A stretch of 64,000 nucleotides of DNA from Bacteroidota bacterium. GTDB taxonomy: Bacteria > Bacteroidota > Bacteroidia > Bacteroidales > GCA-2748055. The position numbers were made by a program, and so were the translations under genes. This document shows, piece by piece, positions 1 through 64,000 of this stretch; position 1 is the stretch's first letter, and every line of letters begins with the position of its first letter. Below the pieces are notes generated by a model. It ran no database searches. It saw only the letters and a list, made by a program, of their open reading frames with translations, and was not told the DNA's origin. The DNA is taken from contig JBMOLL010000053.1 in NCBI GenBank assembly GCA_049325415.1, positions 3,684-67,683 on the forward strand. The letters run 5' to 3'.

Positions 1-182
1 CCACTGCCGAGCTGAACACCGCATGGCAGGCCGCTTCTCAGGACCTGTACAACTCCGGACAGCAGGGTGGCCAGCAACAGCAGCAGGAGCAGTCTGCCGG
101 AAGCCAGGGCTCTGCCGGAAACGGCAAAGCAGGCGGTAACGATCAGGAAGTGACCGACGTTGATTTTGAGGAAGTGAAATAA
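1..182 (+). CDS. dnaK: molecular chaperone DnaK, C-terminal end (5' part outside window)
   Basis: Frame 3 reads TAELNTAWQAASQDLYNSGQQGGQQQQQEQSAGSQGSAGNGKAGGNDQEVTDVDFEEVK*. A Gly/Gln-rich linker followed by an acidic ...DFEEVK terminus is typical of bacterial Hsp70. Stop TAA at 180-182. Confidence 0.75.
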   Translation, partial: TAELNTAWQAASQDLYNSGQQGGQQQQQEQSAGSQGSAGNGKAGGNDQEVTDVDFEEVK

Positions 183-252
183 CTTATTCCGGCGAAAAAA
201 AAGCGTCGTACACCATAACTCAAACCCGATCATCCGGGAAACCCTTACTACG

Positions 253-303
253 CTCACCCCCGTGTTCCTTTCCGGACGGAAATGGACCGGGGGTGAGTCT
301 TTT
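253..303 (+). terminator. putative intrinsic terminator after dnaK
   Basis: CTCACCCCCG (253-262) pairs with CGGGGGTGAG (288-297) and is followed by TCTTTT. The 25-nt loop is rather long. Confidence 0.5.
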
Positions 304-457
304 ATGGTGCCTTGAGTTCCTGCAAAGAGACCCGGAAAGGGTAAATCTGCAGACCGGTTGTGGAGGATGCGGGATTAGGGGGGCATCCGTTCATCTCCTC
401 ATTCCACTTTTTATTACCTTTGGTTCGATTATTGTAACCGGAAGCAAAACACGGGAA

Positions 458-1249
458 ATGAAGACAATGAATTTTATCAGGTCTACGGTCATATGTGCTG
501 CAGCACTGAGCATGCTCTGGATCCCTGACGGGGCGCAGGCCCAGAACCTCACCGACAAGCAGGGACGGAAAACCGGCCACTGGCTTGTTACCTGGCCTAA
601 CGGAAACAAACAATATGAGGCTGAGTTTGCAGAAGGGAATCCTGTGGGGCTGATGAAGCGTTACGACCAGGAGGGCAGGCTGACGGCGGAGATGCTTTTT
701 GCAGAGAAAGGGAGACGCTGCGATGCCATCCTCTATTATCCCGAAGGGAAGAAAGCGGCCGAAGGGATCTTCATCAACAAAGACAAAGACTCGGTGTGGA
801 ATTACTATGCCGAAGACGACGGGGCGATCCGGATCAGGGAGAGCTGGAAAAAGGGAGTGATGGACGGCACGGTTATCAGCTATTATCCCAACGGGCAGAT
901 TTCCGAAATCACCGAATGGATCAGCGGGGTGAAAGAAGGTAAGTGGGAGCAGTTCTTTGACAACGGGGAGAAGAAACTCTCCGGAACCTATGTGGCCGGA
1001 CTGCGGAACGGACCTTACACGGCTTACTTTCCCGATGGCAAGATTGAACTGGAAGGCCAGTACCTCAACGACCTTTTCCATGCAAGCTGGAAGTATTATG
1101 ATGAGAACGGCGAAGTGATCCTTACCCTTGAATACGACCGGGGAAAAATCCTCAACAAAGACGAACTGGTCGGGAAAGACGAGGAACTGCTTAAAAAGAT
1201 AGAAGACAATACCGGCAATATACCCGATCCTGCACTGGGCGAATTCTGA
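458..1249 (+). CDS. secreted MORN-variant (YwqK-like) repeat protein
   Basis: ORF 293..1249 trimmed to ATG 458, giving the signal peptide MKTMNFIRSTVICAAALSMLWIPDGAQAQ. The body is tandem G-x-W/Y...NG...E...G repeats, e.g. GHWLVTWPNGNKQYEAEF and GPYTAYFPDGKIELEGQY. Confidence 0.7.
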   Translation: MKTMNFIRSTVICAAALSMLWIPDGAQAQNLTDKQGRKTGHWLVTWPNGNKQYEAEFAEGNPVGLMKRYDQEGRLTAEMLFAEKGRRCDAILYYPEGKKAAEGIFINKDKDSVWNYYAEDDGAIRIRESWKKGVMDGTVISYYPNGQISEITEWISGVKEGKWEQFFDNGEKKLSGTYVAGLRNGPYTAYFPDGKIELEGQYLNDLFHASWKYYDENGEVILTLEYDRGKILNKDELVGKDEELLKKIEDNTGNIPDPALGEF

Positions 1250-1288
1250 TTGCCCGCTGAACGGATCAGTACCTTTCAAGGCCAAACG

Positions 1289-2911
1289 ATGAAAAAACTG
1301 TTGATCCTGATCCCGATCCTGACCTGCCAGTTGCTGTATTCCCAGAAACTGGCGCCGCAGACCTACTGGTTTTACCTGAAAGATAAGCCACAGGGCAGCT
1401 ATTCCACCTCAAATCCAGCCGACTACCTGTCGCAGCGGTCCATCGACCGGCGGGCCTGGCAGGGTCTGCCTGTCGACCAGCGCGACCTCCCGGTGTGGAG
1501 TGCTTACCTCGACAGCCTGCGCTCCAAAGGGATCGTAATCCGGTCCGTATCACGCTGGCTCAACGGTGTGGCGGTTGTCCTTCCCGCGCCGCTCACCCCG
1601 GAGGAAGTCAGCACCTATTCCTTTATCTCCGCCCTTCCCTGGGAGCCCGATCCCTACGACCTGTATTATCCCCCGAAACCTTCCGGAGAACGATTCTCAT
1701 CTACCTTACCCGCCCGGGAACCGGATTACGGCATGTCGGCAGCCCAGGTGAAGCAGATCGCGCTTGAGCGCCTGCACGAAGCAGGCTATACTGGCAGCGG
1801 GGTATGGATCTCGGTGATGGATGCAGGTTTCGACCGGGCAGACATCCTGCCGGCCTTTGATTCGCTGTTCGCAACGGACAGGATCCTGAAAACTAGGGAT
1901 TTTGTTAACCCGGGAGGCGGTGTTTACGGTTATCATTACCACGGGATGAGCGTCCTCTCCATCATCGGGGGCTACATCCCCGGGGAACTGTGCGGCACCG
2001 CACCGGACGCTTCCTTTATTCTTTGCCGGACAGAGGATGGCGACAGCGAGCTGAAGATCGAAGAAAGCAACTGGATCGCCGCCGCCGAATGGGCCGACAG
2101 CCTCGGTGCGGATGTCCTGAATACCTCCCTGGGCTATTCGGTATTCGACGACCCGGAGATGAATTACAGCTACAGCGATCTTGACGGACACAGCACGCTG
2201 ATCTCACAGGCTGCCTCCCTGCTTGCCGGAAGAGGCATGGTGCTGAGCGTCAGCGCCGGGAACGAGGGAGCGAAAGAGTGGTACTATATCTCTGCGCCGG
2301 CTGATGCCGAAAACGTGCTTACCGTAGGTGCGGTCGACAGCCTGGGTGTGATTGCTGCTTTCAGTTCGCGCGGGCCGACCTGGGATCACCGGATCAAGCC
2401 CGATGTGTGTGCCATGGGATACCAGACGGCCATTCAAAGCACCGACAGCACTGTCAGGCGGGGGAACGGCACCTCCTATTCATCGCCCGTTATGGCCGGA
2501 GCCATGGCCTGTCTGTGGCAGGTTTTCCCGGAAATGCCGGCCGAAGATCTGATACGGCTGGTGATCAGCTATGCCGACCGTTCCGCTGACCCCGATATCA
2601 CCTACGGCTTCGGGATCCCCGACCTCAGCAGGCCGCTCACCGTTTCGGTACCGGTGGTTACTGCCGGTAACAGCCTGTTCTTCTATCCCAATCCCTGCCG
2701 CTACAGTTTCACCTATGTCCTTCCGGGCGGAGAGGAACAGGAAGACGACCTGCTCAGCCTGACCGACCTGCAGGGACGGATCGTCATGGAAACAAGAGCC
2801 ACGGCAGGGACACCCGTCAGCCTGCCGGAAAACCTGGCGCCGGGTCTTTACCTCCTCGGGATACATAACGGGAACGGCAGCCATTATGGCAGGATAATCG
2901 TTGAACGATGA
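1289..2911 (+). CDS. S8 family serine peptidase with T9SS-type C-terminal sorting domain
   Basis: ATG 1289 gives the signal peptide MKKLLILIPILTCQLLYSQ. Subtilase triad motifs occur in D-H-S order: VMDAGFD, HGMSVLS, GTSYSSPVMAG. The C-terminal ~80 aa (FFYPNPCRYSF...LYLLGIHNGNGSHYGRIIVER) resemble a Por/T9SS sorting domain. The stop overlaps the xseA start (ATGA). Confidence 0.85.
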   Translation: MKKLLILIPILTCQLLYSQKLAPQTYWFYLKDKPQGSYSTSNPADYLSQRSIDRRAWQGLPVDQRDLPVWSAYLDSLRSKGIVIRSVSRWLNGVAVVLPAPLTPEEVSTYSFISALPWEPDPYDLYYPPKPSGERFSSTLPAREPDYGMSAAQVKQIALERLHEAGYTGSGVWISVMDAGFDRADILPAFDSLFATDRILKTRDFVNPGGGVYGYHYHGMSVLSIIGGYIPGELCGTAPDASFILCRTEDGDSELKIEESNWIAAAEWADSLGADVLNTSLGYSVFDDPEMNYSYSDLDGHSTLISQAASLLAGRGMVLSVSAGNEGAKEWYYISAPADAENVLTVGAVDSLGVIAAFSSRGPTWDHRIKPDVCAMGYQTAIQSTDSTVRRGNGTSYSSPVMAGAMACLWQVFPEMPAEDLIRLVISYADRSADPDITYGFGIPDLSRPLTVSVPVVTAGNSLFFYPNPCRYSFTYVLPGGEEQEDDLLSLTDLQGRIVMETRATAGTPVSLPENLAPGLYLLGIHNGNGSHYGRIIVER

Positions 2912-4305
2912 ACCAGGAACAGCTGACACTGGGCCAACTGAATAAAAGGATCCGCGAGGTGGTCCTTGAAGGTTTCCCGGTATCGGTATGGGTGGTGGCC
3001 GAGATCATGGAACTCAGCACAAACCGCAGCGGCCATTGCTACATGGAACTCGTTGAGAAAGGCGATAACGATGCCCATATCACCGCACGGGCCCGGGCAA
3101 CCATCTGGGCCTTCCAGTACAGGATGCTCCGGCCCTATTTCGAGACCACCACGGGAATTACCCTGGCACCCGGGCTGAAGATCCTTTTCAAATGCACGGT
3201 TGAGTTCCATGAGCAATATGGCCTGAGCCTCAACATTACCGATATCGACCCGAACTACACCATGGGCGACCTCGCCCGGCGGCGGCAGGAGATCATCAGG
3301 CAACTCAAAGCTGAAGGAATTTTCGATATGAACCGGGAGACCGAACTCCCTCCTGTTCCGCAGCGTATTGCTGTAATCTCCTCGGAAAGTGCCGCCGGCT
3401 ACGGCGATTTCATGAACACCCTGCTGAAAAATCCCTACGGCTTTGCCTTTACAACCCGGCTGTTCCCCGCGATAATGCAGGGTATCGGTGCCGAGGCATC
3501 GGTGATCTCAGCCCTTGAACAGATCTTCGACCAGCAGGAACAGTTCGATTGCGTGGCCCTGATCCGCGGTGGCGGTTCACAGGCCGACCTCGATTGCTTT
3601 AACAGCTATGAGATGGCCTGCCATATCGCCCAGTTCCCGCTTCCGGTGCTGACCGGCATCGGCCATGAAAGAGATGAGAGCATTGCCGACCTCGTTGCCC
3701 ATACACGGCTCAAAACACCAACGGCGGTGGCCGAATTCCTGATCGACCAGCTCCTGGAGTCCGACAGCTACCTGAGACAACTGGAGGATCACTTTTCGAT
3801 CCTCGTCAGGCAGATCATCCAGGATAATCAGACCCGGCTGAGGGAACTGTCGAACGAAACACAGCATCGGGCAAAAGGACTGCTCCAGGGAAAGATGATC
3901 GGGCTCGACCACCTGAACGTGCAGGTCAGAAAGGCCATTAAGAACCTGTCGGACAGGCAGGAACAAAAACTGACAGCCCTGCAGAACCGTATGAGCTATG
4001 CCGCACGGAATTCACTGGTCTCGGGCACAAAAACACTGGATCATACTGCATCGAGGCTGAAGAAAGCCCTTTACCATTCGCTGAATAACCGGAAAATGCA
4101 GTTGCAGATGTTTGAAAAACAGGCCGAACTGGTGAATCCGGTCAATACCCTGAAACGAGGCTACACCCTTACCCTGAGGAACGGGAAAATCATCACGGGG
4201 CTGCAGGAGATCAAGGTTGGTGAGGACATCACAACGCTTTTCCGTGACGGGAACGCAACAAGCCGCATTGAAAAAATCGAAAAAAAAGGAAATAAAAATG
4301 GCTAA
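2908..4305 (+). CDS. xseA: exodeoxyribonuclease VII large subunit
   Basis: The N-terminal OB-fold signature (LTLGQLNKRIREVVLEGFPVSVWVVAEIMELSTNRSGHCYMELVEK), the catalytic core (IAVISSESAAGYGDF, LIRGGGSQADL) and the long C-terminal coiled coil are typical XseA. It overlaps xseB. Confidence 0.9.
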   Translation: MNQEQLTLGQLNKRIREVVLEGFPVSVWVVAEIMELSTNRSGHCYMELVEKGDNDAHITARARATIWAFQYRMLRPYFETTTGITLAPGLKILFKCTVEFHEQYGLSLNITDIDPNYTMGDLARRRQEIIRQLKAEGIFDMNRETELPPVPQRIAVISSESAAGYGDFMNTLLKNPYGFAFTTRLFPAIMQGIGAEASVISALEQIFDQQEQFDCVALIRGGGSQADLDCFNSYEMACHIAQFPLPVLTGIGHERDESIADLVAHTRLKTPTAVAEFLIDQLLESDSYLRQLEDHFSILVRQIIQDNQTRLRELSNETQHRAKGLLQGKMIGLDHLNVQVRKAIKNLSDRQEQKLTALQNRMSYAARNSLVSGTKTLDHTASRLKKALYHSLNNRKMQLQMFEKQAELVNPVNTLKRGYTLTLRNGKIITGLQEIKVGEDITTLFRDGNATSRIEKIEKKGNKNG

Positions 4306-4492
4306 ACAGGAAATCACCTACAAACAGGCAGTGGCAGAGATCGAACAGATCCTGTCGCGGATCGAACAGGAAGAACCTGATGTCGACGAACTCACGGCCC
4401 AGGTGAGGCGGGTCACCGAACTGCTGAAGATCTGCCGGGGCAAACTGATGAAGGCCGAAAAGGATATCGCGGGGATCTTTGAAAACGATTAA
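4298..4492 (+). CDS. xseB: exodeoxyribonuclease VII small subunit
   Basis: ATG 4298 gives a 64-aa helical protein: MAKQEITYKQAVAEIEQILSRIEQEEPDVDELTAQVRRVTELLKICRGKLMKAEKDI. It overlaps the xseA stop by 8 nt. Confidence 0.85.
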   Translation: MAKQEITYKQAVAEIEQILSRIEQEEPDVDELTAQVRRVTELLKICRGKLMKAEKDIAGIFEND

Positions 4493-6126
4493 GAGCTCTT
4501 AGCTCCTGACTTTTTCTTCACTTTCTTCAACACCAGGCTGTTCATCGGGTTTGATGAAAAGCCTGATATTTCCGGCGTAATGAAGCGCACCACCATGTCG
4601 TAATACAGGAAAACCACGGGAGCCTCATCCACGAGGATCCTGTCCATCCGGCTGTAGACCTCAGCTCTTTTTTCATCGTCGGTTATACCGGCAGCCAGTC
4701 TGTAAAGACGGTCATACTCCCCCGAGCTGAAATGAGTGGTATTCGGGCCCTCCGGCGAGAAATTTGCCGTGGTGAACAGGGCCAGGTAGTTTTCGGCATC
4801 CGCGTAATCGGCAATCCATGATCCCCTGAAGAAAACCAGGTTGGAATTGGCGACCATGTTCCGGAAGGAGCCCCCGGTGGCCACAGAGATAGAGATCCGT
4901 ATACCCAGCGAGCCCAGTTCAAACTGAATGTATTCACACAGATCGAGATAGTCGGAAGTAGTGGTGAGTTCCAGTTCCGGCAGGCCTTTCCCGCCAGGGT
5001 AACCGGCTTCTGCCAGCAGGCGGGCGGCACGTCCCGGATCATATCCGTAGCCTTCGCCCGGTGCGAGAGCGCCTTTTAATCCCGGGGGAATAAACCCTCC
5101 CCTTGCCGGTGTGCCAAGGTTATTCCGGAGGTACAGCATCATTCGTTCACGGTCGAAACCCAGGTTGATCGCCTGTCTGACCCGCCTGTCGGCCAGTACC
5201 CGCGACTGTTGTGGCAAATGTACTGTGTCGAGCATAAAACCGAGGTATTCGGTATTCAGGTAGGGCTGAGTCAGCAGAAGAAGCCTGCCCTCGTACTTCG
5301 GGTTGAGCCTGCCGCTGCGTGTGAGCAGTTCATCCTTGTAGGAAGGATGGACGGCATTCAGGAAATCCAGGTTCCCCTTCATAAACTCCAGGAACTCGCT
5401 CTGCTTGTCCTTGATGAAGGTGATCGCCACCGCATCGAGGTAAGGCAGGTGATGGCCCACGCTGTCGGTCTCGAAATACGAGGGATTCCTTACGAGCACC
5501 AGTTTCTCATCCTCCCTCCACATTTTGTACATAAAAGGACCCGTGCCCACAGGCTCGCGGGCAAAAAGGCTTCCCTTTCCTTCGACCACCTCTCTGGGAA
5601 CGATGTAGCAGTAAGGCATGGAAAGCATGGCGAGGAAGGGCGGGAAGGGTTTTTCAAGGCGGATGATGAGGGTCGAATCGTCGGGCACCTCAAAGGGTAG
5701 CTGCCGGCTGATGAGATCAAAGATCCAGATGCCCGGTGAGGCCAGCGCCGGATCGGTGATCCTGCGGAAACTGTATTCCACATCGGCGGCCCTGACCTTC
5801 CTTGTGCCATCGGGAAAAAACGGGGAGGGATGAAAACTGACATCCGTGCGCAGATGAAAGACATACTCCAGCCCGTCACCGGAGATCGCCCACGCTTTCG
5901 CTATGGAAGGCCTTACGTTCAGGCTGTCGTCAAGTTCGACCAGTCCGTTGAAGATCTGGCTCACCGGCCAGATGATCGTCTGGTTGCGGGCAAAAGCCGG
6001 ATCGAGTGTGGTGATCCCCTTGGACTCGTTGTAGCGGAAAACGGTCCTGTCCTCCCCTTCCGACCGGCTGCCGCAGGAAACTGCGCAGGCAGCCAGCACG
6101 AGGAAAACAACAGCCTTCCCGACCAT
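4489..6126 (-). CDS. ABC transporter substrate-binding lipoprotein (family 5, peptide/nickel type)
   Basis: 545 aa with a lipobox (LAACAVSCGS). SBP_bac_5-like blocks are present: GITTLDPA, SPGIWIFD, VRNPSYF, GFDRERM. Its start lies 2 nt after the histidine kinase stop. Confidence 0.75.
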   Translation of the reverse strand: MVGKAVVFLVLAACAVSCGSRSEGEDRTVFRYNESKGITTLDPAFARNQTIIWPVSQIFNGLVELDDSLNVRPSIAKAWAISGDGLEYVFHLRTDVSFHPSPFFPDGTRKVRAADVEYSFRRITDPALASPGIWIFDLISRQLPFEVPDDSTLIIRLEKPFPPFLAMLSMPYCYIVPREVVEGKGSLFAREPVGTGPFMYKMWREDEKLVLVRNPSYFETDSVGHHLPYLDAVAITFIKDKQSEFLEFMKGNLDFLNAVHPSYKDELLTRSGRLNPKYEGRLLLLTQPYLNTEYLGFMLDTVHLPQQSRVLADRRVRQAINLGFDRERMMLYLRNNLGTPARGGFIPPGLKGALAPGEGYGYDPGRAARLLAEAGYPGGKGLPELELTTTSDYLDLCEYIQFELGSLGIRISISVATGGSFRNMVANSNLVFFRGSWIADYADAENYLALFTTANFSPEGPNTTHFSSGEYDRLYRLAAGITDDEKRAEVYSRMDRILVDEAPVVFLYYDMVVRFITPEISGFSSNPMNSLVLKKVKKKSGAKSS

Positions 6127-6128
6127 GA

Positions 6129-9100
6129 TTATTTCAGATGGAGTTGCAGTACCTGGAGAAGTTCCGAGACCTTGATCGGCTTGCTGAGATGATTATCACA
6201 GCCGGCATCCCTGCTGAGCTGTCTTTCGCCGGCCATGGCATAGGCTGTCTGCGCAATAACCGGGATATCGGGTTTCTCCTTTTTCATGATGCGCGTACAC
6301 TCATAGCCGTCGATAACAGGCATCTGGATATCCATCAGGACAATGTCGATATCCTTCATCTCATGGAAAAAGTCGATGGCTTCCTGTCCGTCGCGCGCCC
6401 AGACCAGTTCAATATCCTCATATTTAAGCGCTTCCTTGATAAAGTAGAAGTTGGAATAGTCGTCTTCTGCCACCAGGATCTTCTTTCCTGCCAGTCGCGG
6501 ATTCCGTGCCACCCTTTGTTCCTCCTGCTTTATACTGCTCTTTTTCACTTCGTCGAGAGGAAGCAGGATCCAGAACTCCGATCCTTCGCCGGGTGTGGAA
6601 TGAAGCCCGATCCGTCCTCCCAGCAGTTCGATCAGGTTCTTGGAGATGGCCAGCCCGAGCCCTGTGCCGCCATAGAGCCTGGTTTTCGATTCATGTCCCT
6701 GCCTGAAGCGGTCGAAGATGATCTCATGTTTTTCGCGGGCGATCCCGATGCCGGTATCCCTAACATAGATGCGGACCATTCCGTCGACTTTTTCAATCCC
6801 CAGGTCCACATGTCCTTCGTCGGTAAACTTGATGGCGTTGCTCATCAGGTTGATGAGTACCTGTTTCAGGCGGAAGGGATCGGTGCGGAGGATGAGCTGT
6901 TCGGAGGGCCAGTCCCAGTTCAGTCTCAGGCGCAGGTTACTTTTATCAAGGCGGATCAGCGTTTGCGAATTCATCACCCTGAGTTCCTGGAACAGGTCGT
7001 AGATATTGCACTCGGCAAAATGTACCGAGATCTGCCCGGCTTCGATCTTGGAGATATCAATTATATCGTCGATCAGGTGCATCAGGTTGTCGGCCCCGTA
7101 ATTGATCTGGGCAATGTATTCCATCTTGTCCTCCTGGCTCGCATCCGGATCCGAGAGCAGGTCGGCAAAGCCGATAATGGCATTCATCGGGGTGCGGATC
7201 TCGTGCGACATGTTGGAGAGGAAGGCCGTTTTAAGCCGGTCGGCTTCTTCAGCTTTCTCTTTGGCATCGCGCAGACTGCGTTCGGTGTTTTTGCGCTGGT
7301 CGATATTCTTCATAATGAAGAGCATCGATTCGGGATCGCCGTTATTGTCAAAGATGGCACCCGTGGAAATCTCGGCTTCGAAACTGGTGCCGTCACCGCG
7401 CATCATGCGGTACTCAATGTTTTTCAGGTAGCCCTCGGCCCAGGTACGTTCAAAATCGGTGAAGGCTTTCTTGCGGTCATTGGGGAAAAAGAAATTGAAC
7501 AGGTTCTCATTCAGTGCGATATCCCTTTCCACCTTGAAAATCTCGATGAAAGAGGTATTGAAGTCGTTGATCCTTCCGGTGAGGTCGACTACGATCATCG
7601 CATCAGGAGAACTTTCAAAGATCCGTCGCTGTTTTTCCTGGTTTTTGCGGATATTATCCTGGTCGCGTTTGCGTTCGATCGCGAGGGCGATCTGTTCGCT
7701 GGCAAATTCAAGCAGGTGCACATCCTCCTCGCTGAAAACGATGTCTTCCTGGTACGACTGGATCACGAAAACCCCGATGATCCTTTCCTCGATCTTCAGC
7801 GGCACCCCCAGCCAGCTGACACAGGGCGTACCCACCAGTTCGATCTCGCCCATATGCATGAGCTCCTCTTCCCTGGCGGCATCGACCAGCTGAGATTTAC
7901 CGGTTTTGATCACGTAACCGGTGAGGGTTTTTCCGGCGGGGAATTCGGAGAACGAGTCTTTTTCGTCGCGCAGGAATGGCAGACTGAGCGTATTGTTCTC
8001 CTGGTTGTAGAGCGCCAGGAAGCAGTTGGTCGTATCGACGATATTGCCCAGAAAGCCTCTGATCTCTTCATACAGGGCTTCCAGGCTCAGGGTAGTGTTC
8101 ACGGCATTGGACACATCGAAGATCACCTGCTGGATGATCTCCTGCCGTTTCCTGTCGGAGATATCTTCATGCGTCCCAACGAGCCTGTAGGGTTTCCCGT
8201 GCTCATCCTTCTCCACGAGCCGTCCTTTTCCCCGAACCCAGGCATATTCGCCGTTTTTCCTCCTCATCCGGAAATCGATATTGAAGACTCCGTCACCTTC
8301 TTCCAGACTCTGCTTGATCCTTGCCGTCACCTCTTCTCTTTCCTCGGGATGCAACAGATCGCGCCACGTGGCTGTGGTATGGGGAAGTTCGTTATAGCCG
8401 TATCCCAGCATGGAAAAATACACCGGGGAGTAATAAATATCATCGGTCACCAGGTTCCAGTCCCACAGTCCCATGCTGGTTGCCTGCAACGCAAGTTGAA
8501 GCCGGTCCTCGCTTTCCATCAGTGCCCGTTCGGCTTCGGTGCGCAGCGTGATGTCCTCATTGGTACCAAGGATCCCGATCACGGAACCTGCGGCATCATG
8601 AAGGGGTACGATATTGGAGATCAGGCTCAGCTCCCTGTCTGCTCCAAACCGAAGGGTAAAGTGCTGCTGCAGAAGAGGTTCGCCCGATTTCAACACCTCC
8701 ATCTGCTTTTCCCTTAAAACGCTGATCTGATCAGCGTCCCAGTTCAGGTCCTCATCGCTTTTACCGACCAGGTCCTCGGGATTTTTAATACCGGCAATAT
8801 TACAGAAGGTACGGTTTCCTCCGATATAGCACAGATTTATATCCTTCCAGAAAATAGCCTGGGGGATATTATCCATAACCAGGTAGAGCATCCGTTTCGA
8901 TTCATTGATCCGCTCGATGACCTGCCGGTTCTCGGTTACATCCCTGGCAACGGCCACAATGGTTTCCACTTCGCCGCGATCGTTCACCTCCTCGGGGATC
9001 AGTCTCCACTCGTAGACCACCTTCCTGAGTTCCGTATCGATCTCGAATTCACAGGTATTGATGATCCCGGAAGTAAAGACCTTATCCATATTTTCTTCCC

Positions 9101-10475
9101 AGAACCTGCAAAGGTGTTCCGGAAAGATCCCCATCTCCTGGTGGGTCTTCATCATGAAGATATCCGGGCTGAGGCCCAGTTGCACCTGGATGGAATGGTT
9201 GACATAGAGATGCCGGTGACTGCGATCGAAACGCATGATCACATCAGGGGAGTTCTCGGCCAGGTTCATGAACTCCTGCTGCGATTTCCGGATGGCGGCT
9301 TCCATCTGTTTCTGCTCATCAATATCCCTGATCAGCATGGCAAGGCGCGGCATGCCGTTATGCTCGATCATATTCACCGACACCGATACCCAGAAACGCC
9401 GCCCTTTAAGCGATGCGCAGAGCCATTCGAATTCCGCCGGGTTGGATCCGGGTTCCATATCCAGGTACGACAGCAGCAGTTCGGCAGTGAAGCCTTCTTC
9501 CTCGGAAAGCAGATTGGCCAGGCCCATTTTCCCGATTTCCTCCGGCGAGGCTTCAAACATTTCAAGGATCCTCGGGTTGTAATCGGTCACGGAAAAGGGA
9601 TTCAGCCCCAGGATAAGTATACCGTCGGACAGGGTATCAAAGATGGCCTTGTAACTGCTCCGGTATTTCGATACCGCCTCTTCGGCTGCGAAGATCTGGC
9701 CTGAATCCCGGATGCTCACCAGGTAAACCGGACCATCCAGACTTTCGTTGCGTACCTGCCGGACACTCATCAGTCCGTTAAGCACAAAATCACCCTCCTT
9801 TTTAATCCTGACCAGTTGTTTGATGCTTCCGGTTTTCTCCAGTTTCGCCGGAAGATCCTTCAGCCCTGAACAGGGCTCGCCGGCTTCATTAAACACTTTC
9901 TTCTCCAGGTTCAGATGGTCGGGGGAGGAATCACCCGAACCGATGTCCAGGAGGTCGCGGGCGCGCTTATTTGCAAACAACAGGAGCTGCTTTTCGTTGA
10001 GCACCAGGAGGGCATCATCCAGACCCGAAATAAGGGCCTGACTGATTAGTTCCTGCTGTACCTTCGAACGTTCGCTGGCTTTGCTTGTCCGAAGTATTTT
10101 ACTGTATCTCAATGATGTATGGACAGAGGAAACGATCCTTTTCAGCCGGGATTTCAATACATAATCCCAGACTTCATCCGACAGGGCCCTTGCTGCTTTC
10201 TCTTCGCTCCGGTCGCCCGCCAGCAGGATGATATGAACATCGGGAATGTACTGCCGGCACAGGCTGAAAGCCTTTCCTGTGAGCTGACCGGGCAGGTCGA
10301 AATCGGTAATAAAGATGTCGGGGGCTTCACTTCGAAGGCCATCTTCCAACTGGTGGAGATCGGTGAACGATCTGACCTCCGGGCTGTATCCTCCGGATTT
10401 CAGTATGTCAGTTACTTCCTGTCCAAGCTGCTCTTCAAGGTACCAAAAGACAACCTTTAATAACCGACCGGTCAT
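6129..10475 (-). CDS. hybrid sensor histidine kinase/response regulator (REC-like, multiple PAS/PAC, GAF-like, HisKA, HATPase_c, REC)
   Basis: 1448 aa. H-box [23 protein letters not shown]. ATPase boxes DTGIGI and [11 protein letters not shown]. C-terminal receiver KKILVAEDD...[12 protein letters not shown]...LSKP. Repeated PAS-like segments carry DITERK/DISDRK-type PAC ends. Confidence 0.9.
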   Translation of the reverse strand: [1448 protein letters not shown]

Positions 10476-10625
10476 TTACCTGATTTTAGTAGTTAGGTTG
10501 CCAAATTAATAAAATATCCCGTTTTCTGAGTAAGAATAGGTTTAATTGCTCCTTCGTAAATGAAAAATCCTTGCACGGGGAGGAGACAGAACGGAAAGAC
10601 AGCGCCTGGCTCCCTGCTACATGGC

Positions 10626-13046
10626 TTAAAAAAGCACCTTTATTCCGGCCATCATGTTCCTTCCGGCCTGGGGATAAAACCCGTCCATGCGGTATTCGCT
10701 TCCCCCGTAATAATACCTGTAAACCCAGGCTGAAGAGGAATACTGTTCATTGAAGATATTCCTGAGGGCCAGTGTAAACACCAGTTCCCGGGCAAAAGAC
10801 ACCGGAACCGACCAGTCGATCCCCAGGTCGCAGGTGAAATACGGATCGAGCATCCTCTCCAGGGAGGAAGTATTGTCGATATACTGACTGCCCACATATT
10901 TTCCAAGTGCACTGACGGTCAGACCCTTGAAAGGTATATAACTCAGCCGGCTGTTTCCCGTAACTGAAGGTGAAAAGGCCAGGCTTGTCTCACCCAGGTT
11001 TTCTTCGACCTGGTAGGGTTCATTCAGCGGATCGTCCCAGTAGCTCCAGTTATCCACATATCCGGTATAATCCAGGATCCGGTTCCGGCTCAGGGTTAGG
11101 TTCCCTTCCCAGCTAAAACGCCGGGAGAGTTGCCAGGTCAGTGCCAGTTCGAGCCCTGCGCGGTAGCTCCGGTCGACGTTTGTCATGATGGCACTTCCCA
11201 CATCATTGATCTCCCCGGTAAGTACCAGCTGGTCGCGGTAGTACATGGCATAGAGACCGGCATTCAGGGTAAAGCTGTTTGCTGTCATGGTATATCCAAA
11301 CTCCAGATCGGTGAGTTTCTCAGGCTTCGGTTCCGGTCCCAGTGGATCGGCATCCGTAAAATTGCTCCGGTTGGGCTCCCGGTGAGCGATGGCGACCGAA
11401 AGATATAGTTTCTCCTTATCCTGAATTTTGAAGCTTATCCCTCCTTTGGGATTAAAAAAGAGGTAATCGTGTTCGCGGGATATATCCCGCAGGTCATCGT
11501 CGGTTCCGCTGATCGCATAATGAATGCCTCTCAGCTGGAGATCGGCGTAAAAGACCAGCTTCCCGGCCGGATAAAGCGCTTTGACATAGGTATTCCAGTC
11601 GCTCTTGTCGCCGGTCCCTTCATACCAGCGGTGATTGATCTCCGCTGCGCCCGGCACCGCGGCCCAGATGATGGTCCCGAAATGATCACCGAGGTACCTG
11701 TTCCAGCCTCCCCCGGCTACCACCTCCAGGCTGTTCCTGAGGTAGTTCAGGGAAGCCGTGATGCCGTAAAAATCGTTATCAAGCCACTTGCGCCGGATCA
11801 GGTCCGTTTCCCGGATGGTGTCGCTGCCAAAAACCGGTTCGGGGAGCTGGTAGGCAGCGTAGGATTGACCGGATTTGTACTCTTCGTAATAACCGCTTCC
11901 GCGGGTCCAGAAGAGCACGCCGGATGCGGAGAGTGAGGAGGAGAAGGAATGGGTTGCAAGAAGCTGGTAATGGTCCTGTCGGTAATGATCAATCTGATTG
12001 TCGTAATATGCTGTCTTGCCCGCGGTTGTGGTGTATTCGCCCAGGGGGTTATAGGTTCCTGCCGTATCGAGCATGCCGGAGGGAACACCATCCCAGGCCT
12101 GGTACAGTTCCTCTGTCCCTGAAAAGGCGATCAGCTTCACACTTGTATGTTCACCGGTATAGCCGCCGGCCAGGTACCAGGAGGCCAGGTCGGTCCGGGC
12201 ACGGTCGATAAAACCATCGGAATGCAGTCCCGAAAGGCGCATATCGACCGACAGGCCGTTCTTCAGGATCCCCGTGCCGGCCGATACGGAGGTTCTGCGC
12301 GTATTGAACGATCCGGCATTTCCGCTGATCAGCACCCAGGGATCACGCTCCGTGGCCAGGGTCCTGAAATTCAGACTGGCCCCGAAGGCAGCAGAACCGT
12401 TCGTGGAGCTTCCAACACCGCGCTGGATCTGGACATTTTCCACCGACGAAGCAAAATCGGGCAGGTCGACCCAGTACACCGAATGGGACTCGGCATCGTT
12501 CAGTGGAACGCCGTTGATCGTAACATTGATCCGGTTTCCATCCGTGCCCCGGATCCGCATCCCCGTATAACCGATCCCGTTACCGGCATCGGAAGAAACA
12601 ACCACCGACGGGGTCATGGAAAGCAGATAGGGAATATCCTGGCCATAGTTATTGCGCGAAAGTTCCTCCGCTGTGAGGGTTGTCCCGCTTACCGGTGCAT
12701 CCTCCCCCATCCGAAGGGCCCTCACCACCACCTCCTCGCCAGGTACCGGGGAGGGCTTCAGGACCACAGGGGGCAAAGCGATGTTGCCGCTTACCGGCAG
12801 CTCGAGGGTATCGGTCCGGTACCCGATAAATGATACAAGGAGTCGAAACTGTCCCGCCGGCACTTCCTGAAACGAAAAACTGCCGTCCCTCGCTGAAACT
12901 GTTCCCCTGTTGCCGGGTGCAAGGAGGATATTGGCGCCGGGAAGGGGCTTTTGCCGGCTATCAATAACGGTGCCGGATATAACGTACTGCGGCAGGACCG
13001 GTATGGATAGAAATACCCAGACCAGCCCCAGAAGAGCTTTTTTCAT
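10626..13046 (-). CDS. TonB-dependent receptor (CarboxypepD_reg + plug + barrel), TPP-riboswitch controlled
   Basis: Signal peptide MKKALLGLVWVFLSIPVLPQ from ATG 13046; an in-frame ATG at 13082 abuts the riboswitch. N-terminal CarboxypepD_reg-like domain (ISGTVIDSRQKPLPGANILL...FIGYRT) and a C-terminal aromatic end (...GIKVLF). Confidence 0.85.
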   Translation of the reverse strand: MKKALLGLVWVFLSIPVLPQYVISGTVIDSRQKPLPGANILLAPGNRGTVSARDGSFSFQEVPAGQFRLLVSFIGYRTDTLELPVSGNIALPPVVLKPSPVPGEEVVVRALRMGEDAPVSGTTLTAEELSRNNYGQDIPYLLSMTPSVVVSSDAGNGIGYTGMRIRGTDGNRINVTINGVPLNDAESHSVYWVDLPDFASSVENVQIQRGVGSSTNGSAAFGASLNFRTLATERDPWVLISGNAGSFNTRRTSVSAGTGILKNGLSVDMRLSGLHSDGFIDRARTDLASWYLAGGYTGEHTSVKLIAFSGTEELYQAWDGVPSGMLDTAGTYNPLGEYTTTAGKTAYYDNQIDHYRQDHYQLLATHSFSSSLSASGVLFWTRGSGYYEEYKSGQSYAAYQLPEPVFGSDTIRETDLIRRKWLDNDFYGITASLNYLRNSLEVVAGGGWNRYLGDHFGTIIWAAVPGAAEINHRWYEGTGDKSDWNTYVKALYPAGKLVFYADLQLRGIHYAISGTDDDLRDISREHDYLFFNPKGGISFKIQDKEKLYLSVAIAHREPNRSNFTDADPLGPEPKPEKLTDLEFGYTMTANSFTLNAGLYAMYYRDQLVLTGEINDVGSAIMTNVDRSYRAGLELALTWQLSRRFSWEGNLTLSRNRILDYTGYVDNWSYWDDPLNEPYQVEENLGETSLAFSPSVTGNSRLSYIPFKGLTVSALGKYVGSQYIDNTSSLERMLDPYFTCDLGIDWSVPVSFARELVFTLALRNIFNEQYSSSAWVYRYYYGGSEYRMDGFYPQAGRNMMAGIKVLF

Positions 13047-13082
13047 TTTCCTATGAATTAAAATTTGCCATTTGATTCTCAT

Positions 13083-13160
13083 TTTCCCTCCACCGGCATT
13101 ACCCGGATCAGGTTCTAAGGGTATAATCTCAGCCCGTCGTATTAAGGCACCCCCTTAGAG
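13083..13160 (-). promoter_or_regulatory. TPP (THI-box) riboswitch
   Basis: The minus strand reads CUCUAAGGGGGUGCCUUAAUACGACGGGCUGAGAUUAUACCCUUAGAACCUGAUCCGGGUAAUGCCGGUGGAGGGAAAAU. It contains the conserved GGGGUGC, GCUGAGA, UACCC and ACCUGAUCnGGnUAAUGCCnGnG..AGGGA blocks of the THI element. It sits immediately 5' of the TonB receptor ORF. Confidence 0.9.
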
Positions 13161-13199
13161 AAGTATGGGGCGAAGGTAGGAAAAGTTTTTGAGATAGGA

Positions 13200-13830
13200 A
13201 AGAGGTTGGGCGGGATGAGTGAGGAGTGAAGGGTGACGAGTGAAGGGTTGTCCCCTGAGCGGTCCCTGAGCCTGTCGAAGGGCCAGTTATCGGTAAATTG
13301 TAAAGCGAGACGCGAGACGCGGGATGAGTGAGGAGTGATGAGTGACGGGGTAGTCTATCTTTTGTGCAATGCTTCGCGCCTTGGCGTCTTGGCGCCTTAG
13401 CGTTAAAACTTTGTGTCTTTTTTAGGTTACGGGTTACGGGTTACGGGTTACGGGTTACGGGTTGCGGGTTGCGGGTTACGGGTTGCGGGTTACGGGATGA
13501 GTGACGAGTGATGAGTGATGAGTGATGAGTGATGAGTGATGGGGTAGTGTATCTTTTGTGCAATGCTTCGCGCCTTAGCGCCTTGGCGCCTTTGGGTTAA
13601 ACCTTTGTGTCTTTTTCAGGTTACGGGTTACGGGTTACGGGTTACGGGTTACGGGTTGCGGGTTACGGGATGAGTGACGGGGTAGTCTATCTTTTGTGCA
13701 ATGCTTCGCGCCTTAGCGCCTTGGCGCCTTTGGGTTAAACCTTTGTGTCTTTTTTGGAACGGGTAACGGATTCTGTGTGAGGAACGGTTCCGGTCCCGAA
13801 AACCTCACCTGTCACTCCTCACTTAATACG
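13200..13830. repeat. mosaic tandem-repeat region (78-bp unit x3 plus heptad microsatellites)
   Basis: The unit GGGGTAGTCTATCTTTTGTGCAATGCTTCGCGCCTTAGCGCCTTGGCGCC..TTTGTGTCTTTT occurs at 13347, 13541 and 13679. (GGGTTAC/GGGTTGC)n arrays lie at 13425-13496 and 13619-13670. A (GAGTGAT)n array lies at 13495-13540. The module GGTCCCTGAGCCTGTCGAAGGGCCAGTTATCGGTAAATTGTAAAG lies at 13261-13305. Confidence 0.9.
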
Positions 13831-13840
13831 CACCTCAATA

Positions 13841-15310
13841 TCAGCTATTATCCCCGACTTCTCTTTTCAGACAGTACACGGTGACCGATCCCTTTTGCAT
13901 GACGGTGGAATCGAACAGGGTGTTAAAGTCAGGACTGTTCTTCACCATGTCGGAATCGGTATAGAGGTAGGCGGCCCCTTTTCCGATCATCTCCTGCAGC
14001 TTCTCCGGGCTGAAGTTATCGCGGTCGAAGCCCCAGCCTTTCTTGTCGATGTAATACAGGAAGATAAAATGAGAGCGGTCGTTTCCCACCACCACCAGGG
14101 CATCTTCTGGAACAGCTGCGCGCAGTTCGGTTTTGTAAACCAGCAGGTCTTTGTTAAAGCCCGGCGATTCCGGGTTCCAGCGGCCCTTCAGCCGGAGATG
14201 GCAGGTAAACGGGAGGACCAGCAGGAGGACCAGGGCCGAGTATTTCAGGATTTTTTTCCCTGAAGTAAGGAGGCGAAAGGCCCCGTAGGCAACCATGATA
14301 AACAGCAGGGGCATGAAAGGAAAGAGGTAGTAATCGTGCACTTTGGCAATGGCATTCAGCTCGAAGAAATAATAAAGAAGGGCCATCAGGGCAAGAGCGA
14401 GGAGCGGGAGAAAAGCACTATTCCGCCAGGCTCTCCTCTTAAACAGGAACCAGAACGCTGCCAGGAAGAGGGGGACCGATCCGTAATTCAGGAGCATTTC
14501 GGGGAGGTTCGACAGGAGATTGAATTGCAGGTAATCCAGTATCACCGACAGCGATTCCTTATTATCCATCACCCCCAAGATCACCCGGTTGCCATCCCAG
14601 TGGGGAATGACAGTGATGTACCACCAGGCCGGCAGGACTGTAAAAACAAACAAAGACAGGGCTTTTGCCGCTTTTTCGAAAATCCCGCCCTCCTGAAGGA
14701 TCTCCCTGAGGAACCAGATCCCGGGTACGATGAAATAAATGATAAAGGGTAATTTGCACAAAGCAGCCAGTGCCATGAAAAATCCGCTGAGGGGCAGGAG
14801 ATAAAAGTTCCGCTTTTCCGTCCAGATCATAAATAAAGCCAATCCCCAGACCGCACAGCACAGCGACAGATTGTCGGGCAGGGGATTGATGGTGTAATAA
14901 AAGAACAGCGGGGAGAAGCTAAGGGTCCAGACCCCGATGACTGCCGGCAGTCGTTTCCTGAACAGGCGGATCAAAAGCAGGTACAGGCCCGCCAGGGTCA
15001 GCAATCCGGTAAGGAACATGAAGATCCGCGTCACCAGCACGCTTTTTCCCGTGATATGGTAAGTGGCCGCTACCAGCCATTGCATCAGCGGGAATTCCAT
15101 CCGGAAGATCCCCTCCCCGTTCCCGCGCTCATTGCGGCGGGGATGGAAAATATTCATATCCTCCTCGTAAAAACTGTTAATGGTCGACTGGGTCTGTGTC
15201 TGCCGCCATACATGGATACTCATCAGGTCCTTGCTGAAATGGGGAAGGTGCATCAGGACACTGAGCAGGAGTGTGCCGCCAAGAATAAGCAGAACATGGT
15301 GTTTCTTCAT
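13841..15310 (-). CDS. ArnT/PMT-like integral membrane glycosyltransferase (GT39/GT83-like), putative
   Basis: 489 aa and polytopic, with many hydrophobic helices. The N-terminal loop motif SIHVWRQTQTQSTINSFYEE is shared with the 701-aa paralogue at 24951-27056 (SVHRWRQADCASIALNYYQG). Confidence 0.55.
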   Translation of the reverse strand: MKKHHVLLILGGTLLLSVLMHLPHFSKDLMSIHVWRQTQTQSTINSFYEEDMNIFHPRRNERGNGEGIFRMEFPLMQWLVAATYHITGKSVLVTRIFMFLTGLLTLAGLYLLLIRLFRKRLPAVIGVWTLSFSPLFFYYTINPLPDNLSLCCAVWGLALFMIWTEKRNFYLLPLSGFFMALAALCKLPFIIYFIVPGIWFLREILQEGGIFEKAAKALSLFVFTVLPAWWYITVIPHWDGNRVILGVMDNKESLSVILDYLQFNLLSNLPEMLLNYGSVPLFLAAFWFLFKRRAWRNSAFLPLLALALMALLYYFFELNAIAKVHDYYLFPFMPLLFIMVAYGAFRLLTSGKKILKYSALVLLLVLPFTCHLRLKGRWNPESPGFNKDLLVYKTELRAAVPEDALVVVGNDRSHFIFLYYIDKKGWGFDRDNFSPEKLQEMIGKGAAYLYTDSDMVKNSPDFNTLFDSTVMQKGSVTVYCLKREVGDNS

Positions 15311-15393
15311 CGGGTTGTCGAATAAAAGGCTGGATATTCCCTGCTAATTTAGTGAATTATCTGAAGCCGGAGAAAACGGCTGTGATGGCGGTC

Positions 15394-15657
15394 TGGGGGA
15401 AGGGGGACGGCTGTCTCAGCAACTGTTTTTGCTGTTTGCAAAAGACCGGATGGATACTTCTTAACACTGGCGGGCCTCACCCTCCTGTCCCTCTCCACAT
15501 GGAGTGGGATGTTTGTAACTACATATGAATGAATATATTACACAAGGCTTAGATGATCGTTCTGCCGGTGTCAGCCCCACCCTCCTGTCCCTCCCCCGCC
15601 TCGCCTTCGCGAAGCTGCGGCGGAGCAAGGGGTGGGAGGGACGGCTGTCTCAGCACT
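15394..15657. repeat. dispersed GC-rich hairpin repeat family R1 (copy a)
   Basis: The core CCCTCCTGTCCCTCCCCCGCCTCGCCTTCGCGAAGCTGCGGCGGAGCAAGGGGTGGGAGGG is at about 15580-15640. It is preceded by AAGGCTTAGATGATCGTTCTGCCGGTGTCAGCCCC. The CCCTCTCCACATGGAGTGGG hairpin module lies at about 15490-15509. The same modules occur at 48.9 kb and 57.6-58.1 kb. Confidence 0.85.
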
Positions 15658-15754
15658 TATCCGGGCTGCCCGTATGATTTTATGATCATTGTTTTGCCTG
15701 TGTTGTCTCTCGTTCCACCGGCCGAAGCCCATTGGCGAAGGCCGGCCTCACGCC

Positions 15755-16351
15755 CTACTCCGAACGCCTTCCGCCATAACGGTAATGCCCGGTCACCCTG
15801 AAATCAAAAAGACAGTCCTCCAGCACCTGACCCGCACCGATATTGTGGATCACCTGGTAGCGCTTTCCATCCGCCGAGCGAATGGCCGAGACCAGCCCGA
15901 TATGCGTTATGCCACCGCCCAGGTCCCAGCAGACAATGTCGCCCGGCAGGTAGAGGGAAGGATCGGTCGTATGCGGCAGCACAGTCCCGTGGCGCGCGAA
16001 ATAGGTCATGAGGTTGGGAACGCGCCGGTGGTCGATGTTGCTGTCGGGATGCGAGGCCCCCCAGCTATCTGGATAGGCATCAAAAGCGACCAGCATATCT
16101 TCATGTACTTCTTTCTGCAGGTCGATGCCGAACATCCGGTAGGCCCGGATGAGGACATCGGTACATACCCCCTTTCCCGCAGGGATATCGCCATTGGGAT
16201 AGGGAATGCGATAGTAGGAGGGATCATAACTGACCTGTTGATGGGTCAGCAGCAGGGCCGAATCGGCCAGCTGACGGAAGAACGGATCCTGGGCCCGGCT
16301 GAAGGTCGCGGCTGCGAAAAGAAAGATTATGAAACTAAACACTGGCTTCAT
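15755..16351 (-). CDS. DUF1287 domain-containing secreted protein
   Basis: 198 aa with signal peptide MKPVFSFIIFLFAAATFSRAQ. Blocks YDPSYYRIPYPNGD, GVCTDVLIRAYR, NIDHRRVPNL, GDIVCWDLGGGITHIG match my recollection of the DUF1287 family. The start lies 13 nt after the rSAM stop. Confidence 0.7.
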   Translation of the reverse strand: MKPVFSFIIFLFAAATFSRAQDPFFRQLADSALLLTHQQVSYDPSYYRIPYPNGDIPAGKGVCTDVLIRAYRMFGIDLQKEVHEDMLVAFDAYPDSWGASHPDSNIDHRRVPNLMTYFARHGTVLPHTTDPSLYLPGDIVCWDLGGGITHIGLVSAIRSADGKRYQVIHNIGAGQVLEDCLFDFRVTGHYRYGGRRSE

Positions 16352-16364
16352 ATTCCGGACAGTT

Positions 16365-17384
16365 TCAGAAATTTAACGGGCATCCCGGATCCTTACGGTG
16401 AAAATCGCCGGTAAGCGCCCACGACAGGCACTTCAGTCCGCCACGGCAAAGCTGACGATAATAACAGCTGGCACAGGCACCATCAGTTTTTTCGGGATCA
16501 TCAAGCTCCCTGAGGACACTGTTATTCATATAAATATCCACCAGACTCTCCTGTAAGGCATTTCCCACATTTATGGGCAGTCTTCTGCAGGGCAGTACCG
16601 TTCCATCCGGTAAAACAGCCAGCAGGCTGCGTCCGGCAGAACAGCTGTACGGAACTCCCCCTGCAACCAGGAACTGTAAAGACCTGTTCGCCGCCACTTC
16701 GGTCCGGGTGTGGGCATAGAGACTGAATTTCCTTTTTTCCCTTCCCAGCAACTCAAAATAGGCTTTTGTCTGCTCCGGCGAAAGTTGCAGGGGATCATCC
16801 GGGGAAGAAGGAAGGTACCTGTCGGTCCAGACTTTATACGCCCCCAGTCTCCGTGCAATCCTTACCACTCCGGGAAACTTTTGGTGATTCAAAGCATTTG
16901 CCGTGAAAGAGATCATAACCGGAATATTGTACCTCCTGTAGGTCCTTACCGCCTCCAGGGTACGGTCGAAACTGCCTTCTCCCCTGATCAGGTCATTTGT
17001 TTCCCTTTCGCCTTCCATACTCACCTGGATATAATCTGGTTTCAGTTCCGCCAGGTGCTTCAGTTTTTCCGGGGGAGGCAGAAAACCGTTGGTGAGGATG
17101 CCAAAGGTAAACAGGCCCGACCCGGCAATCCTGTCCAGCAAGGGGAAAAGCTCTTCCTTCAGGAAGGGTTCACCCCCGGTGATATTGATCCTTGCCCGGG
17201 CGTTTCCCCGCTGCTGCCTGCATGCTTTCACAAAATCGGTCATGTTCCCTAACAGGTTCTCCAGCTCGGTTGCCGGAAGTCCCGGTGAGGCATAACTCTC
17301 CTGGTAACAGTGCCTGCATCGGAGGTTACACTGATCCGTAATATGCCACTGAAAAGTGATCCGGTCGGGTAAAATTCTTTCCAT
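16365..17384 (-). CDS. radical SAM/SPASM domain protein (peptide/protein-modifying maturase type)
   Basis: CNLRCRHCY is the CxxxCxxC radical SAM cluster motif, followed by the GGEPF SAM-binding motif. C-terminal SPASM cysteines: CSAGRSLLAVLPDGTVLPC, CASCYYRQLCRGGLKC, DPGCP. The start lies 6 nt after the upstream gene's stop. Confidence 0.85.
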   Translation of the reverse strand: MERILPDRITFQWHITDQCNLRCRHCYQESYASPGLPATELENLLGNMTDFVKACRQQRGNARARINITGGEPFLKEELFPLLDRIAGSGLFTFGILTNGFLPPPEKLKHLAELKPDYIQVSMEGERETNDLIRGEGSFDRTLEAVRTYRRYNIPVMISFTANALNHQKFPGVVRIARRLGAYKVWTDRYLPSSPDDPLQLSPEQTKAYFELLGREKRKFSLYAHTRTEVAANRSLQFLVAGGVPYSCSAGRSLLAVLPDGTVLPCRRLPINVGNALQESLVDIYMNNSVLRELDDPEKTDGACASCYYRQLCRGGLKCLSWALTGDFHRKDPGCPLNF

Positions 17385-17390
17385 TTTTCC

Positions 17391-18308
17391 TCAGCTTCCA
17401 CAACCACCGCAACCACCGCCGCCACAGCCTCCACCTCCCCCGCAGCCGGAACAGCCCGAACCGGAGCAACCCGAACTCATGAAATAGCCCGTACCTGCAT
17501 CCTTCGCTAATTCGATCTGGTCCTCAAACAGGACGCCGATATCGGTTCCCAGAAAACCTGCTACCCCAAAAACGGCAATTCCGTAAAGAAGATTCTGATC
17601 AGCAAGGAGGTTCTCCGTCGCTGTGGTGGTCTTGAGCCATTCGAAGCGCGTCTGCGATTTCTTCAGAAACTTCCTGCCCAGTGCAGAGCTTCTCTCCTTA
17701 TCCGGTTTTATAACCATAAAAAGAGCCGCAAGCAGAGCAATCAGCAAAAGGATCAGGTAACTGAAAGGCTTATCCCTTACAATACCGAAGTAGAGTTTCA
17801 GTCCGCCGGGGATCATAATCAGGAAAAAAGTGACAAGAAGCAACAGGTAACGCCCGTTGCGGATTTGCTGATCGGCAAGGAGCTTCTTCTGCTTAAGATT
17901 TTCAATATTCGGGGCAAAAACCTCTTCCACCGTCTTCAGGGAGTTACGTTTAAGCAAATGCCTCAACAGTCTTGGCTTCTCAAGAAAGTTATAAATGAGT
18001 AGTTCAACAGGGCCTGATTCGGAAAATCCGTTTCCGGATTTTTTGATGAAATGCGGTTTTTTATTTATGTCGATTTCCACAGCCTTGCTTCGCCATAGAT
18101 TAAAAACCGAGGTGAGCACCACTCCCCTGCTCCCCTCTTTCAGATAGGCTATCTCAGAGGGAGACACCATCGTGGGTTCAGGGACCTCATAGCCGGAGGT
18201 ATAATCGCGCAGCATGAGGAAGCGGGCCAAAACGATCAGGCCTGCGGAATACAGGGCAAAATACAGCAGGAACTGTGGTCCGGGAATGGAAATCAACTGG
18301 TCAACCAT
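17391..18308 (-). CDS. TIGR04222-like membrane protein with Gly/Cys-only C-terminal tail
   Basis: 305 aa. The N-terminal IPGPQFLLYFALYSAGLIVLARFL...SPSEIAYLKEGSRGVVLTSVFNLW matches my recollection of the TIGR04222 domain. It has 3-4 TM helices. The last 28 aa are SSGCSGSGCSGCGGGGGCGGGGCGGCGS. Confidence 0.65.
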   Translation of the reverse strand: MVDQLISIPGPQFLLYFALYSAGLIVLARFLMLRDYTSGYEVPEPTMVSPSEIAYLKEGSRGVVLTSVFNLWRSKAVEIDINKKPHFIKKSGNGFSESGPVELLIYNFLEKPRLLRHLLKRNSLKTVEEVFAPNIENLKQKKLLADQQIRNGRYLLLLVTFFLIMIPGGLKLYFGIVRDKPFSYLILLLIALLAALFMVIKPDKERSSALGRKFLKKSQTRFEWLKTTTATENLLADQNLLYGIAVFGVAGFLGTDIGVLFEDQIELAKDAGTGYFMSSGCSGSGCSGCGGGGGCGGGGCGGCGS

Positions 18309-18454
18309 AGCAAAGTCTTTTTTCCGGTGAAAAAAAATATTAAAATCAGCCGGCTCGCGGTTTGACTCAATTTACGAAATTCTTTTATCTGCAAAGGATC
18401 CCGGCAGAATTTTTCATCCCTCCGGAAACAAAATTCAGCTACGGGCCCGGGTAA

Positions 18455-19114
18455 CTATCTTGCCCTGATCACCCTGAACGACCAGTACACCACGTTCAGG
18501 AAGATCCCCAGGAAGAGGGTCATCCCCCAGGTGCCGGGGTGGCTCATGGGTGAGATGACCCGATCGCCGATATCGTACAGCAGCTGAAAAGGTTCGGTGA
18601 GGATGTCCCAGCTGTTCCAGCGCAGGTAACGGCCGACATAAACCCCGAAACTTCCTATAAACAATAGGGAAACAGACAGCAGGATCAGCCAGAATCGGGA
18701 AAGCACGCCCGACAGCATCTTCTCAATATCCATCAGGCTGAACAGTCCGAAAACCAGCCCGGTCCAGGCAAAGCTGAGGATAAGGACCAGGTCGAACCAC
18801 AGCGGCATGGTGCTTTTCAGCCGGAGGTGGAACAGGTCGGTAAGGATATAGGGTGCGTTGGGAAAGAACAACAGCCAGAGCGCAATGATCCCCGCAACGA
18901 CCAGCTTCCTCTTTCTCAGTCCGGGCCGGATGATGACCAGGCTGGTGAGCAGCCAGGGAATGAAGGCCAGGAAAAGGTTCCAGTTGAGAAAAAGGAACTG
19001 GGTGGTATCGGAATAAAACAGACGAAAGAGGGATAATGCAAAACAGAGTGCGGTGGATATCCCCAGGTAAAGTGTCTCGTAATAACGGTTGTGTTCTTTC
19101 AGTATCTGTAACAT
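18455..19114 (-). CDS. DUF1361-like integral membrane protein
   Basis: ORF 18455..19321 trimmed to ATG 19114 (MLQILKEHNRYYETLYLGISTALCF...). Polytopic. Motifs NWNLFLAFIPW and FFPNAPYILTDL are DUF1361-like. It overlaps the dgkA-like gene by 16 nt. Confidence 0.6.
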   Translation of the reverse strand: MLQILKEHNRYYETLYLGISTALCFALSLFRLFYSDTTQFLFLNWNLFLAFIPWLLTSLVIIRPGLRKRKLVVAGIIALWLLFFPNAPYILTDLFHLRLKSTMPLWFDLVLILSFAWTGLVFGLFSLMDIEKMLSGVLSRFWLILLSVSLLFIGSFGVYVGRYLRWNSWDILTEPFQLLYDIGDRVISPMSHPGTWGMTLFLGIFLNVVYWSFRVIRAR

Positions 19115-19476
19115 AAGGCAAGCAGGTGGGGGATAAATACCAACAGACCGATAATGACTGCCGTGACCGCACTGACAAGAACCCCGGCAGCAGCAAGGTC
19201 CTTGATCTTCCTGATCCGCTCGTCCTTCTGCGTGGAATAGAGATCGGCCAGTCGTTCCATGGATGAATTCAGGATCTCGGTGACGAATACAAAACCGATG
19301 GCAAAGCTCAGCGCCAGCCATTCCACCGCACTTACCCTGAACAGAAGACCTGCCGTCACGACCACTGCCGCCGCAAGCAGGTGGATCAGGGCATTGGGCT
19401 CTTCGGTAAACAGGGTATGCAGACCGTTAAAGGCATACCTGAAGCTTTTAATTCTGTCCCTGAGCCTGAATTTCAT
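19099..19476 (-). CDS. dgkA: diacylglycerol kinase family protein (prokaryotic DgkA type)
   Basis: 125 aa with 3 TM helices. Contains the SFRYAFNGL and EILNSSMERLADL (E..N..E..D) signatures. Confidence 0.75.
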   Translation of the reverse strand: MKFRLRDRIKSFRYAFNGLHTLFTEEPNALIHLLAAAVVVTAGLLFRVSAVEWLALSFAIGFVFVTEILNSSMERLADLYSTQKDERIRKIKDLAAAGVLVSAVTAVIIGLLVFIPHLLALCYRY

Positions 19477-19583
19477 TGTATGAGTTGTGTATTTATCCGT
19501 GTTTTACATTAATACGCCGGCAGCAGGCAAATATTTTGCCGGCGGAGCCTTTTAGGATTTTTTAAGAATTCCCTTCCCTATCC

Positions 19584-20075
19584 TTACTCCGAGGCAAAGG
19601 AAAAGTGCTGCTGCATCATGATCCAGCGGCCGTCGCGCTTCTCCAGCACACCAGTCCAGCGCGTATTCTCCCAGCTGGCCGGCTGTCCCTTCCACTCATT
19701 GATGTCGTCGAGGAGGCAGTAGAACCAGGCCACCTCACCCGACGCAGAAAAACGGATGTCCAGGTCGCTGATCGCGTACCGGATGGCCCTGAAGTCTTCG
19801 TGCATCCAGAATGCTTCAGCCTTCCTGAATTCATCGAAGCCTTTCACCACCCGTTTGCCCGGGTCGACCTCCAGATAGGTCGAATCGTTGCAGATCACGG
19901 AATACAGCAGATCCAGGTCCTTGGTGGCGGCCCAGCCGATACTGCTGCGGATGGCCTGTTCAACAGCTTCCTTATCGCCGGCCCCGGCCGGGGTCCCCTT
20001 TTCTCTGTCACAGGAAAGGGAAAAAAGGATCAGCGGAATCAACAGGCATAAAAAAAGCGGACGTGTTGTCATCAT
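19584..20075 (-). CDS. NTF2-like (SnoaL/DUF4440-type) lipoprotein, putative
   Basis: 163 aa with lipobox LFSLSCD. Size and pattern (W...GVLEKRDGRWIMMQQHFS) fit a cone-shaped NTF2-like fold. The functional call is weak. Confidence 0.45.
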   Translation of the reverse strand: MMTTRPLFLCLLIPLILFSLSCDREKGTPAGAGDKEAVEQAIRSSIGWAATKDLDLLYSVICNDSTYLEVDPGKRVVKGFDEFRKAEAFWMHEDFRAIRYAISDLDIRFSASGEVAWFYCLLDDINEWKGQPASWENTRWTGVLEKRDGRWIMMQQHFSFASE

Positions 20076-20177
20076 CTTCTCATTTAAAGAAGCATAAAAG
20101 TTACGCTATTTTTGACATGAAACCTGAATGCCACCGAAAAAATGAATACCGGAAAAAGAGCCGGAAAGAAAAAACCT

Positions 20178-22067
20178 TCAGCGGCAATTCTCGCAATAGC
20201 TGTCCTTCAACTCCGGATTTTCGAGTAACTGAAAAGTTACACCACCTGACATGTTCGAATCGAACAGTCTGCAGAAGCGCTGGGGATTTATGTTCCAGGC
20301 ATTGAAAAGGATCTTCCTGAACTCCTGAACCTGAAACATCCTTTCGTCTACAAGGGTAAGATTGAGATAATAAAAAAGCAGGTCTTCGGACACGTCAATC
20401 TCACCGGCCCGCTTTTCGATGATCCGGATCGCCCAGTCGGTTCTTGCATAGGACGAAAAATACTGGGCAAGATTCAGGTAATCATCGTCACTTAAAGGAA
20501 TATGTTTATAGGCAACGTAAATATAATTGAGTGCCTTGTTCTTACTGATATAGTCCCTGTTTCTCATGTGGTACTCACTCATCAGAATCTCATAATTAAT
20601 GAGCATCCTGTCCACAAGGGCCTCAGGTATCCCACCCTTTTGAAGATCCTGGATCTCTTCTCTGAATGCAGAGAGATCTATAAGATCCTCCCTCATGATC
20701 CACATTCTGAATTTCAGTGAGCACAGGTTATATCGCAGATGAAAATCTCCGGGCATCAGGTCAAGAAGCTCTTCCAGTTCCCTGTATGCCTGAAATACAT
20801 CCGAAACATCAGTCAGGTATCTGAAAACAGCATTCCTGAACAGAAGCAGACTGTATTCCGACCTCCGTGGAACTTCCAGCCTGTCAATGGCTGACGCCGG
20901 CAATTCGTGATCGGTGATCTTCTCAAAGACCGCTTTCTGGATCTCAACGGCCCGTTCCAGGTTTTTCTCCTCCAGTGACTGGGGGAATAAGTGAAAGAGC
21001 TCTTCTGTATCCCGACTGAACTTATGCTCTTTCTTCCGGAGGTCCAGAACGATGATCGCTTTCCGGTGCTTTCTCAGGATGGGCTCCAGTTCTTCCGCCA
21101 CCTTCTTCTCGGCCAGTACAGCTTTAATTTCCTCCTTGCCCCAATCGGCAAGAAACGAATACCTGGTGTATATGATATCGCTGAAAAAGTCAACCCAGTT
21201 CTCCGAAGCATGAATCTCCTGAATGATGGAGGGATCCTGATACGACTGAAGGGCCGAAACAATGTTCTGCGCCCTCTCCTCCTGCAGTTCCCTGTTTCTT
21301 TCGGTGGTACCTTCTACGCTTGAATACGCCCTGACAGTTATCTTTTTGATATCATAATCCGTGAGCTTCAGTGAATCATATAGCGGCCGGATATCTTCCG
21401 GTGAGTAATCGGATTTGTTTTGTTCAAAAGGGATCTCAAAGCGAAGTGTTTTTGATAAAAAGCCGGTCCCATAAGTTTCATCCCACTTTGAAAAGGCTTT
21501 CCTGACATAGGTCAGTGTATCAAAATAGAAACCCATATCAAGCAAATCCCAGCGATAGCTTTCCAGGTGATAATAGGAAATATAATAACTGATCGAATTA
21601 TTCCTGATCAATGCAAGGTTCAACTCAATTTCACTGTGAAGGAGTTCCTTCGGAATGCTTCCCAGCGGAATAAGAAGCTGACTGTCTGGCAGAATTTTCA
21701 TATTCGCTTCCATATCCGGCAAAAAAACCGGTTCCAGAAGCCTGCCCTTTATCGGAGTGTTGTAATATTCAGGAATACTGTCACAATCGTATTGTTCCTT
21801 CCTGAGTATATCCACGGCAAGACCGTCGGCAGGTGAAGTAAAGAATTTCGTGAACCAGGAAGCATCGGTCAGACTGAACAGGATTTGTCCGTTAAGATCA
21901 CAGTGGATGCTAAGCATTACTTCCTCGGGTTTCTGTTCCATCAGTTTCAGCAAGGCAGTGTTCTCACTGCTTCCCGGACGCGCAATTTTCAGACCGAAAT
22001 AGTCCTGGGCCAACAAACTGCCGGTGGATAGTGCCAGAAAAATAACAAACGCAAAAAGTCTGGTCAT
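20178..22067 (-). CDS. hypothetical secreted protein
   Basis: ORF trimmed to ATG 22067, giving signal peptide MTRLFAFVIFLALSTGSLLAQD. 629 aa. An internal OmpA-like fragment motif (VRAYSSVEGTTERNRELQEERAQNI) is the only feature I see. Confidence 0.5.
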   Translation of the reverse strand: MTRLFAFVIFLALSTGSLLAQDYFGLKIARPGSSENTALLKLMEQKPEEVMLSIHCDLNGQILFSLTDASWFTKFFTSPADGLAVDILRKEQYDCDSIPEYYNTPIKGRLLEPVFLPDMEANMKILPDSQLLIPLGSIPKELLHSEIELNLALIRNNSISYYISYYHLESYRWDLLDMGFYFDTLTYVRKAFSKWDETYGTGFLSKTLRFEIPFEQNKSDYSPEDIRPLYDSLKLTDYDIKKITVRAYSSVEGTTERNRELQEERAQNIVSALQSYQDPSIIQEIHASENWVDFFSDIIYTRYSFLADWGKEEIKAVLAEKKVAEELEPILRKHRKAIIVLDLRKKEHKFSRDTEELFHLFPQSLEEKNLERAVEIQKAVFEKITDHELPASAIDRLEVPRRSEYSLLLFRNAVFRYLTDVSDVFQAYRELEELLDLMPGDFHLRYNLCSLKFRMWIMREDLIDLSAFREEIQDLQKGGIPEALVDRMLINYEILMSEYHMRNRDYISKNKALNYIYVAYKHIPLSDDDYLNLAQYFSSYARTDWAIRIIEKRAGEIDVSEDLLFYYLNLTLVDERMFQVQEFRKILFNAWNINPQRFCRLFDSNMSGGVTFQLLENPELKDSYCENCR

Positions 22068-22204
22068 TAACAATCCTGTTTTATATACTGAAATGAACAG
22101 ATCCAACTTTACAACGACCTCTCTGGAAGTAAAACCGAAAAAAGACTGAGCTGTACTCCGCTATCGTTCCGCACCGGGACATGATCAACAGATCAGCCCT
22201 GAAC

Positions 22205-22768
22205 TCAGGAAATATGGATCCGCCCCGAAATCAGCAGGTAGAAAATGGCAATAAAAATAATGCTGAGGGTAATAAATGCCAGGTATTTGTTTCGCTGGAT
22301 CTTTTTCATACTGTCTTCCAGCTCGGGGTTGAGTAGCAAAACCTTGTTCTTGATGAAACCTGTCAGTTCATCGTCGCCCATCATTGCCCTCGTCTTGCGG
22401 TCGGGAAGATAGCCCAGCTTTTTTTCAAGACCCGTGGAACGGTCCTTGTACCGGATGGTGATCAGCGAAGGACTGGAAAGATCGAATTTTGAAATCCACA
22501 GAATGTCCCCGTATTCAATGGTTTTCTTCCCGTCCTTGTTCAGGATGTGGACCCCGCTGTCGTCGGCTTCGATACTTTTAAGCCGGAAAGGCATTTGCAG
22601 GGAGAAGACAAAGATCCAGACAAACAGGAAGATGGTGGCGACCATGTATTCGAGGGACAGTTCGCCTGCCTTATTCCCGAAAACATAGATGAAATAAACC
22701 ATCAGGGCCAGGGTCATGGCCGGGTAAAGGTACTTGTAGATGTTGGTGGAGGAGGAACTTTTAAACAT
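22205..22768 (-). CDS. hypothetical membrane protein
   Basis: 187 aa. Two N-terminal TM helices, a soluble middle domain and a C-terminal TM helix. No recognisable motif. Confidence 0.5.
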   Translation of the reverse strand: MFKSSSSTNIYKYLYPAMTLALMVYFIYVFGNKAGELSLEYMVATIFLFVWIFVFSLQMPFRLKSIEADDSGVHILNKDGKKTIEYGDILWISKFDLSSPSLITIRYKDRSTGLEKKLGYLPDRKTRAMMGDDELTGFIKNKVLLLNPELEDSMKKIQRNKYLAFITLSIIFIAIFYLLISGRIHIS

Positions 22769-22848
22769 GGTAATGAAATTTAGGTCAGATCAAATGTAGC
22801 TTTTTTGGAAGGAATCCGGAAACGGAATAGGACATTTCCCCTGTGCGC

Positions 22849-24075
22849 TTATCCCGGCCTGAGAATGGGGGCCAGCCTGAAGCGGAAAGTAAGGGTTTCT
22901 CCCTCCCGGTCGACAGAGACCACCAGGGAACGGGTATTTTTAAAATAATCGCCCTGGTCTTCAAAGGGGATCTCACCAACGGGTTTACGGTTAACGGTCA
23001 GGATCCGGTCGTTGATCATCAGTCCGGCTTTTTCCGCAGCACTGCTTTCGGTAAGGCCGGTAACGATCCAGCCGCCCATGGTCTGGCAGCGGTCGACCCA
23101 GGTGAAGCCCATCCTGTCGAATTCATAGGCTTCGGTGAAGGTTCCGTTCGGACGGAAATAGAGGCGGTCGCCCTTAAAATCGAAATACAGGTCGAAGCGG
23201 TCGAGCACATCATTCCCGATAATACCCAGGTACTCCCCTCCTGCCAGGATCCCCGATTCGTCGAGGCTGAACGACATATTGACATTCCGGAGCCGGCAGT
23301 CGCCCAGTCGCAGGGAGTCGGCAATGAAATCCCACGACGACGATTCTCCCCCGATACCCCCGTATTCGGTATAGTACCGTACTTTCTCGCGGATCAGTGA
23401 ATCCAGGTGCATATCGGCAGCGGCCTTTCCGGAGATCGAAGAGGTCGGCGAACCCGTATCCAGTATGAAATCCCCTGAAACCAGCTCTCCCCCGCGGATG
23501 GCGATCTCCACCTGGACACAGATATAGTGCCCGATGCGGTGGACCGGCAAAGAGGCACACCCGCCGATACCGGCCGAATCAATGGATTCGTGAATCGCAA
23601 TGTACCTGTCCTCATAGTTCACTTCCAGCACCTCTTTCCTGAAGAAGCCCTTCCCGAGCAGACCGTCGATGATGTCGCCGCCGGCCGGTTTGATGTTAAG
23701 TACCGGAACGGGCTTTGCCCTGTAATCCTTTCCGGAAAGCGTGAACTGCACGGAATCGGTGATGACGATGATACGCTGACTGCCTGTACCGATGCCTGTG
23801 ATATTGGCATGGTAGAAATTTTCGTATTCAATCCGGTTGCTGCTTTTAAAAAGGCTGTCGAGGAGAAGCTCATCCGCCCCGGTATCCAGCAACAGGCTGG
23901 CCGGCACGTTCTCCACCTCTCCCTGTACCAGGACATAATCGGAATAGATCACAGGAACGGCGCCGGGCGGGATGATGCCTTTCCGTCCGGAATCCTCCCC
24001 GCCTGTCATGCTGTTGCAGGCAGTGGTCACCAGGATGGCCGAAATTAAAAGTATGCGGTGCTTCATTCCTTTCAT
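22849..24075 (-). CDS. retropepsin-like aspartic protease (two DTG lobes) with C-terminal PDZ domain
   Basis: Signal/lipobox LISAILVTTACNS. Two aspartyl-protease signatures, LLLDTGADELLLD and FILDTGSPTSSIS. The C-terminal PDZ-like segment reads GGWIVTGLTESSAAEKAGLMINDRILTVNRKPV. Confidence 0.7.
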   Translation of the reverse strand: MKGMKHRILLISAILVTTACNSMTGGEDSGRKGIIPPGAVPVIYSDYVLVQGEVENVPASLLLDTGADELLLDSLFKSSNRIEYENFYHANITGIGTGSQRIIVITDSVQFTLSGKDYRAKPVPVLNIKPAGGDIIDGLLGKGFFRKEVLEVNYEDRYIAIHESIDSAGIGGCASLPVHRIGHYICVQVEIAIRGGELVSGDFILDTGSPTSSISGKAAADMHLDSLIREKVRYYTEYGGIGGESSSWDFIADSLRLGDCRLRNVNMSFSLDESGILAGGEYLGIIGNDVLDRFDLYFDFKGDRLYFRPNGTFTEAYEFDRMGFTWVDRCQTMGGWIVTGLTESSAAEKAGLMINDRILTVNRKPVGEIPFEDQGDYFKNTRSLVVSVDREGETLTFRFRLAPILRPG

Positions 24076-24240
24076 CGGGCTAACTTCCTTTTTCCTGCAG
24101 GTGTGACTGCCTTAGGGGCAGTCAGTTAAGGTTCCTGTTGATCAGGATGGATTTAACTCCCTGATTTTTATCCATCTAAAAATAGAAAAATTAAAATGAA
24201 TTCTGCAACAGTATGACTTTATTCTTTTAAGCACTGTCGA

Positions 24241-24939
24241 TTACTCGCTCTGAAGGGAAGGTCGGGACGTATTGTATTTAACGAGCATGTCGTATTGTGC
24301 CTGCAACTGCCGGCAAACGGAGGTCTGTTTCACCTCGGGGGAGAAAGAGCCCAGGATGCTGCCCATCTCTTCCACCGGCAGCGTTCCGAAATAGCGTGCA
24401 AGGAGGAAGGGGGAGATCGGGGAAGCCGGGTTCTCCTTCACAAAGTTATAGGTAAAGGCGGCAAATTCATCCATCCGGCTGTTCACCAGACTGTCGAAGG
24501 CCACCGGGCCAAGGGTGCGGGCCAGGGCCGTATCCAGCTGAAGGGCGATGAGCTCTTTTTCGCGGGAACGGATCCGTTCGTTGTATTCCCGGTTCACGGT
24601 TCCTCCCGAGATCTCCGATCCCTGCTCCCAGTTTTCCGCGTCGATGGTTATATCGAGGCGACCGGCTTCAAGGAAAAAGGGGAAGAAGCCCCGGATGTTC
24701 TCCCGGCTGTTGTGGATCACCCAGAGCTCGGGAAAGCCGCAGGTCCCGGTAAAGGTGAATTTTCCATCGCTGATCAGCACCGAATCCACTTTGGGTTCCT
24801 CGCTGTAGAATTTCACCATGTAGATCCATTCATCGGCGAGGTCGCCGTTGATATGACCGTTTATCCTGTAGGAGGATGAGTTTGTGCATGCCCCCGGAAT
24901 AAGGAGGAGGAGCAGGAGGAGGAGCAGATTTTTTTTCAT
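24241..24939 (-). CDS. DUF4369-like lipoprotein (no thioredoxin CxxC)
   Basis: Lipobox LLIPGACTN. The N-terminal YRINGHINGDLADEWIYMVKF...DSVLISDGKFTFTG resembles DUF4369, the usual N-domain of TlpA-like proteins. No CxxC motif follows. Confidence 0.45.
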   Translation of the reverse strand: MKKNLLLLLLLLLIPGACTNSSSYRINGHINGDLADEWIYMVKFYSEEPKVDSVLISDGKFTFTGTCGFPELWVIHNSRENIRGFFPFFLEAGRLDITIDAENWEQGSEISGGTVNREYNERIRSREKELIALQLDTALARTLGPVAFDSLVNSRMDEFAAFTYNFVKENPASPISPFLLARYFGTLPVEEMGSILGSFSPEVKQTSVCRQLQAQYDMLVKYNTSRPSLQSE

Positions 24940-24950
24940 CGTATTAAATT

Positions 24951-27056
24951 TTAATTTCCAGTCTGTAGAGCCGGTTCTTCTTCCAGTACCGTTCCGTAAC
25001 GTATAATCTCCAGATCGTCGTACCAGACCGCGATACCGGAAGGATTATAAACATAGCTTATCAGTTCACTACCCGACATTTCGGCGGTCACAAATACTTC
25101 CATCCCGAGCTTTTCCCAGCCCGATTCCTCTTTTTCCAGGACCTGAAAGGTACTGTTGTAATATCCCCCTGAAGCACAGGAAGCTACCGGACCGCCGGCA
25201 GCACCCTCCGGGTTTTTCCGCCAAACCGTTATCCGGAAGCTCTCTCCGTTTATCAGGTCCCGGTTATGTAAGGTCAGACCAAAGCGCTGTTCACCGGCCA
25301 GGCGGCTTGACCAGAAGCCGGAATGCACCTCTTCCCCATCGCGGGTCTGCCCATCACTGAACAGGGTGCTATCCGGCTCACCCAGAAAAAACTTTTTATC
25401 CTCGCAGAGTCTTTCAGCCCCGCAACGGAAAATTTCAACCGGAATGCGTTCCGGCAGTGAAAAATTCACGTTAGTGTCTCTAAGGTTGAAGATAAGCACC
25501 GAGCCTCTGCGGGCAGTAAGATGAGTGCAAAAGGGCCGGAGGTAATCATAGCGGTAAAGCCATTCGATACCGTTCAGGATCAGGTATTTTGCCCCTTTAC
25601 TGCGTGAACCGGCTATCCCGGCACTATCCTGGTTATAATGTACGGGAGTACCCCGGTTAAAACGGGCATCGGTATAGGCGGTCCAGCCTTTCCTGTTCAT
25701 CAGGTAAAGTGAGGCATTGCTGTTATCGGGAAGAGAAATCACGGTATCGCCGGGCAATACACCGATCTGATCCAGAAAGGGTGAAAGGGTATAGATATCC
25801 TTCAATCCTCCGAATTGATCCGGTTTACCATTATAGCGGTTGTTGAGCTCTCCCCTGGTATATATCACGTTAAAGACAATCAGGGCCACGAAAAGCAGGC
25901 GAACAATCCAGGAATCCATAATTGAGGGAAGGCAGCGTTTTCCCAGGTCAAGTAAGGCGACCAGAATAATCACCGGCAGGATGAACAGGTCGATAGTATA
26001 GTAATCGTGATCGGCAAAGGTCCAGAACTGCAGCAGGATATAAAGTGCCATCTCCGTTATAAGGATGATGAGGGCTGCCAGGAAGACCCGGTTTGTCCGG
26101 CGAAAGAAAATCAGCAATATTGAAAGGGCGATGAAGAAGAACAGATGTAATACCGGATGGAAATACTGATCGAACCATATTTTCCTGACATTGTGGACCA
26201 CACGGGCAACCTCGTCAGGTGCCGTATTCCAGAGCGGAAAGACGGTGGTGGAAAAATAGCTGCAGTCGTGACGGGCATTATACCAGGATGCGTACCCTAT
26301 CCAGAGTCCTGACAGGACGAGTACTGCGAAAAACGGTAACACAAAGCTTACAGGCTTTGTAAACAGCCGGTTATTTCCGCTGAAACGCAACACCCCTGTG
26401 GCTTCTGTCAGCCAGATCCCCGCAAAAACGAAAAAAGAAAAAAGCGCGGTAATCTTGAAGGATCCGGCGATCAGGATAAACAACATGCTTAACAGGAAAT
26501 TCCGCCTGCTTCTTTCGTGTGTAAACCGGATAAAATAAAACCACGACGCCACTGAAAAGGCAAAAGCCGGCGTATTGCTCAGGAAATTGTTACCGTAGTA
26601 CGCCAGTACCGGTGAGGCAAAGAAAAGGAGCGGTGCAGCAAGGGCCCAGAAGGTATCTTTGATCAGGTAACTGATAATCCGGAACAGGTAGAAAAGGCCC
26701 AGGAAAAAAAGCAGCGTATTCAGGATACGGTAGATCTCTTCATGATAGCCAAACACTTTGTACAACAGGGCAACGGCATAGTACAGCAAAGGGACCTCAC
26801 TGGTGCAGCCTTTACCCGAGGTTCCACCGTCGGAGGTAAGATTATGTGTCTCCGGTTCAAAAAAGCGCATTCCGCCCTGGTAATAGTTCAGGGCAATTGA
26901 AGCACAGTCTGCTTGTCTCCAGCGGTGCACCGACATGGGCCGTTTCATCAGGATGCCCTGATAGTCGTATATGACGGCTACGGCCAACATGAGAATAAGG
27001 AACAATAAGGCAGGCAGGTATTTTCGGCGGTCAGACCTCATATTTCCCGGATTCAA
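24951..27056 (-). CDS. ArnT/PMT-like membrane glycosyltransferase paralogue with C-terminal extracytoplasmic domain, putative
   Basis: 701 aa. About 12 hydrophobic helices are followed by a ~290-aa soluble C-terminal domain. The N-terminal loop motif is shared with 13841-15310. The start overlaps the upstream acyltransferase gene by 26 nt. Confidence 0.5.
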   Translation of the reverse strand: MNPGNMRSDRRKYLPALLFLILMLAVAVIYDYQGILMKRPMSVHRWRQADCASIALNYYQGGMRFFEPETHNLTSDGGTSGKGCTSEVPLLYYAVALLYKVFGYHEEIYRILNTLLFFLGLFYLFRIISYLIKDTFWALAAPLLFFASPVLAYYGNNFLSNTPAFAFSVASWFYFIRFTHERSRRNFLLSMLFILIAGSFKITALFSFFVFAGIWLTEATGVLRFSGNNRLFTKPVSFVLPFFAVLVLSGLWIGYASWYNARHDCSYFSTTVFPLWNTAPDEVARVVHNVRKIWFDQYFHPVLHLFFFIALSILLIFFRRTNRVFLAALIILITEMALYILLQFWTFADHDYYTIDLFILPVIILVALLDLGKRCLPSIMDSWIVRLLFVALIVFNVIYTRGELNNRYNGKPDQFGGLKDIYTLSPFLDQIGVLPGDTVISLPDNSNASLYLMNRKGWTAYTDARFNRGTPVHYNQDSAGIAGSRSKGAKYLILNGIEWLYRYDYLRPFCTHLTARRGSVLIFNLRDTNVNFSLPERIPVEIFRCGAERLCEDKKFFLGEPDSTLFSDGQTRDGEEVHSGFWSSRLAGEQRFGLTLHNRDLINGESFRITVWRKNPEGAAGGPVASCASGGYYNSTFQVLEKEESGWEKLGMEVFVTAEMSGSELISYVYNPSGIAVWYDDLEIIRYGTVLEEEPALQTGN

Positions 27057-27822
27057 CAGCTTTTGTCAGCTCATTTAAAAACCGTACCATCGGGGCGCCG
27101 TCGATCACATCATGATCGATCAGAACGGTCATGTTCAGGATCTCCCGTATCCTGATCTCCGATCCCACCACCGCCGGTTTGCGGAGCACCGAGCCGATGC
27201 CGAAGGACAGCGGGTGGACCGAGCGGTGGATGAACCAGCCGTTGATCCGGCCCATCATCCCCACCGAGGTGATGGCCACGTTCCCCATCTTTCCGTATGC
27301 CGCACGGGGATGACGGAGCAGGTAGTTCCATACCGCCCGCCGGAGGAAGCCCGGAAGGTGGTAATACAGCCTTTCGCCGAAGGTCGTCTGGCGCTGCAGG
27401 ACCTTTTCCCCGGGACCCGGTTCCCTTTCAAGTGCCTCTGCGATCTCGCGGGTGATGGCAACGGCGCTTTTCCGTCCCGCGTCATGGATAACCAGCGGAA
27501 GCGGCACCTTCTCCCCCCCGAACTCCTTCTCGACCAGGAAGGCCACGCGGACCTCGTCGAACAGCAACAGCTTCTTCCTCCCCCGCAGGAAGGCCGCAGC
27601 CTCCGGATGCTGCTTCAGGGTGGCGGCGATCGTTGCGACCAGCCATCCATTGAAAGAAACCTCCGTGCCCTGCCGCCGCAACTCCTGCAGCCTTCGCCGG
27701 ATCTCCGTTACATCGAATTCCAGCAGGGCAGCCACATGGTGCTTCTGCATCCCCGCCGCAAAAGTATCGAAGGTGGCGATCCTTGATTCAGGGATGATTT
27801 TCAGGCGGTACGGGTCTTTCAT
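27031..27822 (-). CDS. 2-oxoacid dehydrogenase E2-type acyltransferase, catalytic domain only
   Basis: 263 aa ending with the CAT-like catalytic motif LIDHDVIDGAPMVRFLNEL (DHxxxDG). No lipoyl or E3-binding domain is present. Confidence 0.7.
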   Translation of the reverse strand: MKDPYRLKIIPESRIATFDTFAAGMQKHHVAALLEFDVTEIRRRLQELRRQGTEVSFNGWLVATIAATLKQHPEAAAFLRGRKKLLLFDEVRVAFLVEKEFGGEKVPLPLVIHDAGRKSAVAITREIAEALEREPGPGEKVLQRQTTFGERLYYHLPGFLRRAVWNYLLRHPRAAYGKMGNVAITSVGMMGRINGWFIHRSVHPLSFGIGSVLRKPAVVGSEIRIREILNMTVLIDHDVIDGAPMVRFLNELTKAVESGKYEV

Positions 27823-27853
27823 AGTACAAGGATAGTGAATTTTGGCGGAAAAA

Positions 27854-28200
27854 GGGAGGGTTACGGGTTACGGGTTACGGGTTACGGGTTATCCCGAAAA
27901 ACAACAAATTTTTATTTGGTAGTTTTTCGAGGATCCTCGGGTTTCTGATAAAGCGTAGCTTTAGGAAACCCGGGACGGGTTACGGGTTGCGGGTTGCGGG
28001 TTATCCCGTAAAACAATAAATTTTCAATTTGGTAGTTTTTCGAGGACCCACGGATTTCTAATGAAGCATAGCTTTAAAGAACTCCGGGACGGGTGACGGG
28101 TAACGGGTGAGATTCCTGTAGGGTCCCTGAGCGGTCCCTGAGCGGTCCCTGAGCCTGTCGAAGGGCCTGTCGAAGGGCCAGCCATCGGTAAATTGTAAAG
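27854..28200. repeat. mosaic intergenic repeat R2 (heptads + ~95-bp unit x2 + 11/12-mer tandems)
   Basis: (GGGTTAC)n arrays at 27854-27891 and 27971-28003. The unit ATCCCGAAAAACAACAAATTTTTATTTGGTAGTTTTTCGAGGATCCTCGGGTTTCTGATAAAGCGTAGCTTTAGGAAACCCGGGAC is at ~27891-27976, with a diverged tandem copy at ~28001-28090. GGTCCCTGAGC x3 lies at 28121-28153 and CCTGTCGAAGGG x2 at 28154-28177. The reverse complement is found at 57420-57605. Confidence 0.9.
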
Positions 28201-28328
28201 GGCTATGGGTTATGTAGCCGTTTTTCAGGACGGGTCAGGGAGATGGGTGATGTGTGAACAGTGATAAGTAATGAGTAATCCGGTTCTGATCACTCGTTAC
28301 TGATCACAGATCACTGTCCTTCGGGACC

Positions 28329-29075
28329 TCACTCCACATAAATCATCTTCCTCGTCATCCCCCCGTCGATCACGATATTGGTGCCGGTGATAAAATCGTT
28401 GCCGGGTTCCGACAGGTAGAGGCAGGCGCGGGCGATATCGGAGGGCTCACCCACACGTTGTGCCCAGTGCTGCCGGTGGTCGGCTTCCGTAAGCCGGTTC
28501 CGGTCGCCGGTCTCAATCCAGCCCGGACTGATGCAGTTGACCCGGATGTGATCCGGTGCGAACGAAGCGGCCAGGGCATGGGTGAGGGCCAGGATGCCGC
28601 CCTTGCTGGCCGCGTAGGCTTCGGAGTGCGGCTCCGACTGCAGGGCACGGGTGGAGGCGATATTGATGATGGCGCCACCCCCGCCGCTCCGCATCAGCTT
28701 TGCCGCCTCCCTCGAACACAAAAAGACGCTCCGCAGGTTGGTATGGATCACGTTCTCCCATTCCTCCACGCTGAGCTCGTAGGGCGATTTCCAGACCGAC
28801 AGCCCGGCGTTGTTTACGAGGACATCGACACGGCCGAAGCGGCGGCCGGCTTTCTCCATAAGGTTCACGATCTGAGCCGGCTCCCGCACGTCGGTGGGTA
28901 TGAAGAGGGCCTTCCCCCCTGCCCCGGTGATCTCCTCCTCCGTCGATTTACCGGCCGCGGGATCCCTTTCGGCAATAAGCACCGTGGCACCTTTCTCCGC
29001 ATAGGCCAGGGCCACGGCTCTTCCGATGCCCTTTCCGGCACCGGTGATGATGACGATCTGTTGACTTTGACTCAT
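28329..29075 (-). CDS. SDR family oxidoreductase
   Basis: ORF trimmed to ATG 29075 (MSQSQQIVIITGAGKGIGRAVA = TGxxxGxG). Contains the NNAG motif and the catalytic YAASKGG (YxxxK). Confidence 0.85.
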   Translation of the reverse strand: MSQSQQIVIITGAGKGIGRAVALAYAEKGATVLIAERDPAAGKSTEEEITGAGGKALFIPTDVREPAQIVNLMEKAGRRFGRVDVLVNNAGLSVWKSPYELSVEEWENVIHTNLRSVFLCSREAAKLMRSGGGGAIINIASTRALQSEPHSEAYAASKGGILALTHALAASFAPDHIRVNCISPGWIETGDRNRLTEADHRQHWAQRVGEPSDIARACLYLSEPGNDFITGTNIVIDGGMTRKMIYVE

Positions 29076-29191
29076 TGGCTGGTGTTTCAGGCGTTCCCCT
29101 GCAGCAGGGAACGGAAGTAAAGATAGGAAAAAGCGGCAAGGAGAGAATGCACCGTCCGGCAGAACGCACTCACGTTGATTGCAACCTGCTT

Positions 29192-30703
29192 TCAATGCTT
29201 GATGATCAGCCGATGAATAAGCTCCCTTTTGCTTTTAAGTTGCAGGATATAGCTACCCGGCGCCAGGCTGCCGATATCAACCTGGTCCGAAACGTTCTCC
29301 CTGTAAAAAACCCGAATTCCCCGCATATCATATAAAGCGATATCGCCACTATCATCTAATCCCTGAATATGTAAGGTCTGATCAACCGGAACCGGAAAGA
29401 TCCTGATTTCCTTTTTAGTGACAAGCAAGGTATCTGAGGGTCCTCCTTCCGAAAGATGAAGCCTTACATGGATCCATTCGTTTGATGAAACACCCGATGG
29501 ATAGACAAGATCCACCTCTCCGGATAAGGGAACGCCGCAACGGGGAGCCGCCAGATGCAAATTTGAGTATCGCACCTCATGCCCCGCCAGGTCGAAAAGC
29601 CAGGGGCTTTCAAGTACCAATCCATTTGCATCAGAAGCGGGATATAGTGCAAGCTGAGCCTGGCTGAAAGTGATTAAAAAGAATTTCCCGTCTTCATTCT
29701 GGATCAGGCGGCAGTTTTTAATTCCTGCTGGCAAATCCGTCGAAATAATAAAATCTTTGCCGTCGTAGATATAATGAGCCAGGCAGATTTTTCCACCCGT
29801 ACTTGCCCCGGTGACAGGACAAATGACATGGGTACGATGGTGCGTATCGACATAAAAATCCCCGTTATAATTAAAACTGATATCCGGTTGTGGGTACAGA
29901 GGCTCAGGCTCTTCTTCATGAACCAGGATTTCAGCAAATTCCATATCAGTTATTTGAGGCGAGTACCAGGACTTCACGGCATTAAAACAATAGTCGAAAG
30001 AAGCTGCCGGTTGTTCGTAGCCCAGGTCACTCCAGAGGACATCCCTAAGTGAGGCCATATAGAGGCCATCATCATCCCGGGGAATGAGGTAGGTATAACA
30101 GTAACGGTAGTCCAGCGGGATTTTTTTCACTGCGCTCCACTCCCCGGTCTGCAGATCCCTGAAGGCTATTTTAAAATAACCGGGTTTCCCCCCTCCGCTG
30201 GCCAGCACAAACAGCCGGCCTGTTTGATCTATCCCGGCACTCAGGTAGGGCCAGTTATCATTCGGATTCCAGTCACCCGGGATCGCAGAAGAGCTAAAAT
30301 TCCTACCGGCCGTATCACTTATCCAAATCCTGGGGGAGCCATCCAGCCAGCATACGACAAAAAGTCTGTTATCCGGAGCTATCAGCAACTGTGCAGGTTC
30401 ACGCCCTGATTCGCCCTCGGCAATTACTACCCAGTCATCCCCTTCCTTTACGGCAAGCCGGAAGATGCGGTTCAGATCAGATGAGCCTGCAATCGTGTAG
30501 ACGGTAAAGATTTCCCCGGAAGTAGATCTGACAATACTGCACTGATGACCGCCCCAGCTATTTGCACCATCGCCGGTAGAAGTGTTATTAGACACGATCC
30601 CGGGAGGATCGATGAATGGAATAGACTGAGCACCAAGGGTCCCGTGCCATCCCATGGGCAGCAACAGGCAAATAAAACATATTCCCGGCAATGCAGATTT
30701 CAA
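29192..30703 (-). CDS. T9SS C-terminal-sorting-domain protein, beta-propeller-like (function unknown)
   Basis: The C-terminal ~75 aa (IRIFPVPVDQTLHIQGL...LAPGSYILQLKSKRELIHRLIIKH) are T9SS-CTD-like. The start is uncertain. TTG 30703 gives a signal-like MKSALPGICFICLLLPMGWHGTLGAQS. ATG 30655 is an alternative. The ORF-track start at 30904 would overlap the upstream gene. Confidence 0.6.
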   Translation of the reverse strand: MKSALPGICFICLLLPMGWHGTLGAQSIPFIDPPGIVSNNTSTGDGANSWGGHQCSIVRSTSGEIFTVYTIAGSSDLNRIFRLAVKEGDDWVVIAEGESGREPAQLLIAPDNRLFVVCWLDGSPRIWISDTAGRNFSSSAIPGDWNPNDNWPYLSAGIDQTGRLFVLASGGGKPGYFKIAFRDLQTGEWSAVKKIPLDYRYCYTYLIPRDDDGLYMASLRDVLWSDLGYEQPAASFDYCFNAVKSWYSPQITDMEFAEILVHEEEPEPLYPQPDISFNYNGDFYVDTHHRTHVICPVTGASTGGKICLAHYIYDGKDFIISTDLPAGIKNCRLIQNEDGKFFLITFSQAQLALYPASDANGLVLESPWLFDLAGHEVRYSNLHLAAPRCGVPLSGEVDLVYPSGVSSNEWIHVRLHLSEGGPSDTLLVTKKEIRIFPVPVDQTLHIQGLDDSGDIALYDMRGIRVFYRENVSDQVDIGSLAPGSYILQLKSKRELIHRLIIKH

Positions 30704-30846
30704 TCTGGTTCGTTCTTGGTTCTCCCCCGTCAAATTACAATGAAATTTTTCAATTACCGGGTTTCCGGTAAAAAAAAGCCGGGAAGCATACACACGGCCG
30801 AGAATAAAAGGAAGCTGGCAGTGAAATCCCCGGTGCGCCCTGTGAA

Positions 30847-31473
30847 TCAGTAAGAGCTGATGCAGGCATAGCCGCCGATGCGGACATAGCCTGTTTCGCT
30901 GCAACTGATACAGAACCAGGCCAGGGTGGTGTCGGCCTGATCAACGACCCGGCACAGCAGGTATTTATCCTGTACATTATAAAACAATCCTTCGGTAACT
31001 ATTCTCCCGCCCGGCCCCGTTATTTCATCAAATTCTGCGATGCTCTCGTAATAGCTTAACCGGTAGTCCGTGCCCGAACAGTCCCAGTTTTCGCACGACG
31101 AAAAAGCCTGGCCGTACGACAGCGTATCTGGCAGCCCTTCTTCATTCACGCAGATTTCGCAGCCACTGCCGGGAATAACTTTTACGCCGAGATAAAACGT
31201 GGTCTGTGGAAACGTTTCCCAATCGCGATAGGGAGAGGCTGCTAACGACGGCTGAAAAGTAAGATCCGTTTCCTGGTCTCCATTCAGATCAAAACGAAGG
31301 GCATCGGTCTGGAGGGTCGGTTCCCCGGAGGTATCAAGATATTTCGCCCCGCAATCCACAGATCCCGCGAAGAAAGCGTCAAAACATTCCTGCCGCTCCC
31401 GTCTGCTCAGTTCGGAACAGGAGAACAATAATCCACCAAGCAGGATTACAGTCAGCGCCAGGTCTGTTTTCAT
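30847..31473 (-). CDS. hypothetical Cys-rich lipoprotein
   Basis: ATG 31473 gives MKTDLALTVILLGGLLFSCSE with a lipobox. This is the last GC-rich gene before the AT-rich island. Confidence 0.55.
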   Translation of the reverse strand: MKTDLALTVILLGGLLFSCSELSRRERQECFDAFFAGSVDCGAKYLDTSGEPTLQTDALRFDLNGDQETDLTFQPSLAASPYRDWETFPQTTFYLGVKVIPGSGCEICVNEEGLPDTLSYGQAFSSCENWDCSGTDYRLSYYESIAEFDEITGPGGRIVTEGLFYNVQDKYLLCRVVDQADTTLAWFCISCSETGYVRIGGYACISSY

Positions 31474-31695
31474 ATTTCTGGTCGGGTTTATGTGTTTATT
31501 GCTTGCACGCATAATTCTCAATCCGAAAATAAAGATAACAGATCATTGAATACTATCTACCGATTTTACAATTTATTGAGATAAGCAGTTCGCATGGATA
31601 AATGCCGGAATTGTATTACAACCCCTCACTGTTTCGATTGCTATCGGAATTCAGGCCGCTCAGCGTCCTGTTTATTAGTTACTGTAAATTATTTA

Positions 31696-32322
31696 TTATC
31701 TGCAGTTTAAATTATAGTATCTAACCATCGATTCCAAATCATTTTTGCGAAATTCTTTACTTTCAATTTTTTCTACAAGTGAAGGACAATCGCTGAAATA
31801 ATCAATCATATCTTTTTTAAATGACAATCCTACAGGTCTCATTAATTCTCCATTTTCTTTTTGTAAAATATATTTCTCAACGCTATAGGAATATCCACCG
31901 GTACTCATCCCTGTGAAAGAATTGTATGTTCCGCCCGAATGTTGTGTATAATAATAACTGAACAATTTTAGTTTGCCATCCATTTCCAATTTGAGAAAGA
32001 TATTTGTGCTCATTGAAAAAATATTCCCTAATCCGATCGAATTAAACCTTGATAGCATCCGTACATTTTCATATTCATATTTGAACTGTATCTCTTTTGC
32101 ATTATCTAGTTTAAGTACGATTTTTCTCCCGGCTGAATCAAAATATTTTACCTTATACTGTAATTTCTCATAGTTTGGCTCCTGTGTGAAAAAATTTATC
32201 GGAATATTAAAAGTCACATCAATTGTATCATCCGCAAAAAATATTTTGCCTTCAATCTTCTTAGCTTCAAGTTTGAAAGTCAAGACTAATCCAATTGTAA
32301 TCAGAATAACTATTTTTTTCAT
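31696..32322 (-). CDS. hypothetical secreted protein
   Basis: 208 aa with signal peptide MKKIVILITIGLVLTFKLEA. No recognisable motif. Confidence 0.55.
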   Translation of the reverse strand: MKKIVILITIGLVLTFKLEAKKIEGKIFFADDTIDVTFNIPINFFTQEPNYEKLQYKVKYFDSAGRKIVLKLDNAKEIQFKYEYENVRMLSRFNSIGLGNIFSMSTNIFLKLEMDGKLKLFSYYYTQHSGGTYNSFTGMSTGGYSYSVEKYILQKENGELMRPVGLSFKKDMIDYFSDCPSLVEKIESKEFRKNDLESMVRYYNLNCR

Positions 32323-32520
32323 GTATAGAAATTTAAAGTGTTAATTTTGAATGCTTTGGGATGTCCTTTTATGGTGGTTAACGGTCTGCCAATATGGGTA
32401 GGCGTGGTTCTCGGAGCTCGTTCGTATCCACCGTGGAAAACGCTGAAATGGAGGTGGAACATTGAATGCGACCACTAGCTCCAGCCTTACCTATATTGGC
32501 TGTTATCGGCTGGCAATCAT

Positions 32521-33333
32521 TCATTTATGTATTTTGTTTTTAATTTCTATCCACCGTTTTGTCCCAATCTCACTTATTTGTCTTTTTTTGGCAAAATCAA
32601 ATTCAATCCATGCTTTATGTGGATTTTCAGGAATTAATTTACCGTTTTTTATTTTGTCTTTAAGTGTATTATATGCTTCATGAAATCGCTTGTCATTCTT
32701 TGCAATATCATAAAATGACAAAACATAAACATAGTAAAACAGATTATATCGTAAAAATGGGTACTCTATTTTCATAAAAGTTGAACCAATCCCGAAGTTA
32801 CATGGGCCAATCGGCTGGCGAATTTCCCAATGTTGCAATAAAAAATCTACTCCTTTATTCAATTTGTCTATGTCGTCAGCAGAATTATCTCTAAATCGAA
32901 AAGCATCCAATACATATAAAGTTGTTCCAGGGTTGCTTGCATCAGTCAGTGGAGATTTTCCAAGTTTTACAGTCGCACATCTCCAACCACCATCATTCCA
33001 TTGAGTGTCAAGCATCCATTTGTAGCTTGTCTCAATCCTTATATCATTTTTTAAACCAAGTCTCCCTAATCCTGCTATTATCCGAGCTGTCAAACAAGGA
33101 AGTTTTGAGCTTTTGGGTGAATATTTAAAACAACCTTCCGGAGTTTGGTACGAGAAGATAAAATCAACGGTATCTGCAATCTCTGAATTATCATTAATCG
33201 AATAACCAATCTCTCCAAGAACTGATAAAGTATCAATGGTCGAAAATCCAAAGGGAGCGTGAATGTCTCCATCTGCTCTTGACCAAAATTGTCCACCATT
33301 ATCGTTTTGTCTTTGTAATATTTTCTCAATCAT
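32521..33333 (-). CDS. prenyltransferase/terpene-cyclase-like alpha-alpha toroid repeat protein (island paralogue)
   Basis: 270 aa. Q/N-x-x-DGGW-type repeats: QRQNDNGGQFW, DTQWNDGGWRC. It is colinear with 46488-47312: SNPGTTL, DGGW[RK]C, FPF[LF]RYNLFYYVY[VT]LSFY, ENPN/ENPH. Confidence 0.65.
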   Translation of the reverse strand: MIEKILQRQNDNGGQFWSRADGDIHAPFGFSTIDTLSVLGEIGYSINDNSEIADTVDFIFSYQTPEGCFKYSPKSSKLPCLTARIIAGLGRLGLKNDIRIETSYKWMLDTQWNDGGWRCATVKLGKSPLTDASNPGTTLYVLDAFRFRDNSADDIDKLNKGVDFLLQHWEIRQPIGPCNFGIGSTFMKIEYPFLRYNLFYYVYVLSFYDIAKNDKRFHEAYNTLKDKIKNGKLIPENPHKAWIEFDFAKKRQISEIGTKRWIEIKNKIHK

Positions 33334-33373
33334 TAGCTTGTTGTCATTATTGCAGGGTGTCCGTTTTGCTTGC

Positions 33374-33540
33374 CGCTAACTCCTTTATATGATCTCACCC
33401 CCCCTCCCACCTGCACCTCTCTCCCCCTCGCCGAGGTGATATTGAGTGCCTCATTCTCTTAACTGGCTTTTACCGGGTTGAGACCGCAATACAAGTTAAC
33501 CTTTAAGGGAAATATAAACAAGACTTTGCAGTAAAATATA
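33374..33540. repeat. island repeat A, copy 1
   Basis: CGCTAACTCCTTTATATGATCTCACCCCCCCTCCCACCTGC...GATATTGAGTGCCTC...CTTTTACCGGGTTGAGACCGCAATACAAGTTAACCTTTAAGGGAAATATAAACAAG. It is near-identical to 37041-37190 and lies 40 nt upstream of the start codon at 33333. Confidence 0.9.
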
Positions 33541-33735
33541 CGGGCGGAACGGCTGGCGATTCCGGGCTAAACGCCTTTTGAACCCACCTGGTAAAGGACA
33601 ATAACGAAGGTAACAAACTGTATAGCTGAAAATACCCCCCAGGCCAGCATTTTTTGCCAGGCTATTTTCTGCCCCGGGTTTAGTAATTGTTATACCATAA
33701 TGCAAATACCAACATTTAATCGTCTGCAGTACCGG

Positions 33736-34533
33736 TTACCGGTAGCTGGATTCTTTCGTGTCTTCATTTACAAATTTCAACCGAATCCCGATACCTTTAT
33801 GCTTTGTGAGCTCTTTCAGACGACTCCTTTCGTACCATTTCAGATCACGGTATTCCTTTTGAAAATGAATAAAGGACAGATCATTTAAATATCGTTCATA
33901 TTCCACATAATAACTGTCCAGCAAGCTGATGAGATCCTGATAATTGTTTTTGCTGTTGAGCCGGATCTGCAGGTACAAGGAATCAGATCCGATGATCGCT
34001 CCCAGTTTTTCCTGTAAAGCCTTGCCGCTGTATACAGAGTCATCAATGAATATGCTTTGACCACAGATTGTAAAGTCCAGTATATCCGGGCTTAAGGTAT
34101 CAAACTTAAAAAAAAAGGAGGGCAACTCCAGAGGCGGAAGAGTATATACAATGCCGGCACTGTCGTCAATTTCGTTTGTCAGAAAGACTATCCCCGGAAA
34201 TCCTCCATCCCTGAAGGCGTTGAGAATGGAATCGATGGTGGCATAATTCACTGATTTCGGACAAATAAAAGCTATCCTGAAAAAGTTACTTCCATTATAG
34301 CATTCGATGTAGTTAAAAATGTCGGCGCGAAAACTTTTTAAATCCTTAATTTCTTTACCGTTACAACTTAATCTCCCGTTTTCGTATTTCACGAAGGCAT
34401 ATCGCAGCGAGAGATATGATCCAATCCTTTCGGCATGTGCGGAAGATGGCAATTCCAGGCTTTTCTTACACGAAACAGAAATAATCAGCAAAAGGATCAT
34501 CAGAACTGCCAGAGATCTATTCGTTGTTTTCAT
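33736..34533 (-). CDS. hypothetical lipoprotein
   Basis: 265 aa with lipobox LLIISVSCKK. No recognisable motif. Confidence 0.55.
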   Translation of the reverse strand: MKTTNRSLAVLMILLLIISVSCKKSLELPSSAHAERIGSYLSLRYAFVKYENGRLSCNGKEIKDLKSFRADIFNYIECYNGSNFFRIAFICPKSVNYATIDSILNAFRDGGFPGIVFLTNEIDDSAGIVYTLPPLELPSFFFKFDTLSPDILDFTICGQSIFIDDSVYSGKALQEKLGAIIGSDSLYLQIRLNSKNNYQDLISLLDSYYVEYERYLNDLSFIHFQKEYRDLKWYERSRLKELTKHKGIGIRLKFVNEDTKESSYR

Positions 34534-34562
34534 ATGCCGGGCGGTTTACTTTTTTAATAATC

Positions 34563-34720
34563 TCCTCCCCACCTAACTCCCCAAGGAATTTTAATATTTC
34601 ATCGAATGCCATGTTGCGGGATGAGTTGGGGCGTACCTTTTCATACCCATGTCTGTTTCATTATATGTACGAAATTTCATTATAGACTGTAAACCAGCAT
34701 TGAACAGGACAATTTATTAT
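34563..34720. repeat. island repeat B, copy 1
   Basis: 158 bp. It aligns without indels to 35263-35420, an offset of exactly 700 bp. I counted 18 mismatches by hand. Confidence 0.9.
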
Positions 34721-34734
34721 TCCCGGTGGTTAAT

Positions 34735-35040
34735 TTATTTCTTCAAAGCTTTGGAATTTGAAAGAAGCCGTGAGCTATGATGAACTGTTAGAATATGAAT
34801 CGAATTCTCGTCAACAATTCTATATACTATCCTGTAACTCCCTCTGATTATTTGACGGAATGCTTCATCCTCAAATTCAGGAACCATAGGCCCTGCTTTT
34901 GGATGTTCTTCAAGAATATCAACACTTTCGAAAAGTTCAAGAACAGTTATCTCTGCATAACGCACAGAATCTTTAGCGATATAATCACCAATATCATTTA
35001 AATCATTGATAGCGTTGTCGGTCCAGACTATTTTAACCAT
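34735..35040 (-). CDS. type II toxin-antitoxin system RelE/ParE family toxin
   Basis: 101 aa. The pattern IVWTDNAINDLNDIGDYIAKDS...AGPMVPEF....FRQIIRGSYRIVYRIVDENSIHILTVHHSSR is typical of ParE/RelE. Confidence 0.8.
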   Translation of the reverse strand: MVKIVWTDNAINDLNDIGDYIAKDSVRYAEITVLELFESVDILEEHPKAGPMVPEFEDEAFRQIIRGSYRIVYRIVDENSIHILTVHHSSRLLSNSKALKK

Positions 35041-35216
35041 TTTCCAAGCTTTTGTTTAGCTTCTTCCTTGGTATTTGTATTTCCATTTAATGAATCCGAC
35101 AAACCTTTTTGGACTTTTTCAACAAAGATAATATGGTCAATTACCTGATCAATTGTAAGATTTTCAGGTAGTTTATCCATGGAATTTATCAATTGAGTCT
35201 TTGTAATCATTGTCAT
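35028..35216 (-). CDS. putative antitoxin of the RelE/ParE pair
   Basis: 62 aa. It overlaps the toxin start by 13 nt and is in the usual antitoxin-first order. No strong motif. Confidence 0.6.
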   Translation of the reverse strand: MTMITKTQLINSMDKLPENLTIDQVIDHIIFVEKVQKGLSDSLNGNTNTKEEAKQKLGKWLK

Positions 35217-35262
35217 TGTGTTTCCTCAAATATACAAAATCAACGACTTAATATCAAAGAAC

Positions 35263-35420
35263 TCCTACCCACCTAACTCCCCCTGGAATATTAATATTTC
35301 ATCGAATGACATTTTGCGGGATGAGTTGGGGCTTACCTTTTCATACCCATGTCTGTTTCATTAAAAGAACAAAATTTCATTATAGACCGTACACCGGCAT
35401 TGCACAGGACCAATTGTTAT
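35263..35420. repeat. island repeat B, copy 2
   Basis: Direct repeat of 34563-34720. See copy 1. Confidence 0.9.
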
Positions 35421-35443
35421 CGGCAGGCGTTTGAACTCCGGGA

Positions 35444-35857
35444 TCATTCAATTAAGACCTTGTGTTCAATGATTGAACTATCCCTGCTAATAAAATTCAG
35501 TGAGTATTGACCTTTCACCCATGTTTTAAATTCATATGATAATACTTTTACAGTTGGAACTGTTAAACATATTGTCTCTTCTTCCAATGCTCCAAATGCT
35601 TTTATATTAACTGTTTTGCCATTGGTTACTACCATAAAATCAGTGATATAATTGCAATCATTTGGTACCGGACAATAAACATCGAATGAAATTACTTTGC
35701 CTGTAGTACCCGTTGAATCTCCAATTACTTTACTGATATACCATTGATCGAGTCCTATAGGAATTTCGCTTGAATATTTATCACACCCAAAACTAAAAAG
35801 CAATATTACAATTAAGCTAAACAGGGGGCTGAAAATTTGCATTTTAATCGTTTTCAT
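35444..35857 (-). CDS. hypothetical small lipoprotein
   Basis: 137 aa with lipobox LLFSFGCDK. Confidence 0.55.
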   Translation of the reverse strand: MKTIKMQIFSPLFSLIVILLFSFGCDKYSSEIPIGLDQWYISKVIGDSTGTTGKVISFDVYCPVPNDCNYITDFMVVTNGKTVNIKAFGALEEETICLTVPTVKVLSYEFKTWVKGQYSLNFISRDSSIIEHKVLIE

Positions 35858-36036
35858 ACTTATGTAACTTAATTCGTAATGGTATCAATCGCTTACCGCT
35901 AACGGTCCGACGGTATGGACTGCGCCGACCGTTGAAGCATTATACTTTTGTATTTAGGGTTATATATAAATATACGATTTACTTTCTTTTTATCGGTAAA
36001 ACAGGCGTTGGCTATACCGTGCTTAGGTTCTGAAAA

Positions 36037-36972
36037 TTAATTGCATATTACAAAACTGAAATCAGCCAAATTGTTATCAACTTCTACACTTGAAGGAAAA
36101 GGCAATTCCCATACACATATAGTTACAAGACTCGGCAAGAAATAAAGTGATAATTTCTCGAGATCTCTGCTCTGCGAGATATCTATTTCGTTAACATCAA
36201 AATATGAAACAGTCAATTCTTTTAATTCACTACAATTCGACAAATCCAATTCGGTGATATTGACCTGTGTGCCACCTACTAATAATTCCTTTAAATGAAT
36301 ATTCCTTGAGAAATCAATATTTGTAAGTGGAGCACCTATCTTTAGGATTTCTAAATTGATATTATTCGTAATATCCAATTCAGTTAATGCATAAGTCAAC
36401 ATTTCAAAACTATACAAGTTTATATTTGTCGAGAGATCAATGTTGGTAATATTTGTAAATCCGATGTTTAGATCTCGCAGATTCTTCAAGCCAATAATAT
36501 TAAGTGTATCAATCTCATTCAAACAACAATTTATATATTCCAATTTGATATTATGAGATAGATCAATTGTCCCTTTTATACCACTGTCATAACACTTTAA
36601 ATATTTCAACTTGGGATTACTACTTAAATCTAAAGGTCCATTGATCTTATTATTACTGCAATCAAGGAAGACTAGGTTAACAAAGGCCTCAATGCCTGTC
36701 AAATCTTCAATTTTACCGAAGTTAGAAAGTACATTTTGGTGATCGAAAAGATTCAAACTGTCAACTACTTCTGCTTCCTGGAAACTGATTTCACAATCGC
36801 AATCTGAATCGTATCCAGCTGCAATCAGTTTTTCTTTAAAATTTGCATCTGGTATTGGCACATGGTATCCAGGGATAAATACAGTTCCTTCGGTGCATTT
36901 CTCTTCTAATTTCTCGCAAGAAATTATAGATAACAAAATGAAGATTATGTATGTACGAACCTTAATTCTCAT
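36037..36972 (-). CDS. leucine-rich repeat lipoprotein
   Basis: 311 aa with lipobox LLSIISCEK. The N-terminal cap IPDANFKEKLIAAGYD is followed by about nine ~22-aa LRRs of the form LxxLxLxxNxIxxIDLSxN. Confidence 0.8.
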   Translation of the reverse strand: MRIKVRTYIIFILLSIISCEKLEEKCTEGTVFIPGYHVPIPDANFKEKLIAAGYDSDCDCEISFQEAEVVDSLNLFDHQNVLSNFGKIEDLTGIEAFVNLVFLDCSNNKINGPLDLSSNPKLKYLKCYDSGIKGTIDLSHNIKLEYINCCLNEIDTLNIIGLKNLRDLNIGFTNITNIDLSTNINLYSFEMLTYALTELDITNNINLEILKIGAPLTNIDFSRNIHLKELLVGGTQVNITELDLSNCSELKELTVSYFDVNEIDISQSRDLEKLSLYFLPSLVTICVWELPFPSSVEVDNNLADFSFVICN

Positions 36973-37040
36973 TGTTGGGTTTTATGAATTAACGAACTTT
37001 TAGTTTTTTATATTGAACGAACTGGTGTGCAATTTTTTGA

Positions 37041-37190
37041 ACCTAACCTATTTATATGATCTCACCCCCTTCCCACCTGCATCGCTATCCCCCTCGACGG
37101 GGCGATATTGAGTGCCTCCTTCTCTCAACTGACTTTTACCGGGTTGAGACCGCAATACAAGTTAATCTTTAAGGGAAATATAAACAAGCC
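37041..37190. repeat. island repeat A, copy 2
   Basis: See copy 1. It lies 68 nt upstream of the LRR gene start (36972). Confidence 0.9.
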
Positions 37191-37584
37191 TTCCCGGGAA
37201 AAACTGCAGGAGGCGATGCGGGGGATTACGGGGAGGGACAGGAGGGAGGGGGCGGTTCTGACCAGCCAAAATCCAGAGAATGCAGGATTTACCCCAATAC
37301 ACCCTGGATTAGTTTTGATTTTTACAAAACACGGGAGGCCGAAGGCCTACAGACAGCAGAGGAGAAAAATAAAATGAGTACACTCCAGGTAATCCGGAAT
37401 AAATTAACCGGGAGAGCTTTTGCTGTTGGTAAACGCCAGACCCCTTATGTCGGTCTGAGTAAATTTGCAGCATAATTTTTTCTAAAAAATTTGGTTTTGC
37501 CATAGAACAGTTTTAGCTGCTGCCGTGCTGTTTCTCTGCAAACATAGGGCTCCATGTTTGCTCAGCTGCTTGCATAAGCGGTAG

Positions 37585-38352
37585 TCATGATGCACTATAT
37601 CTTGCAATTGCTACGCTGATGTTATCAATGCCACCACGCCTATTTGCAAGTGAAATTAAGTCGTTCGCTGTTTTGTAAATATTGCCCTTTACTGTTTTTA
37701 TAATCTCTTTCTCGTCAACCATACCATATAAACCATCACTACAAAGCATTAATGTTTCATCATCTATTTCTTGCTCGAAAATATCAGGTGTAACAGTTTC
37801 GGATAGGCCAAGTGCCTTAGTCAAAATATTTCTTCGTGGATGATTGATAGCTTGTTCTTTAGTGATTATTTTATTGTCCAACATTACTTGAACGGCTGAA
37901 TGATCTTTGGTAATTTGTCGGAGTGATTTATTAGGATTAATTATATATGCTCTTGAATCGCCAACATTAACAATATATATGTGATTGTCAACAATAATTG
38001 CACCAACTAAAGTTGTTCCTATATTTCCTTGTTGATTTTCTGATATTGCCCAAACCTCTTTATTTGCATCTTTTACGGCTTTAGTCAGAACATTTTCAAA
38101 TTTTATTGTGTCATTAATTGATGTGTAATAAAAAATGCTTTCAGCAACTGATTCAATAAATTTTTTTGCAGCAACTTCAGAAGCAACTTCTCCTTTTTTA
38201 AGTCCACCCATACCGTCAGCAACAACAAGAATTCCATAGTTGACTTCGTTTCTAAAACTTTGTGAATTTAAAATTAATGACGCAACACTATCTTGATTGG
38301 AAGTTCTCTCCTTGCCAATGTCTGTTTTCGTATAAAGTCTAATTGGTAGCAT
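37585..38352 (-). CDS. PP2C-family Ser/Thr phosphatase (catalytic domain only)
   Basis: 255 aa. Motifs: TDIGKERTSNQD, VVADGMGG, GTT, NVGDSR, LCSDGL, GGIDNIS. Confidence 0.9.
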   Translation of the reverse strand: MLPIRLYTKTDIGKERTSNQDSVASLILNSQSFRNEVNYGILVVADGMGGLKKGEVASEVAAKKFIESVAESIFYYTSINDTIKFENVLTKAVKDANKEVWAISENQQGNIGTTLVGAIIVDNHIYIVNVGDSRAYIINPNKSLRQITKDHSAVQVMLDNKIITKEQAINHPRRNILTKALGLSETVTPDIFEQEIDDETLMLCSDGLYGMVDEKEIIKTVKGNIYKTANDLISLANRRGGIDNISVAIARYSAS

Positions 38353-38374
38353 TCTCCTATTGTTAGAAATTTCA

Positions 38375-39202
38375 CTAAGATAATTTTTGATAAATTGGTT
38401 TTAGTGTGTCTATTACTTGTTGCATATTTTGGTATCTTTCGTTTACATTAATCTTAATCATCTTGAGAATTGCAGTATCAAGTTCGGAAGAAATAGATGA
38501 ATGATTTTGAGAGGATGGAGTTGGAACTGTATAACTCTGTCCGTTATTTTCATTAAAAACTTGAGGAAGTTTTCCTGTCATCATTTCATAAAATAATACA
38601 CCTAAAGAATAAATGTCCGTTCGCTGGTTTACTTCGCCAAATGCAGACGGATGAAACCATTGCTCAGGAGAACAATAGCCAGGAGTTCTCCACATTCCTG
38701 CAACTGTCAATGCGATTGATTCTCTGTTAACATCTTTACCGATTCCCCAATCAGCAACTTTAATTTGATTTTGTTCAGTAAATAAAAGATTAGCTGGCTT
38801 AATGTCTCTATGATAAATATTTTCTGAATGTGCCAATTTTAAAGCTTCTGCAACAGGAAGTATCACATTTCCCAATGTCCATTTTTGAGAAAAAAGTTTT
38901 TTTTGTTCAACAATAATGTTAACCATTTTGTCTTTTAAAGACCCACCAGCCATGTATTCCATTACATACCATGGACCATAATTTGGTGGATTGCCGTTTA
39001 TATTTGACTCGAAAATATTAACAACATGAGTATGATTTAGAGATTGAATAATTTTAATTTCTCTTTCAAATCGTTTTATCCTTTCAGGGTCTGGGCGCTT
39101 CAATTCCTTTAAAGCGCCTCTTTGCCCCGTCGCAGATTGAACTTCATATACCTTTCCGAATCCTCCTTCGTCAAGTATTCTTATAATATTCCAAGTTGCC
39201 AT
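38375..39202 (-). CDS. Hanks-type Ser/Thr protein kinase (catalytic domain only)
   Basis: 275 aa. Motifs: EGGFGKVY (P-loop), GALK (VAIK Lys), HRDIKPANLL, DWG in place of DFG, and CSPE (APE). Confidence 0.9.
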   Translation of the reverse strand: MATWNIIRILDEGGFGKVYEVQSATGQRGALKELKRPDPERIKRFEREIKIIQSLNHTHVVNIFESNINGNPPNYGPWYVMEYMAGGSLKDKMVNIIVEQKKLFSQKWTLGNVILPVAEALKLAHSENIYHRDIKPANLLFTEQNQIKVADWGIGKDVNRESIALTVAGMWRTPGYCSPEQWFHPSAFGEVNQRTDIYSLGVLFYEMMTGKLPQVFNENNGQSYTVPTPSSQNHSSISSELDTAILKMIKINVNERYQNMQQVIDTLKPIYQKLS

Positions 39203-39225
39203 GAGTAGTTAAATATTTATTGTGA

Positions 39226-39633
39226 TTAATTGTTTGTCATTTGTCTTACTTCGTTTGGGTTAACGAAGCCAGTAAGATGGTCTGTCTGTTTAATTTCTTT
39301 GTATCCCAAGTGTTTTGATATTTCATACAGCAAATTTAGAAAACGCATATCATATACTTTAGGGTCAAAAAGTGTTGAATTCTGACTCTCCCACAACTTT
39401 TCCTTTGCATCCATTATTTTTTTATCGTTATAAAAAATAACATCCATTATATTTAGAGCGTCCAAAATCTCATCATTCATTCTCATTTTTTTTCTTTGGG
39501 TTAGAAGCGTCAGAAATAGGTCTGTCTTTTGTCTCTTCCTTTCCCTTCTACTATTAATTACTAACGAAACTAGCATGGCAGACGTTGGCCCTGCAACAAT
39601 TGCACATATCGCTATAATTACTGGTGTCGTCAT
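39226..39633 (-). CDS. single-pass membrane protein with helical C-terminal domain (possibly DUF6680-like)
   Basis: 135 aa. An N-terminal TM helix (PVIIAICAIVAGPTSAMLVSLVI) is followed by the basic RRERKRQK and then helical blocks: LFLTLLTQRKK, ILDALNIMDVIFY, LLYEISKHLGY. The family assignment is from memory only. Confidence 0.5.
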   Translation of the reverse strand: MTTPVIIAICAIVAGPTSAMLVSLVINSRRERKRQKTDLFLTLLTQRKKMRMNDEILDALNIMDVIFYNDKKIMDAKEKLWESQNSTLFDPKVYDMRFLNLLYEISKHLGYKEIKQTDHLTGFVNPNEVRQMTNN

Positions 39634-39876
39634 TGTTTTATATATTACTTAACAAAGTTAAAAACTAAAACCTTCATTCCGTCCATATTTTTTGTTACAA
39701 TCATTTCATTTCTTTCAAATATTATAAAGTTAGCAGTGTTCTCCAACGGTTGCAGCAAACGTACCAGCGGTATTTGCAGTGCTGGTTTCAAAGCTCTTAC
39801 CTTTCAAACTGCTATTTGCTTCATTAATTCACAAAATTATAAGATCACTAGGACACCCGCATTGCTTATGACCGTG

Positions 39877-40767
39877 TTAGTGGCTGGTTTTCTTGCTTTC
39901 ATAAAAATCATCAGTATAAGAATAATGAATATTTTGTCCTGCTATATCTTCATTTAAATTGTATAATCTAGGTTTTATCTTATCGTCAATATAAAGCTTG
40001 TCATATTCATTTTTCAGCCATAGATATTTATTGTAGATGTTGGGATTTTCAAAACTATTATCTAGTCCATTAATAATAGTCTTTTTTACTCTAGTAAGAC
40101 CTATTTTTAGTCTTCTTTCGCTCATCTTTTTCCAAGATTGAAGAACCTCAAAATAAATCATTTGGTGGAATCCAACACAACCGTCACTAAAGCGCTTAAT
40201 GTATTGATGATAAGGGTATCTGTCTCTTTTTGTTGTAATTGGGTAATTTAAAAGCTTAAGCAATTTATCTGACAAAAGAATTCTTGGAAAACTAGCTGCT
40301 TTAGATTCTAGCTCATAAGCATCAATTAATCCTTGTCCAAATATTATCCCATTATCTAAATGTATGGTTCTTCCAGTTGTAATTCCACCTCTAAAAAGTA
40401 TTCCCTTTGTCATTAATCTAGCACCAACTAATGAAAGGTTTGCAATCAATGTTGATAATGTTTCATTAATTGTAGATTTATCATAGCCAACTGAAACCGC
40501 AATTGAATCTGAAAAAGAGGTACAAGCAGTTCTATTTGAGATGTCAAAATCTTCCAAATTTCTCTTTTGAGCATCCTCTTCTATTTCGATAAGTTGTAAA
40601 TCCCAATTTGAAGCATACTCTCTCTTTTTTAGAAAAACTAAAGAATCATAAATTAATTTTCTTGTGTCTGCATTTCTTTCTGATTTCTTTACAACTTCTT
40701 TGAAACCTAAAATATCAATGAATGCAACTAACCTTTCTTCATATATTATTTCATCATATGATTCCAT
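39877..40767 (-). CDS. stand-alone class-III nucleotidyl-cyclase/GGDEF-like palm-domain protein, function unknown
   Basis: 296 aa. Ordered motifs VAFIDILGF, TSFSDSIAVSV, ILFRGGITTG, GQGLIDAYELES, RILLS mirror the class III cyclase motifs FxD[IL]xGF, GDxxxA, RxG[IL]xxG and VNxAxRxE. The C-terminal ~100 aa have no recognisable motif. Confidence 0.6.
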   Translation of the reverse strand: MESYDEIIYEERLVAFIDILGFKEVVKKSERNADTRKLIYDSLVFLKKREYASNWDLQLIEIEEDAQKRNLEDFDISNRTACTSFSDSIAVSVGYDKSTINETLSTLIANLSLVGARLMTKGILFRGGITTGRTIHLDNGIIFGQGLIDAYELESKAASFPRILLSDKLLKLLNYPITTKRDRYPYHQYIKRFSDGCVGFHQMIYFEVLQSWKKMSERRLKIGLTRVKKTIINGLDNSFENPNIYNKYLWLKNEYDKLYIDDKIKPRLYNLNEDIAGQNIHYSYTDDFYESKKTSH

Positions 40768-40805
40768 ATCAGCTTATTTTTATTATCATCGTGGTGTCAA
40801 AATTA

Positions 40806-40963
40806 CCGCTAACCTATATTTATAAGTGCCCCCAACTCCCCACTCCACCCCCCAAAGGCGATATCCCAAACACTTCCTGATCTTTTCTGGCTGGCCGGGT
40901 TGAAGCGGCTATACAAGTTAGAACTTAACAAAAACAAAAACAAGCCTTTACAGCAAAATTACG
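40806..40963. repeat. island repeat A, copy 3 (diverged, at island/backbone junction)
   Basis: CCGCTAACCTATATTTATAAGTGCCCCCAACTCCCCACTCCACCCC...GGCGATAT...CCGGGTTGAAGCGGCTATACAAGTTAGAACTTAACAAAAACAAAAACAAGCCTTTACAGCAAAAT. It lies 38 nt upstream of the start at 40767. Confidence 0.75.
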
Positions 40964-41332
40964 ACCTGGTTTGGCTGTTTTGAGGGCCGTGGATGGAAGC
41001 GGGGCGGGAAATGACCGCCTGCAGGGGGCTGAAAATGCCCTCCGGGTAAGGGCGGAAAGGCTTCGCCGGACAGCCGGCCCTTCTCCGGAGGCTTCTGCGG
41101 CTGCACGGGAGTCAAAAGACAGATCCCGGGCGTTAAAAGATACTTCCTCAATGCCAAAAGATACTTTTCGATTGCCATAAGATGACTTCCGATCCATTTC
41201 GGATGGTTTTCTTAACCGCCAAGTGGGTATTCAGCGGCCCGGGTAGTATCCGGCTGTTAACCTGTTCTTCAGTTCTCCGGATACGACATAGCGGGTCGGG
41301 TAAGCGCCTTAGCACATGCGGCTGTTCGCGGC

Positions 41333-42244
41333 TCACTCCCCCGAACCGGATCCTTCTTCCTCTCCCTCCGCTATATTGAAACTGATCGAATACTTTTCCG
41401 CCAGGGTCGTAAACAGCTCAAGCTGACCCTTATCTCGCAGTTCCCTGTACATGATCCCGATCAGCTCTTCGCTATCACGGATGTAATCCGATCCCGCTAC
41501 GGCGTACATCCGGTGGGCGATGAACATGTACGACAGGCCCATTTCGTAATCCTCCATGATAAAGGCGATCTTGCCCGCCCCGAAGTAGCCTTCCGGGTCG
41601 TCTTCGTACAGGAAGATCAGCGTCCGGTAATACGCAAGCGCCGATGGGTAATCCTCCAGGATAGCATAGATCACGGCGATATTCTGCAGAGCCACCTTGC
41701 CCTCGGGAAAGATCTCCAGTGATTTTTTATAATAGCGGATGGCCTTTTTAAAGTCCTCCTGCCGGCGCCAGGATACCGCCAGGTGGTCCCAGGCAAAAAC
41801 AAAATCCCTGTCGGCCTTCACCGCCTTCCTGAACTCCTTCGCGGCCATCGCGTAATGGCCCTTTTCCAGGTAGCCGTTCCCGGATGTGTAATACGCGTTG
41901 GCCTTCTCCGAGGCAGATTCGACATAATAGATCGCCTCTTTCTCCTTCACGATCACCCTGCGCACGGGATAGCACACCGATACCAGCAGTTCATCCACCT
42001 CGGAAGAAAGGCCGGTGATGCCGTTCACGCTACCCAGGATCAGCCAGTCATCCTCCGTGCCGCCTTCCATCAGGGCAGCGAGGGAGAGGGATTTACAACT
42101 GTCGAGGCTTTCCTCAAGCTGCGAAAGCTCTTCGGGAGCGCCCAGGCAGTCGCAAACCATGGTGGCCAGTTTCTCGGCAAGCGTCTGCGCCGGCAGGCTG
42201 TTCAGCACGGCCAGACCCATTAAAACAAAAAGCACTTTTTTCAT
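41333..42244 (-). CDS. tetratricopeptide repeat protein, secreted
   Basis: 303 aa with signal peptide MKKVLFVLMGLAVLNSLPAQ. TPR-like A..Y...G......A...F..A blocks. Acidic tail EGEEEGSGSGE. Confidence 0.7.
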   Translation of the reverse strand: MKKVLFVLMGLAVLNSLPAQTLAEKLATMVCDCLGAPEELSQLEESLDSCKSLSLAALMEGGTEDDWLILGSVNGITGLSSEVDELLVSVCYPVRRVIVKEKEAIYYVESASEKANAYYTSGNGYLEKGHYAMAAKEFRKAVKADRDFVFAWDHLAVSWRRQEDFKKAIRYYKKSLEIFPEGKVALQNIAVIYAILEDYPSALAYYRTLIFLYEDDPEGYFGAGKIAFIMEDYEMGLSYMFIAHRMYAVAGSDYIRDSEELIGIMYRELRDKGQLELFTTLAEKYSISFNIAEGEEEGSGSGE

Positions 42245-42316
42245 TGTCGGAGCGGTTTATCAGGTAATACTATTTAAGCCTGTTACTTAAGTGAACGGTT
42301 ACGGCGCCCCTTCCCT

Positions 42317-43285
42317 CTATTCGATCTCCTCAATAATGATCTCTTCCTTCCTGCACATGGAAAAGACTGCATTGCCGACCGTCGATGTCCTGCAGGTATG
42401 GATGAACTTCGGCCAGCAATGGTAATAATAGCACGTATAGCTGTCATCATCGTGGATATCCACTTTCAGACCGGAGAAGATACTGTCCAGGTTATGCCGG
42501 GCCTTCTCCCTCTCCTCCCGGGAACTGTTCTCCATTCTGGCCAGCATATTTGCGGCAAAATCCTGCATGGCTTGTACAAAATCGGCCGAATCGATCTCCA
42601 TTTTACTGGCAAGGGTACCGGTGAAATTATCCTTATCCACACTTTCGATATAGAATCTACCAATCCCGTTGATCGGGGCACCGCCGAAAAAATTCGGCAG
42701 GGTGCTGACGTAATACAGGGTATCCTTCACATTCATTTCCAGTCCCAGGGGATTGTGAAAAGCAACGATCTCCTTCAGCAGCAACTGCTCAATCCCCTCC
42801 CTTCCTGCGATGGCGTCTTTGATGTCTTTTATGACCGACATCAGCTCCGGGGAAGAGTCGCCCATGTTGACGGTCAGTTTTGCAAATACGGCATCAACCA
42901 TCTCGCTGATCTCCTTCCAGTTAACCACTTCAAGGAAAGACCCGGTCCGGTCGGTCCGGTAAACGATTGTTGATATATCGGGTATGTCTGCCAGGATTCC
43001 GGCCTGTCCGGGAATGTTCGGCAGATCCGTTAAACCGCCTACATATTTCCACTCCATGGTATAGCCTTTTGCATTGGCTTTGATCACCGTCAGTTGCGCT
43101 TCATACCCCATTTCCTGCCGCGAAACCTCGGTACTGTCGCGGGTCTGAACCGATCGCTTAATGATCCGGTAGTTCTTCACCTCCCCTTTTTTCCACGAGG
43201 CCAGGAAGGGGATGACGAGTTCATCCTGCGCCCTGCCAATGCTGCATGACAGGATAAAAATTACCGAGAGTAGTATGATTTTCAC
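42317..43285 (-). CDS. hypothetical secreted protein
   Basis: 322 aa with signal peptide MKIILLSVIFILSCSIGRAQ. No recognisable motif. Confidence 0.55.
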   Translation of the reverse strand: MKIILLSVIFILSCSIGRAQDELVIPFLASWKKGEVKNYRIIKRSVQTRDSTEVSRQEMGYEAQLTVIKANAKGYTMEWKYVGGLTDLPNIPGQAGILADIPDISTIVYRTDRTGSFLEVVNWKEISEMVDAVFAKLTVNMGDSSPELMSVIKDIKDAIAGREGIEQLLLKEIVAFHNPLGLEMNVKDTLYYVSTLPNFFGGAPINGIGRFYIESVDKDNFTGTLASKMEIDSADFVQAMQDFAANMLARMENSSREEREKARHNLDSIFSGLKVDIHDDDSYTCYYYHCWPKFIHTCRTSTVGNAVFSMCRKEEIIIEEIE

Positions 43286-43674
43286 AGTATCAAAAGGTCT
43301 GACAACGACACTAAAGGTTAAACTCCATGATAATTCTCATTCAATAAAAAGCTGCTTCTCCACGAAATCACTGAACAGGGAAAACGACTTCTCATAAATA
43401 TCCTCACAGGTATCCAGCATTAAAACATAAAAGATCCTTCCCCTGAAGCGATCCTTGCTTTCGCCCGCTTTGTAACAGGACAGTTTGCCGGGATCACCGG
43501 ATGGCAGGCTCCGGATTCCCAACCCCCAGGCTTTCTCCGATCATGAATTTAAGAAGTTTGCCTGATAAATCAAAACCCTGGTCCGTTTTAAAGGGAAAAT
43601 TCCTGCATTCAAGTCAGGAAAGCATTTTTAAACCGGGAGCAAGGTTCAGCAATCCGGGATCCCGCCAGGCACCA

Positions 43675-44055
43675 ATGGAAATGATGTTCAGAACCGTATT
43701 TGTATCGGATAATCCCTCTGCCTGTCATATCGTGAAGGTCCGGCTTGCCACCCTGCTCATGAAGCTCAGGGCATCCCATCAACGGCGGGCCGCTTATTAC
43801 CTCAGCAGGGAGGAGACGGAACGCTGTGAAGAACAGAGCGACAACGAATCCGGGTTTAATTGTCCGGAGTGCCTGTCAGGCAATGTTTACTTCGGCCATA
43901 CAACGGATTCCGGATGGTGGATCCCCTATCTGCTGTGTTTCATCCTGCTGATGAGCCCCTTTCCCCTGTTCCGGAAAAGATGCCATTGCTTCGGCTGCGG
44001 GACGGATTTTTTAAAAAAAAACAGGGTAAGAAATGCGCGGGAACAGCATCAATAA
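43675..44055 (+). CDS. hypothetical protein with split zinc-ribbon cysteines and a TM segment
   Basis: ATG 43675 within ORF 43501..44055; the start is uncertain. CPEC ... (WWIPYLLCFILLMSPFPLF) ... CHCFGC. It overlaps the next gene's ORF. Confidence 0.4.
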   Translation: MEMMFRTVFVSDNPSACHIVKVRLATLLMKLRASHQRRAAYYLSREETERCEEQSDNESGFNCPECLSGNVYFGHTTDSGWWIPYLLCFILLMSPFPLFRKRCHCFGCGTDFLKKNRVRNAREQHQ

Positions 44056-44098
44056 GCTGAACTTGCCTTATCTTGAACCAACAAATATTCACCGGCAA

Positions 44099-44833
44099 AT
44101 GACATCCACCCCGACTCCACCGGCCGCGGGATCCGCAGGGTTCCCGGTCTATGCCATGCTTGGCAGCAGGCTGATCCTTTTCCTTCTTTTCCAGGTCCTT
44201 ATAGCTCTTTTCCTGAATTCATGGGAAAGCTCGGAGCGTTACTGGCTGCTGTGTGCAACCCTCACCAACCTGGTGAGCATCGGCCTGCTGGTCATCCTGT
44301 TCAGGAGGGAGGGGATCCGCTTTCTCAGCGTGTTTTCCTTTCAGCGGGAGAAGGTGAAGAAGGATCTGCTGCTCTTCGCGGGGATCATCGTCCTTGCCCT
44401 GCCGGTGGTTTTTGCCCCCGGCTACCTTCTCGGCAAGCTGCTCTGGGGGGATGCCGATGTGCCGACTGCGCTGCTGTTCAGACCGGTGGAGAGCTGGCTG
44501 GTTTACATTCTGCTGCTGGCCTTTCCCCTGACGATTGCTTTCGCCGAACTGGCCACTTATTTTGCCTATGTCATGCCCCGGCTGCAGAAGACCCTCCGTG
44601 CGAAATGGCTCGCCGTGCTCCTGCCGGTAATTTTCCTGTCGGTGCAGCACTGCACCCTGCCCTTCATACCCGATCTGCACTTTATTCTGTACCGGGCACT
44701 GGTATTCCTGCCCTTTGCGCTGCTGATCGGGGTCTCGGTTTATTTCCGGCCCTCCCTCTTTGTGTATTTCGCGATCTTCCACGGCGTGCTCGATTTTGGC
44801 ACGGCTATGATGTACCTGGTAAATGGCAGGTAG
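44099..44833 (+). CDS. CPBP (CAAX protease/Abi) family intramembrane protein, putative
   Basis: ATG 44099. About 7 TM helices. Degenerate CPBP-like motifs: AFAELATYFAYVMPRL, SVQH, IFHGVLD. Confidence 0.5.
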   Translation: MTSTPTPPAAGSAGFPVYAMLGSRLILFLLFQVLIALFLNSWESSERYWLLCATLTNLVSIGLLVILFRREGIRFLSVFSFQREKVKKDLLLFAGIIVLALPVVFAPGYLLGKLLWGDADVPTALLFRPVESWLVYILLLAFPLTIAFAELATYFAYVMPRLQKTLRAKWLAVLLPVIFLSVQHCTLPFIPDLHFILYRALVFLPFALLIGVSVYFRPSLFVYFAIFHGVLDFGTAMMYLVNGR

Positions 44834-44876
44834 GTCAGCCAGCGAAATGGGCCGGGTTTACCGATCAACCTTCACT

Positions 44877-45359
44877 TCAGGTTTTTGCCTTCACCTTTTT
44901 CAGCTGTCTGGAGAACAGTACCAGCAGGGCGACAAACAACAGTCCGGAGATCAGGAGCATCCCGGTATTGCGCGGTGAAAGGCCGGTCACAAGAACGGCC
45001 GAGGTGGGGTTTTCCGGGCTATAGTACACCGTGACCTTCTTATCCACCGGGTAGCCGGCCAGCACCTCTTCGGCCCATTCCCGGGTCCCGTAGCCGAGAG
45101 AGGCACGGTACCGGCTGGAGGAATACAGGGCATCGCCCACCCGGAAGGAATAGCTGATCAGGGGTTTGTACTTATCGGTGCCCTTTGTGCTGTTGAGTAT
45201 TTTAATTTCCGACCTCACGATGGTCCCCTCCGCCGTTGGCCAGGTTTTCGTTTCATAGGCTTTCAGGGAAGTCACCAGGCTGAAGGTAAACCAGCCCAGG
45301 AGAAGGATCAGGAAGATGATAAAACCGATCAGGGATTGTTTCTTTTCTTTTGCGGCCAT
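44877..45359 (-). CDS. DUF3592 domain-containing membrane protein
   Basis: 160 aa. A TM helix is followed by WPTAEGTIVRSEI...YKPLISYSFRVGDALYSSSRY...VTVYYSPENPTSAVL and then a second TM helix. This is the classic DUF3592 layout. Confidence 0.7.
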   Translation of the reverse strand: MAAKEKKQSLIGFIIFLILLLGWFTFSLVTSLKAYETKTWPTAEGTIVRSEIKILNSTKGTDKYKPLISYSFRVGDALYSSSRYRASLGYGTREWAEEVLAGYPVDKKVTVYYSPENPTSAVLVTGLSPRNTGMLLISGLLFVALLVLFSRQLKKVKAKT

Positions 45360-45480
45360 GGTAGTTTTTTTGTAAAAGTAAATTACTTCCCGCTCTTTTC
45401 AAAAATGGTAAAAGCCAGTGCCAGTCCCGGCACGATGAGCTTAACATAAGAAAAATGCTGTTTCACCTGTCCGTCATAGA

Positions 45481-46356
45481 TCAATCGTAATACTCCAGTT
45501 CCCGGGTGTATACAGCCTCTGCAGTTCCGTCGGTGAATTCATACTTAATGGTCCAGTTATTGTTCCCGTCAAAATCCCCGTACACATAAGTCTTGTACAC
45601 ATAGGTCTCCTCCATCCCGCTGAAGGAGTTGGTGATCCCGCAGCTGCTCACATTTCCCCCGCTATCATAGGTGTATACATAACCGGTCACCCAGTCTCCC
45701 TGTTCATTATGTATTTCCATATCCATTGTAACCAGTTGTTCGTTCCTGAATTTTCTCTTATAGTAGAACGTCATGGTACCGGTACTGTCATAGGTAGATT
45801 CTGTTTCGATCCTGTACCCGCCGCTTTTTTCGTATTCATACACCACCCGGTTAAGCAGGGTCTCGTCCGAGGAATATTTAAGTATCTCCGATAGCTGGTT
45901 ATCCTTGTTATAAATATAGTCACTGTGTTGAAGGAGAAACATATCCGGGTCAAGGGTGTTAACTTCGGTCAGTATACCCTCGGTATAGGTATACTGATTG
46001 GAATAATTGAGCGAACCATCAGACATGTAACTATTTTCAATGATCAGATGATTTTCCTCATCATATTCCATAGTAGCCGACCAGGTAATATTGTCTTTCC
46101 GGTCGTAGGATATAATTTCAGTGGAGAAGCCCCCGGTATTGTAGGAAGTAAGCCTGTTCATCCGGGAAGTCGGGTCGCCTGTGCTGATCTGTCCATTATC
46201 ATCTATTGGGTAGAACGACCTTACCCTGACAGACATGACTTTGCCGAAAAGATTGCTATCCGTCAGGTCGCTTTCAATTTCCGTCAAAGAACATCCTCCG
46301 GTTAAAAGAAGGAAACCGAGGAGCACCATGAAGCTTCGATAGTTTGTTGTTTTCAT
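45481..46356 (-). CDS. hypothetical lipoprotein
   Basis: Lipobox LLLTGGCSL. The start is ATG 46356 or 46368. Tyr/Asp/Thr-rich beta-type repeats, e.g. YTYDSGGNV and YEYEKSGGY. Confidence 0.55.
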   Translation of the reverse strand: MKTTNYRSFMVLLGFLLLTGGCSLTEIESDLTDSNLFGKVMSVRVRSFYPIDDNGQISTGDPTSRMNRLTSYNTGGFSTEIISYDRKDNITWSATMEYDEENHLIIENSYMSDGSLNYSNQYTYTEGILTEVNTLDPDMFLLQHSDYIYNKDNQLSEILKYSSDETLLNRVVYEYEKSGGYRIETESTYDSTGTMTFYYKRKFRNEQLVTMDMEIHNEQGDWVTGYVYTYDSGGNVSSCGITNSFSGMEETYVYKTYVYGDFDGNNNWTIKYEFTDGTAEAVYTRELEYYD

Positions 46357-46487
46357 TGCGAAAAGCATTTAATTAACAATCAACAAATTACGTAATTATT
46401 TCTTGCCATGAAATGAAATTCCGGTAATCAGGTTGCTGAAGCCGGTGTTTGAAAGCATAATCAAACTGCAACCGGCGATCCCTGAAC

Positions 46488-47312
46488 CTATTCCAGGTTT
46501 TTGATGATTTCCGCATACCTGGCTGTTGCCAGATCGCTGGCTTCCATTTTCCTGCAAAATGAAAACGCCTCCAACTGCCGGTTGGGATTTTCCACGATGA
46601 TCCGTCCCTCTTTCATCCTGGATCTCAGAAGATCCAGAGCCTCCAGGAAACGACGGTCGGAACGGGCGGTTTCATAAAACGACAGGGTGTAAACATAGTA
46701 AAACAGGTTATACCGGAAGAAGGGGAATTCCACCTTCATGAAGAGGCTGCCCATCCCGTAATGACAGGGTCCCAGGGGGATACGGGTGTCCCAGTGGGCC
46801 AGCAGGAATTCCACGGCCGGGCGGAGGCGGGGCTCACTGTGAAGCAAGGGCGTATAGCGAAAGGCATCGAGCGCTTCCAGGGTAGTGCCGGGGTTGGAGA
46901 ATACGGTTTCCGGGCCCCGGCCGAATTTGTAGGTAGAGCACTTCCAGCCCCCATCGTCGTGCTGAATATCGAGCAGGTGCTGAAAGGTCCTTTTCAGCCG
47001 GTCATCATCGGCATAACCCAGCCGGCACAGCACACGGGCTGCCCCGGCGGTATGACAGGGGTAGATGGCCCCGCCGGGTGAGAGCCTGAACCGTCCGTCG
47101 TCACGCCAGGTGCCCAGGATCAGTCCGGCGGTTTCTTTCATGAGGGCCGTGCCGGTCTGTCCCAGTTCGGTCAGGATCATGGCACTGCCGAGGGTGGAGA
47201 AAACGCCGCCTTTGACGAGCCTTTTGTCGGGGGTGGTCCACAGATCGGCCCCCTGGTCGAAACGATGGTCCAGGACCTTTTGAATATCGGAAGCGTAGCT
47301 GTTGTCGGTCAT
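46488..47312 (-). CDS. prenyltransferase/terpene-cyclase-like alpha-alpha toroid repeat protein (backbone paralogue)
   Basis: 274 aa. Contains DIQHDDGGWKC and WRDDGRF repeats. It is colinear with the island gene 32521-33333. Confidence 0.65.
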   Translation of the reverse strand: MTDNSYASDIQKVLDHRFDQGADLWTTPDKRLVKGGVFSTLGSAMILTELGQTGTALMKETAGLILGTWRDDGRFRLSPGGAIYPCHTAGAARVLCRLGYADDDRLKRTFQHLLDIQHDDGGWKCSTYKFGRGPETVFSNPGTTLEALDAFRYTPLLHSEPRLRPAVEFLLAHWDTRIPLGPCHYGMGSLFMKVEFPFFRYNLFYYVYTLSFYETARSDRRFLEALDLLRSRMKEGRIIVENPNRQLEAFSFCRKMEASDLATARYAEIIKNLE

Positions 47313-47375
47313 TATTCAGGGTTTATCGAAAAAAAAACGAAAAACTGTCCGCCGGCAGAAAACGGAAGATCTTTA

Positions 47376-48803
47376 CTACAGGAACGGCTTCCACACCTGC
47401 GCAAAGAAGGGGTTGTGCCGGGCCTCTTCGTCGTAGTTCCAGGGGGCAGGCAGACAGTCGGGGCACCAGTGTCCGGCAAGCAGGATCAGTGCCGGTGTCG
47501 CCTCAAACTCATGTCCGAAGGCACAGCGCCAGCGCAGCCGGGTATACAGGTCGCCCCGCCCCATCTCCGCCGAAAGGCATTCCCCGCCCCGGAAAGCCGC
47601 CGCCTGCCTGACATCGCCGAGCTCCAGCTCTCCCTCCGGCTTGTTTTCATCATAGCCGTGGTCGAGCCTCAGCGGAACGCGGGAAGGTTCGGGAAGGGAA
47701 TAGTTTTTCCAGGAGGGGATACGCTTCCATTGTTCCGGCGATCCGAAATAGGCGGCAATCTTTTCTGTCTCTTTGTGCCGGATCCAGTGCAGGGTCCCGC
47801 CCTTTCCCCTGGCAATGGGCCCCAGGTAGAAATGCCGGATCAGGAAGGGGGGCAGTCTCCTTACCAGGCGGGTCCAGGAAGGTGCTTTAGCCGTCATCTC
47901 CCCGATAAAATTTTCGAAAGTGCCGCTCCGGAAATGCAGGTACTCCTCGAGGATATCCGAATCCTCGTACCACTGCCCGTGAAAATTATGGGTGGCAAAC
48001 CAGTTCAGCTCCGTCACCTTTTTCGCATCCCGGATCCCGAAGGCCCCGAAGCTTTTCTGCATGAACTCGTAATTGGTGACCCGGTACTTCTCCCCTCCCC
48101 CGATATTATAAAACCTCCGCCAGAACCGTTCCGGCAGCTGTTCGGTGCAAACTTTTGCCAGCAGGGTTCCGGAATCGCGCGCCGTGACCCATTCGAACAC
48201 ACCCTCCACCGGGACATGGTACATGATCGGATCGCGACCCGCCAGGATCTCCGGGTACAGGATCCCGGTCTGGCGCAGCGACACCCAGTAGCGCAGTCCC
48301 GACTCCGCCACCTCCCTCTCGGCGATGGTCTTGGTAAGGGCATAGTTATCGTAATAGCTGATCTTGATCGGGTCGCCCGTCCGGCCCCAGTGCACCGGCG
48401 GGTTGCGGTGGCCCGTTTCCGCCACGGTGCCGATATACACCAGCCTCACCTCGTCGCGGTCGGGCCGTGCTTTAATGGCCTGCAGGATATTCCGGATGGC
48501 GCCGAGGTTGACCCGGGTCGTCAGCTCGGGATAGTGATCGGCATAGGGCGACACCATGCCGCCCACATGCAGGACAAAGTCGGCATGCTCCACGCAGCGC
48601 CTGACATCGTCGTAGCTGGTCAGATCACCCCACACGATCGTCACGCCGGGCTCATTCTCATAGGGCGACATAATTGCCCGATCCCTCTTCGTGGGCAGCA
48701 CGAGCACAATAATATCGAACAGGTCGCGCCGTTCCAGCAATTGCAGGAAACCCTCATGCCCCATTTTTCCGGAGGCACCGGTAAGAAAAACTTTCTTTTT
48801 CAC
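47376..48803 (-). CDS. NAD(P)-dependent epimerase/dehydratase-family oxidoreductase with extra C-terminal domain
   Basis: 475 aa. The N-terminal Rossmann motif is KVFLTGASGKMG. The C-terminal ~150 aa contain a Cys/His cluster (RWRCAFGHEF...HWCPDC). Confidence 0.7.
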   Translation of the reverse strand: MKKKVFLTGASGKMGHEGFLQLLERRDLFDIIVLVLPTKRDRAIMSPYENEPGVTIVWGDLTSYDDVRRCVEHADFVLHVGGMVSPYADHYPELTTRVNLGAIRNILQAIKARPDRDEVRLVYIGTVAETGHRNPPVHWGRTGDPIKISYYDNYALTKTIAEREVAESGLRYWVSLRQTGILYPEILAGRDPIMYHVPVEGVFEWVTARDSGTLLAKVCTEQLPERFWRRFYNIGGGEKYRVTNYEFMQKSFGAFGIRDAKKVTELNWFATHNFHGQWYEDSDILEEYLHFRSGTFENFIGEMTAKAPSWTRLVRRLPPFLIRHFYLGPIARGKGGTLHWIRHKETEKIAAYFGSPEQWKRIPSWKNYSLPEPSRVPLRLDHGYDENKPEGELELGDVRQAAAFRGGECLSAEMGRGDLYTRLRWRCAFGHEFEATPALILLAGHWCPDCLPAPWNYDEEARHNPFFAQVWKPFL

Positions 48804-48904
48804 CCTGTGGGACTGATTTACCTTTTTTTCCGGCCATTCCGGTTAAGAACAGGAAAGTTACGGTGGGAAAAGGGAAAAAGCAAGGGGGGCAGAGCCCGTC
48901 GGAA

Positions 48905-49111
48905 CGATCATCTCAACCTCCAGCATTATTGACAGTCAGATGGAGGAACAAACATCCCTCCCACCCCTTGCTCCGCCGTAGCTTCGCGAAGGCGAGGCGG
49001 GGGAGGGACTGGAGGGCGGGGGCTGACAGGGGATGGAAAATAATAAAGTACAAAAGCAAAGAATTCACGTTAATTCCTCACCCCCAACTCCTCTCCACAT
49101 GGAGAGGGGCG
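48905..49111. repeat. dispersed repeat R1 (copy b, inverted relative to 57623-57828)
   Basis: CAGCATTATTGACAGTCAGATGGAGGAACAAACATCCCTCCCACCCCTTGCTCCGCCGTAGCTTCGCGAAGGCGAGGCGGGGGAGGGACTGGAGGGCGGGGGCTGAC ... CCTCACCCCCAACTCCTCTCCACATGGAGAGGGGCG. Confidence 0.85.
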
Positions 49112-49228
49112 TGTGAAAAGGCATACTCCACCAAAAATTTCTCCCCCAGATATTATTTCATCCAAATTATCGTTACTACTACGACCGTAGTTTTTATCTT
49201 TGCCGGGCGCTTTGAGCCGGACTTATTT

Positions 49229-50677
49229 ATGAAGAACAGCCCTTACCTGGTTTATTTTGTTGTTGCAGCATTTATCCTGCTTCTCTTCCAGTGCCGCCCG
49301 GAAAGGGCTTATGTGGAAGAGCAGGATGCAAGGCTCGAGTTTACCGTGGATACCGTCTATTTCGATACGGTACTGACGACCTTCGGGACCGTGACACGTT
49401 CGTTCCGGGTAAAGAATCCCTATAACCGCTTTGTAAAGATCAGCGAGATCCGTCTTGCCGGCGGGAGCTCATCCCTGTTCCGGATCAATATCGACGGACT
49501 GAACGGCCCGGTGCAGGAAAACCTGGAACTGGCCCCGCACGACAGCATGTACGTGTTCGTGGAAGCCACACCGGCCGAGAACGGTGTGCCGGGATTCCTC
49601 CGGATCCAGGATTCCATCGTGTTTGTCACCAACGGCAACACCCAGGATGTCGACCTCGTAGCCTGGGGACAGGATGTGCATATCCTCCGCGACAGTGTGC
49701 TGGATTACAATGCCGTATGGACGGCCGACAAGCCCTACCTCATCATCGACGGGATCCTGGTCGATACGCTGAACACCCTGCGCATGGAACCCGGCGTGCA
49801 GGTCTATCTCCACCGGAACGCCAGCATTTACGTCCTGGGCACGCTCGAAATAGCCGGTACGACCGAGGCTCCCGTCGAGTTCCGCGGCGACCGCTTCGAA
49901 GCTATGTACGATAACCTCCCGGGACAATGGGGAGTGATCTATTTTATCACCGGGAGCCGTGCCAACCGGATCGATAATGCCCGTATCCTCAACGGCACCG
50001 TGGGGCTCTGGGCCGATTCACTGGTGAGTACCACCGAACCGGTGCTGACCATCTCCAACACCTTCATCAACCAGATGAGCTACGACGGTCTGCTGGCGAG
50101 GGGAACCTCGGTGAAGGCCTGGAACCTGGCCATCGGCGACTGCGGCAATGCCTGTGCCGAGCTGCTTTATTCCGGATCCTACGAATTTGATCATTGCACC
50201 TTCGGCAACTACTGGCGCTCGGGCTTTGCACTGCGGCAGTTCCCGGCCCTGTATATCGCCAACTATTACGGCTATTACGATACGATCTCCGAAGATGTGG
50301 TGGTGATCAGGTACGAAGTACGTGATATTGAAAAAGCCGAGTTCCGCAATTCCATCATCTACGGGGAGAACCTGAATGAACTGGTGGTCGACCGCCATCC
50401 CGACGGGCAGCTAAACTACCTGTTCGATCACTGCCTGACCCGGATCGACCGTTCGAAGTTCGATTATACCCTCGACCCGGACTTTAAGTTCATCATTAAC
50501 AGCTACGATCCGAAATTCGACTCGGTCCATGTCAGCCTGGAGCTCGACAGCCTCTCGCCGGCCATCGACCAGGGACTGCTCGACTATGCCATCACCCATC
50601 CCTTCGACCTGAACGGCAATTCGCGGGTGTCCGACGGCAAGCCCGACCTGGGCGCCTTTGAAAGAAACGACCTTTAG
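49229..50677 (+). CDS. hypothetical exported protein
   Basis: ATG 49229 within ORF 48863..50677 (MKNSPYLVYFVVAAFILLLFQC). The upstream part of the ORF runs through repeat R1 and is not credible coding sequence. Confidence 0.6.
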   Translation: MKNSPYLVYFVVAAFILLLFQCRPERAYVEEQDARLEFTVDTVYFDTVLTTFGTVTRSFRVKNPYNRFVKISEIRLAGGSSSLFRINIDGLNGPVQENLELAPHDSMYVFVEATPAENGVPGFLRIQDSIVFVTNGNTQDVDLVAWGQDVHILRDSVLDYNAVWTADKPYLIIDGILVDTLNTLRMEPGVQVYLHRNASIYVLGTLEIAGTTEAPVEFRGDRFEAMYDNLPGQWGVIYFITGSRANRIDNARILNGTVGLWADSLVSTTEPVLTISNTFINQMSYDGLLARGTSVKAWNLAIGDCGNACAELLYSGSYEFDHCTFGNYWRSGFALRQFPALYIANYYGYYDTISEDVVVIRYEVRDIEKAEFRNSIIYGENLNELVVDRHPDGQLNYLFDHCLTRIDRSKFDYTLDPDFKFIINSYDPKFDSVHVSLELDSLSPAIDQGLLDYAITHPFDLNGNSRVSDGKPDLGAFERNDL

Positions 50678-50724
50678 CGGGCGATTTTTTCCCTTCCTGT
50701 CACATTAACAGGAAAAGGCCCAAC

Positions 50725-51735
50725 ATGAAAACCGACCTGTTCCCGTTTTTATTCCTGTCCCTGTTATTCACGCTTTTTGCCGGGGCGGTGCCGGCGCAGC
50801 TTACCGGACAAAAACCGGTGCTGACTGTGCTTTTTTATAACGCGGAGAATTATTTCCATCCCTCCGATGACACCCTGACTGCCGATGACGAGTTCACTCC
50901 CGGCGGGGAGCGGCACTGGACCTTTGCCCGTTACCATGCCAAACGCAGTGCGCTGGCGAAGATTATTTATGCCGCCGGTTCCGGCGGTCCGCCCGATATC
51001 ACCGGTCTGTGCGAAGTGGAGAACCGGCAGGTGCTCGAAGACCTGATCCGGCATCCGCTGCTGCTTCCCGCCGGGCTCAGGATCCTTCACCACGACAGTC
51101 CCGATCCGAGGGGGATCGATATCGGTGTGCTGTACCGTCCCGACCGGGTGAAGGTGCTTGCCTGGGAGCACAGGCCGGTTGTTTACGGGGGATCCGTGCT
51201 CCGCACCCGCGAGATCGTCCGGCTGACGGTCCGGATCCCGACCGGCGATACTGCCGAGATCTTCTTTAACCACTGGACCTCACGTTACGGCGGAATGGCG
51301 GTCACGGATGAAAAAAGGATGGCCATTGTCCGCCAGCTCGCAGCGTGGATCGATTCGCTTGAAACGCAGTCGCCGGGCCATCTGATCATTGCCGGCGGCG
51401 ATCTGAACGATGGAAGTGATTCGGGCCCGGTGAACGAACTGCTTTCGTGCGGGCGGGGTGTGGAGCGGCCGGCGCGCTTGCAGGAACAGTGGCCCGGAGG
51501 TGCAGAGGGCAGCTATAAATACCAGGGGAGGTGGGAACTGATCGATCATGTCTTTACCGGCGGGAACACACAGGGCTACCGCTTCGCGGCAAGTCTTTTC
51601 TGCCTGCCCGTGATGCTGGTGCCGGATGAGAAGTTCAACGGGGAAAAGCCATTCCGGACCTATACCGGTTTTGAATATTCCGGGGGATTCAGTGATCACC
51701 TCCCGCTGCGACTCAGTGTTTACCGGGCAGATTGA
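50725..51735 (+). CDS. endonuclease/exonuclease/phosphatase (EEP) family protein
   Basis: 336 aa with a signal peptide. EEP blocks: FYNAENYF, GLCEVEN, NHWTSR, IAGGDLND, IDHVF, SDHLPL. Confidence 0.8.
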   Translation: MKTDLFPFLFLSLLFTLFAGAVPAQLTGQKPVLTVLFYNAENYFHPSDDTLTADDEFTPGGERHWTFARYHAKRSALAKIIYAAGSGGPPDITGLCEVENRQVLEDLIRHPLLLPAGLRILHHDSPDPRGIDIGVLYRPDRVKVLAWEHRPVVYGGSVLRTREIVRLTVRIPTGDTAEIFFNHWTSRYGGMAVTDEKRMAIVRQLAAWIDSLETQSPGHLIIAGGDLNDGSDSGPVNELLSCGRGVERPARLQEQWPGGAEGSYKYQGRWELIDHVFTGGNTQGYRFAASLFCLPVMLVPDEKFNGEKPFRTYTGFEYSGGFSDHLPLRLSVYRAD

Positions 51736-53167
51736 CCGGTTTCAGGCCCAGTTCGGCCGCTTTCTGCAGTGTAAGATCGAGCGCGGCATCGTAGTCGTTG
51801 GGGATGATCCCGTCGAGGATGGCATCCTTGATGGCGGTCTTGATGATCCCGATCTCGCGGCAGGGCGGGATGCCAAAGATATGCTGGATATCGTCGCCGG
51901 TTACCGGTGGCTGGAAATTACGGATATGATCGCGTTCCTCCAGTTCCCTGAGTTTTTCCCTGACCAGGGCAAAATTATCAAGGTGTTTCCTGACGGTCTT
52001 TTCATTCTTCGAGGTGATGTCGGCCTCGCAGAGGGTCATCAGTTCGTCGAGTTCATCGCCGGCATCGAAAAGCAGGCGGCGAATGGCGGAGTCGGTCACC
52101 ACATCCTGCGAAAGCACGATCGGCCGCAGATGAAGAAGCACCATTTTCTGAACGTATTTCATCGGGTCGCCCAGGGGCAGCTTCATCCTTTTAAACAGAC
52201 CGGGGATCATTTTTGCCCCGATAAACTCATGGGCGTGAAAGGTCCATCCATTGCCCGGCTCGAAACGCCGGGTGACGGGTTTGGCCACATCGTGCAGGAG
52301 AGCGGACCAGCGCAGCCAGAGATTATCTGAGTTTTTACAGACATTGTCGAGCACCTCGATCGTATGCAGGAAATTGTCCTTGTGGGCGATGCCGTCTTTT
52401 TTCTCGATCCCTTTCATGGCATGAAGCTCGGGAAGGATCAGTTCCAGAAGCCCCGTTTTGTCGAGCAGGAGGAAACCTTCCGAGGGCCTGGGGGTCATGA
52501 TGATCTTGTTCAGTTCATCGGTGATCCGTTCCTGCGACACGATCCGGATCCTGTCCCGCTTCTCCTTCATGCCTTTCTGGGTTTCGGGGGATAGGGTAAA
52601 GCCCAGGCGGGTGGCAAAGCGGATCCCCCGAAGCATCCGCAGGGGATCGTCGGAAAAGGTCAGGTGCGGATCGAGCGGGGTGCGGATGATCCCCTTCTCC
52701 AGGTCCGACAGCCCGTTAAAGGGATCGGAAAGCCTGGCAAAGCGATCGGGATGGAGCGAGAGCGCCAGAGCGTTGATGGTGAAATCGCGCCGTCGCTGGT
52801 CATCTTCCAGACTGCCGTTCTCCACGGCGGGTTTGCGCGAATCGGCACGGTACGACTCTTTCCGGGCCCCGACAAACTCGACATCCAGTTCGCCGCAACG
52901 CAGCATGGCCGTCCCGTAATTCTTGAAGACACTCAGGGGAGCCTTTCCTCCCAGGCGTTTCTGGACTTTCTTAGCCAGTTCGATGCCGCTGCCCGTGGTA
53001 ACGATATCGATATCCTTTGCCAGGGAAGGGTCGTTTCCCAGCAGCAGATCGCGCACATAACCGCCGATCACGGCGATCTCCCGGTCCTCTTCGCCCGCGA
53101 TATCACGCAGTATGCCGAAAACACGGTGAGTCAGGAAAGCATCGTATGGTCCGTTTCGAAGTATCAC
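51713..53167 (-). CDS. CCA-adding tRNA nucleotidyltransferase / poly(A) polymerase family protein with HD domain
   Basis: 484 aa. Motifs: GGYVRDLLLG...DIDIV, RRDFTINAL, and HD motif LLHDVAKP. Confidence 0.85.
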   Translation of the reverse strand: MILRNGPYDAFLTHRVFGILRDIAGEEDREIAVIGGYVRDLLLGNDPSLAKDIDIVTTGSGIELAKKVQKRLGGKAPLSVFKNYGTAMLRCGELDVEFVGARKESYRADSRKPAVENGSLEDDQRRRDFTINALALSLHPDRFARLSDPFNGLSDLEKGIIRTPLDPHLTFSDDPLRMLRGIRFATRLGFTLSPETQKGMKEKRDRIRIVSQERITDELNKIIMTPRPSEGFLLLDKTGLLELILPELHAMKGIEKKDGIAHKDNFLHTIEVLDNVCKNSDNLWLRWSALLHDVAKPVTRRFEPGNGWTFHAHEFIGAKMIPGLFKRMKLPLGDPMKYVQKMVLLHLRPIVLSQDVVTDSAIRRLLFDAGDELDELMTLCEADITSKNEKTVRKHLDNFALVREKLRELEERDHIRNFQPPVTGDDIQHIFGIPPCREIGIIKTAIKDAILDGIIPNDYDAALDLTLQKAAELGLKPVNLPGKH

Positions 53168-53446
53168 GCTGCAAAAATAAATATTCCCTGCGATAATGGA
53201 AAAGCAAGTTCCGGGGAATGTTGGGCGCTAGCTACCATTGTTGTCTTAAAACGGAAGAAATAAATGAGAAAAGTTAAAGTTAGTCATGGTCAACTGGCCC
53301 GGCTTATCCACAATAATTACTTGCAGGATGGATTTTTTCTCTTCTTCGGGCGGTTGGTCCAATTGTTTGAACTTTAATATTAGTTCGGCAATCTGAAACT
53401 GAGTAATTTGCTATAACTGTATCTCACTTTTCCCTATCTTAGTATA

Positions 53447-53764
53447 ATGAATTCAAAAACAAGGCATATTGCTCTGTTAATCAGGAAGCAAGTCACCTCC
53501 GTTGATCCTGCTGCTGAAATAATTTTGTACGGATCACGCGCGCACGGAGATGCCCGTAAGGATTCCGACTGGGATATACTTGTATTAACAGAAGATAAGC
53601 CCGATGTTGAGATGGAGCGGAAATTCAGGAACAGGCTTTATGATCTTGAGTTGGAAACAGGGGAGTCTTTTTCTGTTTTTGCCTATTCGAAGAGCGACTG
53701 GGAAAGCATTCAAAGGGTCACCCCATTTTTTCATAATGTTACCCGGGAAGGCATACTGTTATGA
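53447..53764 (+). CDS. minimal nucleotidyltransferase (MNT), HEPN-MNT antitoxin type
   Basis: 105 aa. GSRAHGDARKDSDWDILVL is the GSxxxGxxxxxSDxD nucleotidyltransferase motif. Its stop overlaps the HEPN start (ATGA). Confidence 0.8.
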   Translation: MNSKTRHIALLIRKQVTSVDPAAEIILYGSRAHGDARKDSDWDILVLTEDKPDVEMERKFRNRLYDLELETGESFSVFAYSKSDWESIQRVTPFFHNVTREGILL

Positions 53765-54166
53765 ATCCGGAAGAAAAAGGTGAATATATCCGTTACAGGC
53801 TGGGGACATCAAAAAAGACTTACGAAGCAGCAAAGGTCCTGGCCGAAAACGGCTACTGGAATTCCTCAGTCAACCGCCTATATTACGCAGTTTTTTATTC
53901 CGTAAGTGCGCTGTTATATTTGTACGACATCCCGGCTAAAAAGCATTCAACTTTAAAAAGCCAGTTTTCCCTTCATTTTATTAAGACCGGAATATTTGAT
54001 AAAAAAATACGGACAGCTGCTTTCGGAGCTTTTCGATTGGCGTCTGAAGGGCGATTATGAGAATATTTTTGATTATGATGCAGAATCAGTTAAACCCCTT
54101 TTTGAGCCAGTAGAAGAAATGCTCAACCTGATTGAAAGTACCGTGAGCGATAAACTTTATCGATAG
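53761..54166 (+). pseudogene. HEPN domain protein, frameshifted in an A7 run
   Basis: Frame 1 runs 53761-54060 and reads ...FIKTGIFDKK then nonsense. The +1 frame from 54008 reads YGQLLSELFDWRLKGDYENIFDYDAESVKPLFEPVEEMLNLIESTVSDKLYR* with stop at 54164-54166. That segment carries the HEPN R-x4-DY region. Removing one A from 54001-54007 restores a single ~134-aa ORF. Confidence 0.75.
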
Positions 54167-54312
54167 AATTTTCAAAGTTCCTTGAAACCAAATTTAGATT
54201 AGTACGATTACGTTTTCTAATTCTGCGATCCGCAAGCAGGTCGCTATCCCCCTTATCCCCCTAAAAAACATTTTTCGCCCTTCATTGTTAATACTTCCAA
54301 ATAACCTGCCTT

Positions 54313-54669
54313 ATGATTGAATTCCTTACCGCCGAGACCTTCCGTCAGAAAGTGTTTGATTACGAGAATAACAGTGAATGGAAGTTCGAAGGTGAGCTTC
54401 CCTGCCTGATCGACTTCTATGCCGACTGGTGTGGCCCATGCAAAATGGTGGCTCCTATCCTTGAAGAACTTGCCGGGGAATACAGCGGCAAAATGAACAT
54501 CTACAAGGTCGATACCGAGGACCAGCAGGAACTGGCTGCCATTTTCGGTATCCAGAGCATTCCCTCCCTGCTTTTTGTCCCTGTGGGGGATCAGCCGCAG
54601 ATGGCCATGGGTGCACTTCCCAAAGAGACCTTTGTAAGGGCCTTCCGGGAAATCCTGGGAGTGGAATAG
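54313..54669 (+). CDS. trxA: thioredoxin
   Basis: 118 aa with the WCGPCK active site in the usual context (DFYADWCGPCKMVAPILEEL). Confidence 0.85.
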   Translation: MIEFLTAETFRQKVFDYENNSEWKFEGELPCLIDFYADWCGPCKMVAPILEELAGEYSGKMNIYKVDTEDQQELAAIFGIQSIPSLLFVPVGDQPQMAMGALPKETFVRAFREILGVE

Positions 54670-54982
54670 CTTTCCCCAGTCGCTTCATGCTTCTTTTTCT
54701 GAACCCGACGCTATACGGCCTGTTTCCGGCAAAAATGCCGTGCGTCTTCCTCCCAAAAACCCTTTTGCGGATGAAGAGGCGTTTTGCCTGTGAATAATTT
54801 TGGATAATAAGCTGTTAAGCGCTCTACAGCTTGCTTTTATCCGCCATACTTGTTAACTTCAGACTCATTTTTCAGGCCAGATAACTTTTTCCCGGTCCCT
54901 TTACCTATATCCGGAATAGAATGGATTTTTCAGGGGATACACGTGAGGACGGGTTAAGAGGCCTGAGCTTAACAGTTTCACA

Positions 54983-56056
54983 ATGAGTCATACCGATCTT
55001 ACAGAATACGGCTATAACAGCCAGATCGCACGTCTCTGGCAGGAACACGGGGCTGAAGGCTTCGAACCGGGCCGGGTCCTTGCCGAGCACAGAGAAAGGT
55101 ACCGGGTCATTACAGCACAGGGCGAACTGGATGCGGAGATCACCGGCAACATGCGTTATACTGCTTCGGACCGCAGCACTTTTCCTGCCGTGGGCGACTG
55201 GGTTGTACTGATGGTCTATGACGGCGGATCGGCCCTCATCCATAAAGTACTGCCCCGGACCAGCCTCCTTTCAAGACAGGCTGTCGGCCGCCAGGGCGAG
55301 ATCCAGGTAATTGCCGCCAATATCGACCTGGCTTTCCTGGTCCAGTCGGCCGACCGCGATTTCAATATCAACCGTCTCGAACGCTACCTCACGATCTGCC
55401 ATTCCTCCGGCATCCGGCCGGTGATCGTACTCACCAAAACAGACCTTTTGAGTCCGGGGGAATTACCGGAGCTGATAAACAGGCTGGAACGGCGTATAAG
55501 CCAGGTGCCGGTGCTGGCGGTAAGTAATGTAAGCGGAGAAGGTCTCGACCTCCTGGCCGCTTATCTGCAAAAAGGCCAGACCTGCTGTCTCCTGGGCTCC
55601 TCCGGCGCGGGCAAGTCGACCCTGCTGAACCGGCTCTCGGGCCGGGAAGTCATGAAGACCGACAGCATCAGTGCCAGCACCCTGAAAGGAAGACATACCA
55701 CCACCCATCGTGAGCTGATCGTGCTGGAGAGCGGGGCCCTGCTCATCGACAACCCGGGGATGAAGGAAGTGGGGATCGCCGACCAGGGTGAAGGCCTCGA
55801 CATCACCTTCGATCAACTGCTGCGCCTTGCGGAAAGCTGCAGGTACCAGAACTGCACCCATACCGGTGAGGCCGGCTGCGCGGTAAGGGAAGCCGTTGAA
55901 AACGGTGAACTCGACAGCGCATCTTACGAAAACTACCTCCGGATGGAACGCGAAAAGGCTCATTTCGAGGCGACCCTTGCCGAGAGAAGGCAAAAAGATA
56001 AGGATTTCGGAAAGATGATGAAGAACTACAAGAAAGACATCAGGAAAAACACATAA
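54983..56056 (+). CDS. rsgA: ribosome small subunit-dependent GTPase A
   Basis: 357 aa. An OB-fold N-terminus is followed by circularly permuted GTPase motifs (VLTKTDL, then GSSGAGKSTLLNRL). The zinc motif is CRYQNCTHTGEAGCAV. Confidence 0.9.
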   Translation: MSHTDLTEYGYNSQIARLWQEHGAEGFEPGRVLAEHRERYRVITAQGELDAEITGNMRYTASDRSTFPAVGDWVVLMVYDGGSALIHKVLPRTSLLSRQAVGRQGEIQVIAANIDLAFLVQSADRDFNINRLERYLTICHSSGIRPVIVLTKTDLLSPGELPELINRLERRISQVPVLAVSNVSGEGLDLLAAYLQKGQTCCLLGSSGAGKSTLLNRLSGREVMKTDSISASTLKGRHTTTHRELIVLESGALLIDNPGMKEVGIADQGEGLDITFDQLLRLAESCRYQNCTHTGEAGCAVREAVENGELDSASYENYLRMEREKAHFEATLAERRQKDKDFGKMMKNYKKDIRKNT

Positions 56057-56066
56057 TGGTATAGTC

Positions 56067-57293
56067 ATGAAGAAATTTATCCTGCTCTTTGGGGTCTGTA
56101 TCCCGGTCTTTGGTTTTGCACAGCATAATGAAGCCGATTCACTGCTTCAACTTGGGAAGGAAGAGTTTAACAAGCCCTACACGGAACAGAATCACCGGCA
56201 ATCTGCAGCCTATCTTGAGCAGGCTGTTCAACTTGACCCGTTAAACGCCGAAGCGCATTACTTTCTTGCATACGCCTACAGCAGGATCAATTCTGCCGAT
56301 GGTGGCGGGATTGCAGACATGAACATCTCACTAACCCTGAAATGCAGTGAGCAATTTGAGATAGTGAACCGTTTGGAGCCGGAGTACAAAGGTGAACAGC
56401 TCGTACTTGATCCCTATTCGAAACTGAGTGCAGAGTGGTCGTCACAGGCGCTTTGCTATCTTTATAACGACAAAGCCGATTCTGCTTTCTGGGCTTTTAA
56501 ACAGGGTCGCCAAAGGGGAGGATTCAGCGATTTTTCCCTGTGCATTAACAGGAAGGTGCTTGATCTATGCCCACAAAATGCGATTCTTGTATCCTCGGGG
56601 GATAATTTCACGCTTATCCTCTTGTATCTTCAGGTGATGGAAAATTACCGGACCGATGTGAGCGTCATTGATGTCAGTCTGCTGGATTCCGAATGGTATC
56701 CTGATTTTCTGCTACGGAAGCAGGGCCTGAACTTCGGAATACCCGAAGATTCGGTACACAGCATGTCGTACAGCTATTGGTCTGATACACCGGTGAGCAT
56801 TGAATATGCACCGGGCCGCGATTTTTCCTGGGTTGTTGGTCCCAGTTACTACGATGCTTATCTGCTCCGGAGTGACCGGCTCCTTCTCAGCCTGCTGACA
56901 GCGAATGGTTTTTCGCGTGAGGTGTGTTTTACCACTGCCTTTAACCGGGAGTCTATGCTGGGACTATGGAACTATACGGAACACAGGGTGCTGGTCGACA
57001 GGGTGAACTATGATCAGCGTCCTGCTCCGGGTAACGAAGAATTCCTCGATCTTGTATACGGGGTGCTGAATTGCCTGCCAGCCCTGAATCCAGCCTGCCA
57101 GGGAGAGAAAGATTTTATCGATTATATCAGGTACAGCATCTTTCTCAGGGTCTTCGACGGGATCCAAAACGGCGATACCGATCATGCAAGGGAGCTGTTG
57201 CAACTGGTGGAGGATCGTCTGAATCCGCAAACGGAACCCTATCGTTCGGAATCAGGCATGGAATATCTTGAATATCTCAGAAATATGCTCTGA
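56067..57293 (+). CDS. hypothetical secreted protein with N-terminal TPR-like region
   Basis: 408 aa with signal peptide MKKFILLFGVCIPVFGFAQ. TPR-like helices are present near the N-terminus. Confidence 0.55.
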   Translation: MKKFILLFGVCIPVFGFAQHNEADSLLQLGKEEFNKPYTEQNHRQSAAYLEQAVQLDPLNAEAHYFLAYAYSRINSADGGGIADMNISLTLKCSEQFEIVNRLEPEYKGEQLVLDPYSKLSAEWSSQALCYLYNDKADSAFWAFKQGRQRGGFSDFSLCINRKVLDLCPQNAILVSSGDNFTLILLYLQVMENYRTDVSVIDVSLLDSEWYPDFLLRKQGLNFGIPEDSVHSMSYSYWSDTPVSIEYAPGRDFSWVVGPSYYDAYLLRSDRLLLSLLTANGFSREVCFTTAFNRESMLGLWNYTEHRVLVDRVNYDQRPAPGNEEFLDLVYGVLNCLPALNPACQGEKDFIDYIRYSIFLRVFDGIQNGDTDHARELLQLVEDRLNPQTEPYRSESGMEYLEYLRNML

Positions 57294-57419
57294 ATTATCT
57301 AATAAAGGATAAGGCCAGAAATTCCGCTGCAGTCAGTGTTTCAGGGAAAAGTAACAGCGAAAACCGGATCCATATCCTCTACTTTCCCCGGAGACATTCT
57401 TCTCTTCCGGCTCGCGTAA

Positions 57420-58055
57420 TCCTTTACAATTTACCGATATCTGGCCCTTCGACAGGCCCTTCGATCCCGATGGCTATGGGGACAGGGACCACTCAGGGGA
57501 CAACCCGTCACCCGTCCCGGGTTTCCAAAAGCTACGCTTTATCAGAAACCCGAGGATCCTCGAAAAACTACCAAAGAAAAATTTGTTGTTTTTCGGGATA
57601 ACCCGTCACCCGTCTCGCGTTTCGCCCCTCTCCATGTGGAGAAGGGGTTGGGGTGAGGAATGATACATGAAAAATGTGTTTTTTTCGGTATTATCTTTCC
57701 ACTTCCTGTATGCCCCCGCCCTCCTGTCCCTCCCCCGCCTCGCCTTCGTGAAACTACGGCGGAGCAAGGGGTGGGAGGGATGTTTGTTCCTTCATCTGAC
57801 TGTCAATAATGCTGGAGGCTGAGTTGGTTGTTCTGCCGGTGTCAGCCCCCGCCCTCCTGTCCCTCCCCCGCCTCGCCTTTTCATAGCTACGGCTGAATAG
57901 AACTCGCCTTCGCGAAGCTACGGACGCTTACGCTATAGCTTCAGCGGCAGCGTGCGGAGCAAGGGGTGGGAGGGATGTTTGTAACTGCATCTGACTGGCA
58001 ATATTACATAAGGCTTAGATGATCATTCTGCCGGTGTCAGCCCCCGCCCTCCTCC
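57420..58055. repeat. composite intergenic repeat block (R2 inverted copy + three R1 copies)
   Basis: 57420-57605 is the reverse complement of modules at 27886-28200. 57623-57828 is the reverse complement of 48905-49111. A further R1 copy with two 31-nt insertions lies at 57836-57985. A truncated copy lies at 58004-58055. Confidence 0.9.
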
Positions 58056-58129
58056 GCTTTTCACTCAAAGAGAAAATCACTACTTTTACTGTCAGGGCAA
58101 CGAACTCCCCGGAGGAATAAACGAGGCTT

Positions 58130-59767
58130 ATGAAGAAACTTCTTATGATCACCGCAGCTGCAGCCATGCTCTTCACCGCCTGCAAAAACAAAAAAACCAT
58201 GACAGACCTGATCATCAGGAACGCCACTATTTACACGGCCGACAGTGTCTTCAGCACAGCCGGGGCAATGGCCGTGAAGGACGGAAAGATCCTCGCTATC
58301 GGAAGCGACCGGGATATACTGCGTGCATATCATGCGAAAAGGATCATCGATCTGAAAGGGAAATTTGTCTACCCGGGCCTTATTGATGCCCACTGCCATT
58401 TTTACGGCTATGGCCTCACGCTGAGCGAAGCCGATCTGAGCGGTTCTCTCTCCCCCGAAGAAGTGGTGGAAAGGCTGAAAAAGCATGCCGGTCCTGACGA
58501 CCAGGACTGGATCACCGGCAGGGGCTGGGATCAGAACCTCTGGCCCGGAAAGGAATACCCCGGCCTGGAACTGCTCGATTCCATCTTTCCCGACAGGCCG
58601 GTCTTCCTGCGCCGAATCGACGGACATGCCGCCTGGGTCAACAGTGAGGCGCTGCGCAGGGCAGGCGTCACCCCGTCCACGAAGGTGGAAGGCGGGACCT
58701 TCATGAAAAAGAATGGCCGGCTTACCGGCATTCTCATCGACAATGCGGTGGATTTTATCGGCGACCGGGTTCCGCCGCCTTCACAACGACAGACGGAAGA
58801 GGCCCTGACACAAGCGGAAAGGAACTGTTTTGCCGTGGGCCTCACCATGGTCGGGGATGCCGGCCTTCCCTACGGGATCGTAACACTGATGGACAGCCTG
58901 CAGATCTCGGGACGTTTGAAGATCCGCATTGCTGCCATGCTCACTCCTAACGACGATAACATGGCAGGCTTCGTACTTAAAGGCCCCTACCATACCGACC
59001 GGCTGACCGTACGGACCATCAAGCTTTACGCCGACGGAGCCCTGGGCTCCCGTGGGGCAAAGATGAAACAGCCTTACAGCGATGACCCGGGCAACAGCGG
59101 TCTCTGGCTGACCGAGGCTGGCCGGATGGAAAAGATCTGCCGGATCGCCCGGCAAAACGGGTACCAGGTGGCCACGCACTGTATCGGCGACGAGGCCAAC
59201 AAGGCGGTGCTCGATCTGTATGCCTCCATCCTGGAAGGGCCGAACGATCTTCGCTGGCGGATCGAACATGCACAGATCGTTGATCCGCAGGACATGGACC
59301 TTTTCGGAAAATACAATATCATCCCCTCTGTGCAGACAACCCATGCCACCAGCGATATGGGCTGGGCAGAGGAAAGGATCGGTCCGGAAAGGATGAAGGG
59401 CGCCTACGCTTACCATGACCTGCTGATGCAGAACGGCTGGCTTCCGAACGGGAGCGATTTCCCGGTGGAGGATATCAACCCGTTGTATGGCTTCTACGCG
59501 GCCGTTGCCCGGAAAGACAGGGCAGGAAATCCCGGGGCAGGTTTCCTACCGGAGAATGCCCTGAGCAGGGAAGAAGCACTGAGAGCCATGACGATCTGGG
59601 CTGCTATGGCTTCATTTGACGAAGACAGCCGCGGCAGCCTCGAAGCAGGGAAATGGGCCGACTTTATTGTCACCGGGGAGGACCTGATGACGGCACCTGA
59701 ATCTGAACTGCCCGGGATCAGGGTATTACAGACCTGGGTACAGGGGGAGCAGGTATATGGAGAATAA
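58130..59767 (+). CDS. amidohydrolase family protein (Amidohydro_3 type), exported
   Basis: 545 aa. Metal-binding motif YPGLIDAHCHF. Later HCIGD and the HA..D region. Lipoprotein-like N-terminus (AAAMLFTACKN). Confidence 0.8.
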   Translation: MKKLLMITAAAAMLFTACKNKKTMTDLIIRNATIYTADSVFSTAGAMAVKDGKILAIGSDRDILRAYHAKRIIDLKGKFVYPGLIDAHCHFYGYGLTLSEADLSGSLSPEEVVERLKKHAGPDDQDWITGRGWDQNLWPGKEYPGLELLDSIFPDRPVFLRRIDGHAAWVNSEALRRAGVTPSTKVEGGTFMKKNGRLTGILIDNAVDFIGDRVPPPSQRQTEEALTQAERNCFAVGLTMVGDAGLPYGIVTLMDSLQISGRLKIRIAAMLTPNDDNMAGFVLKGPYHTDRLTVRTIKLYADGALGSRGAKMKQPYSDDPGNSGLWLTEAGRMEKICRIARQNGYQVATHCIGDEANKAVLDLYASILEGPNDLRWRIEHAQIVDPQDMDLFGKYNIIPSVQTTHATSDMGWAEERIGPERMKGAYAYHDLLMQNGWLPNGSDFPVEDINPLYGFYAAVARKDRAGNPGAGFLPENALSREEALRAMTIWAAMASFDEDSRGSLEAGKWADFIVTGEDLMTAPESELPGIRVLQTWVQGEQVYGE

Positions 59768-60290
59768 CGAACTGTCGTTCCGGCTTGCGGTTCCCGGCGA
59801 CCTGGAAGCGCTCATGGAGTTGTACCGCAGCTGCACGCTGGTGATGAACCGTATGGGATTCTTCAACTGGCACGAGGGCTATCCCGATCAGGAAACCGTA
59901 AAAAAAGACATAAAGGACAGGAGCCTGCATCTGTGCCCCGGTGAGGGCAGGCTGCTTGGCGCGGTCACACTGAATGAAGATGAGCCCCCCGAATATTCAG
60001 GGCTGAGCTGGATCCCGGTGAAGGGAAAGATCATGGTAGTTCACCGACTTGCGGTATCCCCCGATTTTCAGCGCAGGGGGATCGCCGGCCGGATCATGGA
60101 ATACGCTGAGCAGACAACCCAACAATTACAGGTCCATTCGATACATATGGATGTCTATTCCATCAATGTACCGGCAAGAAACCTGTACCGGAAACTGGGG
60201 TACCGGGAGCTGGAAGATTTTTATTTCCCGGGATTCGAAATCCCTTTTACAGGCCTGGAGAAATGCCTGATCAGCGGATCACAAAAGTGA
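59757..60290 (+). CDS. GNAT family N-acetyltransferase
   Basis: 177 aa. The acetyl-CoA motif is LAVSPDFQRRGIAGRIMEYAE (Q/R-x-x-G-x-A). It overlaps the upstream stop by 11 nt. Confidence 0.8.
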   Translation: MENNELSFRLAVPGDLEALMELYRSCTLVMNRMGFFNWHEGYPDQETVKKDIKDRSLHLCPGEGRLLGAVTLNEDEPPEYSGLSWIPVKGKIMVVHRLAVSPDFQRRGIAGRIMEYAEQTTQQLQVHSIHMDVYSINVPARNLYRKLGYRELEDFYFPGFEIPFTGLEKCLISGSQK

Positions 60291-60831
60291 TACCTGCAGC
60301 GATGATGTCCCAGGACATTTCCGAAACGGGGAGGTCATATTCCAGGTAAAAATAAACCCTGTCATCCGCATTGTAGCCTATATTCAGCGGCAGCCAGAAC
60401 ATCCGGTCCATATCGGGATTAAAACTCAGATCGAAATCGAGTCCCGCGGCCAGGTTCAGCGAATGGCTCACCGTATAGGTATAAACACCGGTGAGGTCAA
60501 AACCCAGATCATAAAAGTAATGCAAACCCGTTGAGAGCGTGAAATACTGACGGCGCATTTCACGGAAGAGCCATTTCACATCGGCACCGAAATAATCGGG
60601 GCCATTGGGGAACCAGCCATAGCGCGCACTTACATCCACACTGTACTTAATGGGAACGCCGCCGTTTATAAAAATACCCGGACCCTCATCCATATTGAAT
60701 TTGCCACCATTCAATGTAGGCGAAACACCAATACTCCAGGATCGGAGGGGAAGGGTTTTTGGATAACTAACTGCCTGGGAATGAGCCAGCACAGGTATTA
60801 TAACCAGCAACAGGACCAGGATTCTTTTCAT
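60271..60831 (-). CDS. small outer-membrane beta-barrel protein, putative
   Basis: 186 aa with a signal peptide, an alternating aromatic/Gly beta-strand pattern and a C-terminal ...GITFVIR. Confidence 0.55.
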   Translation of the reverse strand: MKRILVLLLVIIPVLAHSQAVSYPKTLPLRSWSIGVSPTLNGGKFNMDEGPGIFINGGVPIKYSVDVSARYGWFPNGPDYFGADVKWLFREMRRQYFTLSTGLHYFYDLGFDLTGVYTYTVSHSLNLAAGLDFDLSFNPDMDRMFWLPLNIGYNADDRVYFYLEYDLPVSEMSWDIIAAGITFVIR

Positions 60832-61226
60832 CAGAATTCAAATAAAAGCTTTTGTACCAGGGTGTTTCCCGACGGGAAATTTCATTGCAATATAAAAATA
60901 AATTCGGATGCCTGTATAAAAGTTATTAAACGCCGGCCTGGGTATAAACCGCACACCCGGGAATCCCAATCCATCGGCCTGATCCGGGTTAAATGACTTC
61001 CAGATGAATACTCCAATAATACAGAGTCAGGTAGCTTAAGTCTCCCTGTTTTTCCCTGAGGCCGTAGGTCTCAGACAGGATAACCGGGGTCCCATCCCCG
61101 GATCATAATGCGTGCAAAGCCTCCTTCTTTTTCCGACCCCGAAGGCGGTCGCACAGTGCTGCAAATCAAAGACAAAAATATTTCACCCGCCACCGGTCCT
61201 GCAGCCCGCAACAAATAATTCTGTCG

Positions 61227-61262
61227 AAAAAAAAAAGAGGCTGTCCTTTCAGAACAGCCTCC
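61227..61262 (-). terminator. intrinsic terminator after the TolC-family gene
   Basis: The minus strand reads GAGGCTGT-tctgaaagg-ACAGCCTC followed by a T10 run (A-run 61227-61236 on the plus strand). It lies 23 nt after the stop at 61285. Confidence 0.8.
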
Positions 61263-61284
61263 TTATTCAAAACAATATGGATAG

Positions 61285-62637
61285 TTATAGGGTAATTTCC
61301 CTGCCCTGGTAGTAATCCAGGATCTTGGTATAGAATATAAACACGTAACGTGAAGTGACCATCTGCGACCGGGATTCGAACAATTTATTCCGGGCCTCTT
61401 CCAGTTCAAGGGCATTGGCGAGTCCGACCTTATATTTCTCCTCAGCATAGTTAAAAGCCTCCTCGCTGCTGGTCACCAGTTCAACGGCAGCCAGGTAATT
61501 GTCCCGTGCGGCAAGCGCTTCGGTGTAGTATTGCTGGATCTCCTTCAGGGTGTTCTGTTTTTCATTCTGCAGCATGTAATCTGCATCCTGGTAAGTGATC
61601 CTGGCCTTGCTGATGGAGGTTTGCGTCTGCCACCTGTTGAAAAACGGGAAGGACACTCCCACCGAGACCTGCCTGTACTGGTTGTCGGTGATCTGGCTGA
61701 ATAAGGGATAATCGTAGGTCCCGTCGATCGGATTCGGGAGTTTGTTACTGTAGTTGGTGTAATACAGGCCCCTCACATAAAGCGACGGTGACCTCTTCCC
61801 CTGCTGCACGGCAAGATTCTTTTTCCGGGCTTCCACATAATACTCTGCGCTTTTGATACTCGGAAGCTCTGTGAGTGCCGTGGCATAGACTTCGTTCAGG
61901 CCGGGTACGAGCAGTTCATCGGGTGTCTGAAGATCCGGGTGTACAATGTCGAAGGTATCGCTCAGGGGCAGGTTCATTAACTGGATAAGGGTGAGCCTGG
62001 CCGTCCTGACATCATTCCTTGCGCGGGTAAGATTCAGTTTTTCGTTGGAATACTGCGACCTGACCGTCAGCAATTCACCGGGGGAGACGGTCCCCAGGTC
62101 GGCCATCCGCTGGATGCGCTCCACTTGCAGGGCAACAACCTCAACCTTTTTTGCAGCAATGTCCTCCAGTTCGCTTTTCCTGAGTACTTCCAGGTAGCCC
62201 GTCATTACCTGGAGGGTGATATTATCCCTGAAGGTTTCCAGATCGGCCTGGCTCTTCATGTAATTGGCCTTCTCCATCTGTATGGAATTCAGGCCCTGCA
62301 AGCCGTTGAAAAGGCTGAAAGTACTCTGCACCCCCATATCCCCCTGGCTAACCGTGGTATTGTACCATTCGTAGGTTCCCCTGTCGAGCACACGTCCGGA
62401 GCCCAGCTGGTGTTCGATGGCCCCGTTCAGGTCGGGCAGCACATTCATTTTACTTTGCACCAGGTCTTTCTGCGAAAGCTGGGTATTCAGTTCCTGACGT
62501 TTTACCCCGATGTTATGATCCAGGGCATAGTCGATGCAGTTCTGCAGGGTCCATTCCCCCTCCTGAGCCTGTAAAAGAGAGAAGGAGAGTGAAAGCAGGA
62601 CCAGGCTTTGCAGGGATTTCTTCAGTGCGCCCATCAC
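61285..62637 (-). CDS. TolC family outer membrane efflux protein
   Basis: 450 aa with a signal peptide. Two OEP-type repeats with long coiled-coil heptads. The start overlaps the adaptor stop by 4 nt. Confidence 0.85.
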   Translation of the reverse strand: MMGALKKSLQSLVLLSLSFSLLQAQEGEWTLQNCIDYALDHNIGVKRQELNTQLSQKDLVQSKMNVLPDLNGAIEHQLGSGRVLDRGTYEWYNTTVSQGDMGVQSTFSLFNGLQGLNSIQMEKANYMKSQADLETFRDNITLQVMTGYLEVLRKSELEDIAAKKVEVVALQVERIQRMADLGTVSPGELLTVRSQYSNEKLNLTRARNDVRTARLTLIQLMNLPLSDTFDIVHPDLQTPDELLVPGLNEVYATALTELPSIKSAEYYVEARKKNLAVQQGKRSPSLYVRGLYYTNYSNKLPNPIDGTYDYPLFSQITDNQYRQVSVGVSFPFFNRWQTQTSISKARITYQDADYMLQNEKQNTLKEIQQYYTEALAARDNYLAAVELVTSSEEAFNYAEEKYKVGLANALELEEARNKLFESRSQMVTSRYVFIFYTKILDYYQGREITL

Positions 62638-63902
62638 TTCTTGTATTTTAAGATGAGTTTATCGTGTTCGGAGAAGTTGTCGTAGCGGTTTATGATGACC
62701 TTCTCACCGGGCTCCAGTCCTTCGAGCACCTCGTAGTAGCGGGGATTCTGGCGACCGATAACGATATCCCTCTTTACAGCGTACTCGCCTGTCGGATCCA
62801 GGACAAACACCCACTGACCGCCGGTTGACTGATAAAAGCCACCCTTGGGAAGCAGGATGCCTTCTTTCGACTCGCCCAATTGCAGCCTGATCCTAGAGGT
62901 CTGACCGATGCGGATGTGCTGGGGTACTTCTCCCGTGAAAACCATATCAACGGCAAATTGTCCGCCGGCAACTTCAGGATACACCTTGGTGATCTCACCC
63001 TGGAAGGAACTGCCCGAAAAATCACAGTCGCCAAGCAGGTCTTTCTGCACCCGGGCAATATAATGTTCGTCGATCAGGACCCGCAGCTTATAGGAATCGA
63101 GGATATTCATTGTCCCGATGCGGTTTCCGTAGTTGATCACCTCACCGATCTCAGGGGTGAGCGTGGCCAGTTCACCATCGACAGGTGATTTGACATTCAG
63201 GTTCTCCAGCCTCTGCCGGATAATCTTCATGCTGGTTTCCATACTGTTGACCGAAGCCTCAAGCGAACTGATCTGAATTGACCGGTATATCGAGTCGTTC
63301 CTGTAATTCTCCTTTAAAAGTCCAAGTAACTGCTTCGATGAGTTATAGGCCTCCTTGGATTTTTCAAAATCTTCCTTAGAAATATGGTTCTCACCAAAAA
63401 GGATCTTGTTGTTCTCAAAAAGTCGCTGTTCCTGGGTAACCCTTTTAGTCAGTTCAATGATCTGCTGCTGGTAGTTGAGTCGCTGCTGGTCCATCTGCAG
63501 ACGAGCTGTACGCAGTTCATTCACGGTGCGGAAAACCTGGGCTTCGCTGTTTGTGATCTCCAGGAGCAGGTTATTGTTGCTCAGCCGGAGGATCACATCC
63601 CCCTTCTTCAGGTCACTCCCCTCCTCGCGGAGGATCTCCTCCACCCTTCCGCCTTCAACGGCATCGAGATAAATGGTTGTGCTGGGTTCAACGGTACCCT
63701 GAACTGTAATGTAGTCCTGGAAGATATCCTTTGTGACCTCTTCAATGGTCACCCGGCTGACATCCAGGTTGTATTTCGATGATTTATCACCGAAAATGAT
63801 GGTCGCGAGAAGTGCAAGGAAAACAGCCCCTCCGGCCATGTACCACAAGGTTTTCCGTGATAAACCCTTTCGTTTTTCAATAATTCGATCCATTCCGTCC
63901 AT
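62634..63902 (-). CDS. HlyD-family efflux transporter periplasmic adaptor subunit
   Basis: 422 aa. An N-terminal TM anchor is followed by a lipoyl-like hairpin (GDVILRL...), a long coiled coil and a beta-barrel domain. It is co-transcribed with the TolC-family gene. Confidence 0.8.
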   Translation of the reverse strand: MDGMDRIIEKRKGLSRKTLWYMAGGAVFLALLATIIFGDKSSKYNLDVSRVTIEEVTKDIFQDYITVQGTVEPSTTIYLDAVEGGRVEEILREEGSDLKKGDVILRLSNNNLLLEITNSEAQVFRTVNELRTARLQMDQQRLNYQQQIIELTKRVTQEQRLFENNKILFGENHISKEDFEKSKEAYNSSKQLLGLLKENYRNDSIYRSIQISSLEASVNSMETSMKIIRQRLENLNVKSPVDGELATLTPEIGEVINYGNRIGTMNILDSYKLRVLIDEHYIARVQKDLLGDCDFSGSSFQGEITKVYPEVAGGQFAVDMVFTGEVPQHIRIGQTSRIRLQLGESKEGILLPKGGFYQSTGGQWVFVLDPTGEYAVKRDIVIGRQNPRYYEVLEGLEPGEKVIINRYDNFSEHDKLILKYKK

Positions 63903-64000
63903 TTCGATTTATTTTAAATTTACATCAAGTCCATTGTTCATTTATTATGCCAAATGGAATATTCTTTTGAATCTCAAAAACTTAATCCTTTCAGATATGA

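Follow-up and report, generated by a model that had tools for sequence, protein, structure and literature searches.

A radical SAM/SPASM enzyme paired with a TIGR04222 membrane protein as candidate maturase of its Gly/Ser/Cys tail

Radical SAM/SPASM peptide maturases are known on small leader-core peptides. In the window (the whole 64-kb stretch of DNA analyzed here), a radical SAM/SPASM gene follows the gene of a TIGR04222 membrane protein that ends in a tail of Gly, Ser, and Cys, which raises the question of what the enzyme acts on and what it makes. The original prediction took the tail as the likely substrate, in a protein-tethered, RiPP-like system. This is supported by the conserved pairing of the two genes and by the lack of a rival family, and judging from comparative sequence analysis, the tail is likely to be the substrate of the adjacent enzyme. 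Taken as a whole, the explanation that we favor on balance is a two-gene cassette in which a radical SAM tail maturase would replace an MNIO (DUF692) enzyme and yield a thiooxazole product.

Carrier, tail, and neighboring genes

The locus comprises three minus-strand genes (Table 1), and the ORF list and the junction sequences bear out the spacers of 6 nt (TGA-ggaaaa-ATG, carrier/enzyme) and 13 nt (TGA-aactgtccggaat-ATG, enzyme/DUF1287) described originally. The genes may be translationally coupled, as deduced from the spacer lengths alone. A scan for sigma-70-type promoters, which does not cover Bacteroidota promoters, gave no match in the region upstream of the carrier gene, and the genes on either side of the cassette in the window are not metal related.

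Table 1. Coordinates of the locus features within the window
Feature	Position	Strand	Basis
Carrier gene, TIGR04222-domain membrane protein, 305 aa	18308..17391	-	ORF list and NCBIfam profile
Tail-coding segment, last 28 codons of carrier; proposed substrate	17394..17477	-	Sequence read directly
Radical SAM/SPASM enzyme, 339 aa; proposed tail maturase	17384..16365	-	Pfam, NCBIfam, AF2
CNLRCRHCY codons, CX3CX2C motif ligating the SAM-cleaving [4Fe-4S] cluster (C19, C23, C26)	17304..17330	-	Alignments
SPASM region, enzyme residues 248-335	16380..16643	-	Alignments; Pfam SPASM covers 248-308
DUF1287 protein with signal peptide, 198 aa	16351..15755	-	Pfam
Intergenic region 5' of carrier gene, 146 nt; presumed promoter	18309..18454	-	Inferred

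Membership in TIGR04222 is defined by a curated NCBIfam cutoff of 43 bits over a domain of about 229 positions. The carrier scores 87.7 bits (residues 17-250, model positions 6-226), which confirms its assignment as a TIGR04222-like membrane protein. Hydropathy and the AF2 model (pLDDT 85.8) give three strong transmembrane helices, one marginal hydrophobic stretch, and then a disordered C-terminal tail. In the model, helices lie at residues 10-33, 147-177, and 183-200, the fourth hydrophobic stretch, marginal by hydropathy, is split into short helices, and tail residues 272-303 fall below a pLDDT of 50. The protein thus agrees with the published description of TIGR04222, namely, several transmembrane segments followed by an unstructured Ser/Gly-rich C terminus interspersed with Cys. 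A Foldseek search with the cytoplasmic domain of the carrier returned no match.

The last 28 residues, SSGCSGSGCSGCGGGGGCGGGGCGGCGS, are exactly those quoted originally, and all non-Cys residues among them are indeed Gly or Ser; the Cys count, however, is six rather than the eight claimed (6 Cys, 16 Gly, and 6 Ser). All six Cys residues sit in Gly-Cys dipeptides, and the rest of the carrier contains no Cys. The tail terminates in CGGGGCGGCG-x, a motif common to the best 120 carrier homologues, and the carrier is the only ORF in the window with a Gly/Ser/Cys tail. TIGR04222 tails are predicted to be periplasmic (PMC12452194), while the tails of TPM and short DUF2207 carriers, two further types discussed below, are cytoplasmic by transmembrane parity. 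A periplasmic tail had been named as grounds for refuting the substrate claim. This criterion is unsound, as Sec-exported bufferins, too, are believed to undergo their modification ahead of export (PMC12452194).

Pfam likewise upholds the second gene product as a radical SAM/SPASM enzyme, with 78.5 bits for Radical_SAM (PF04055; gathering threshold, 29.5) and 34.8 bits for SPASM (PF13186/TIGR04085; threshold, 21.5). The CNLRCRHCY motif occupies residues 19-27, and C19, C23, and C26 are invariant in both alignments (A1 and A3). The full SPASM Cys set that had been predicted consists of seven residues arranged as C248-x12-G261-x4-C266 ... C304-x2-C307-x5-C313-x5-C319 ... C335, to be compared with the seven-Cys reference motif CX9-15GX4C ... 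CX2CX5CX3C ... C; the last spacing within the block is x5 instead of x3. No substitution of these seven residues or of G261 occurs in 19 diverse homologues, and among 59 homologues C304 and C319 are kept at at least 90%, the other SPASM Cys residues being invariant. They are predicted to provide for two auxiliary clusters.

The enzyme has no N-terminal RRE: only 18 residues precede the CX3CX2C motif, alignment with CteB and SkfB begins only at about residue 100-114 of those chains, and no RRE (PqqD-like) partner gene is present at the cassette. With no RRE and a 305-aa membrane protein as candidate substrate, it is not a canonical RiPP maturase. Gene callers often place the start of the enzyme too far upstream, so that its N terminus overlaps the tail codons out of frame.

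Pairing of carrier and enzyme across genomes

Absence of the pairing from related genomes had also been named as a refutation; our analysis shows strong conservation across phyla and carrier types. We compared 87 related loci, split at 295 bits on a profile HMM of the enzyme family. A gene with a Gly/Ser/Cys tail is adjacent in 34 of 43 loci whose enzymes score at least 295 bits and in 2 of 44 below that score (Fisher p = 1.6e-13). Two of the higher-scoring loci without a clear tail have degenerate tails and one lies at a contig edge; for five such enzymes (L073, L023, L031, L032, and L030), no tailed gene occurs closer than 1.5 kb. The 80 loci retrieved with the enzyme contain 2572 ORFs of 60 aa or more, of which 31 are tailed; every one of these lies no more than about 1 kb from the enzyme gene, and most abut it directly. 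They are placed upstream, downstream, or convergently.

The tail could in principle be a meaningless low-complexity sequence that adjoins the enzyme gene by chance, and it is indeed of low complexity, with GC-rich DNA that is only weakly periodic, owing to the mixture of Gly and Cys codons. This reading is effectively refuted by the Fisher test and by the position of all 31 tailed ORFs near the enzyme gene; in addition, the terminal motif is kept across phyla with mixed codons.

The pairing is kept in all five Bacteroidota-like relatives (45-52% enzyme identity), in which all other flanking genes differ, and it spans many bacterial phyla and one archaeal MAG. Three types of carrier (TIGR04222, DUF2207, and TPM) occur beside the enzyme. 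Since tail and enzyme are kept whichever N-terminal domain the carrier has, the tail is the common feature. What is conserved is a pair of genes, one for a carrier with such a tail and one for a radical SAM/SPASM enzyme. Most of the radical-SAM-linked loci are of anoxic origin, for example, from gut, rumen, peat, and groundwater. In Escherichia coli, the Gly/Ser tail of the TPM protein YgcG lacks Cys, and no such enzyme adjoins this protein.

The third gene product matches DUF1287 (PF06940) at 217.3 bits (gathering threshold, 25), with a weak CHAP match besides, and carries by inspection a Sec-type signal sequence, MKPVFSFIIFLFAAATFSRA/QD, both as predicted. A sequence search for relatives of solved structure returned none. 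Its suggested role as a processing or accessory component is not supported, since DUF1287 is absent from L001-L085 (the 80 loci and the five 45-52%-identical relatives). Only L209, a relative with 91% identity, shows the arrangement as well, by way of a downstream partial ORF that is presumed to be DUF1287; for this reason we place the gene outside the conserved module. It is probably cotranscribed with the pair in the window and is, on this pattern of occurrence, a lineage-specific neighbor.

Two enzyme classes at the same tails and the candidate product

In 2025, the Cys-rich tails of TIGR04222 proteins were proposed as substrates of MNIO iron enzymes, and the MNIOs adjoining TIGR04222 carriers were found to be close to bufferin enzymes (PMC12452194, Microb Genom). 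Thus, the original view of such a maturation system for TIGR04222 proteins as unusual holds only in part: the idea of tail maturation is already published, while a radical SAM partner is mentioned neither in that paper or its supplements nor elsewhere in the searchable literature.

Carriers ending in CGGGGCGGCG-x adjoin an MNIO in L086 and L088 and the radical SAM family of the window in L087 and L116; the L087 enzyme is 42% identical to that of the window (E = 1e-92). With either enzyme class, a gene for a nucleotidyltransferase-like protein of about 250 aa often precedes such carriers. The context of the Cys residues is alike in the radical-SAM-linked and MNIO-linked sets, with Gly or Ser at -1 in 99% and at +1 in 98%, and Gly, Ser, and Cys make up 91% of the tail residues. 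A tblastn search with two MNIO sequences found nothing in the window. The presence of an MNIO or a radical SAM enzyme beside the same carriers appears from these neighborhoods to be a non-orthologous displacement, and the chance that the enzyme is functionally equivalent to the MNIO, as an O2-independent replacement, seems slightly better than even.

Among 75 metagenome loci selected by the motif, 41 are MNIO linked, 1 is radical SAM linked, and 33 have neither maturase in view; consequently, the terminal three-Cys motif may have a role that is independent of a maturase. These 33 carriers are also what one would expect if the tail served in docking or in binding metal or an Fe-S cluster and the carrier were the membrane partner of an enzyme that acts on another molecule, such as a cofactor or a lipid; the models of NirJ and AhbD-type cofactor enzymes do match the enzyme at 100-108 bits. 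Three observations make this highly improbable: (i) the Cys-bearing tail is the sole feature beside the enzyme that is common to carriers with three unrelated ectodomains, (ii) maturase-linked tails have extra Cys residues (median, 6), whereas most orphan carriers have just the 3 terminal ones, and (iii) two unrelated classes of Cys-modifying enzymes alternate at the same position.

If the tail is the substrate, we propose the following route. The TIGR04222 membrane protein would display its disordered Gly/Ser/Cys-only tail to the adjacent enzyme, its dedicated maturase. This enzyme, presumably cytoplasmic, would cleave SAM at the CX3CX2C cluster, and the 5'-deoxyadenosyl radical would take the beta-hydrogen of Cys within (G/S)-C-(G/S) repeats, with the two SPASM auxiliary clusters serving in substrate binding and electron removal. 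The outcome would be a membrane-tethered, thiol- and heterocycle-rich tail that, by analogy, probably binds metal (Cu).

As to the product, SbtM forms a thio(seleno)oxazole at Gly-Cys/Sec by abstraction of the Cys beta-hydrogen (PMC9204691), and 5-thiooxazole is the product of both bufferin-type MNIOs and SbtM (PMC12668002). As the likeliest product we tentatively assign Cys-derived 5-thiooxazoles, several per tail, with somewhat more doubt than confidence. The best NCBIfam models for the enzyme are the ACGX-system maturase (153 bits; cutoff, 400) and SbtM (143 bits; cutoff, 350). The SbtM score does not stand out from those of ACGX and TIGR04053 (123 bits), so that sequence does not single out a thiooxazole. 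No curated NCBIfam equivalog cutoff is approached, and membership in a family with another known substrate, raised originally as a refutation, was therefore not found.

Thioether formation is the chemistry of most characterized SPASM enzymes with Cys-rich peptide substrates, and the solved structures closest by family profile are CteB (5wgg, E = 8e-25) and SkfB (6efn, E = 2e-24). Accordingly, the enzyme might form sactionine-type links from the sulfur of tail Cys residues to a Gly or Ser alpha-carbon or a Ser beta-carbon, so that the tail would be knotted up in a compact structure that resists proteases or binds metal. Its seven SPASM Cys residues would presumably fit an open Aux-I site that ligates a substrate Cys, as in CteB. 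The composition of the tails nevertheless leaves them without the usual side-chain acceptors, thioethers are not among the known products of the MNIOs at the same carriers, which would leave an equivalent product unexplained, and the scores of the sactipeptide/ranthipeptide models StsB (72 bits) and PapB (71 bits) are considerably lower than those of ACGX and SbtM. We consider thioether formation unlikely.

Other oxidations of the tail would include an anSME-like conversion of Cys to thioaldehyde or formylglycine and chemistry at the alpha-carbon of Gly or Ser. The AF2 model of the enzyme (pLDDT 92.5) retrieves SuiB, anSME, SkfB, PqqE, and CteB in Foldseek at TM-scores of 0.68-0.78, with anSME matching over the full length (0.76 and 0.71); anSME also has no RRE, and the first step of SbtM has been described as an anSME-like thiol oxidation (PMC9204691). 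By family profile, however, the PDB anSME ranks fourth (E = 2e-17), below CteB, SkfB, and PqqE, no anSME model is among the best 25 NCBIfam matches, neither a sulfatase nor a sulfatase-type target motif is present, and several aldehydes on a Gly-rich tail would have no precedent. Such oxidation thus appears quite improbable.

Returning to the thiooxazole reading, its general form, in which an uncurated family in many phyla installs 5-thiooxazoles or an equivalent on TIGR04222, DUF2207, and TPM tails independently of O2, is a more tentative proposal still. If true, this family would reach without O2 the modification that MNIOs make in aerobes; RiPP-like tails that are tethered to membrane-anchored proteins and bind metal would form a widespread class, and the LemA/DUF2207/TPM membrane-protein families would gain a first clue to their function. 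The system touches three large uncharacterized families (TIGR04222, DUF2207, and TPM/LemA neighborhoods) and is found in many gut and rumen bacteria, Firmicutes included. The apparent target is of a new type: full-length membrane proteins would be modified in a disordered tail, and neither a leader nor an RRE would be involved. Experimentally, the hypothesis would be simple to address, with two genes and a readout by mass spectrometry and UV absorbance.

Comparison with known systems

SbtM/SbtMa (TIGR04082; PMC9204691) resembles the enzyme in being a radical SAM/SPASM protein that acts on Cys/Sec embedded in Gly (GGUG-type motif); it is the second-best NCBIfam match, and its product is the heterocycle of bufferin-type MNIOs. 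Identity with SbtM was rejected: the score (142.6 bits) is far below the cutoff of 350 over the 516-position model, the match covers model positions 199-515 and the N-terminal domain of about 200 aa is missing, and there is no Sec peptide. The SbtM substrate is a small Sec-containing peptide, whereas here a membrane protein of 305 aa provides the candidate, in the form of its tail, and the distribution of the enzyme family, unlike that of SbtM, is not confined to Geobacter and Desulfobacteria. A functional analogy is possible.

The ACGX system (TIGR04340), defined by computation alone, provides the best-scoring model and shares the RRE-less architecture of about 340 aa. Its target repeats are of the form small residue-Cys-Gly-small residue, whereas those of the cassette are (G/S)-C-(G/S) at spacings of 2-5 residues and are fused to membrane proteins. 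Identity was rejected here as well, with 153 bits against 400 and no adjacent ACGX-repeat peptide; all 19 enzyme family members tested fall well short of TIGR04340 (best E-value, 6e-46).

SCIFF/CteB, SkfB, and other thioether-forming SPASM/twitch maturases share Cys-rich substrates with the enzyme and are its closest structures by profile. Those of the CteB/SkfB type have an N-terminal RRE and leader-core peptides with side-chain acceptors, none of which the system in the window has. Like the enzyme, anSME is an RRE-less SPASM protein, and it oxidizes Cys in a full-length protein. Its substrate, unlike the candidate in the cassette, is a sulfatase, and the sequence match of the enzyme to anSME is weaker than that to peptide maturases; identity was rejected because anSME is absent from the best 25 NCBIfam matches and no sulfatase adjoins the cassette. 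As the anaerobic counterpart of the O2-dependent FGE, anSME follows the logic proposed here for radical SAM enzyme and MNIO, whose alternation would parallel FGE/anSME for a Cys modification tied to bufferin copper handling.

The MNIO-TIGR04222 system (PMC12452194) shares with the cassette the carrier family, the Gly/Ser/Cys tail, the terminal motif, the proposed modification of the tail by an adjacent enzyme, and the optional nucleotidyltransferase-like neighbor. Its clusters are defined by an adjacent PF05114 gene, whereas the neighbor here is a radical SAM/SPASM gene, and the window contains no MNIO or PME-type partner. Unlike the MNIO-TIGR04222 system, the radical SAM family serves DUF2207 and TPM carriers too.

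Genes of the cassette and their surroundings

The original prediction of three consecutive minus-strand genes, separated by 6 and 13 nt, is borne out by the ORF coordinates and by the junction sequences (TGA-ggaaaa-ATG and TGA-aactgtccggaat-ATG). Model scores bear out the family assignments as well: the carrier scores 87.7 bits against TIGR04222 (cutoff, 43), the enzyme matches both Radical_SAM and SPASM of Pfam, and the third protein, which by inspection has a Sec-type signal sequence, matches DUF1287 with 217 bits. The 28-residue C-terminal tail of the carrier had been quoted correctly, but the count of eight Cys residues was wrong; the tail consists of 6 Cys, 16 Gly, and 6 Ser, each Cys is preceded by Gly, and the carrier has no Cys outside it. 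No second such tail occurs among the other ORFs of the window. A sigma-70 promoter and terminator scan, which is uninformative for Bacteroidota, gave no promoter match and terminator-like sites at chance level.

In the database, the enzyme is deposited merely as “radical SAM protein” (MFZ5940192.1). A collection of 15 billion proteins contains both flanking proteins of the same NCBI contig but not the exact carrier sequence; perhaps the gene was overlooked in the deposited annotation or called there from a different start codon. Gene callers often overextend the radical SAM ORF upstream into tail-coding DNA in another frame, as at 17249-17434 (minus strand) and in the proteins P0005, P0032, and P0071, yielding spurious enzyme N termini such as MDVVVAAVAVEV…, which is an annotation artifact typical of the cassette. 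Upstream of the carrier, a mechanically called 288-aa DUF1361 ORF (18455-19476, minus strand) overlaps a diacylglycerol kinase gene (19099-19476). The DUF1361 gene of a relative with 91% identity is called with a length of 219 aa, and translation of the window gene probably begins further downstream.

Downstream of the DUF1287 gene lies a 444-nt spacer with two families of direct repeats (15395-15655) and an 18-nt inverted repeat; the 17-mer GCTGAGACAGCCGTCCC is confined, within the window, to its two sites in this spacer. Elsewhere, a low-GC island (31500-41000; GC content of 0.33 to 0.38, versus about 0.52 in the rest) was probably acquired horizontally, and several of its ORFs have no Pfam match.

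Coordinates of genes, repeats, and carrier segments (L numbers are loci or contigs retrieved for comparison)
Feature	Location	Strand	Remarks
Carrier (TIGR04222)	18308..17391	-	305 aa; ORF call
Radical SAM/SPASM enzyme	17384..16365	-	339 aa; ORF call
DUF1287 protein	16351..15755	-	198 aa; ORF call
Direct repeat, 27 nt	15395 and 15629		
Direct repeat, 23 nt	15474 and 15574		
LRR protein	36037-36972		Low-GC island
PP2C phosphatase	37585-38352		Low-GC island
Ser/Thr protein kinase	38375-39202		Low-GC island
Carrier TM helix 1	residues 10-28		Strong
Carrier loop 1	residues about 29-153		125 aa; K/R-rich
Carrier TM helix 2	residues 154-172		Strong
Carrier TM helix 3	residues 182-200		Strong
Carrier loop 3	residues about 201-242		42 aa; K/R-rich
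Carrier fourth hydrophobic stretch	residues 243-261		Marginal; mean hydropathy 1.84
Nucleotidyltransferase-like gene, ~250 aa	L086:3258-4004; L087:3250-3999; L088:3190-3945; L005:3176-3982		Also in L013, L014, L021, and L116

Conservation of the pair and types of tailed carriers

We gathered 80 genome loci with the enzyme profile and defined a tail as three or more Cys and a Gly/Ser/Cys content of 75% or higher within the last 25 residues of an ORF of at least 60 aa. Only 31 of the 2,572 ORFs across these loci are tailed, none of them farther than about 1 kb from the radical SAM gene and most of them abutting it. They are mostly found directly upstream of the enzyme gene, often overlapping it, and in some cases downstream or convergent; in locus L014, two tailed carriers adjoin one radical SAM gene. 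When the retrieved loci, five close relatives, the Nitrospirae locus L087, and the window were ranked with the family HMM, a strict tail neighbor was present in 34 of the 43 loci scoring at least 295 bits versus 2 of the 44 below 295 bits (Fisher p = 1.6e-13). Among the high-scoring loci without a strict tail, two (L028 and L033) have degenerate tails and one (L004) is cut at a contig edge. Positive loci belong to Chloroflexota, Desulfobacterota, Gamma- and Betaproteobacteria, Nitrospirota, Verrucomicrobiota, Armatimonadota, Bacilli, Clostridia, and one archaeal MAG, so the gene-neighborhood survey proposed originally shows a pairing conserved across multiple lineages. Among cultured organisms, Chitinispirillum alkaliphilum, Desulforegula conservatrix, and Carboxylicivirga spp. 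appear to have the system, which is also present in a MAG of Ruminococcus flavefaciens.

In the five Bacteroidota-like relatives (45 to 52% enzyme identity), a TIGR04222-plus-tail gene, split in one of them, lies directly upstream of the enzyme gene, and every other neighbor gene is different. DUF1287 is absent from the 80 loci and from these five relatives; the conserved module thus consists of two genes. Only the 91%-identical relative reproduces the full order of diacylglycerol kinase, DUF1361, carrier, enzyme, and downstream gene; its final, incomplete ORF presumably encodes DUF1287. The suggestion that the DUF1287 protein might be a processing or accessory component was therefore rejected on synteny. 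No solved relative of DUF1287 was found by sequence.

The tail is the sole feature common to the partners of the enzyme, which are of three types: TIGR04222 proteins; long or short DUF2207 proteins, often with LemA upstream; and TPM-domain proteins. Some proteins match both TIGR04222 and DUF2207_C, indicating that the two models overlap. Gly accounts for 45% of tail residues, Ser for 24%, and Cys for 22%; Cys residues, mostly spaced 2 to 3 residues apart, are immediately preceded by Gly or Ser in 99% of cases and immediately followed by one of the two in 98%. The TPM protein YgcG of Escherichia coli, with no enzyme of this kind encoded close by, ends in a similar Gly/Ser tail devoid of Cys; this single example fits tail Cys accompanying the enzyme. 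For the carrier itself, Foldseek with the AF2 model found no match in the PDB (best E = 1.9), a profile search against PDB sequences found only artificial Gly/Ser linkers, and neither search assigned a known fold or RRE to the 120-residue cytoplasmic domain.

Hydropathy, charge, and the secondary structure of the AF2 model served to estimate the topology of the carrier. Loops 1 and 3 are predicted to be cytoplasmic because they are K/R-rich. The fourth hydrophobic stretch is subthreshold in several carrier homologs and is broken into short helices (239-247, 249-252, and 256-271) in the AF2 model; the tail would be outside if this stretch spans the membrane, as predicted in the literature (PMC12452194), and cytoplasmic if it does not. 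TPM and short DUF2207 carriers consist of a signal/anchor sequence, an ectodomain, one TM helix, a positive stretch, and then the tail, a layout that predicts cytoplasmic tails. A periplasmic tail had been regarded as refuting the substrate assignment. This argument fails, given that Sec-exported bufferins are suggested to be modified before export (PMC12452194); by analogy, a short tail at the C terminus could also acquire its modification before it is translocated.

Assignment of the radical SAM/SPASM enzyme

The enzyme has its CX3CX2C motif at C19/C23/C26 and seven Cys residues in the SPASM region (C248, C266, C304, C307, C313, C319, and C335), and the cluster Cys residues are conserved in alignments of 19 and 59 homologs. 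No curated NCBIfam model claims it: scores are 153 bits for the ACGX-system maturase (TIGR04340; cutoff, 400), 143 bits for SbtM (TIGR04082; cutoff, 350), and 123 bits for TIGR04053 (cutoff, 395), a ranking unchanged over 19 family members. The enzyme lacks an N-terminal RRE and aligns with CteB and SkfB only from about residue 100 of those chains; the alignment with SbtM starts only at model position 199. Its AF2 model (pLDDT 92.5, pTM 0.91) matches SuiB, anSME, SkfB, PqqE, and CteB about equally (TM-scores of 0.68 to 0.78), and anSME is the only one of these to share its compact, RRE-less length. The predicted structure therefore confirms a full SPASM enzyme, but the near-equal matches do not single out a chemistry. 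As candidate identities, anSME, NirJ/AhbD-type cofactor enzymes, and maturases of CXXX-repeat or Cys-every-fifth peptides were rejected, with lower scores and partner genes absent. Literature searches for DUF2207 with “radical SAM” and for TIGR04340 returned nothing.

Relationship to MNIO systems and proposed chemistry

In a 2025 survey of MNIO (DUF692) iron enzymes, TIGR04222 proteins account for 40% of those proteins with Cys and no signal peptide whose genes immediately precede an MNIO gene, and their Cys-rich C-terminal segments, predicted to be periplasmic, are proposed as MNIO substrates (PMC12452194). The same survey places the TIGR04222-linked MNIOs close to bufferin enzymes and finds MNIO missing from one third of TIGR04222 genomes (PMC12452194). 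We inspected the genomic context of distant carrier homologs that share the terminus CGGGGCGGCGS of the window carrier. Such a carrier adjoins an MNIO gene in L086 (Bryobacteraceae) and L088; in L087, it adjoins a radical SAM/SPASM gene whose product shares 42% identity with the enzyme of the window (E = 1e-92). A gene with a weak nucleotidyltransferase (NTP_transf_2/Polbeta) signature is present in each of the three loci; the MNIO-linked L086 copy and the radical SAM-linked L087 copy are 45% identical, above the identity of the two MNIO-linked copies in L086 and L088. The encoded protein may be an accessory factor shared by both systems; the window has neither this gene nor MNIO. In L086, one MNIO gene follows two tandem paralogous TIGR04222 carriers (4001-4858 and 4861-5727; 53% identical), each of which has a Cys-rich tail.

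Because alignment A2 was too divergent as a metagenome seed, a DNA pattern for the terminal motif was used instead. Scanning metagenome contigs for CGGGGCGGCG-x-stop yielded 75 in-frame tails: 41 beside MNIO, 1 (contig L116) beside this radical SAM family (E = 2e-125), and 33 with neither in view, a ratio of MNIO to radical SAM that is biased since the scan selects the motif of the window and samples mostly oxic soils and waters. These 33 tails mostly have three terminal Cys only, versus a median of six in maturase-linked tails. In contigs such as L096, L098, L102, L109, L111, L121, L149, L163, L166, and L168, the three Cys (…CGGGGCGGCG[GS]) follow an Asp/Ser/Gly-rich stretch, and neither enzyme is encoded within several kb of these carriers. 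Possibly the terminal motif has a function that needs no maturase, or the maturase gene lies elsewhere. An unrelated 81-aa protein ending in …RGGGPCGGGGCGGCGM, the same terminal Cys/Gly motif, occurs in three metagenome contigs, one of them from human gut (L092:1601-1846, L103:539-784, and L167:12226-12471).

The pairing and the interchange with MNIO support the original view of the tail as substrate of the adjacent enzyme, which we consider likely. A single substrate scaffold served by either of two unrelated Cys-modifying enzymes is, judging from gene neighborhoods, the apparent pattern of nonorthologous displacement, and we lean toward the enzyme being a functional equivalent of MNIO. Loci with the radical SAM enzyme come mainly from anoxic habitats, which would fit an O2-independent route replacing the O2-dependent MNIO.

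The radical SAM/SPASM enzyme SbtM converts Cys/Sec in a Gly-rich motif to a thio(seleno)oxazole by two SAM-dependent oxidations, the first step being abstraction of a Cys beta-hydrogen (PMC9204691). 5-Thiooxazole is also the product of bufferin-type MNIO enzymes (PMC12668002), and bufferin thiooxazoles are described as copper chelators (PMC12452194). Thiooxazole formation is the one Cys-modifying chemistry that we found reported for both enzyme classes. The window enzyme would thus oxidize the six tail Cys residues, with thiooxazole as a tentative product. The main rival is thioether cross-linking of the tail, as the similarity of the enzyme to CteB and SkfB would suggest; however, the tail offers no acceptor side chains, and the enzyme interchanges with MNIO beside the same carriers.

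The novelty of the system is narrower than first envisaged: the idea that a maturase modifies the TIGR04222 tail has already been published for MNIO, but a radical SAM partner is mentioned in neither the text nor the supplements of that survey (PMC12452194). What is new is the dedicated radical SAM/SPASM family, the inclusion of DUF2207 and TPM carriers among its partners, and the apparent displacement between this family and MNIO.

Follow-up and report, generated by a model that had tools for sequence, protein, structure and literature searches.

The window, i.e., the whole 64-kb stretch of DNA analyzed here, belongs to a 78-kb contig (C53) of a metagenome-assembled genome of 4.42 Mb in 147 contigs. 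Between positions 31522 and 40805 it contains an AT-rich island whose ORFs all lie on the minus strand (11/11), as an earlier note on this DNA had stated. The genes are given below in the order in which the coding strand reads them.

39877..40767, minus strand: gene of cassette 1, a 296-aa protein with a predicted class III nucleotidyl-cyclase fold (AlphaFold2 model and Foldseek)
37585..39633, minus strand: cassette 2, three genes (family matches; found together as a single cassette in other arrays)
39226-39633, minus strand: DUF6680 one-TM protein of cassette 2 (profile match)
38375-39202, minus strand: Hanks-type Ser/Thr kinase of cassette 2 (profile match)
37585-38352, minus strand: PP2C phosphatase of the Stp1/IreP type, cassette 2 (232 bits)
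36037..36972, minus strand: LRR lipoprotein, 311 aa (translation and profile match)
35444..35857, minus strand: 137-aa lipoprotein (lipobox FSFGC; no family match)
34735..35216, minus strand: ParD-like antitoxin and ParE toxin pair, overlapping ORFs (PF05016)
33736..34533, minus strand: 265-aa lipoprotein (translation)
32521..33333, minus strand: 270-aa prenyltransferase/squalene cyclase-like protein (family match and paralogue)
31696..32322, minus strand: last cassette gene, a 208-aa secreted protein (signal peptide in the translation)

Profile searches recovered the kinase, the PP2C phosphatase, the DUF6680 protein, the ParE toxin with its small overlapping antitoxin ORF, and the LRR lipoprotein, in keeping with the contents given in the earlier note, and two lipoproteins and one secreted protein were read from lipoboxes or signal peptides in their translations. 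The squalene cyclase-like protein is indeed a paralogue of a backbone gene, as had been proposed, with 41% identity to the product of positions 46506-47285 of the window. The 296-aa protein had no sequence-family match; its modeled fold, in which two Asp residues (D18 and D87) are invariant, points to a cyclase domain, and it has >650 homologues at 57 to 82% identity across the Bacteroidota. The ParE toxin matched PF05016 with an E value of 2e-18 and the 62-aa antitoxin ORF overlaps it by 13 nt, an arrangement (a ParE-fold toxin after a small overlapping antitoxin gene) that marks the pair as a putative ParDE type II toxin-antitoxin system.

The island has a G+C content of 35.3%, versus 49.4% for the genome, and falls ca. 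4.6 standard deviations below the genome-wide mean of 5-kb windows (0.495, sd 0.030), with an abrupt drop at both the left and right edges. Its tetranucleotide distance to the genome mean was 0.516 (z = 8.1) when compared with 1,105 genome windows of island length (mean distance 0.136, sd 0.047), a value reached by only one other window of the genome, on contig C134. These figures bear out the sharp compositional shift from ca. 31.52 to ca. 40.8 kb described in the earlier note and mark the island as a tetranucleotide outlier. An assembly or binning artefact, by which a foreign fragment was joined into C53, might be suspected in an assembly of 147 contigs, but the island is flanked on either side by DNA of normal composition inside a 78-kb contig, so that two chimeric joins would be needed, and about 10 further islands of like style are present in the same assembly, several of them carrying the site family described below. 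We consider such an artefact highly improbable. The motif CCGATARC, tried as a marker, is not enriched (380 occurrences genome-wide versus ca. 266 expected, just 7 of them in low-GC DNA).

The intergenic regions of the island contain a recurrent site type, an imperfect hairpin of ca. 133 nt, that was recognized because copies on other contigs were compared; folded alone, repeats A and D2 gave weak, non-hairpin structures, and none of the three copies of repeat A formed a clean hairpin. Covariance models matched the site in five intergenic regions, always on the coding strand. Run over the full 64-kb window with filters off, model R3 returned exactly five matches below an E value of 1e-7, each of them intergenic, within the island, and on the minus strand (the next-best match in the window had an E value of 1.3); its training alignment took in four of the window sites, and independent support therefore comes from S7 and from model R2. 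The latter, trained solely on copies from other contigs, outside the window, found the same five sites, with E values of ≤5.5e-4 for four of them and 0.15 for S7. The sites and repeats are as follows.

40807..40963, minus strand: repeat A copy 3 at the right junction, ending in GTTAGCG (40813-40807)
39752..39883, minus strand: S1, the best-preserved attC-like site (R2, 93 bits; R3, 85 bits), with 5' box CACTAAC overlapping the stop codon of the cyclase-fold gene and 3' box GTTTGCT (39760-39754)
37400..37565, minus strand: S2, a degenerate site (box homology; no R3 match)
37041..37232, minus strand: repeat A copy 2, without an ORF, ending in GTTAGGT (37047-37041)
35895..36029, minus strand: S3, 5' box ACCTAAG and 3' box GTTAGCG (R3, 66.5 bits, E 1e-13; R2, E 5.5e-4)
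35271..35423, minus strand: S4, upstream copy of a 158-nt direct repeat, 5' box CGATAAC and 3' box GTTAGGT (R2 and R3)
34571..34735, minus strand: S5, downstream copy of the 158-nt repeat, 5' box AATTAAC and 3' box GTTAGGT (R3)
33374..33566, minus strand: repeat A copy 1, ending in GTTAGCG (33380-33374)
32374..32509, minus strand: S7, 5' box CGATAAC and 3' box GTTAACC (R3, 45.3 bits, E 1.5e-8; outside the training alignment)
31522..31695, minus strand: left junction, AT-rich spacer DNA in which a weak inverted repeat but no recognizable site was seen

The five matches lie within 7.5 kb and occupy just five of the ca. 10 intergenic regions of the island, with no site detected after the gene of the 265-aa lipoprotein or at the left island end. 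S7 is the cleanest hairpin (dG -21 kcal/mol), while S4 and S5 fit the model chiefly in the 5' half and loop, S4 having a decayed 3' arm with an insert of ca. 35 nt. For S2 there are two candidate 5' boxes, AGCAAAC (37562-37556), complementary at 7/7 positions to the 3' box of S1, and CAGCTAAAAC (37519-37510), a homologue of the 5' box with which this cassette is found elsewhere; the 3' box of S2 is uncertain. Genome-wide, the sites are confined to AT-rich co-oriented islands, on contigs C53, C89, C12, C92, C134, and C78. The earlier note had seen no obvious terminal direct repeat, which holds for the ends of the island but not for its interior, where structured sites are many.

In its general layout, the site opens with a 5' box whose last letters are AAC and closes with a 3' box whose first letters are GTT; between them, set off from each box by a spacer (a short one on the 5' side), lies an imperfect 18-bp stem that encloses a loop. 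The stems covary in the arrays of relatives: over 52 sites, 88% of the cells were paired, compared to 25 to 45% with a slid partner, and double changes filled 253 cells versus 86 in shuffles, the observed value being reached by 0/500 shuffles. The R3 sites thus show what defines the sites of an integron array or CALIN, namely, at least two clustered AAC/GTT sites with an imperfect stem and with structure conserved above sequence. A cassette consists of one to three genes plus one site of ca. 133 nt, and from one cassette to the next, the 3' box of a site complements the 5' box of the site that follows. This integron cassette rule was found both in relatives and in the window. In the arrays of two near-complete related genomes (G011 and G017), the 3' box and the next 5' box paired at a mean of 3.09 of the 4 outer positions, perfectly so in 29/45 pairs, whereas the two boxes of one site paired at only 1.53/4 (permutation P < 1e-4). 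Counted by hand in the window, outer positions matched at 19/24 across cassettes and 8/20 within sites, and on contig C89 of the same assembly the box GTTATGC of site C89a pairs with GCATAAC of C89b at 7/7. Since it is the following site, and not their own, whose 5' box the outer letters of a 3' box match, the crossover is placed within or just after the conserved GTT of the 3' box, and each cassette is then a circularly permuted unit that brings its own site along, like those of integrons.

The terminal boxes of repeat A follow the same pattern, with 6/7 complementarity between copy 3 (GTTAGCG) and the next 5' box (CACTAAC), between copy 2 (GTTAGGT) and S3 (ACCTAAG), and between copy 1 (GTTAGCG) and S7 (CGATAAC). 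The AT-rich DNA and the first cassette start right after the GTTAGCG box of copy 3, and the right junction, which the earlier note had placed at a diverged copy of this repeat, is now fixed exactly at that box. No copy of repeat A was found in 90 related genomes.

A generic genomic island that arrived in one piece, for instance, as a conjugative or prophage remnant in which the repeats are an unrelated REP or MITE family, would account for the sharp compositional boundaries and for repeats A and D2, whose sequences are those of simple direct repeats. The classical marks of such islands (direct repeats at the flanks, an att target such as a tRNA, and an integrase) are all missing here: the island holds no transposase, integrase, conjugation, or phage gene and no terminal direct repeat, a tRNA search of the 64-kb window gave none (as the earlier note had it for recombinases and tRNAs), and an Rfam scan detected no family in the island. 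Moreover, the ends of a MITE are self-complementary, while these pair with the neighboring site, and single cassettes recur separately in other arrays, which makes this origin very unlikely.

Three of the island cassettes recur elsewhere, i.e., the cyclase-fold gene, the DUF6680-kinase-PP2C trio and, at lower identity, ParDE. The homologues of the cyclase-fold gene occur as single genes with sites of this type as neighbors; in two unrelated contigs there is a site on each side. The trio makes up a single cassette of another array, where the boxes are complementary at 8/8 positions and the cassette ends are homologous to those in the window; for both, the bounding boxes pair as the cassette rule predicts. 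A ParDE homologue (49% and 32% identity) is located in the G011 array beside a site of the same type. The earlier note had grouped the cyclase-fold gene with the kinase and PP2C genes as one cluster; the evidence splits them into two cassettes, and the cassette rule provides a means to cut the island into functional units that parts the cyclase-fold gene from the kinase/PP2C module. As the units occur in other organisms and contexts and their composition is foreign, the description of the region as horizontally acquired and accessory stands.

Several of the products are lipoproteins, as would suit an ancestral native locus (e.g., for surface variation) whose composition resulted from selection or silencing and not from transfer. 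Such a locus is hard to reconcile with homologues of the cassette genes at 57 to 82% identity in unrelated neighborhoods of several Bacteroidota orders, with flanking genes that have no orthologues adjoining island-type genes in the host's family, or with a composition that fits a shared cassette pool, and we give it hardly any weight. The right-flank gene had no orthologue in the host's family, exact look-ups of the flanking proteins returned no record, and a metagenome scan for the empty site gave remote TPR matches only.

The recombinase linked to these sites was found in relatives. At 80 Bacteroidota loci centered on one family of Xer-like tyrosine recombinases, 54/54 sites were downstream and on the same strand, and 0 were upstream. 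Within the family, seven genomes have the recombinase at most 8 kb upstream of sites, and members of the recombinase family with downstream sites are also present in Bacteroidales MAGs. The relatives' protein, of ca. 530 aa, has an N-terminal extension of ca. 250 aa but no IntI-specific insertion; against TIGR02249, whose cut-off is 265, it reaches 180 bits. Their arrays lie directly downstream of it, co-oriented with it, and have 30 to 40% G+C beside flanks of 48 to 50%. In the assembly under study, a search of the rest of the genome for the cognate integrase, as suggested in the earlier note, detected no Xer-like recombinase of this family, no TIGR02249 match above the cut-off, and no other island-linked recombinase; the mobility mechanism is thus encoded neither at the island, as previously claimed, nor anywhere else in the assembly. 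A complete integron would also have an IntI bearing the insertion typical of such integrases, be it beside the array or elsewhere in the genome, and this is missing; with neither recombinase in the assembly, the island amounts to a partly decayed orphan array. Activity in this lineage may never have occurred.

A classical CALIN, i.e., a decayed integron with ordinary attC sites whose canonical IntI was lost or remained unassembled, shares the attC-like site architecture and the cassette rule; besides, such regions are often missing from MAGs, and canonical IntI (above the TIGR02249 cut-off) does occur in 20/91 genomes of the same family, beside AT-rich co-oriented arrays. However, a model of the canonical attC sites of the relatives' IntI integrons (R1) had no match in the window or the genome, the island site type had no match in five IntI arrays of the same family, the sites are consistently downstream of a recombinase without the IntI insertion, and the near-complete G011 and G017 have 40-kb arrays but no IntI. 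We therefore regard a classical CALIN as unlikely, if less so than the other alternatives.

With a probability of roughly 85%, we interpret the island as a recombinase-less orphan array of ca. 8 mobile gene cassettes, belonging to an integron-like gene-capture system of the Bacteroidota. Mobility would proceed cassette by cassette, through site-specific recombination at the attC-like sites, with the Xer-like recombinase excising and inserting cassettes, probably on folded single strands. The cassettes of the island would have been laid down by such a recombinase, later lost or acting in trans, and the array would now be frozen and decaying, with S2, S4, and S5 degenerate. The low G+C may be the signature of a shared cassette pool and not of the host. 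This accounts for the arrival of an island without mobility genes.

Sedentary chromosomal integrons and CALINs (Cury et al. 2016, PMC4889954; Neron et al. 2022, PMC9024848) resemble the island in their co-oriented, mostly promoterless-looking cassettes, in sites with AAC/GTT boxes, an imperfect stem, a bulged base, and a 3' box that pairs with the next 5' box, and in their toxin-antitoxin cassettes, skewed composition, and integrase-less orphan arrays. They differ in the recombinase, that of the relatives being without the IntI insertion, below the IntI cut-off, extended at the N terminus, and co-oriented with the array, whereas IntI is divergent; the present sites are also longer, of a uniform ca. 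133 nt, with a partly conserved loop.

Among published descriptions, that of the rAID-1 (recombinase-associated acquired interbacterial defense) clusters found in gut Bacteroidales (Ross et al. 2019, bioRxiv 10.1101/471110) comes closest. According to the part of that preprint used here, they have a 5' XerD-like recombinase with at least 44% identity to BF9343_RS08045, at least two co-directional downstream genes, a G+C content of ≤41%, and repetitive intergenic sequences; immunity genes against interbacterial toxins are enriched in the cargo, and close homologues of the recombinase are in Bacteroidales only. The same part of the preprint gives sequence motifs, and no hairpin structure, box-complementarity rule, or cassette boundaries. 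The platform of the relatives shares all four features as published there, the recombinases being likened by description, and the Bacteroides fragilis rAID-1 recombinase is not among the best 120 homologues of the Xer-like one. Measured against the same account, the island is similar in its 11 co-directional genes, its G+C, and its repetitive intergenic sequences, and differs in that its recombinase is missing from island and assembly, its host belongs to another family, and its cargo matched no known immunity family in Pfam, NCBIfam, and PADLOC scans, which left four small proteins without an assignment.

We lean, with less confidence than for the island itself, toward a phylum-wide Bacteroidota integron lineage, driven by the Xer-like recombinase and using hairpin sites of ca. 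133 nt, with rAID-1 as one branch and orphan arrays as its fossils. If true, its recombinase would act without a domain thought essential for integron integrases, with a distinct N-terminal domain and in the same orientation as the array, and an AT-rich pool of phage defense candidates, toxin-antitoxin pairs, surface proteins, and immunity genes would extend across orders. The island adds a clear further case for integron-style gene capture in Bacteroidota by a recombinase without the IntI-specific domain. Bench confirmation would broaden what counts as an integron and offer a natural test of the protein features required for structure-specific recombination. Programs that search for IntI and classical attC sites may not list such arrays among integrons, and so a large, probably overlooked cassette pool could open to mining for defense and immunity genes.

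The cargo itself resembles conflict and surface genes, and a role in defense or surface variation, as suggested in the earlier note, is plausible from annotation, considering the PD-T4-6-like kinase, the neighbors of the cyclase homologues, ParDE, and the three lipoproteins. The kinase matched the PD-T4-6 HMM at E 4.5e-52, a score that any Hanks kinase may approach, and its partners here are PP2C and DUF6680. Compact candidate defense genes carried as cassettes recall the anti-phage systems in Vibrio IntI cassettes (Darracq et al. 2024, bioRxiv 10.1101/2024.07.02.601686), which differ in having been tested against phages, the present ones being candidates by sequence. Homologues of the cyclase-fold gene adjoin restriction-modification, AbiE, and Thoeris-like genes.

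The sharp change in composition described in the earlier note was borne out by a sliding profile, in which the G+C fraction fell from ca. 0.50 to 0.52 to values of 0.32 to 0.41 across 31.5 to 40.8 kb and was regained within one step on each side. The island (31522-40805) has 35.3% G+C against 49.4% for the whole assembly (4.42 Mb, 147 contigs), whose 5-kb windows have a mean G+C of 0.495 and a standard deviation of 0.030. Its tetranucleotide distance to the genome mean was 0.516, versus 0.136 ± 0.047 for 1,105 windows of equal length (z = 8.1), and just one other window genome-wide, on contig C134, was equally deviant. Two smaller G+C dips, to 43 to 46%, at window positions 20000-22500 and 53000-54500, contain no match to the sites described below. 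Some 10 further AT-rich one-strand islands occur in the assembly, several of them at contig ends (C134:1-13200, C89:45000-52957, C67:24000-29000, C78:1-8400, C147:1-8400, C12:1000-8000, and C101:1-6300).

The gene inventory also agreed with the earlier note, with 11 ORFs, all on the minus strand. Annotation gave family matches to a Hanks kinase, a PP2C of the Stp1/IreP type, DUF6680, an LRR lipoprotein, and ParE, the latter with an overlapping 62-aa partner ORF, and no family match for two lipoproteins and one secreted protein. A squalene-cyclase-like protein of the island is 41% identical to the backbone paralogue at 46506-47285. A tRNA search of the window found none, and no integron integrase (IntI) above the cut-off was detected anywhere in the assembly, in keeping with the reported lack of a tRNA or recombinase at the island. 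The window also carries a TPP riboswitch at 13068-13164, minus strand (Rfam RF00059, 61 bits).

A repeat search of the island returned two families, one of them (repeat A) with copies at 33399-33566 and 37065-37232 and a weak one at 40895-40959, the other a 158-nt repeat found on both sides of ParDE. In coding orientation, most island spacers have the same layout between stop codon and next start codon: a first box with AAC at its end, then a variable region, then a second box that opens with GTTAG. Folded alone, neither repeat gave a convincing structure; the spacer at 32374-32509 forms a long imperfect hairpin from CGATAAC to GTTAACC. Elsewhere in the genome, many AT-rich islands are likewise one-strand gene arrays, and those on C89, C12, and C92 yielded well-preserved copies related to the 158-nt repeat and to the 39.8-kb spacer. 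The consensus of these copies reads nnnTAAC-AAG-CGGT(C)ATATGCAATGCGGGTG, loop, ACCCGCACTGCATATACCGC-CGTCC-GTTAnnn, with an 18-bp stem, one bulged base, and a total length of ca. 133 nt. Across 52 aligned sites, stem positions paired in 88% of cells (25 to 45% with slid partners), changes on both sides were seen in 19 of the 22 stem pairs, and there were 253 double-change cells versus 86 ± 8 after shuffling, a number reached in none of 500 shuffles. In this family it is the structure that is conserved, not the sequence.

A covariance model trained on four copies only, all outside the window (R2), matched the window five times, in each case in an island spacer and on the minus strand; four matches had E ≤ 5.5e-4, and the fifth, at 32374-32509, had E 0.15. 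A second model (R3), trained on 52 sites, most of them taken from two related genomes, and applied with filters off to the entire window, gave exactly five strong matches, the next best having an E value of 1.3.

Sites of the hairpin family in the island (R3 scores)
39752-39883, minus strand, S1, 85 bits, the strongest site of the island
35895-36029, minus strand, S3, 66.5 bits
35295-35423, minus strand, S4, 42.4 bits
34587-34723, minus strand, S5, 45.1 bits
32374-32509, minus strand, S7, 45.3 bits, outside the training set

One further site, S2 (37400-37565), is degenerate, and no site was found after the gene for the 265-aa protein or at the left end of the island. Genome-wide, R3 matches were confined to the contig of the window (C53) and to C89, C12, C92, C134, and C78, all within AT-rich one-strand islands.

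The boxes at the ends of the sites follow a rule. On C89, the end of the first site (GTTATGC) is a 7/7 complement of the start of the next (GCATAAC), and the boxes within one site match each other in TAAC only. In the arrays of related genomes, the outer letters of the 3' box complement the 5' box of the next site at 3.09 of 4 positions on average, perfectly in 29 of 45 consecutive pairs, compared with 1.53 of 4 within the same site (permutation p < 1e-4); low values fall mostly at large gaps between sites, where a site was probably missed. Such pairing across cassettes is expected if crossover were to take place inside the conserved GTT of the 3' box, or immediately behind it, and if each cassette were a circularly permuted unit carrying its own site, following integron logic. 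A MITE or REP element would have two ends matching each other and, with ends that pair across cassettes, is ruled out.

Within the window, 19 of 24 outer positions matched across cassettes and 8 of 20 within sites, when the copies of repeat A (A1, 33374-33566; A2, 37041-37232; A3, 40807-40963) were read together with the hairpin sites.

Box pairs across cassettes in the window (3' box, next 5' box, complementary positions)
A3 GTTAGCG to S1 CACTAAC, 6/7
S1 GTTTGCT to AGCAAAC at 37562, 7/7, the latter box picked by eye because it matches the S1 3' box
A2 GTTAGGT to S3 ACCTAAG, 6/7
S3 GTTAGCG to S4 CGATAAC, 6/7
S4 GTTAGGT to S5 AATTAAC, 5/7
A1 GTTAGCG to S7 CGATAAC, 6/7

By these matches, each of the three copies of repeat A behaves at its 3' end as a crossover box. 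From TTAAC box to GTTAG box, repeat A measures ca. 128 nt, which puts it in the length class of the sites, and it may be a diverged site or a promoter-carrying module. It is specific to the host genome, with another copy at C134:7502-7559, and precedes three unrelated genes by 38 to 68 nt. A further module, rich in G+C (CCCTCCTGTCCCTCCCC and neighboring bases), is present at window positions 37233-37260 and at C67:27600-27700 and 29000-29100, recurring in spacers of different AT-rich islands, adjoining sites.

Of 91 genomes from the host's family, 34, belonging to 13 of 14 genera, contained R2 matches to the site family, often in same-strand clusters. Two contigs from related genomes (G011:C6 and G017:C8) each hold at least 40 kb of one-strand genes at 30 to 36% G+C, with many small gene pairs; the G011 array has a site about every kilobase and a homologous ParDE pair beside one of them. 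The G017 array is headed by the gene for a 529-aa tyrosine recombinase, co-oriented with the cassettes and followed by the first site after 0.9 kb. This recombinase scored 180 bits on the integron integrase model TIGR02249 (cut-off 265) and 219 on a XerA/integron-integrase model (cut-off 220), and in alignment proved to be without the long insertion of the family's true IntI. Homologues lie up to 8 kb upstream of sites, on the same strand, in six further genomes of the family. Searching an alignment of five full-length members against one genome per species returned at least 446 relatives, from Bacteroidales, Cytophagales, Chitinophaga, Solitalea, Flavobacteriales, and others. In the best 80 of these loci, R3 gave 54 matches in ca. 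21 loci, all downstream and on the recombinase strand, and none in the upstream flanks. Many contigs stop just past the recombinase gene, where a break would be expected were a repeat-rich array to come next.

Canonical integrons were found in one genus of the family, in 20 genomes with IntI above the TIGR02249 cut-off, IntI being divergent from AT-rich arrays. These arrays, 13 to 20 kb or longer (e.g., L030, at G077:C1:38401-58400, L031, and L032), have very uniform attC sites, GTAGAAC-AAATC-ACTAAAGCCGACCG...CGGCGGCTTAGT-TCCACC-GTTCTAC. A model of these sites matched nothing in the window or the host genome, nor did R3 match any of five IntI arrays; the two systems are separate. In some IntI genomes of that genus both cassette systems coexist, as the Xer-like recombinase and the site type that goes with it are also present.

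The search for a cognate integrase elsewhere in the host genome, proposed in the earlier note, yielded only two Xer-like genes, on C71 and C114, the sole tyrosine recombinases of the assembly. Neither belongs to the family linked to the sites, which makes the island an orphan array, and the host genome is a mosaic of such arrays. The previous interpretation as an acquired island is supported and can be sharpened: with a probability of roughly 0.85, we consider it a cassette array that has no recombinase and is decaying, and that belongs to an integron-like system of Bacteroidota.

IntegronFinder surveys describe integrons as almost absent from Bacteroidetes, and a review counts this phylum among those with integrons detected. 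The closest description is that of the rAID-1 clusters of gut Bacteroidales (bioRxiv 10.1101/471110), which have a 5' XerD-like recombinase, co-directional genes of ≤41% G+C, intergenic repeats "reminiscent of integrons," and orphan immunity genes as cargo, and are stated to be restricted to Bacteroidales (226 of 423 genomes). The recombinase platform of the relatives fits this outline, and it also has members in Bacteroidales MAGs. The open-access literature searched contained no account of how the sites fold into hairpins, of the box rule, of the spread of the system across the phylum, or of cargo other than immunity genes.

Several cassettes recur elsewhere. The 296-aa protein (39877-40767) has more than 650 homologues at 57 to 82% identity in several Bacteroidota orders. 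In the three contexts examined they stand alone, never beside a kinase module, with a type I restriction system, AbiE, a Schlafen-like gene, or Thoeris-type TIR genes as neighbors; in two contigs the homologue is bracketed by R3 sites, once in a four-site array also holding TIR genes. The label "cyclase fold" is supported by a predicted structure (pLDDT 70 overall, 80 to 90 in the first 180 residues) whose top 41 PDB matches are all class III adenylyl/guanylyl cyclase domains (1ybu_B: E 1.6e-4, TM 0.62 on target), and two Asp residues are invariant. The protein falls in no named family and is a candidate for a one-gene cassette acting in defence or signalling. The earlier note had placed it in one cluster with the kinase and PP2C genes. 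S1 lies between its gene and the kinase module (DUF6680 gene at 39226-39633) and the two occur apart elsewhere, each in a cassette of its own, so the proposed four-gene signalling system is probably two independent cassettes.

Other metagenomic arrays also contain the DUF6680-kinase-PP2C trio as one unit. The sites on either side of it there are of a third type, and the box preceding the trio, GTTAGCTG, is complementary at 8 of 8 positions to the one following it, CAGCTAAC. In the window, homologous ends of the trio cassette are retained as GTTTGCTGCAACC at 39760 and GGCAGCAGCTAAAAC at 37519-37510. On a JGI metagenome contig (L153:5785-12139), sites of this type read CAGCTAAC-AGCACACACC...GGTGTGTGC-GGAAC-GTTnnnn, and follow the same box rule; among the cassettes that they bound are those of HigB, AbiGi, and a Zeta toxin as well as that of the kinase trio. 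Exchange of cassettes seems to take place between arrays of different site types. A Logan contig of 2,156 bp (L156) holds the trio alone, its DUF6680 protein 96% identical to that of the window, and ends inside the cassette's 5' box region, which marks it as a close relative of the trio cassette in another sample.

Follow-up and report, generated by a model that had tools for sequence, protein, structure and literature searches.

The four co-oriented genes at positions 37585 to 40767 of the window, the whole stretch of 64,000 nucleotides of Bacteroidota DNA analysed here, are two unrelated mobile units lying next to each other: a relative of the PanT toxin (module 1) and an operon of DUF6680, kinase and PP2C genes (module 2, the triad). 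For the region as a whole, the best explanation is that two independent mobile conflict modules have come to stand side by side by chance in a toxin-cassette island, a reading to which we give a probability of roughly 0.6. The single four-gene system put forward in an earlier note on this DNA is not supported.

Gene layout and genomic island

The ORF list of the window places the four genes on the minus strand (Table 1), separated by gaps of 243, 23 and 22 nt, and these positions, along with all of the motifs that the earlier note had quoted, were confirmed in the ORFs and their translations. The region is AT-rich, with a GC content of 0.32–0.42 vs 0.48–0.59 in the flanks, and the triad sits in a 33% GC island of a genome of ~52% GC. 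A domain search of the island proteins identified a ParE toxin gene (34735–35040), in keeping with the earlier description of an AT-rich, toxin-antitoxin-bearing island, and also agreed with that description in that none of ten island proteins was found to have a cNMP-binding, TIR, SAVED, CARF or vWA domain. Modules 1 and 2 lie within one segment between copies of an intergenic repeat, R1, of which copy b forms the downstream boundary, while copy c lies at the edge of the island, directly 5' of the 296-aa gene.

Table 1. Features of the two modules and their surroundings (positions in the window).
Feature	Coordinates	Strand	Basis and remarks
PanT-like 296-aa protein (module 1)	39877–40767	-	ORF
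DUF6680 135-aa protein (module 2, gene 1)	39226–39633	-	ORF and Pfam PF20385
Hanks-type Ser/Thr kinase, 275 aa (module 2, gene 2)	38375–39202	-	ORF and Pkinase
PP2C phosphatase, 255 aa (module 2, gene 3)	37585–38352	-	ORF and PP2C match
243-nt spacer between modules 1 and 2	39634–39876	-	Sequence and promoter-motif scan
Two terminator-like hairpins with T-runs	37336–37401	-	Consensus scan
Repeat R1 copy b, intergenic	37043–37232		Repeat search and alignment; between PP2C gene and LRR gene
Repeat R1 copy c, intergenic, more diverged	40790–40959		Repeat search and alignment

The spacer between the modules is likely an independent promoter region of the triad, the motif evidence for this being suggestive: the Bacteroidetes -7 box TAnnTTTG occurs three times on its coding strand (39653-60, 39756-63 and 39832-39), the last match lying 19 nt ahead of the DUF6680 start codon, with no enrichment of the motif across the window (37 found vs 32 expected). 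No terminator-like site was found in the spacer by the consensus scan, and the two modules, which share one inter-repeat segment, may also be co-transcribed in the window. The hairpins located 184–249 nt 3' of the PP2C stop codon probably mark the end of the triad operon, which is weak evidence from a scan that returned four sites vs 3.2 expected.

Distribution of the two modules

Co-occurrence of the four genes had been set as a test by the earlier note, and their homologs do not co-occur. Among the genome loci with a homolog of the 296-aa protein, DUF6680 and PP2C were found nearby in 0/61 and a kinase in 2/61, the triad was not a recurring neighbor in the 69 viral loci, and no conserved neighbor of any kind was identified across the homolog loci; the cyclase-fold gene thus drops out of the unit that had been proposed. 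In the locus of the closest relative of the 296-aa protein (L184, 82% at the amino acid level), homology to the window ends within 4 nt of the ends of the CDS, and only the coding sequence is held in common. The triad in turn is present without the cyclase-fold gene in L062–L070 and L106–L108, and the contig of L183, which is homologous to the window from 39650, starts 17 nt upstream of its DUF6680 gene. Locus L024 has a different Hanks kinase, of 512 aa, directly after its PanT-like gene.

The DUF6680-kinase-PP2C operon

The 135-aa protein possesses the DUF6680 domain of Pfam (PF20385, 2.1e-22) and has a single N-terminal TM helix, highly conserved among triad-linked homologs, followed by a basic RRERKRQK stretch and a helical part predicted to be cytoplasmic. 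The kinase (Pkinase, 1e-43; motifs GGFGKVY, ALK, HRDIKPANLL and DWG) and the phosphatase (PP2C, 4.8e-17; motifs DGMGG, NVGDSR, CSDGL and GGIDNIS) were both rightly described as bare enzymes, as the domain searches found nothing beyond the catalytic domain in either. An alignment of 14 family members has the HRD, DWG, GGFG, ALK lysine and metal-binding PP2C Asp motifs invariant, so that DWG in place of DFG is a fixed feature of the kinase family, and with these motifs intact both enzymes look catalytically competent.

The membrane protein, kinase and PP2C do recur as a unit, as had been proposed, in differing surroundings and with DUF6680 diverged to 41–44% identity. In every complete locus with a kinase at least 51% identical, the PP2C gene overlaps the kinase gene or follows it by no more than ~40 nt. 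The partner upstream of this pair, at gaps of 3–33 nt, is either DUF6680 (in L062–L070, L106–L108 and L183) or an unrelated 2-TM protein. The kinase-PP2C pair is therefore the conserved core, and the small upstream membrane protein is exchangeable. Neighbors of the triad elsewhere include AbiGi, Zeta toxin, HigB, IS91, IS110, a HEPN gene with HTH and an Eco57I-type methylase, and on one contig the triad occurs in two copies; this association with defense islands is based on only about four independent contexts. Taken from sequence and context, the operon is probably a phosphorylation-based toxin/antidote or phage-defense switch which has not yet been described.

The triad could also be an ordinary Stk1/Stp1-type regulatory module in envelope or growth control, with DUF6680 as its anchor or sensor, which we consider unlikely. 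The phosphatase just passes the cut-off of the NCBIfam Stp1/IreP PP2C equivalog model (232.1 vs 230 bits) and the best match of the kinase is PknB-like, which points to descent of the pair from housekeeping-type enzymes, and the pair might signal rather than kill. More distantly related DUF6680 proteins are encoded on their own, in neighborhoods of ordinary appearance, and no relatives of the kinase were found in viral contigs or plasmids, both of which would fit such a module. The kinase, however, scores below the cut-off of all NCBIfam kinase models, and far below that of the PknB-like one (165 vs 450 bits). The low-GC setting beside ParE and a PanT-like toxin, the conflict-type and IS neighbors elsewhere and the duplication on one contig also argue against a regulatory module, as does the swapping of the upstream membrane partner between unrelated families, a hallmark of conflict systems.

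The PanT-like protein

The translation of the 296-aa gene has the motifs VAFIDILGF, TSFSDSIAVSV, ILFRGGITTG and GQGLIDAYELES. No match was found for it in Pfam, NCBIfam or PADLOC, and PHROG 23933 matched at 9e-31. The earlier note had called it an orphan cyclase-fold enzyme with ~100 aa of unrecognizable sequence, but the protein is recognizable as a homolog of the validated toxin PanT: hhalign against YP_293707.1 gave a probability of 99.9% and an E of 1e-34 over residues 7–256, at 29% identity. PanT is a "putative nucleotide cyclase" toxin of the Burkholderia prophage phi52237, for which Kurata et al. (2022; PMC8832971) provided experimental validation. The one family member that has been studied, it needs no partner for its toxicity in E. 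coli, inhibits transcription and then translation without ATP loss, and forms a complex with PanA, by which it is neutralized through direct antitoxin binding (PMC8832971). The two genes adjoin (PanT gp8, YP_293707.1; PanA gp9, YP_863932.1).

The 296-aa protein matches PanT in all conserved blocks, in carriage on mobile elements and in the predicted cyclase fold, for which an HHpred value of 97% was reported for PanT (PMC8832971). PanT differs in having an adjacent antitoxin and an extra N-terminal extension of 42 residues, whereas the window gene has no antitoxin beside it and its product has an extra conserved C-terminal tail. The PanT-like family is very large, lacks a Pfam model and occurs in prophages, plasmids and inside restriction-modification operons. 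Homologs of the 296-aa protein were found in 69 viral-contig loci, several of which adjoin integrase or terminase genes, and in 12 plasmid records. One PanT-like copy lies between hsdS and hsdM, and the immediate neighbors of PanT-like genes (n = 109) include N6_Mtase (5), MmeI (3), GmrSD (2) and HamA (1). In other lineages, relatives are kept under control by a neighboring antitoxin or regulator, which is Panacea, an XRE-type HTH protein or a ParA-like ATPase, with HTH_3 and ParA-like ATPase genes as tightly linked partners. Beside the PanT-like gene in the window and in its Bacteroidota clade there is no Panacea or other antitoxin gene, and homologs of the 296-aa gene share no conserved small ORF or flank. 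Homology places the 296-aa protein in the PanT toxin family, as a stand-alone representative.

Structure prediction confirmed the class III cyclase fold that had been called for this protein. The AlphaFold2 model was built on 82 homologs (pLDDT 94.3, pTM 0.91). Residues 1 to ~170 form the cyclase-fold domain and ~175–256 a family-specific helical domain, followed by a tail (257–296) conserved in the Bacteroidota clade only, with G277, N279, I280 and H281 as its clade-conserved residues. The best 47 Foldseek matches in the PDB were all class III adenylyl or guanylyl cyclases (best E 1.8e-4; highest TM 0.65, with the catalytic domain of Rv1900c). Residues D18, D87, R126 and E154 are kept across the 82 diverse homologs, and both metal-binding Asp of the palm domain are retained. 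The original call needs qualifying for the alpha-4 block, in which I148 and E152 stand where the catalytic Asn and Arg would be expected.

This fold also bears on whether the protein is a Pycsar- or Panoptes-like signal synthase, the cyclic nucleotide of which would target either a host receptor or an effector encoded at another place in the genome. The Foldseek matches include two Pycsar enzymes, the cUMP and cCMP synthases 7r65 and 8jsf, and PycC and canonical class III cyclases share the fold, the conserved metal-binding Asp pair and the RxGxxxG block with it. Such a role is nevertheless improbable: the Asn/Arg transition-state pair of the canonical enzymes is missing, the family has its additional C-terminal helical domain, neither Pfam Guanylate_cyc nor the PADLOC PycC models gave a match, and, unlike a Pycsar synthase, the protein is not paired with an effector that carries a cNMP-binding domain, nor does any effector co-occur with it. 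Furthermore, PanT kills E. coli in the absence of any cognate effector, and its antitoxin acts by direct binding (PMC8832971). The protein was also considered as an mCpol, which was ruled out as it has no Pfam match at all.

Very improbable is one signaling system of all four genes, with the cyclase-fold enzyme making an alarm nucleotide that works together with the membrane-protein/kinase/PP2C switch or by way of it: adjacency on one strand inside one R1-bounded segment, the lack of a terminator-like site in the spacer and the kinase after the L024 homolog fit it, but it is already largely refuted because the genes do not co-occur, no fewer than four other contexts having the triad but no cyclase-fold gene and the closest 296-aa homolog sharing its CDS alone, and further by triad proteins devoid of any nucleotide-binding domain, by the candidate promoters of the spacer and by the toxicity of PanT on its own (PMC8832971), which speaks against a partner-feeding role.

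Comparison of the triad with known systems

The nearest known systems to the triad are KKP and TerY-P, and it has the defining features of neither. KKP is the kinase-kinase-phosphatase system PfkA/PfkB/PfpC of Pf prophages (Guo et al., 2024; PMC11341870), in which a kinase toxin is held by a PP2C antitoxin and phage defense follows once a phage protein inhibits the phosphatase. Both are mobile three-gene modules of Hanks kinase(s) and PP2C located beside toxin-antitoxin and restriction-modification genes and transposons. KKP has two kinases with CSD and FHA domains, whereas the triad has one bare kinase and is ordered membrane protein, kinase, phosphatase, with the small membrane protein in the position of the second KKP kinase; its kinase was also absent from the viral contigs searched, while KKP comes from prophages. 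TerY-P consists of the vWA protein TerY, a PP2C and a Ser/Thr kinase (Anantharaman et al., 2012; Gao et al., 2020; summarized in PMC11090510). The TerY-P-like layout seen by the earlier note stands as to kinase, PP2C, a third non-enzymatic partner and defense contexts, and fails on the defining features: a one-TM DUF6680 protein takes the place of the vWA protein, and the kinase is without the C-terminal zinc ribbon or OB fold of the TerY-P type. The PADLOC matches of the PP2C, given below, also set the triad apart from TerY-P.

The same proposed logic of a promiscuous kinase as effector applies to the Staphylococcus kinase Stk2 and to E. coli PD-T4-6, although these are single-gene abortive-infection systems without a dedicated phosphatase or membrane partner. 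Against PADLOC, the triad kinase matched PD-T4-6 (4.5e-52), mad6 (3.5e-51) and Stk2 (1e-24), and the phosphatase, at E ≤ 0.1, only PDC-M21C (3.7e-12) and, marginally, HamA. Existing defense models thus cover the cluster in part: PADLOC has none for DUF6680 or the cyclase-fold protein, and for the kinase the PD-T4-6 match is no proof of membership because these models also match the housekeeping kinase of all S. thermophilus strains (PMC11514479).

Proposed mode of action

As two independent conflict modules, the units would act separately. By homology to PanT, the 296-aa protein would be a growth-arresting effector. Belonging to a Bacteroidota clade without a conserved partner but with a conserved C-terminal tail, it may be self-inhibited, and a trigger such as phage infection would then release it. 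In the triad, the kinase would serve as a promiscuous toxic effector and PP2C as its antidote, an arrangement with a precedent in KKP (PMC11341870), and a perturbation, for example a phage protein that blocks the phosphatase or activates the kinase, would lead to hyperphosphorylation and growth arrest. The small membrane protein may anchor or activate the kinase at the membrane, or may itself be a phosphorylation-gated membrane effector. The triad is plausibly a new variant among the kinase/phosphatase conflict modules.

Organization of the AT-rich Island

The four open reading frames (ORFs) in question all lie on the minus strand and are separated by gaps of 243, 23, and 22 nt. Their positions (see the table of features) and all of the motifs quoted in the earlier note from the four proteins were recovered, as was the AT-rich character of the island that holds them, with a GC content of 0.32–0.42 vs. 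0.48–0.59 in the flanks. A domain search of the ten island proteins also agreed with the earlier reading in identifying no vWA or cNMP-binding domain nearby. Among the other products of the island are a 311-aa leucine-rich-repeat protein (36037–36972) and a 270-aa protein (32521–33333, minus strand) whose likeness to the squalene-hopene cyclase/prenyltransferase alpha-alpha toroid (2.5e-5) falls below the cut-off.

Features of the island, and related loci carrying the DUF6680–kinase–PP2C triad (L numbers denote homolog-bearing genome, metagenome or viral contig loci compared with the window)
Feature	Window position or locus	Strand	Remarks
296-aa cyclase-fold ORF	39877–40767	minus	no Pfam, NCBIfam or PADLOC match
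Spacer between 296-aa and DUF6680 genes, 243 nt			three coding-strand TAnnTTTG boxes
135-aa DUF6680 protein ORF	39226–39633	minus	Pfam DUF6680 2e-22
275-aa Hanks kinase ORF	38375–39202	minus	Pkinase 1e-43
255-aa PP2C ORF	37585–38352	minus	PP2C 5e-17
ParE toxin gene	34735–35040		inside island
R1 repeat copies	33376–33566; 37043–37232; ~40790–40959		intergenic direct repeats
R2 repeat copies	34562–34720; 35262–35420		bracket ParE/antitoxin pair
Triad	L062–L067		AbiGi, Zeta toxin, HigB + HTH protein, IS91 transposase nearby
Triad	L106, L107		two copies on one 16,969-nt metagenome contig; one beside IS110 transposase
Triad	L108		HEPN + HTH protein and Eco57I-type methylase nearby
Triad	L183		DNA 92% identical to window 39650–37513

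Two repeat families, R1 and R2, consisting of direct repeats of 160–200 nt that are 75–89% identical, split this all-minus-strand island into gene segments, with the four genes together in a single segment bounded by R1. In appearance, the repeats resemble promoter or junction sequences that recur from one cassette to the next. An integron cassette array was rejected, as R1 and R2 fold no better than shuffled sequence (z −0.7 to +1.9). On the side of the island where the cyclase-fold gene lies, none of the genes was seen to encode an integrase; no tRNA gene was found, and an Rfam search of the region gave no match. Elsewhere in the window, a TPP riboswitch was identified at 13068–13164 on the minus strand (RF00059, 61.4 bits vs. 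a gathering score of 54.3). Just beyond the island edge, in GC-rich DNA, there is a tandem pair of 21-nt units (41106–41147, 76% identical) surrounded by ORFs which are of low complexity only and have no Pfam match.

Linkage of the Cyclase-fold Gene to the Kinase Operon

The earlier note had interpreted the four genes as one signaling or defense-like system, and had itself named a failure of the homologs to co-occur as evidence against this. Linkage was examined by tblastn in the 7-kb flanks of 61 genome loci carrying a homolog of the 296-aa protein. DUF6680 and PP2C were both absent (0/61 each), and a kinase was present at two loci. In one of these, from Saprospiraceae (L024:7001–9611), a 512-aa Hanks kinase is encoded directly downstream of the homolog, with neither PP2C nor DUF6680, making it the sole kinase-adjacent family member among the 61 loci; in the other (L060) 5 kb separate the kinase from the homolog. 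Clustering of the neighboring ORFs at these loci gave no conserved neighbor. The closest relative (L184, 82% at the amino acid level) matches window positions 40771–39875, which is the coding sequence only, and is followed by a gene for a SEC-C-motif protein. Given the lack of DUF6680 and PP2C, the lack of a conserved neighbor, and the confinement of the L184 match to the coding sequence, the four-gene system was rejected; nor was the triad a recurring neighbor at the 69 viral loci. The parts of the earlier interpretation that stand are the cyclase fold and the triad of DUF6680, kinase, and PP2C as a unit.

The 296-aa Protein as a Member of the PanT Family

Homology of the 296-aa protein to PanT, the toxin of the PanA–PanT pair of Burkholderia prophage phi52237, is regarded as secure from sequence comparison, because hhalign of an 82-sequence profile against PanT (YP_293707.1) gave a probability of 99.9% (E 1e-34, 237 columns) and BLASTP gave an E-value of 2e-21 at 29% identity. 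A tblastn search of phage genomes located homologs in six P2-like Burkholderia phages. In phiX216 and phi52237 the homolog adjoins the integrase and attP, and the gene of a 157-aa SocA/Panacea (DUF4065) antitoxin (8e-18) is situated 3 nt upstream. The phi52237 pair is YP_293707.1 (PanT, the accession of which was confirmed in the phage record) and YP_863932.1 (PanA), and Kurata et al. (2022; PMC8832971) validated exactly this pair. PanT of phi52237 is toxic in E. coli and enters into a complex with PanA; transcription is the process that it inhibits most, translation comes second and replication third, and it induces RelA-dependent ppGpp with no depletion of ATP (PMC8832971). A cyclase-like prediction was obtained for PanT with HHpred (97%), and growth inhibition on expression was reported for the phi52237 homolog only (PMC8832971). 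By homology with this validated toxin, the 296-aa protein would also be expected to act as a toxin.

The antitoxin domain Panacea was not matched in any ORF flanking the 296-aa gene, the small ORFs around which have no Pfam match, and among PanT-like loci it was found only in those of Burkholderia type (L068, L127, L130). A hidden antitoxin beside the solitary gene was also rejected, as neither the clustering of ORFs of 25 aa or more nor a blastn comparison of the 500-nt flanks revealed anything conserved at 49 Bacteroidota-clade loci. The 296-aa gene adds a new, solitary representative to an already known toxin family. The clade of the window protein possesses a conserved tail (residues 257–296; H281 is invariant, and conservation reaches at least 90% at G277, N279, and I280) that PanT lacks, and the proteins of this clade may be self-regulated single-gene toxins.

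Fold and Catalytic Residues of the 296-aa Protein

The cyclase fold proposed earlier was borne out by AlphaFold2 modeling and Foldseek. A first model, built with 31 close homologs (pLDDT 68.7), was good in the N-terminal half only and was replaced by a second built with 82 diverse homologs (pLDDT 94.3, pTM 0.91). All 50 listed PDB matches of the first model were class III adenylyl/guanylyl cyclases, as were the best 47 of the second, with GGDEF and Cas10 ranking only below them. The best E-value was ~2e-4 and TM-scores reached 0.65, on the catalytic domain of Rv1900c; Pycsar cUMP and cCMP synthases were also among the matches. Foldseek against viral structures gave palm-domain matches and nothing further. 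No Pfam family was matched at E ≤ 0.1, Guanylate_cyc included, and searches of PDB sequences, whether with the single sequence or with the profile, gave cyclase matches below threshold only, those of the profile being to adenylyl cyclases (E 0.7–1.5). The two PHROG families matched, phrog_23933 (9e-31) and phrog_21097 (5e-16), are both of unknown function.

Across the 82 diverse homologs R126, G127, G144, and E154 are invariant, and conservation is at least 90% at D18, D87, H136, R162, D195, K247, and W250. The metal-binding Asp pair is kept, as FIDILGF aligns with FADIVGFT of 1yk9 in the profile alignment, with D18 paired to its Asp; the Asn and Arg of helix alpha-4 (NxxxR) are replaced, with GpAlieAYelES opposite GDAVNVASRMES, and Ile148 and Glu152 in their respective positions. 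The protein therefore shares the fold and both metal-binding Asp residues with class III nucleotidyl cyclases but not the NxxxR pair; it has a cyclase fold, yet is a non-canonical cyclase. It was not assigned to Pycsar (PycC with a neighboring cNMP-binding effector), having no PADLOC match, no cNMP-binding neighbor and no conserved partner, nor to mCpol/Panoptes, as there is no Pfam or PADLOC match and no effector.

Size and Genomic Contexts of the PanT-like Family

The family comprises 5,895 cluster representatives at 50% identity when E ≤ 1e-3 is applied and 1,307 at E ≤ 1e-10, while a word-indexed search for homologs of the 296-aa protein returned 650. No Pfam, NCBIfam or PADLOC model exists for the family, which is spread over Bacteroidota, prophages, plasmids, and restriction-modification operons. 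In IMG/VR, 69 contig loci with a homolog were found, several of which adjoin an integrase or just precede the small terminase gene, and 12 plasmid records also carry one.

A number of partners were seen upstream of PanT-like genes. An XRE-type HTH_3 protein is encoded there with a 3-nt gap in L159–L161 and L169, and on three viral contigs (L139:3912–4982, L140:496–1620, L162:3931–4974) the gene of a ParA-like AAA_31 ATPase (347–374 aa) overlaps the PanT-like gene. This pairing with a ParA-like ATPase is recurrent and previously undescribed for the PanT family. In a type I restriction-modification operon, another copy is wedged between the hsdS and hsdM genes (L170:1310–2029; gaps of 1 and −8 nt), an arrangement reminiscent of the Abi-type genes that reside within restriction-modification loci, and one (L021) follows the gene of a Type ISP enzyme. 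When the 109 immediate neighbors of the 61 genome copies were surveyed with Pfam and PADLOC, N6_Mtase was the commonest Pfam family (5), followed by MmeI (3), Eco57I (3), GmrSD (2), HamA (1), and RhuM (1), and the PADLOC models matched were those of restriction-modification, PglX, mad3, NsnA, and PD-T4-2. As N6-methylases make up, by rough estimate, ~0.1–0.3% of genes, 5 of 109 represents a large excess.

A Conserved Triad of DUF6680, Kinase, and PP2C

Homologs of the DUF6680 protein at 41–96% identity are all ~135–143 aa in length, and wherever the genomic context was examined, the genes of a 274–275-aa kinase and a 254–267-aa PP2C come next; more distant DUF6680 proteins (156–165 aa) are encoded alone, and no kinase accompanies them. 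A kinase-seeded search retrieved 37 metagenome loci, and at complete loci with a kinase at least 51% identical to that of the window, PP2C always follows, either within ~40 nt or overlapping. The gene upstream of the kinase varies, being DUF6680, another membrane protein, a zinc-ribbon protein or nothing recognizable. In L072–L075, DUF6680 is replaced by an unrelated two-TM protein of 126–139 aa (gap 3–11 nt), and in L084 its place is taken by a TM-bearing zinc-ribbon protein. With PP2C constant and the upstream gene variable, the kinase–PP2C pair is the core of the unit and the membrane partner is exchangeable. No relatives of the kinase were found in viral contigs or plasmids. In another assembly of the same element, DUF6680 is called as 84 aa only (L185:9494–9748); this contig ends soon after the PP2C gene, near where the second R1 copy lies in the window, which suggests that the assembly broke at R1.

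Alignment of the kinase family shows retention of GGFG, the ALK lysine, and HRD, with DWG invariant, and the Asp motifs of PP2C are all retained in its family. The best-conserved part of DUF6680 is the TM helix, and the basic stretch after it, together with the positive-inside rule, would place the helical domain in the cytoplasm. The Pkinase domain spans residues 6–262 of the 275-aa kinase, which matches the PADLOC models PD-T4-6 (PDLC04042; 4.5e-52, profile positions 10–274 of 292) and mad6 (3.5e-51); the PADLOC match of PP2C, to PDC-M21C, is weak (3.7e-12). A literature search on DUF6680 and PDC-M21 gave no papers in the library covered, and neither DefensePredictor nor a domain-centric screen mentions the family.

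With regard to transcription, TAnnTTTG is the Bacteroidetes −7 consensus, and one such box stands 19 nt upstream of the start codon of DUF6680. The boxes in the spacer are only suggestive of a separate triad promoter, because the motif is not enriched window-wide. No terminator-like site was found in the spacer, and two were found downstream of the PP2C gene; co-transcription of the cyclase-fold gene and the triad in this genome is conceivable. A sigma-70 promoter scan was set aside as uninformative for a Bacteroidota genome.

Comparison with Known Kinase/Phosphatase Systems

The triad was rejected as TerY-P or KKP, whose defining domains were absent from the domain search. TerY-P requires a vWA protein together with a kinase that carries a C-terminal zinc ribbon or OB fold (PMC11090510), whereas the third gene here is DUF6680 and the window kinase has neither C-terminal fusion. 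KKP (PfkA/PfkB/PfpC) has, besides a PP2C, two kinases, one bearing a CSD domain and the other an FHA domain, whereas the triad has one kinase and neither domain; in KKP the two kinases jointly form the toxin, PP2C is the antitoxin, and defense is triggered when a replication protein of the phage blocks the phosphatase (PMC11341870). The match to the PD-T4-6 kinase models is unspecific, as these also match the housekeeping kinase of all S. thermophilus strains (PMC11514479). For MADS, the kinase scores 133 bits against a MAD6 cut-off of 460 and no other mad match occurs among the island proteins. For the Stk1/Stp1 pair, PP2C passes the NCBIfam Stp1/IreP model (232.1 bits, cut-off 230), but the kinase reaches only 165 bits against the PknB_PASTA_kin cut-off of 450 and has no PASTA or TM segment.

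Proposed Function and Significance

The linkage of the triad is conserved, its catalytic motifs are intact, its partner is swapped, and its surroundings are mobile and of conflict type. The triad is plausibly a variant, so far undescribed, among the conflict modules built on a kinase and a phosphatase. By analogy with KKP, the closest experimental precedent, the bare DWG kinase may be a toxin and PP2C its antidote, and the membrane protein could serve as an anchor, activator or gated effector; this analogy underlies what is proposed here on the toxicity of the kinase, on the trigger, and on the part played by DUF6680. The boldest reading is that the triad is a previously undescribed anti-phage/abortive-infection system and that solitary Bacteroidota PanT-like proteins form a very large group, lacking a Pfam model, of self-regulated single-gene abortive-infection toxins, a tentative conjunction to which we assign a probability of about 0.3. 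On this joint reading a dedicated phosphatase would guard a bare promiscuous kinase, the exchangeable DUF6680 or two-TM protein would be a phosphorylation-gated effector or sensor, and the PanT-like palm domain would have a non-canonical chemistry.

For annotation, the result is a warning that neighboring cassettes of a toxin island should not be merged into one system. The 296-aa gene links PanT of phi52237, a validated toxin, with a family of very many members, which offers a far larger set of sequences, a structural model of high confidence, and a form that is solitary in nature for working out how the cyclase-like domain acts. If the reading of the triad is true, it would add a compact modular type to the short list of known immune or toxin-antitoxin systems that work by phosphorylation (KKP, TerY-P, Stk2), and through the exchangeable membrane partner the input or output of such switches could be tested directly.
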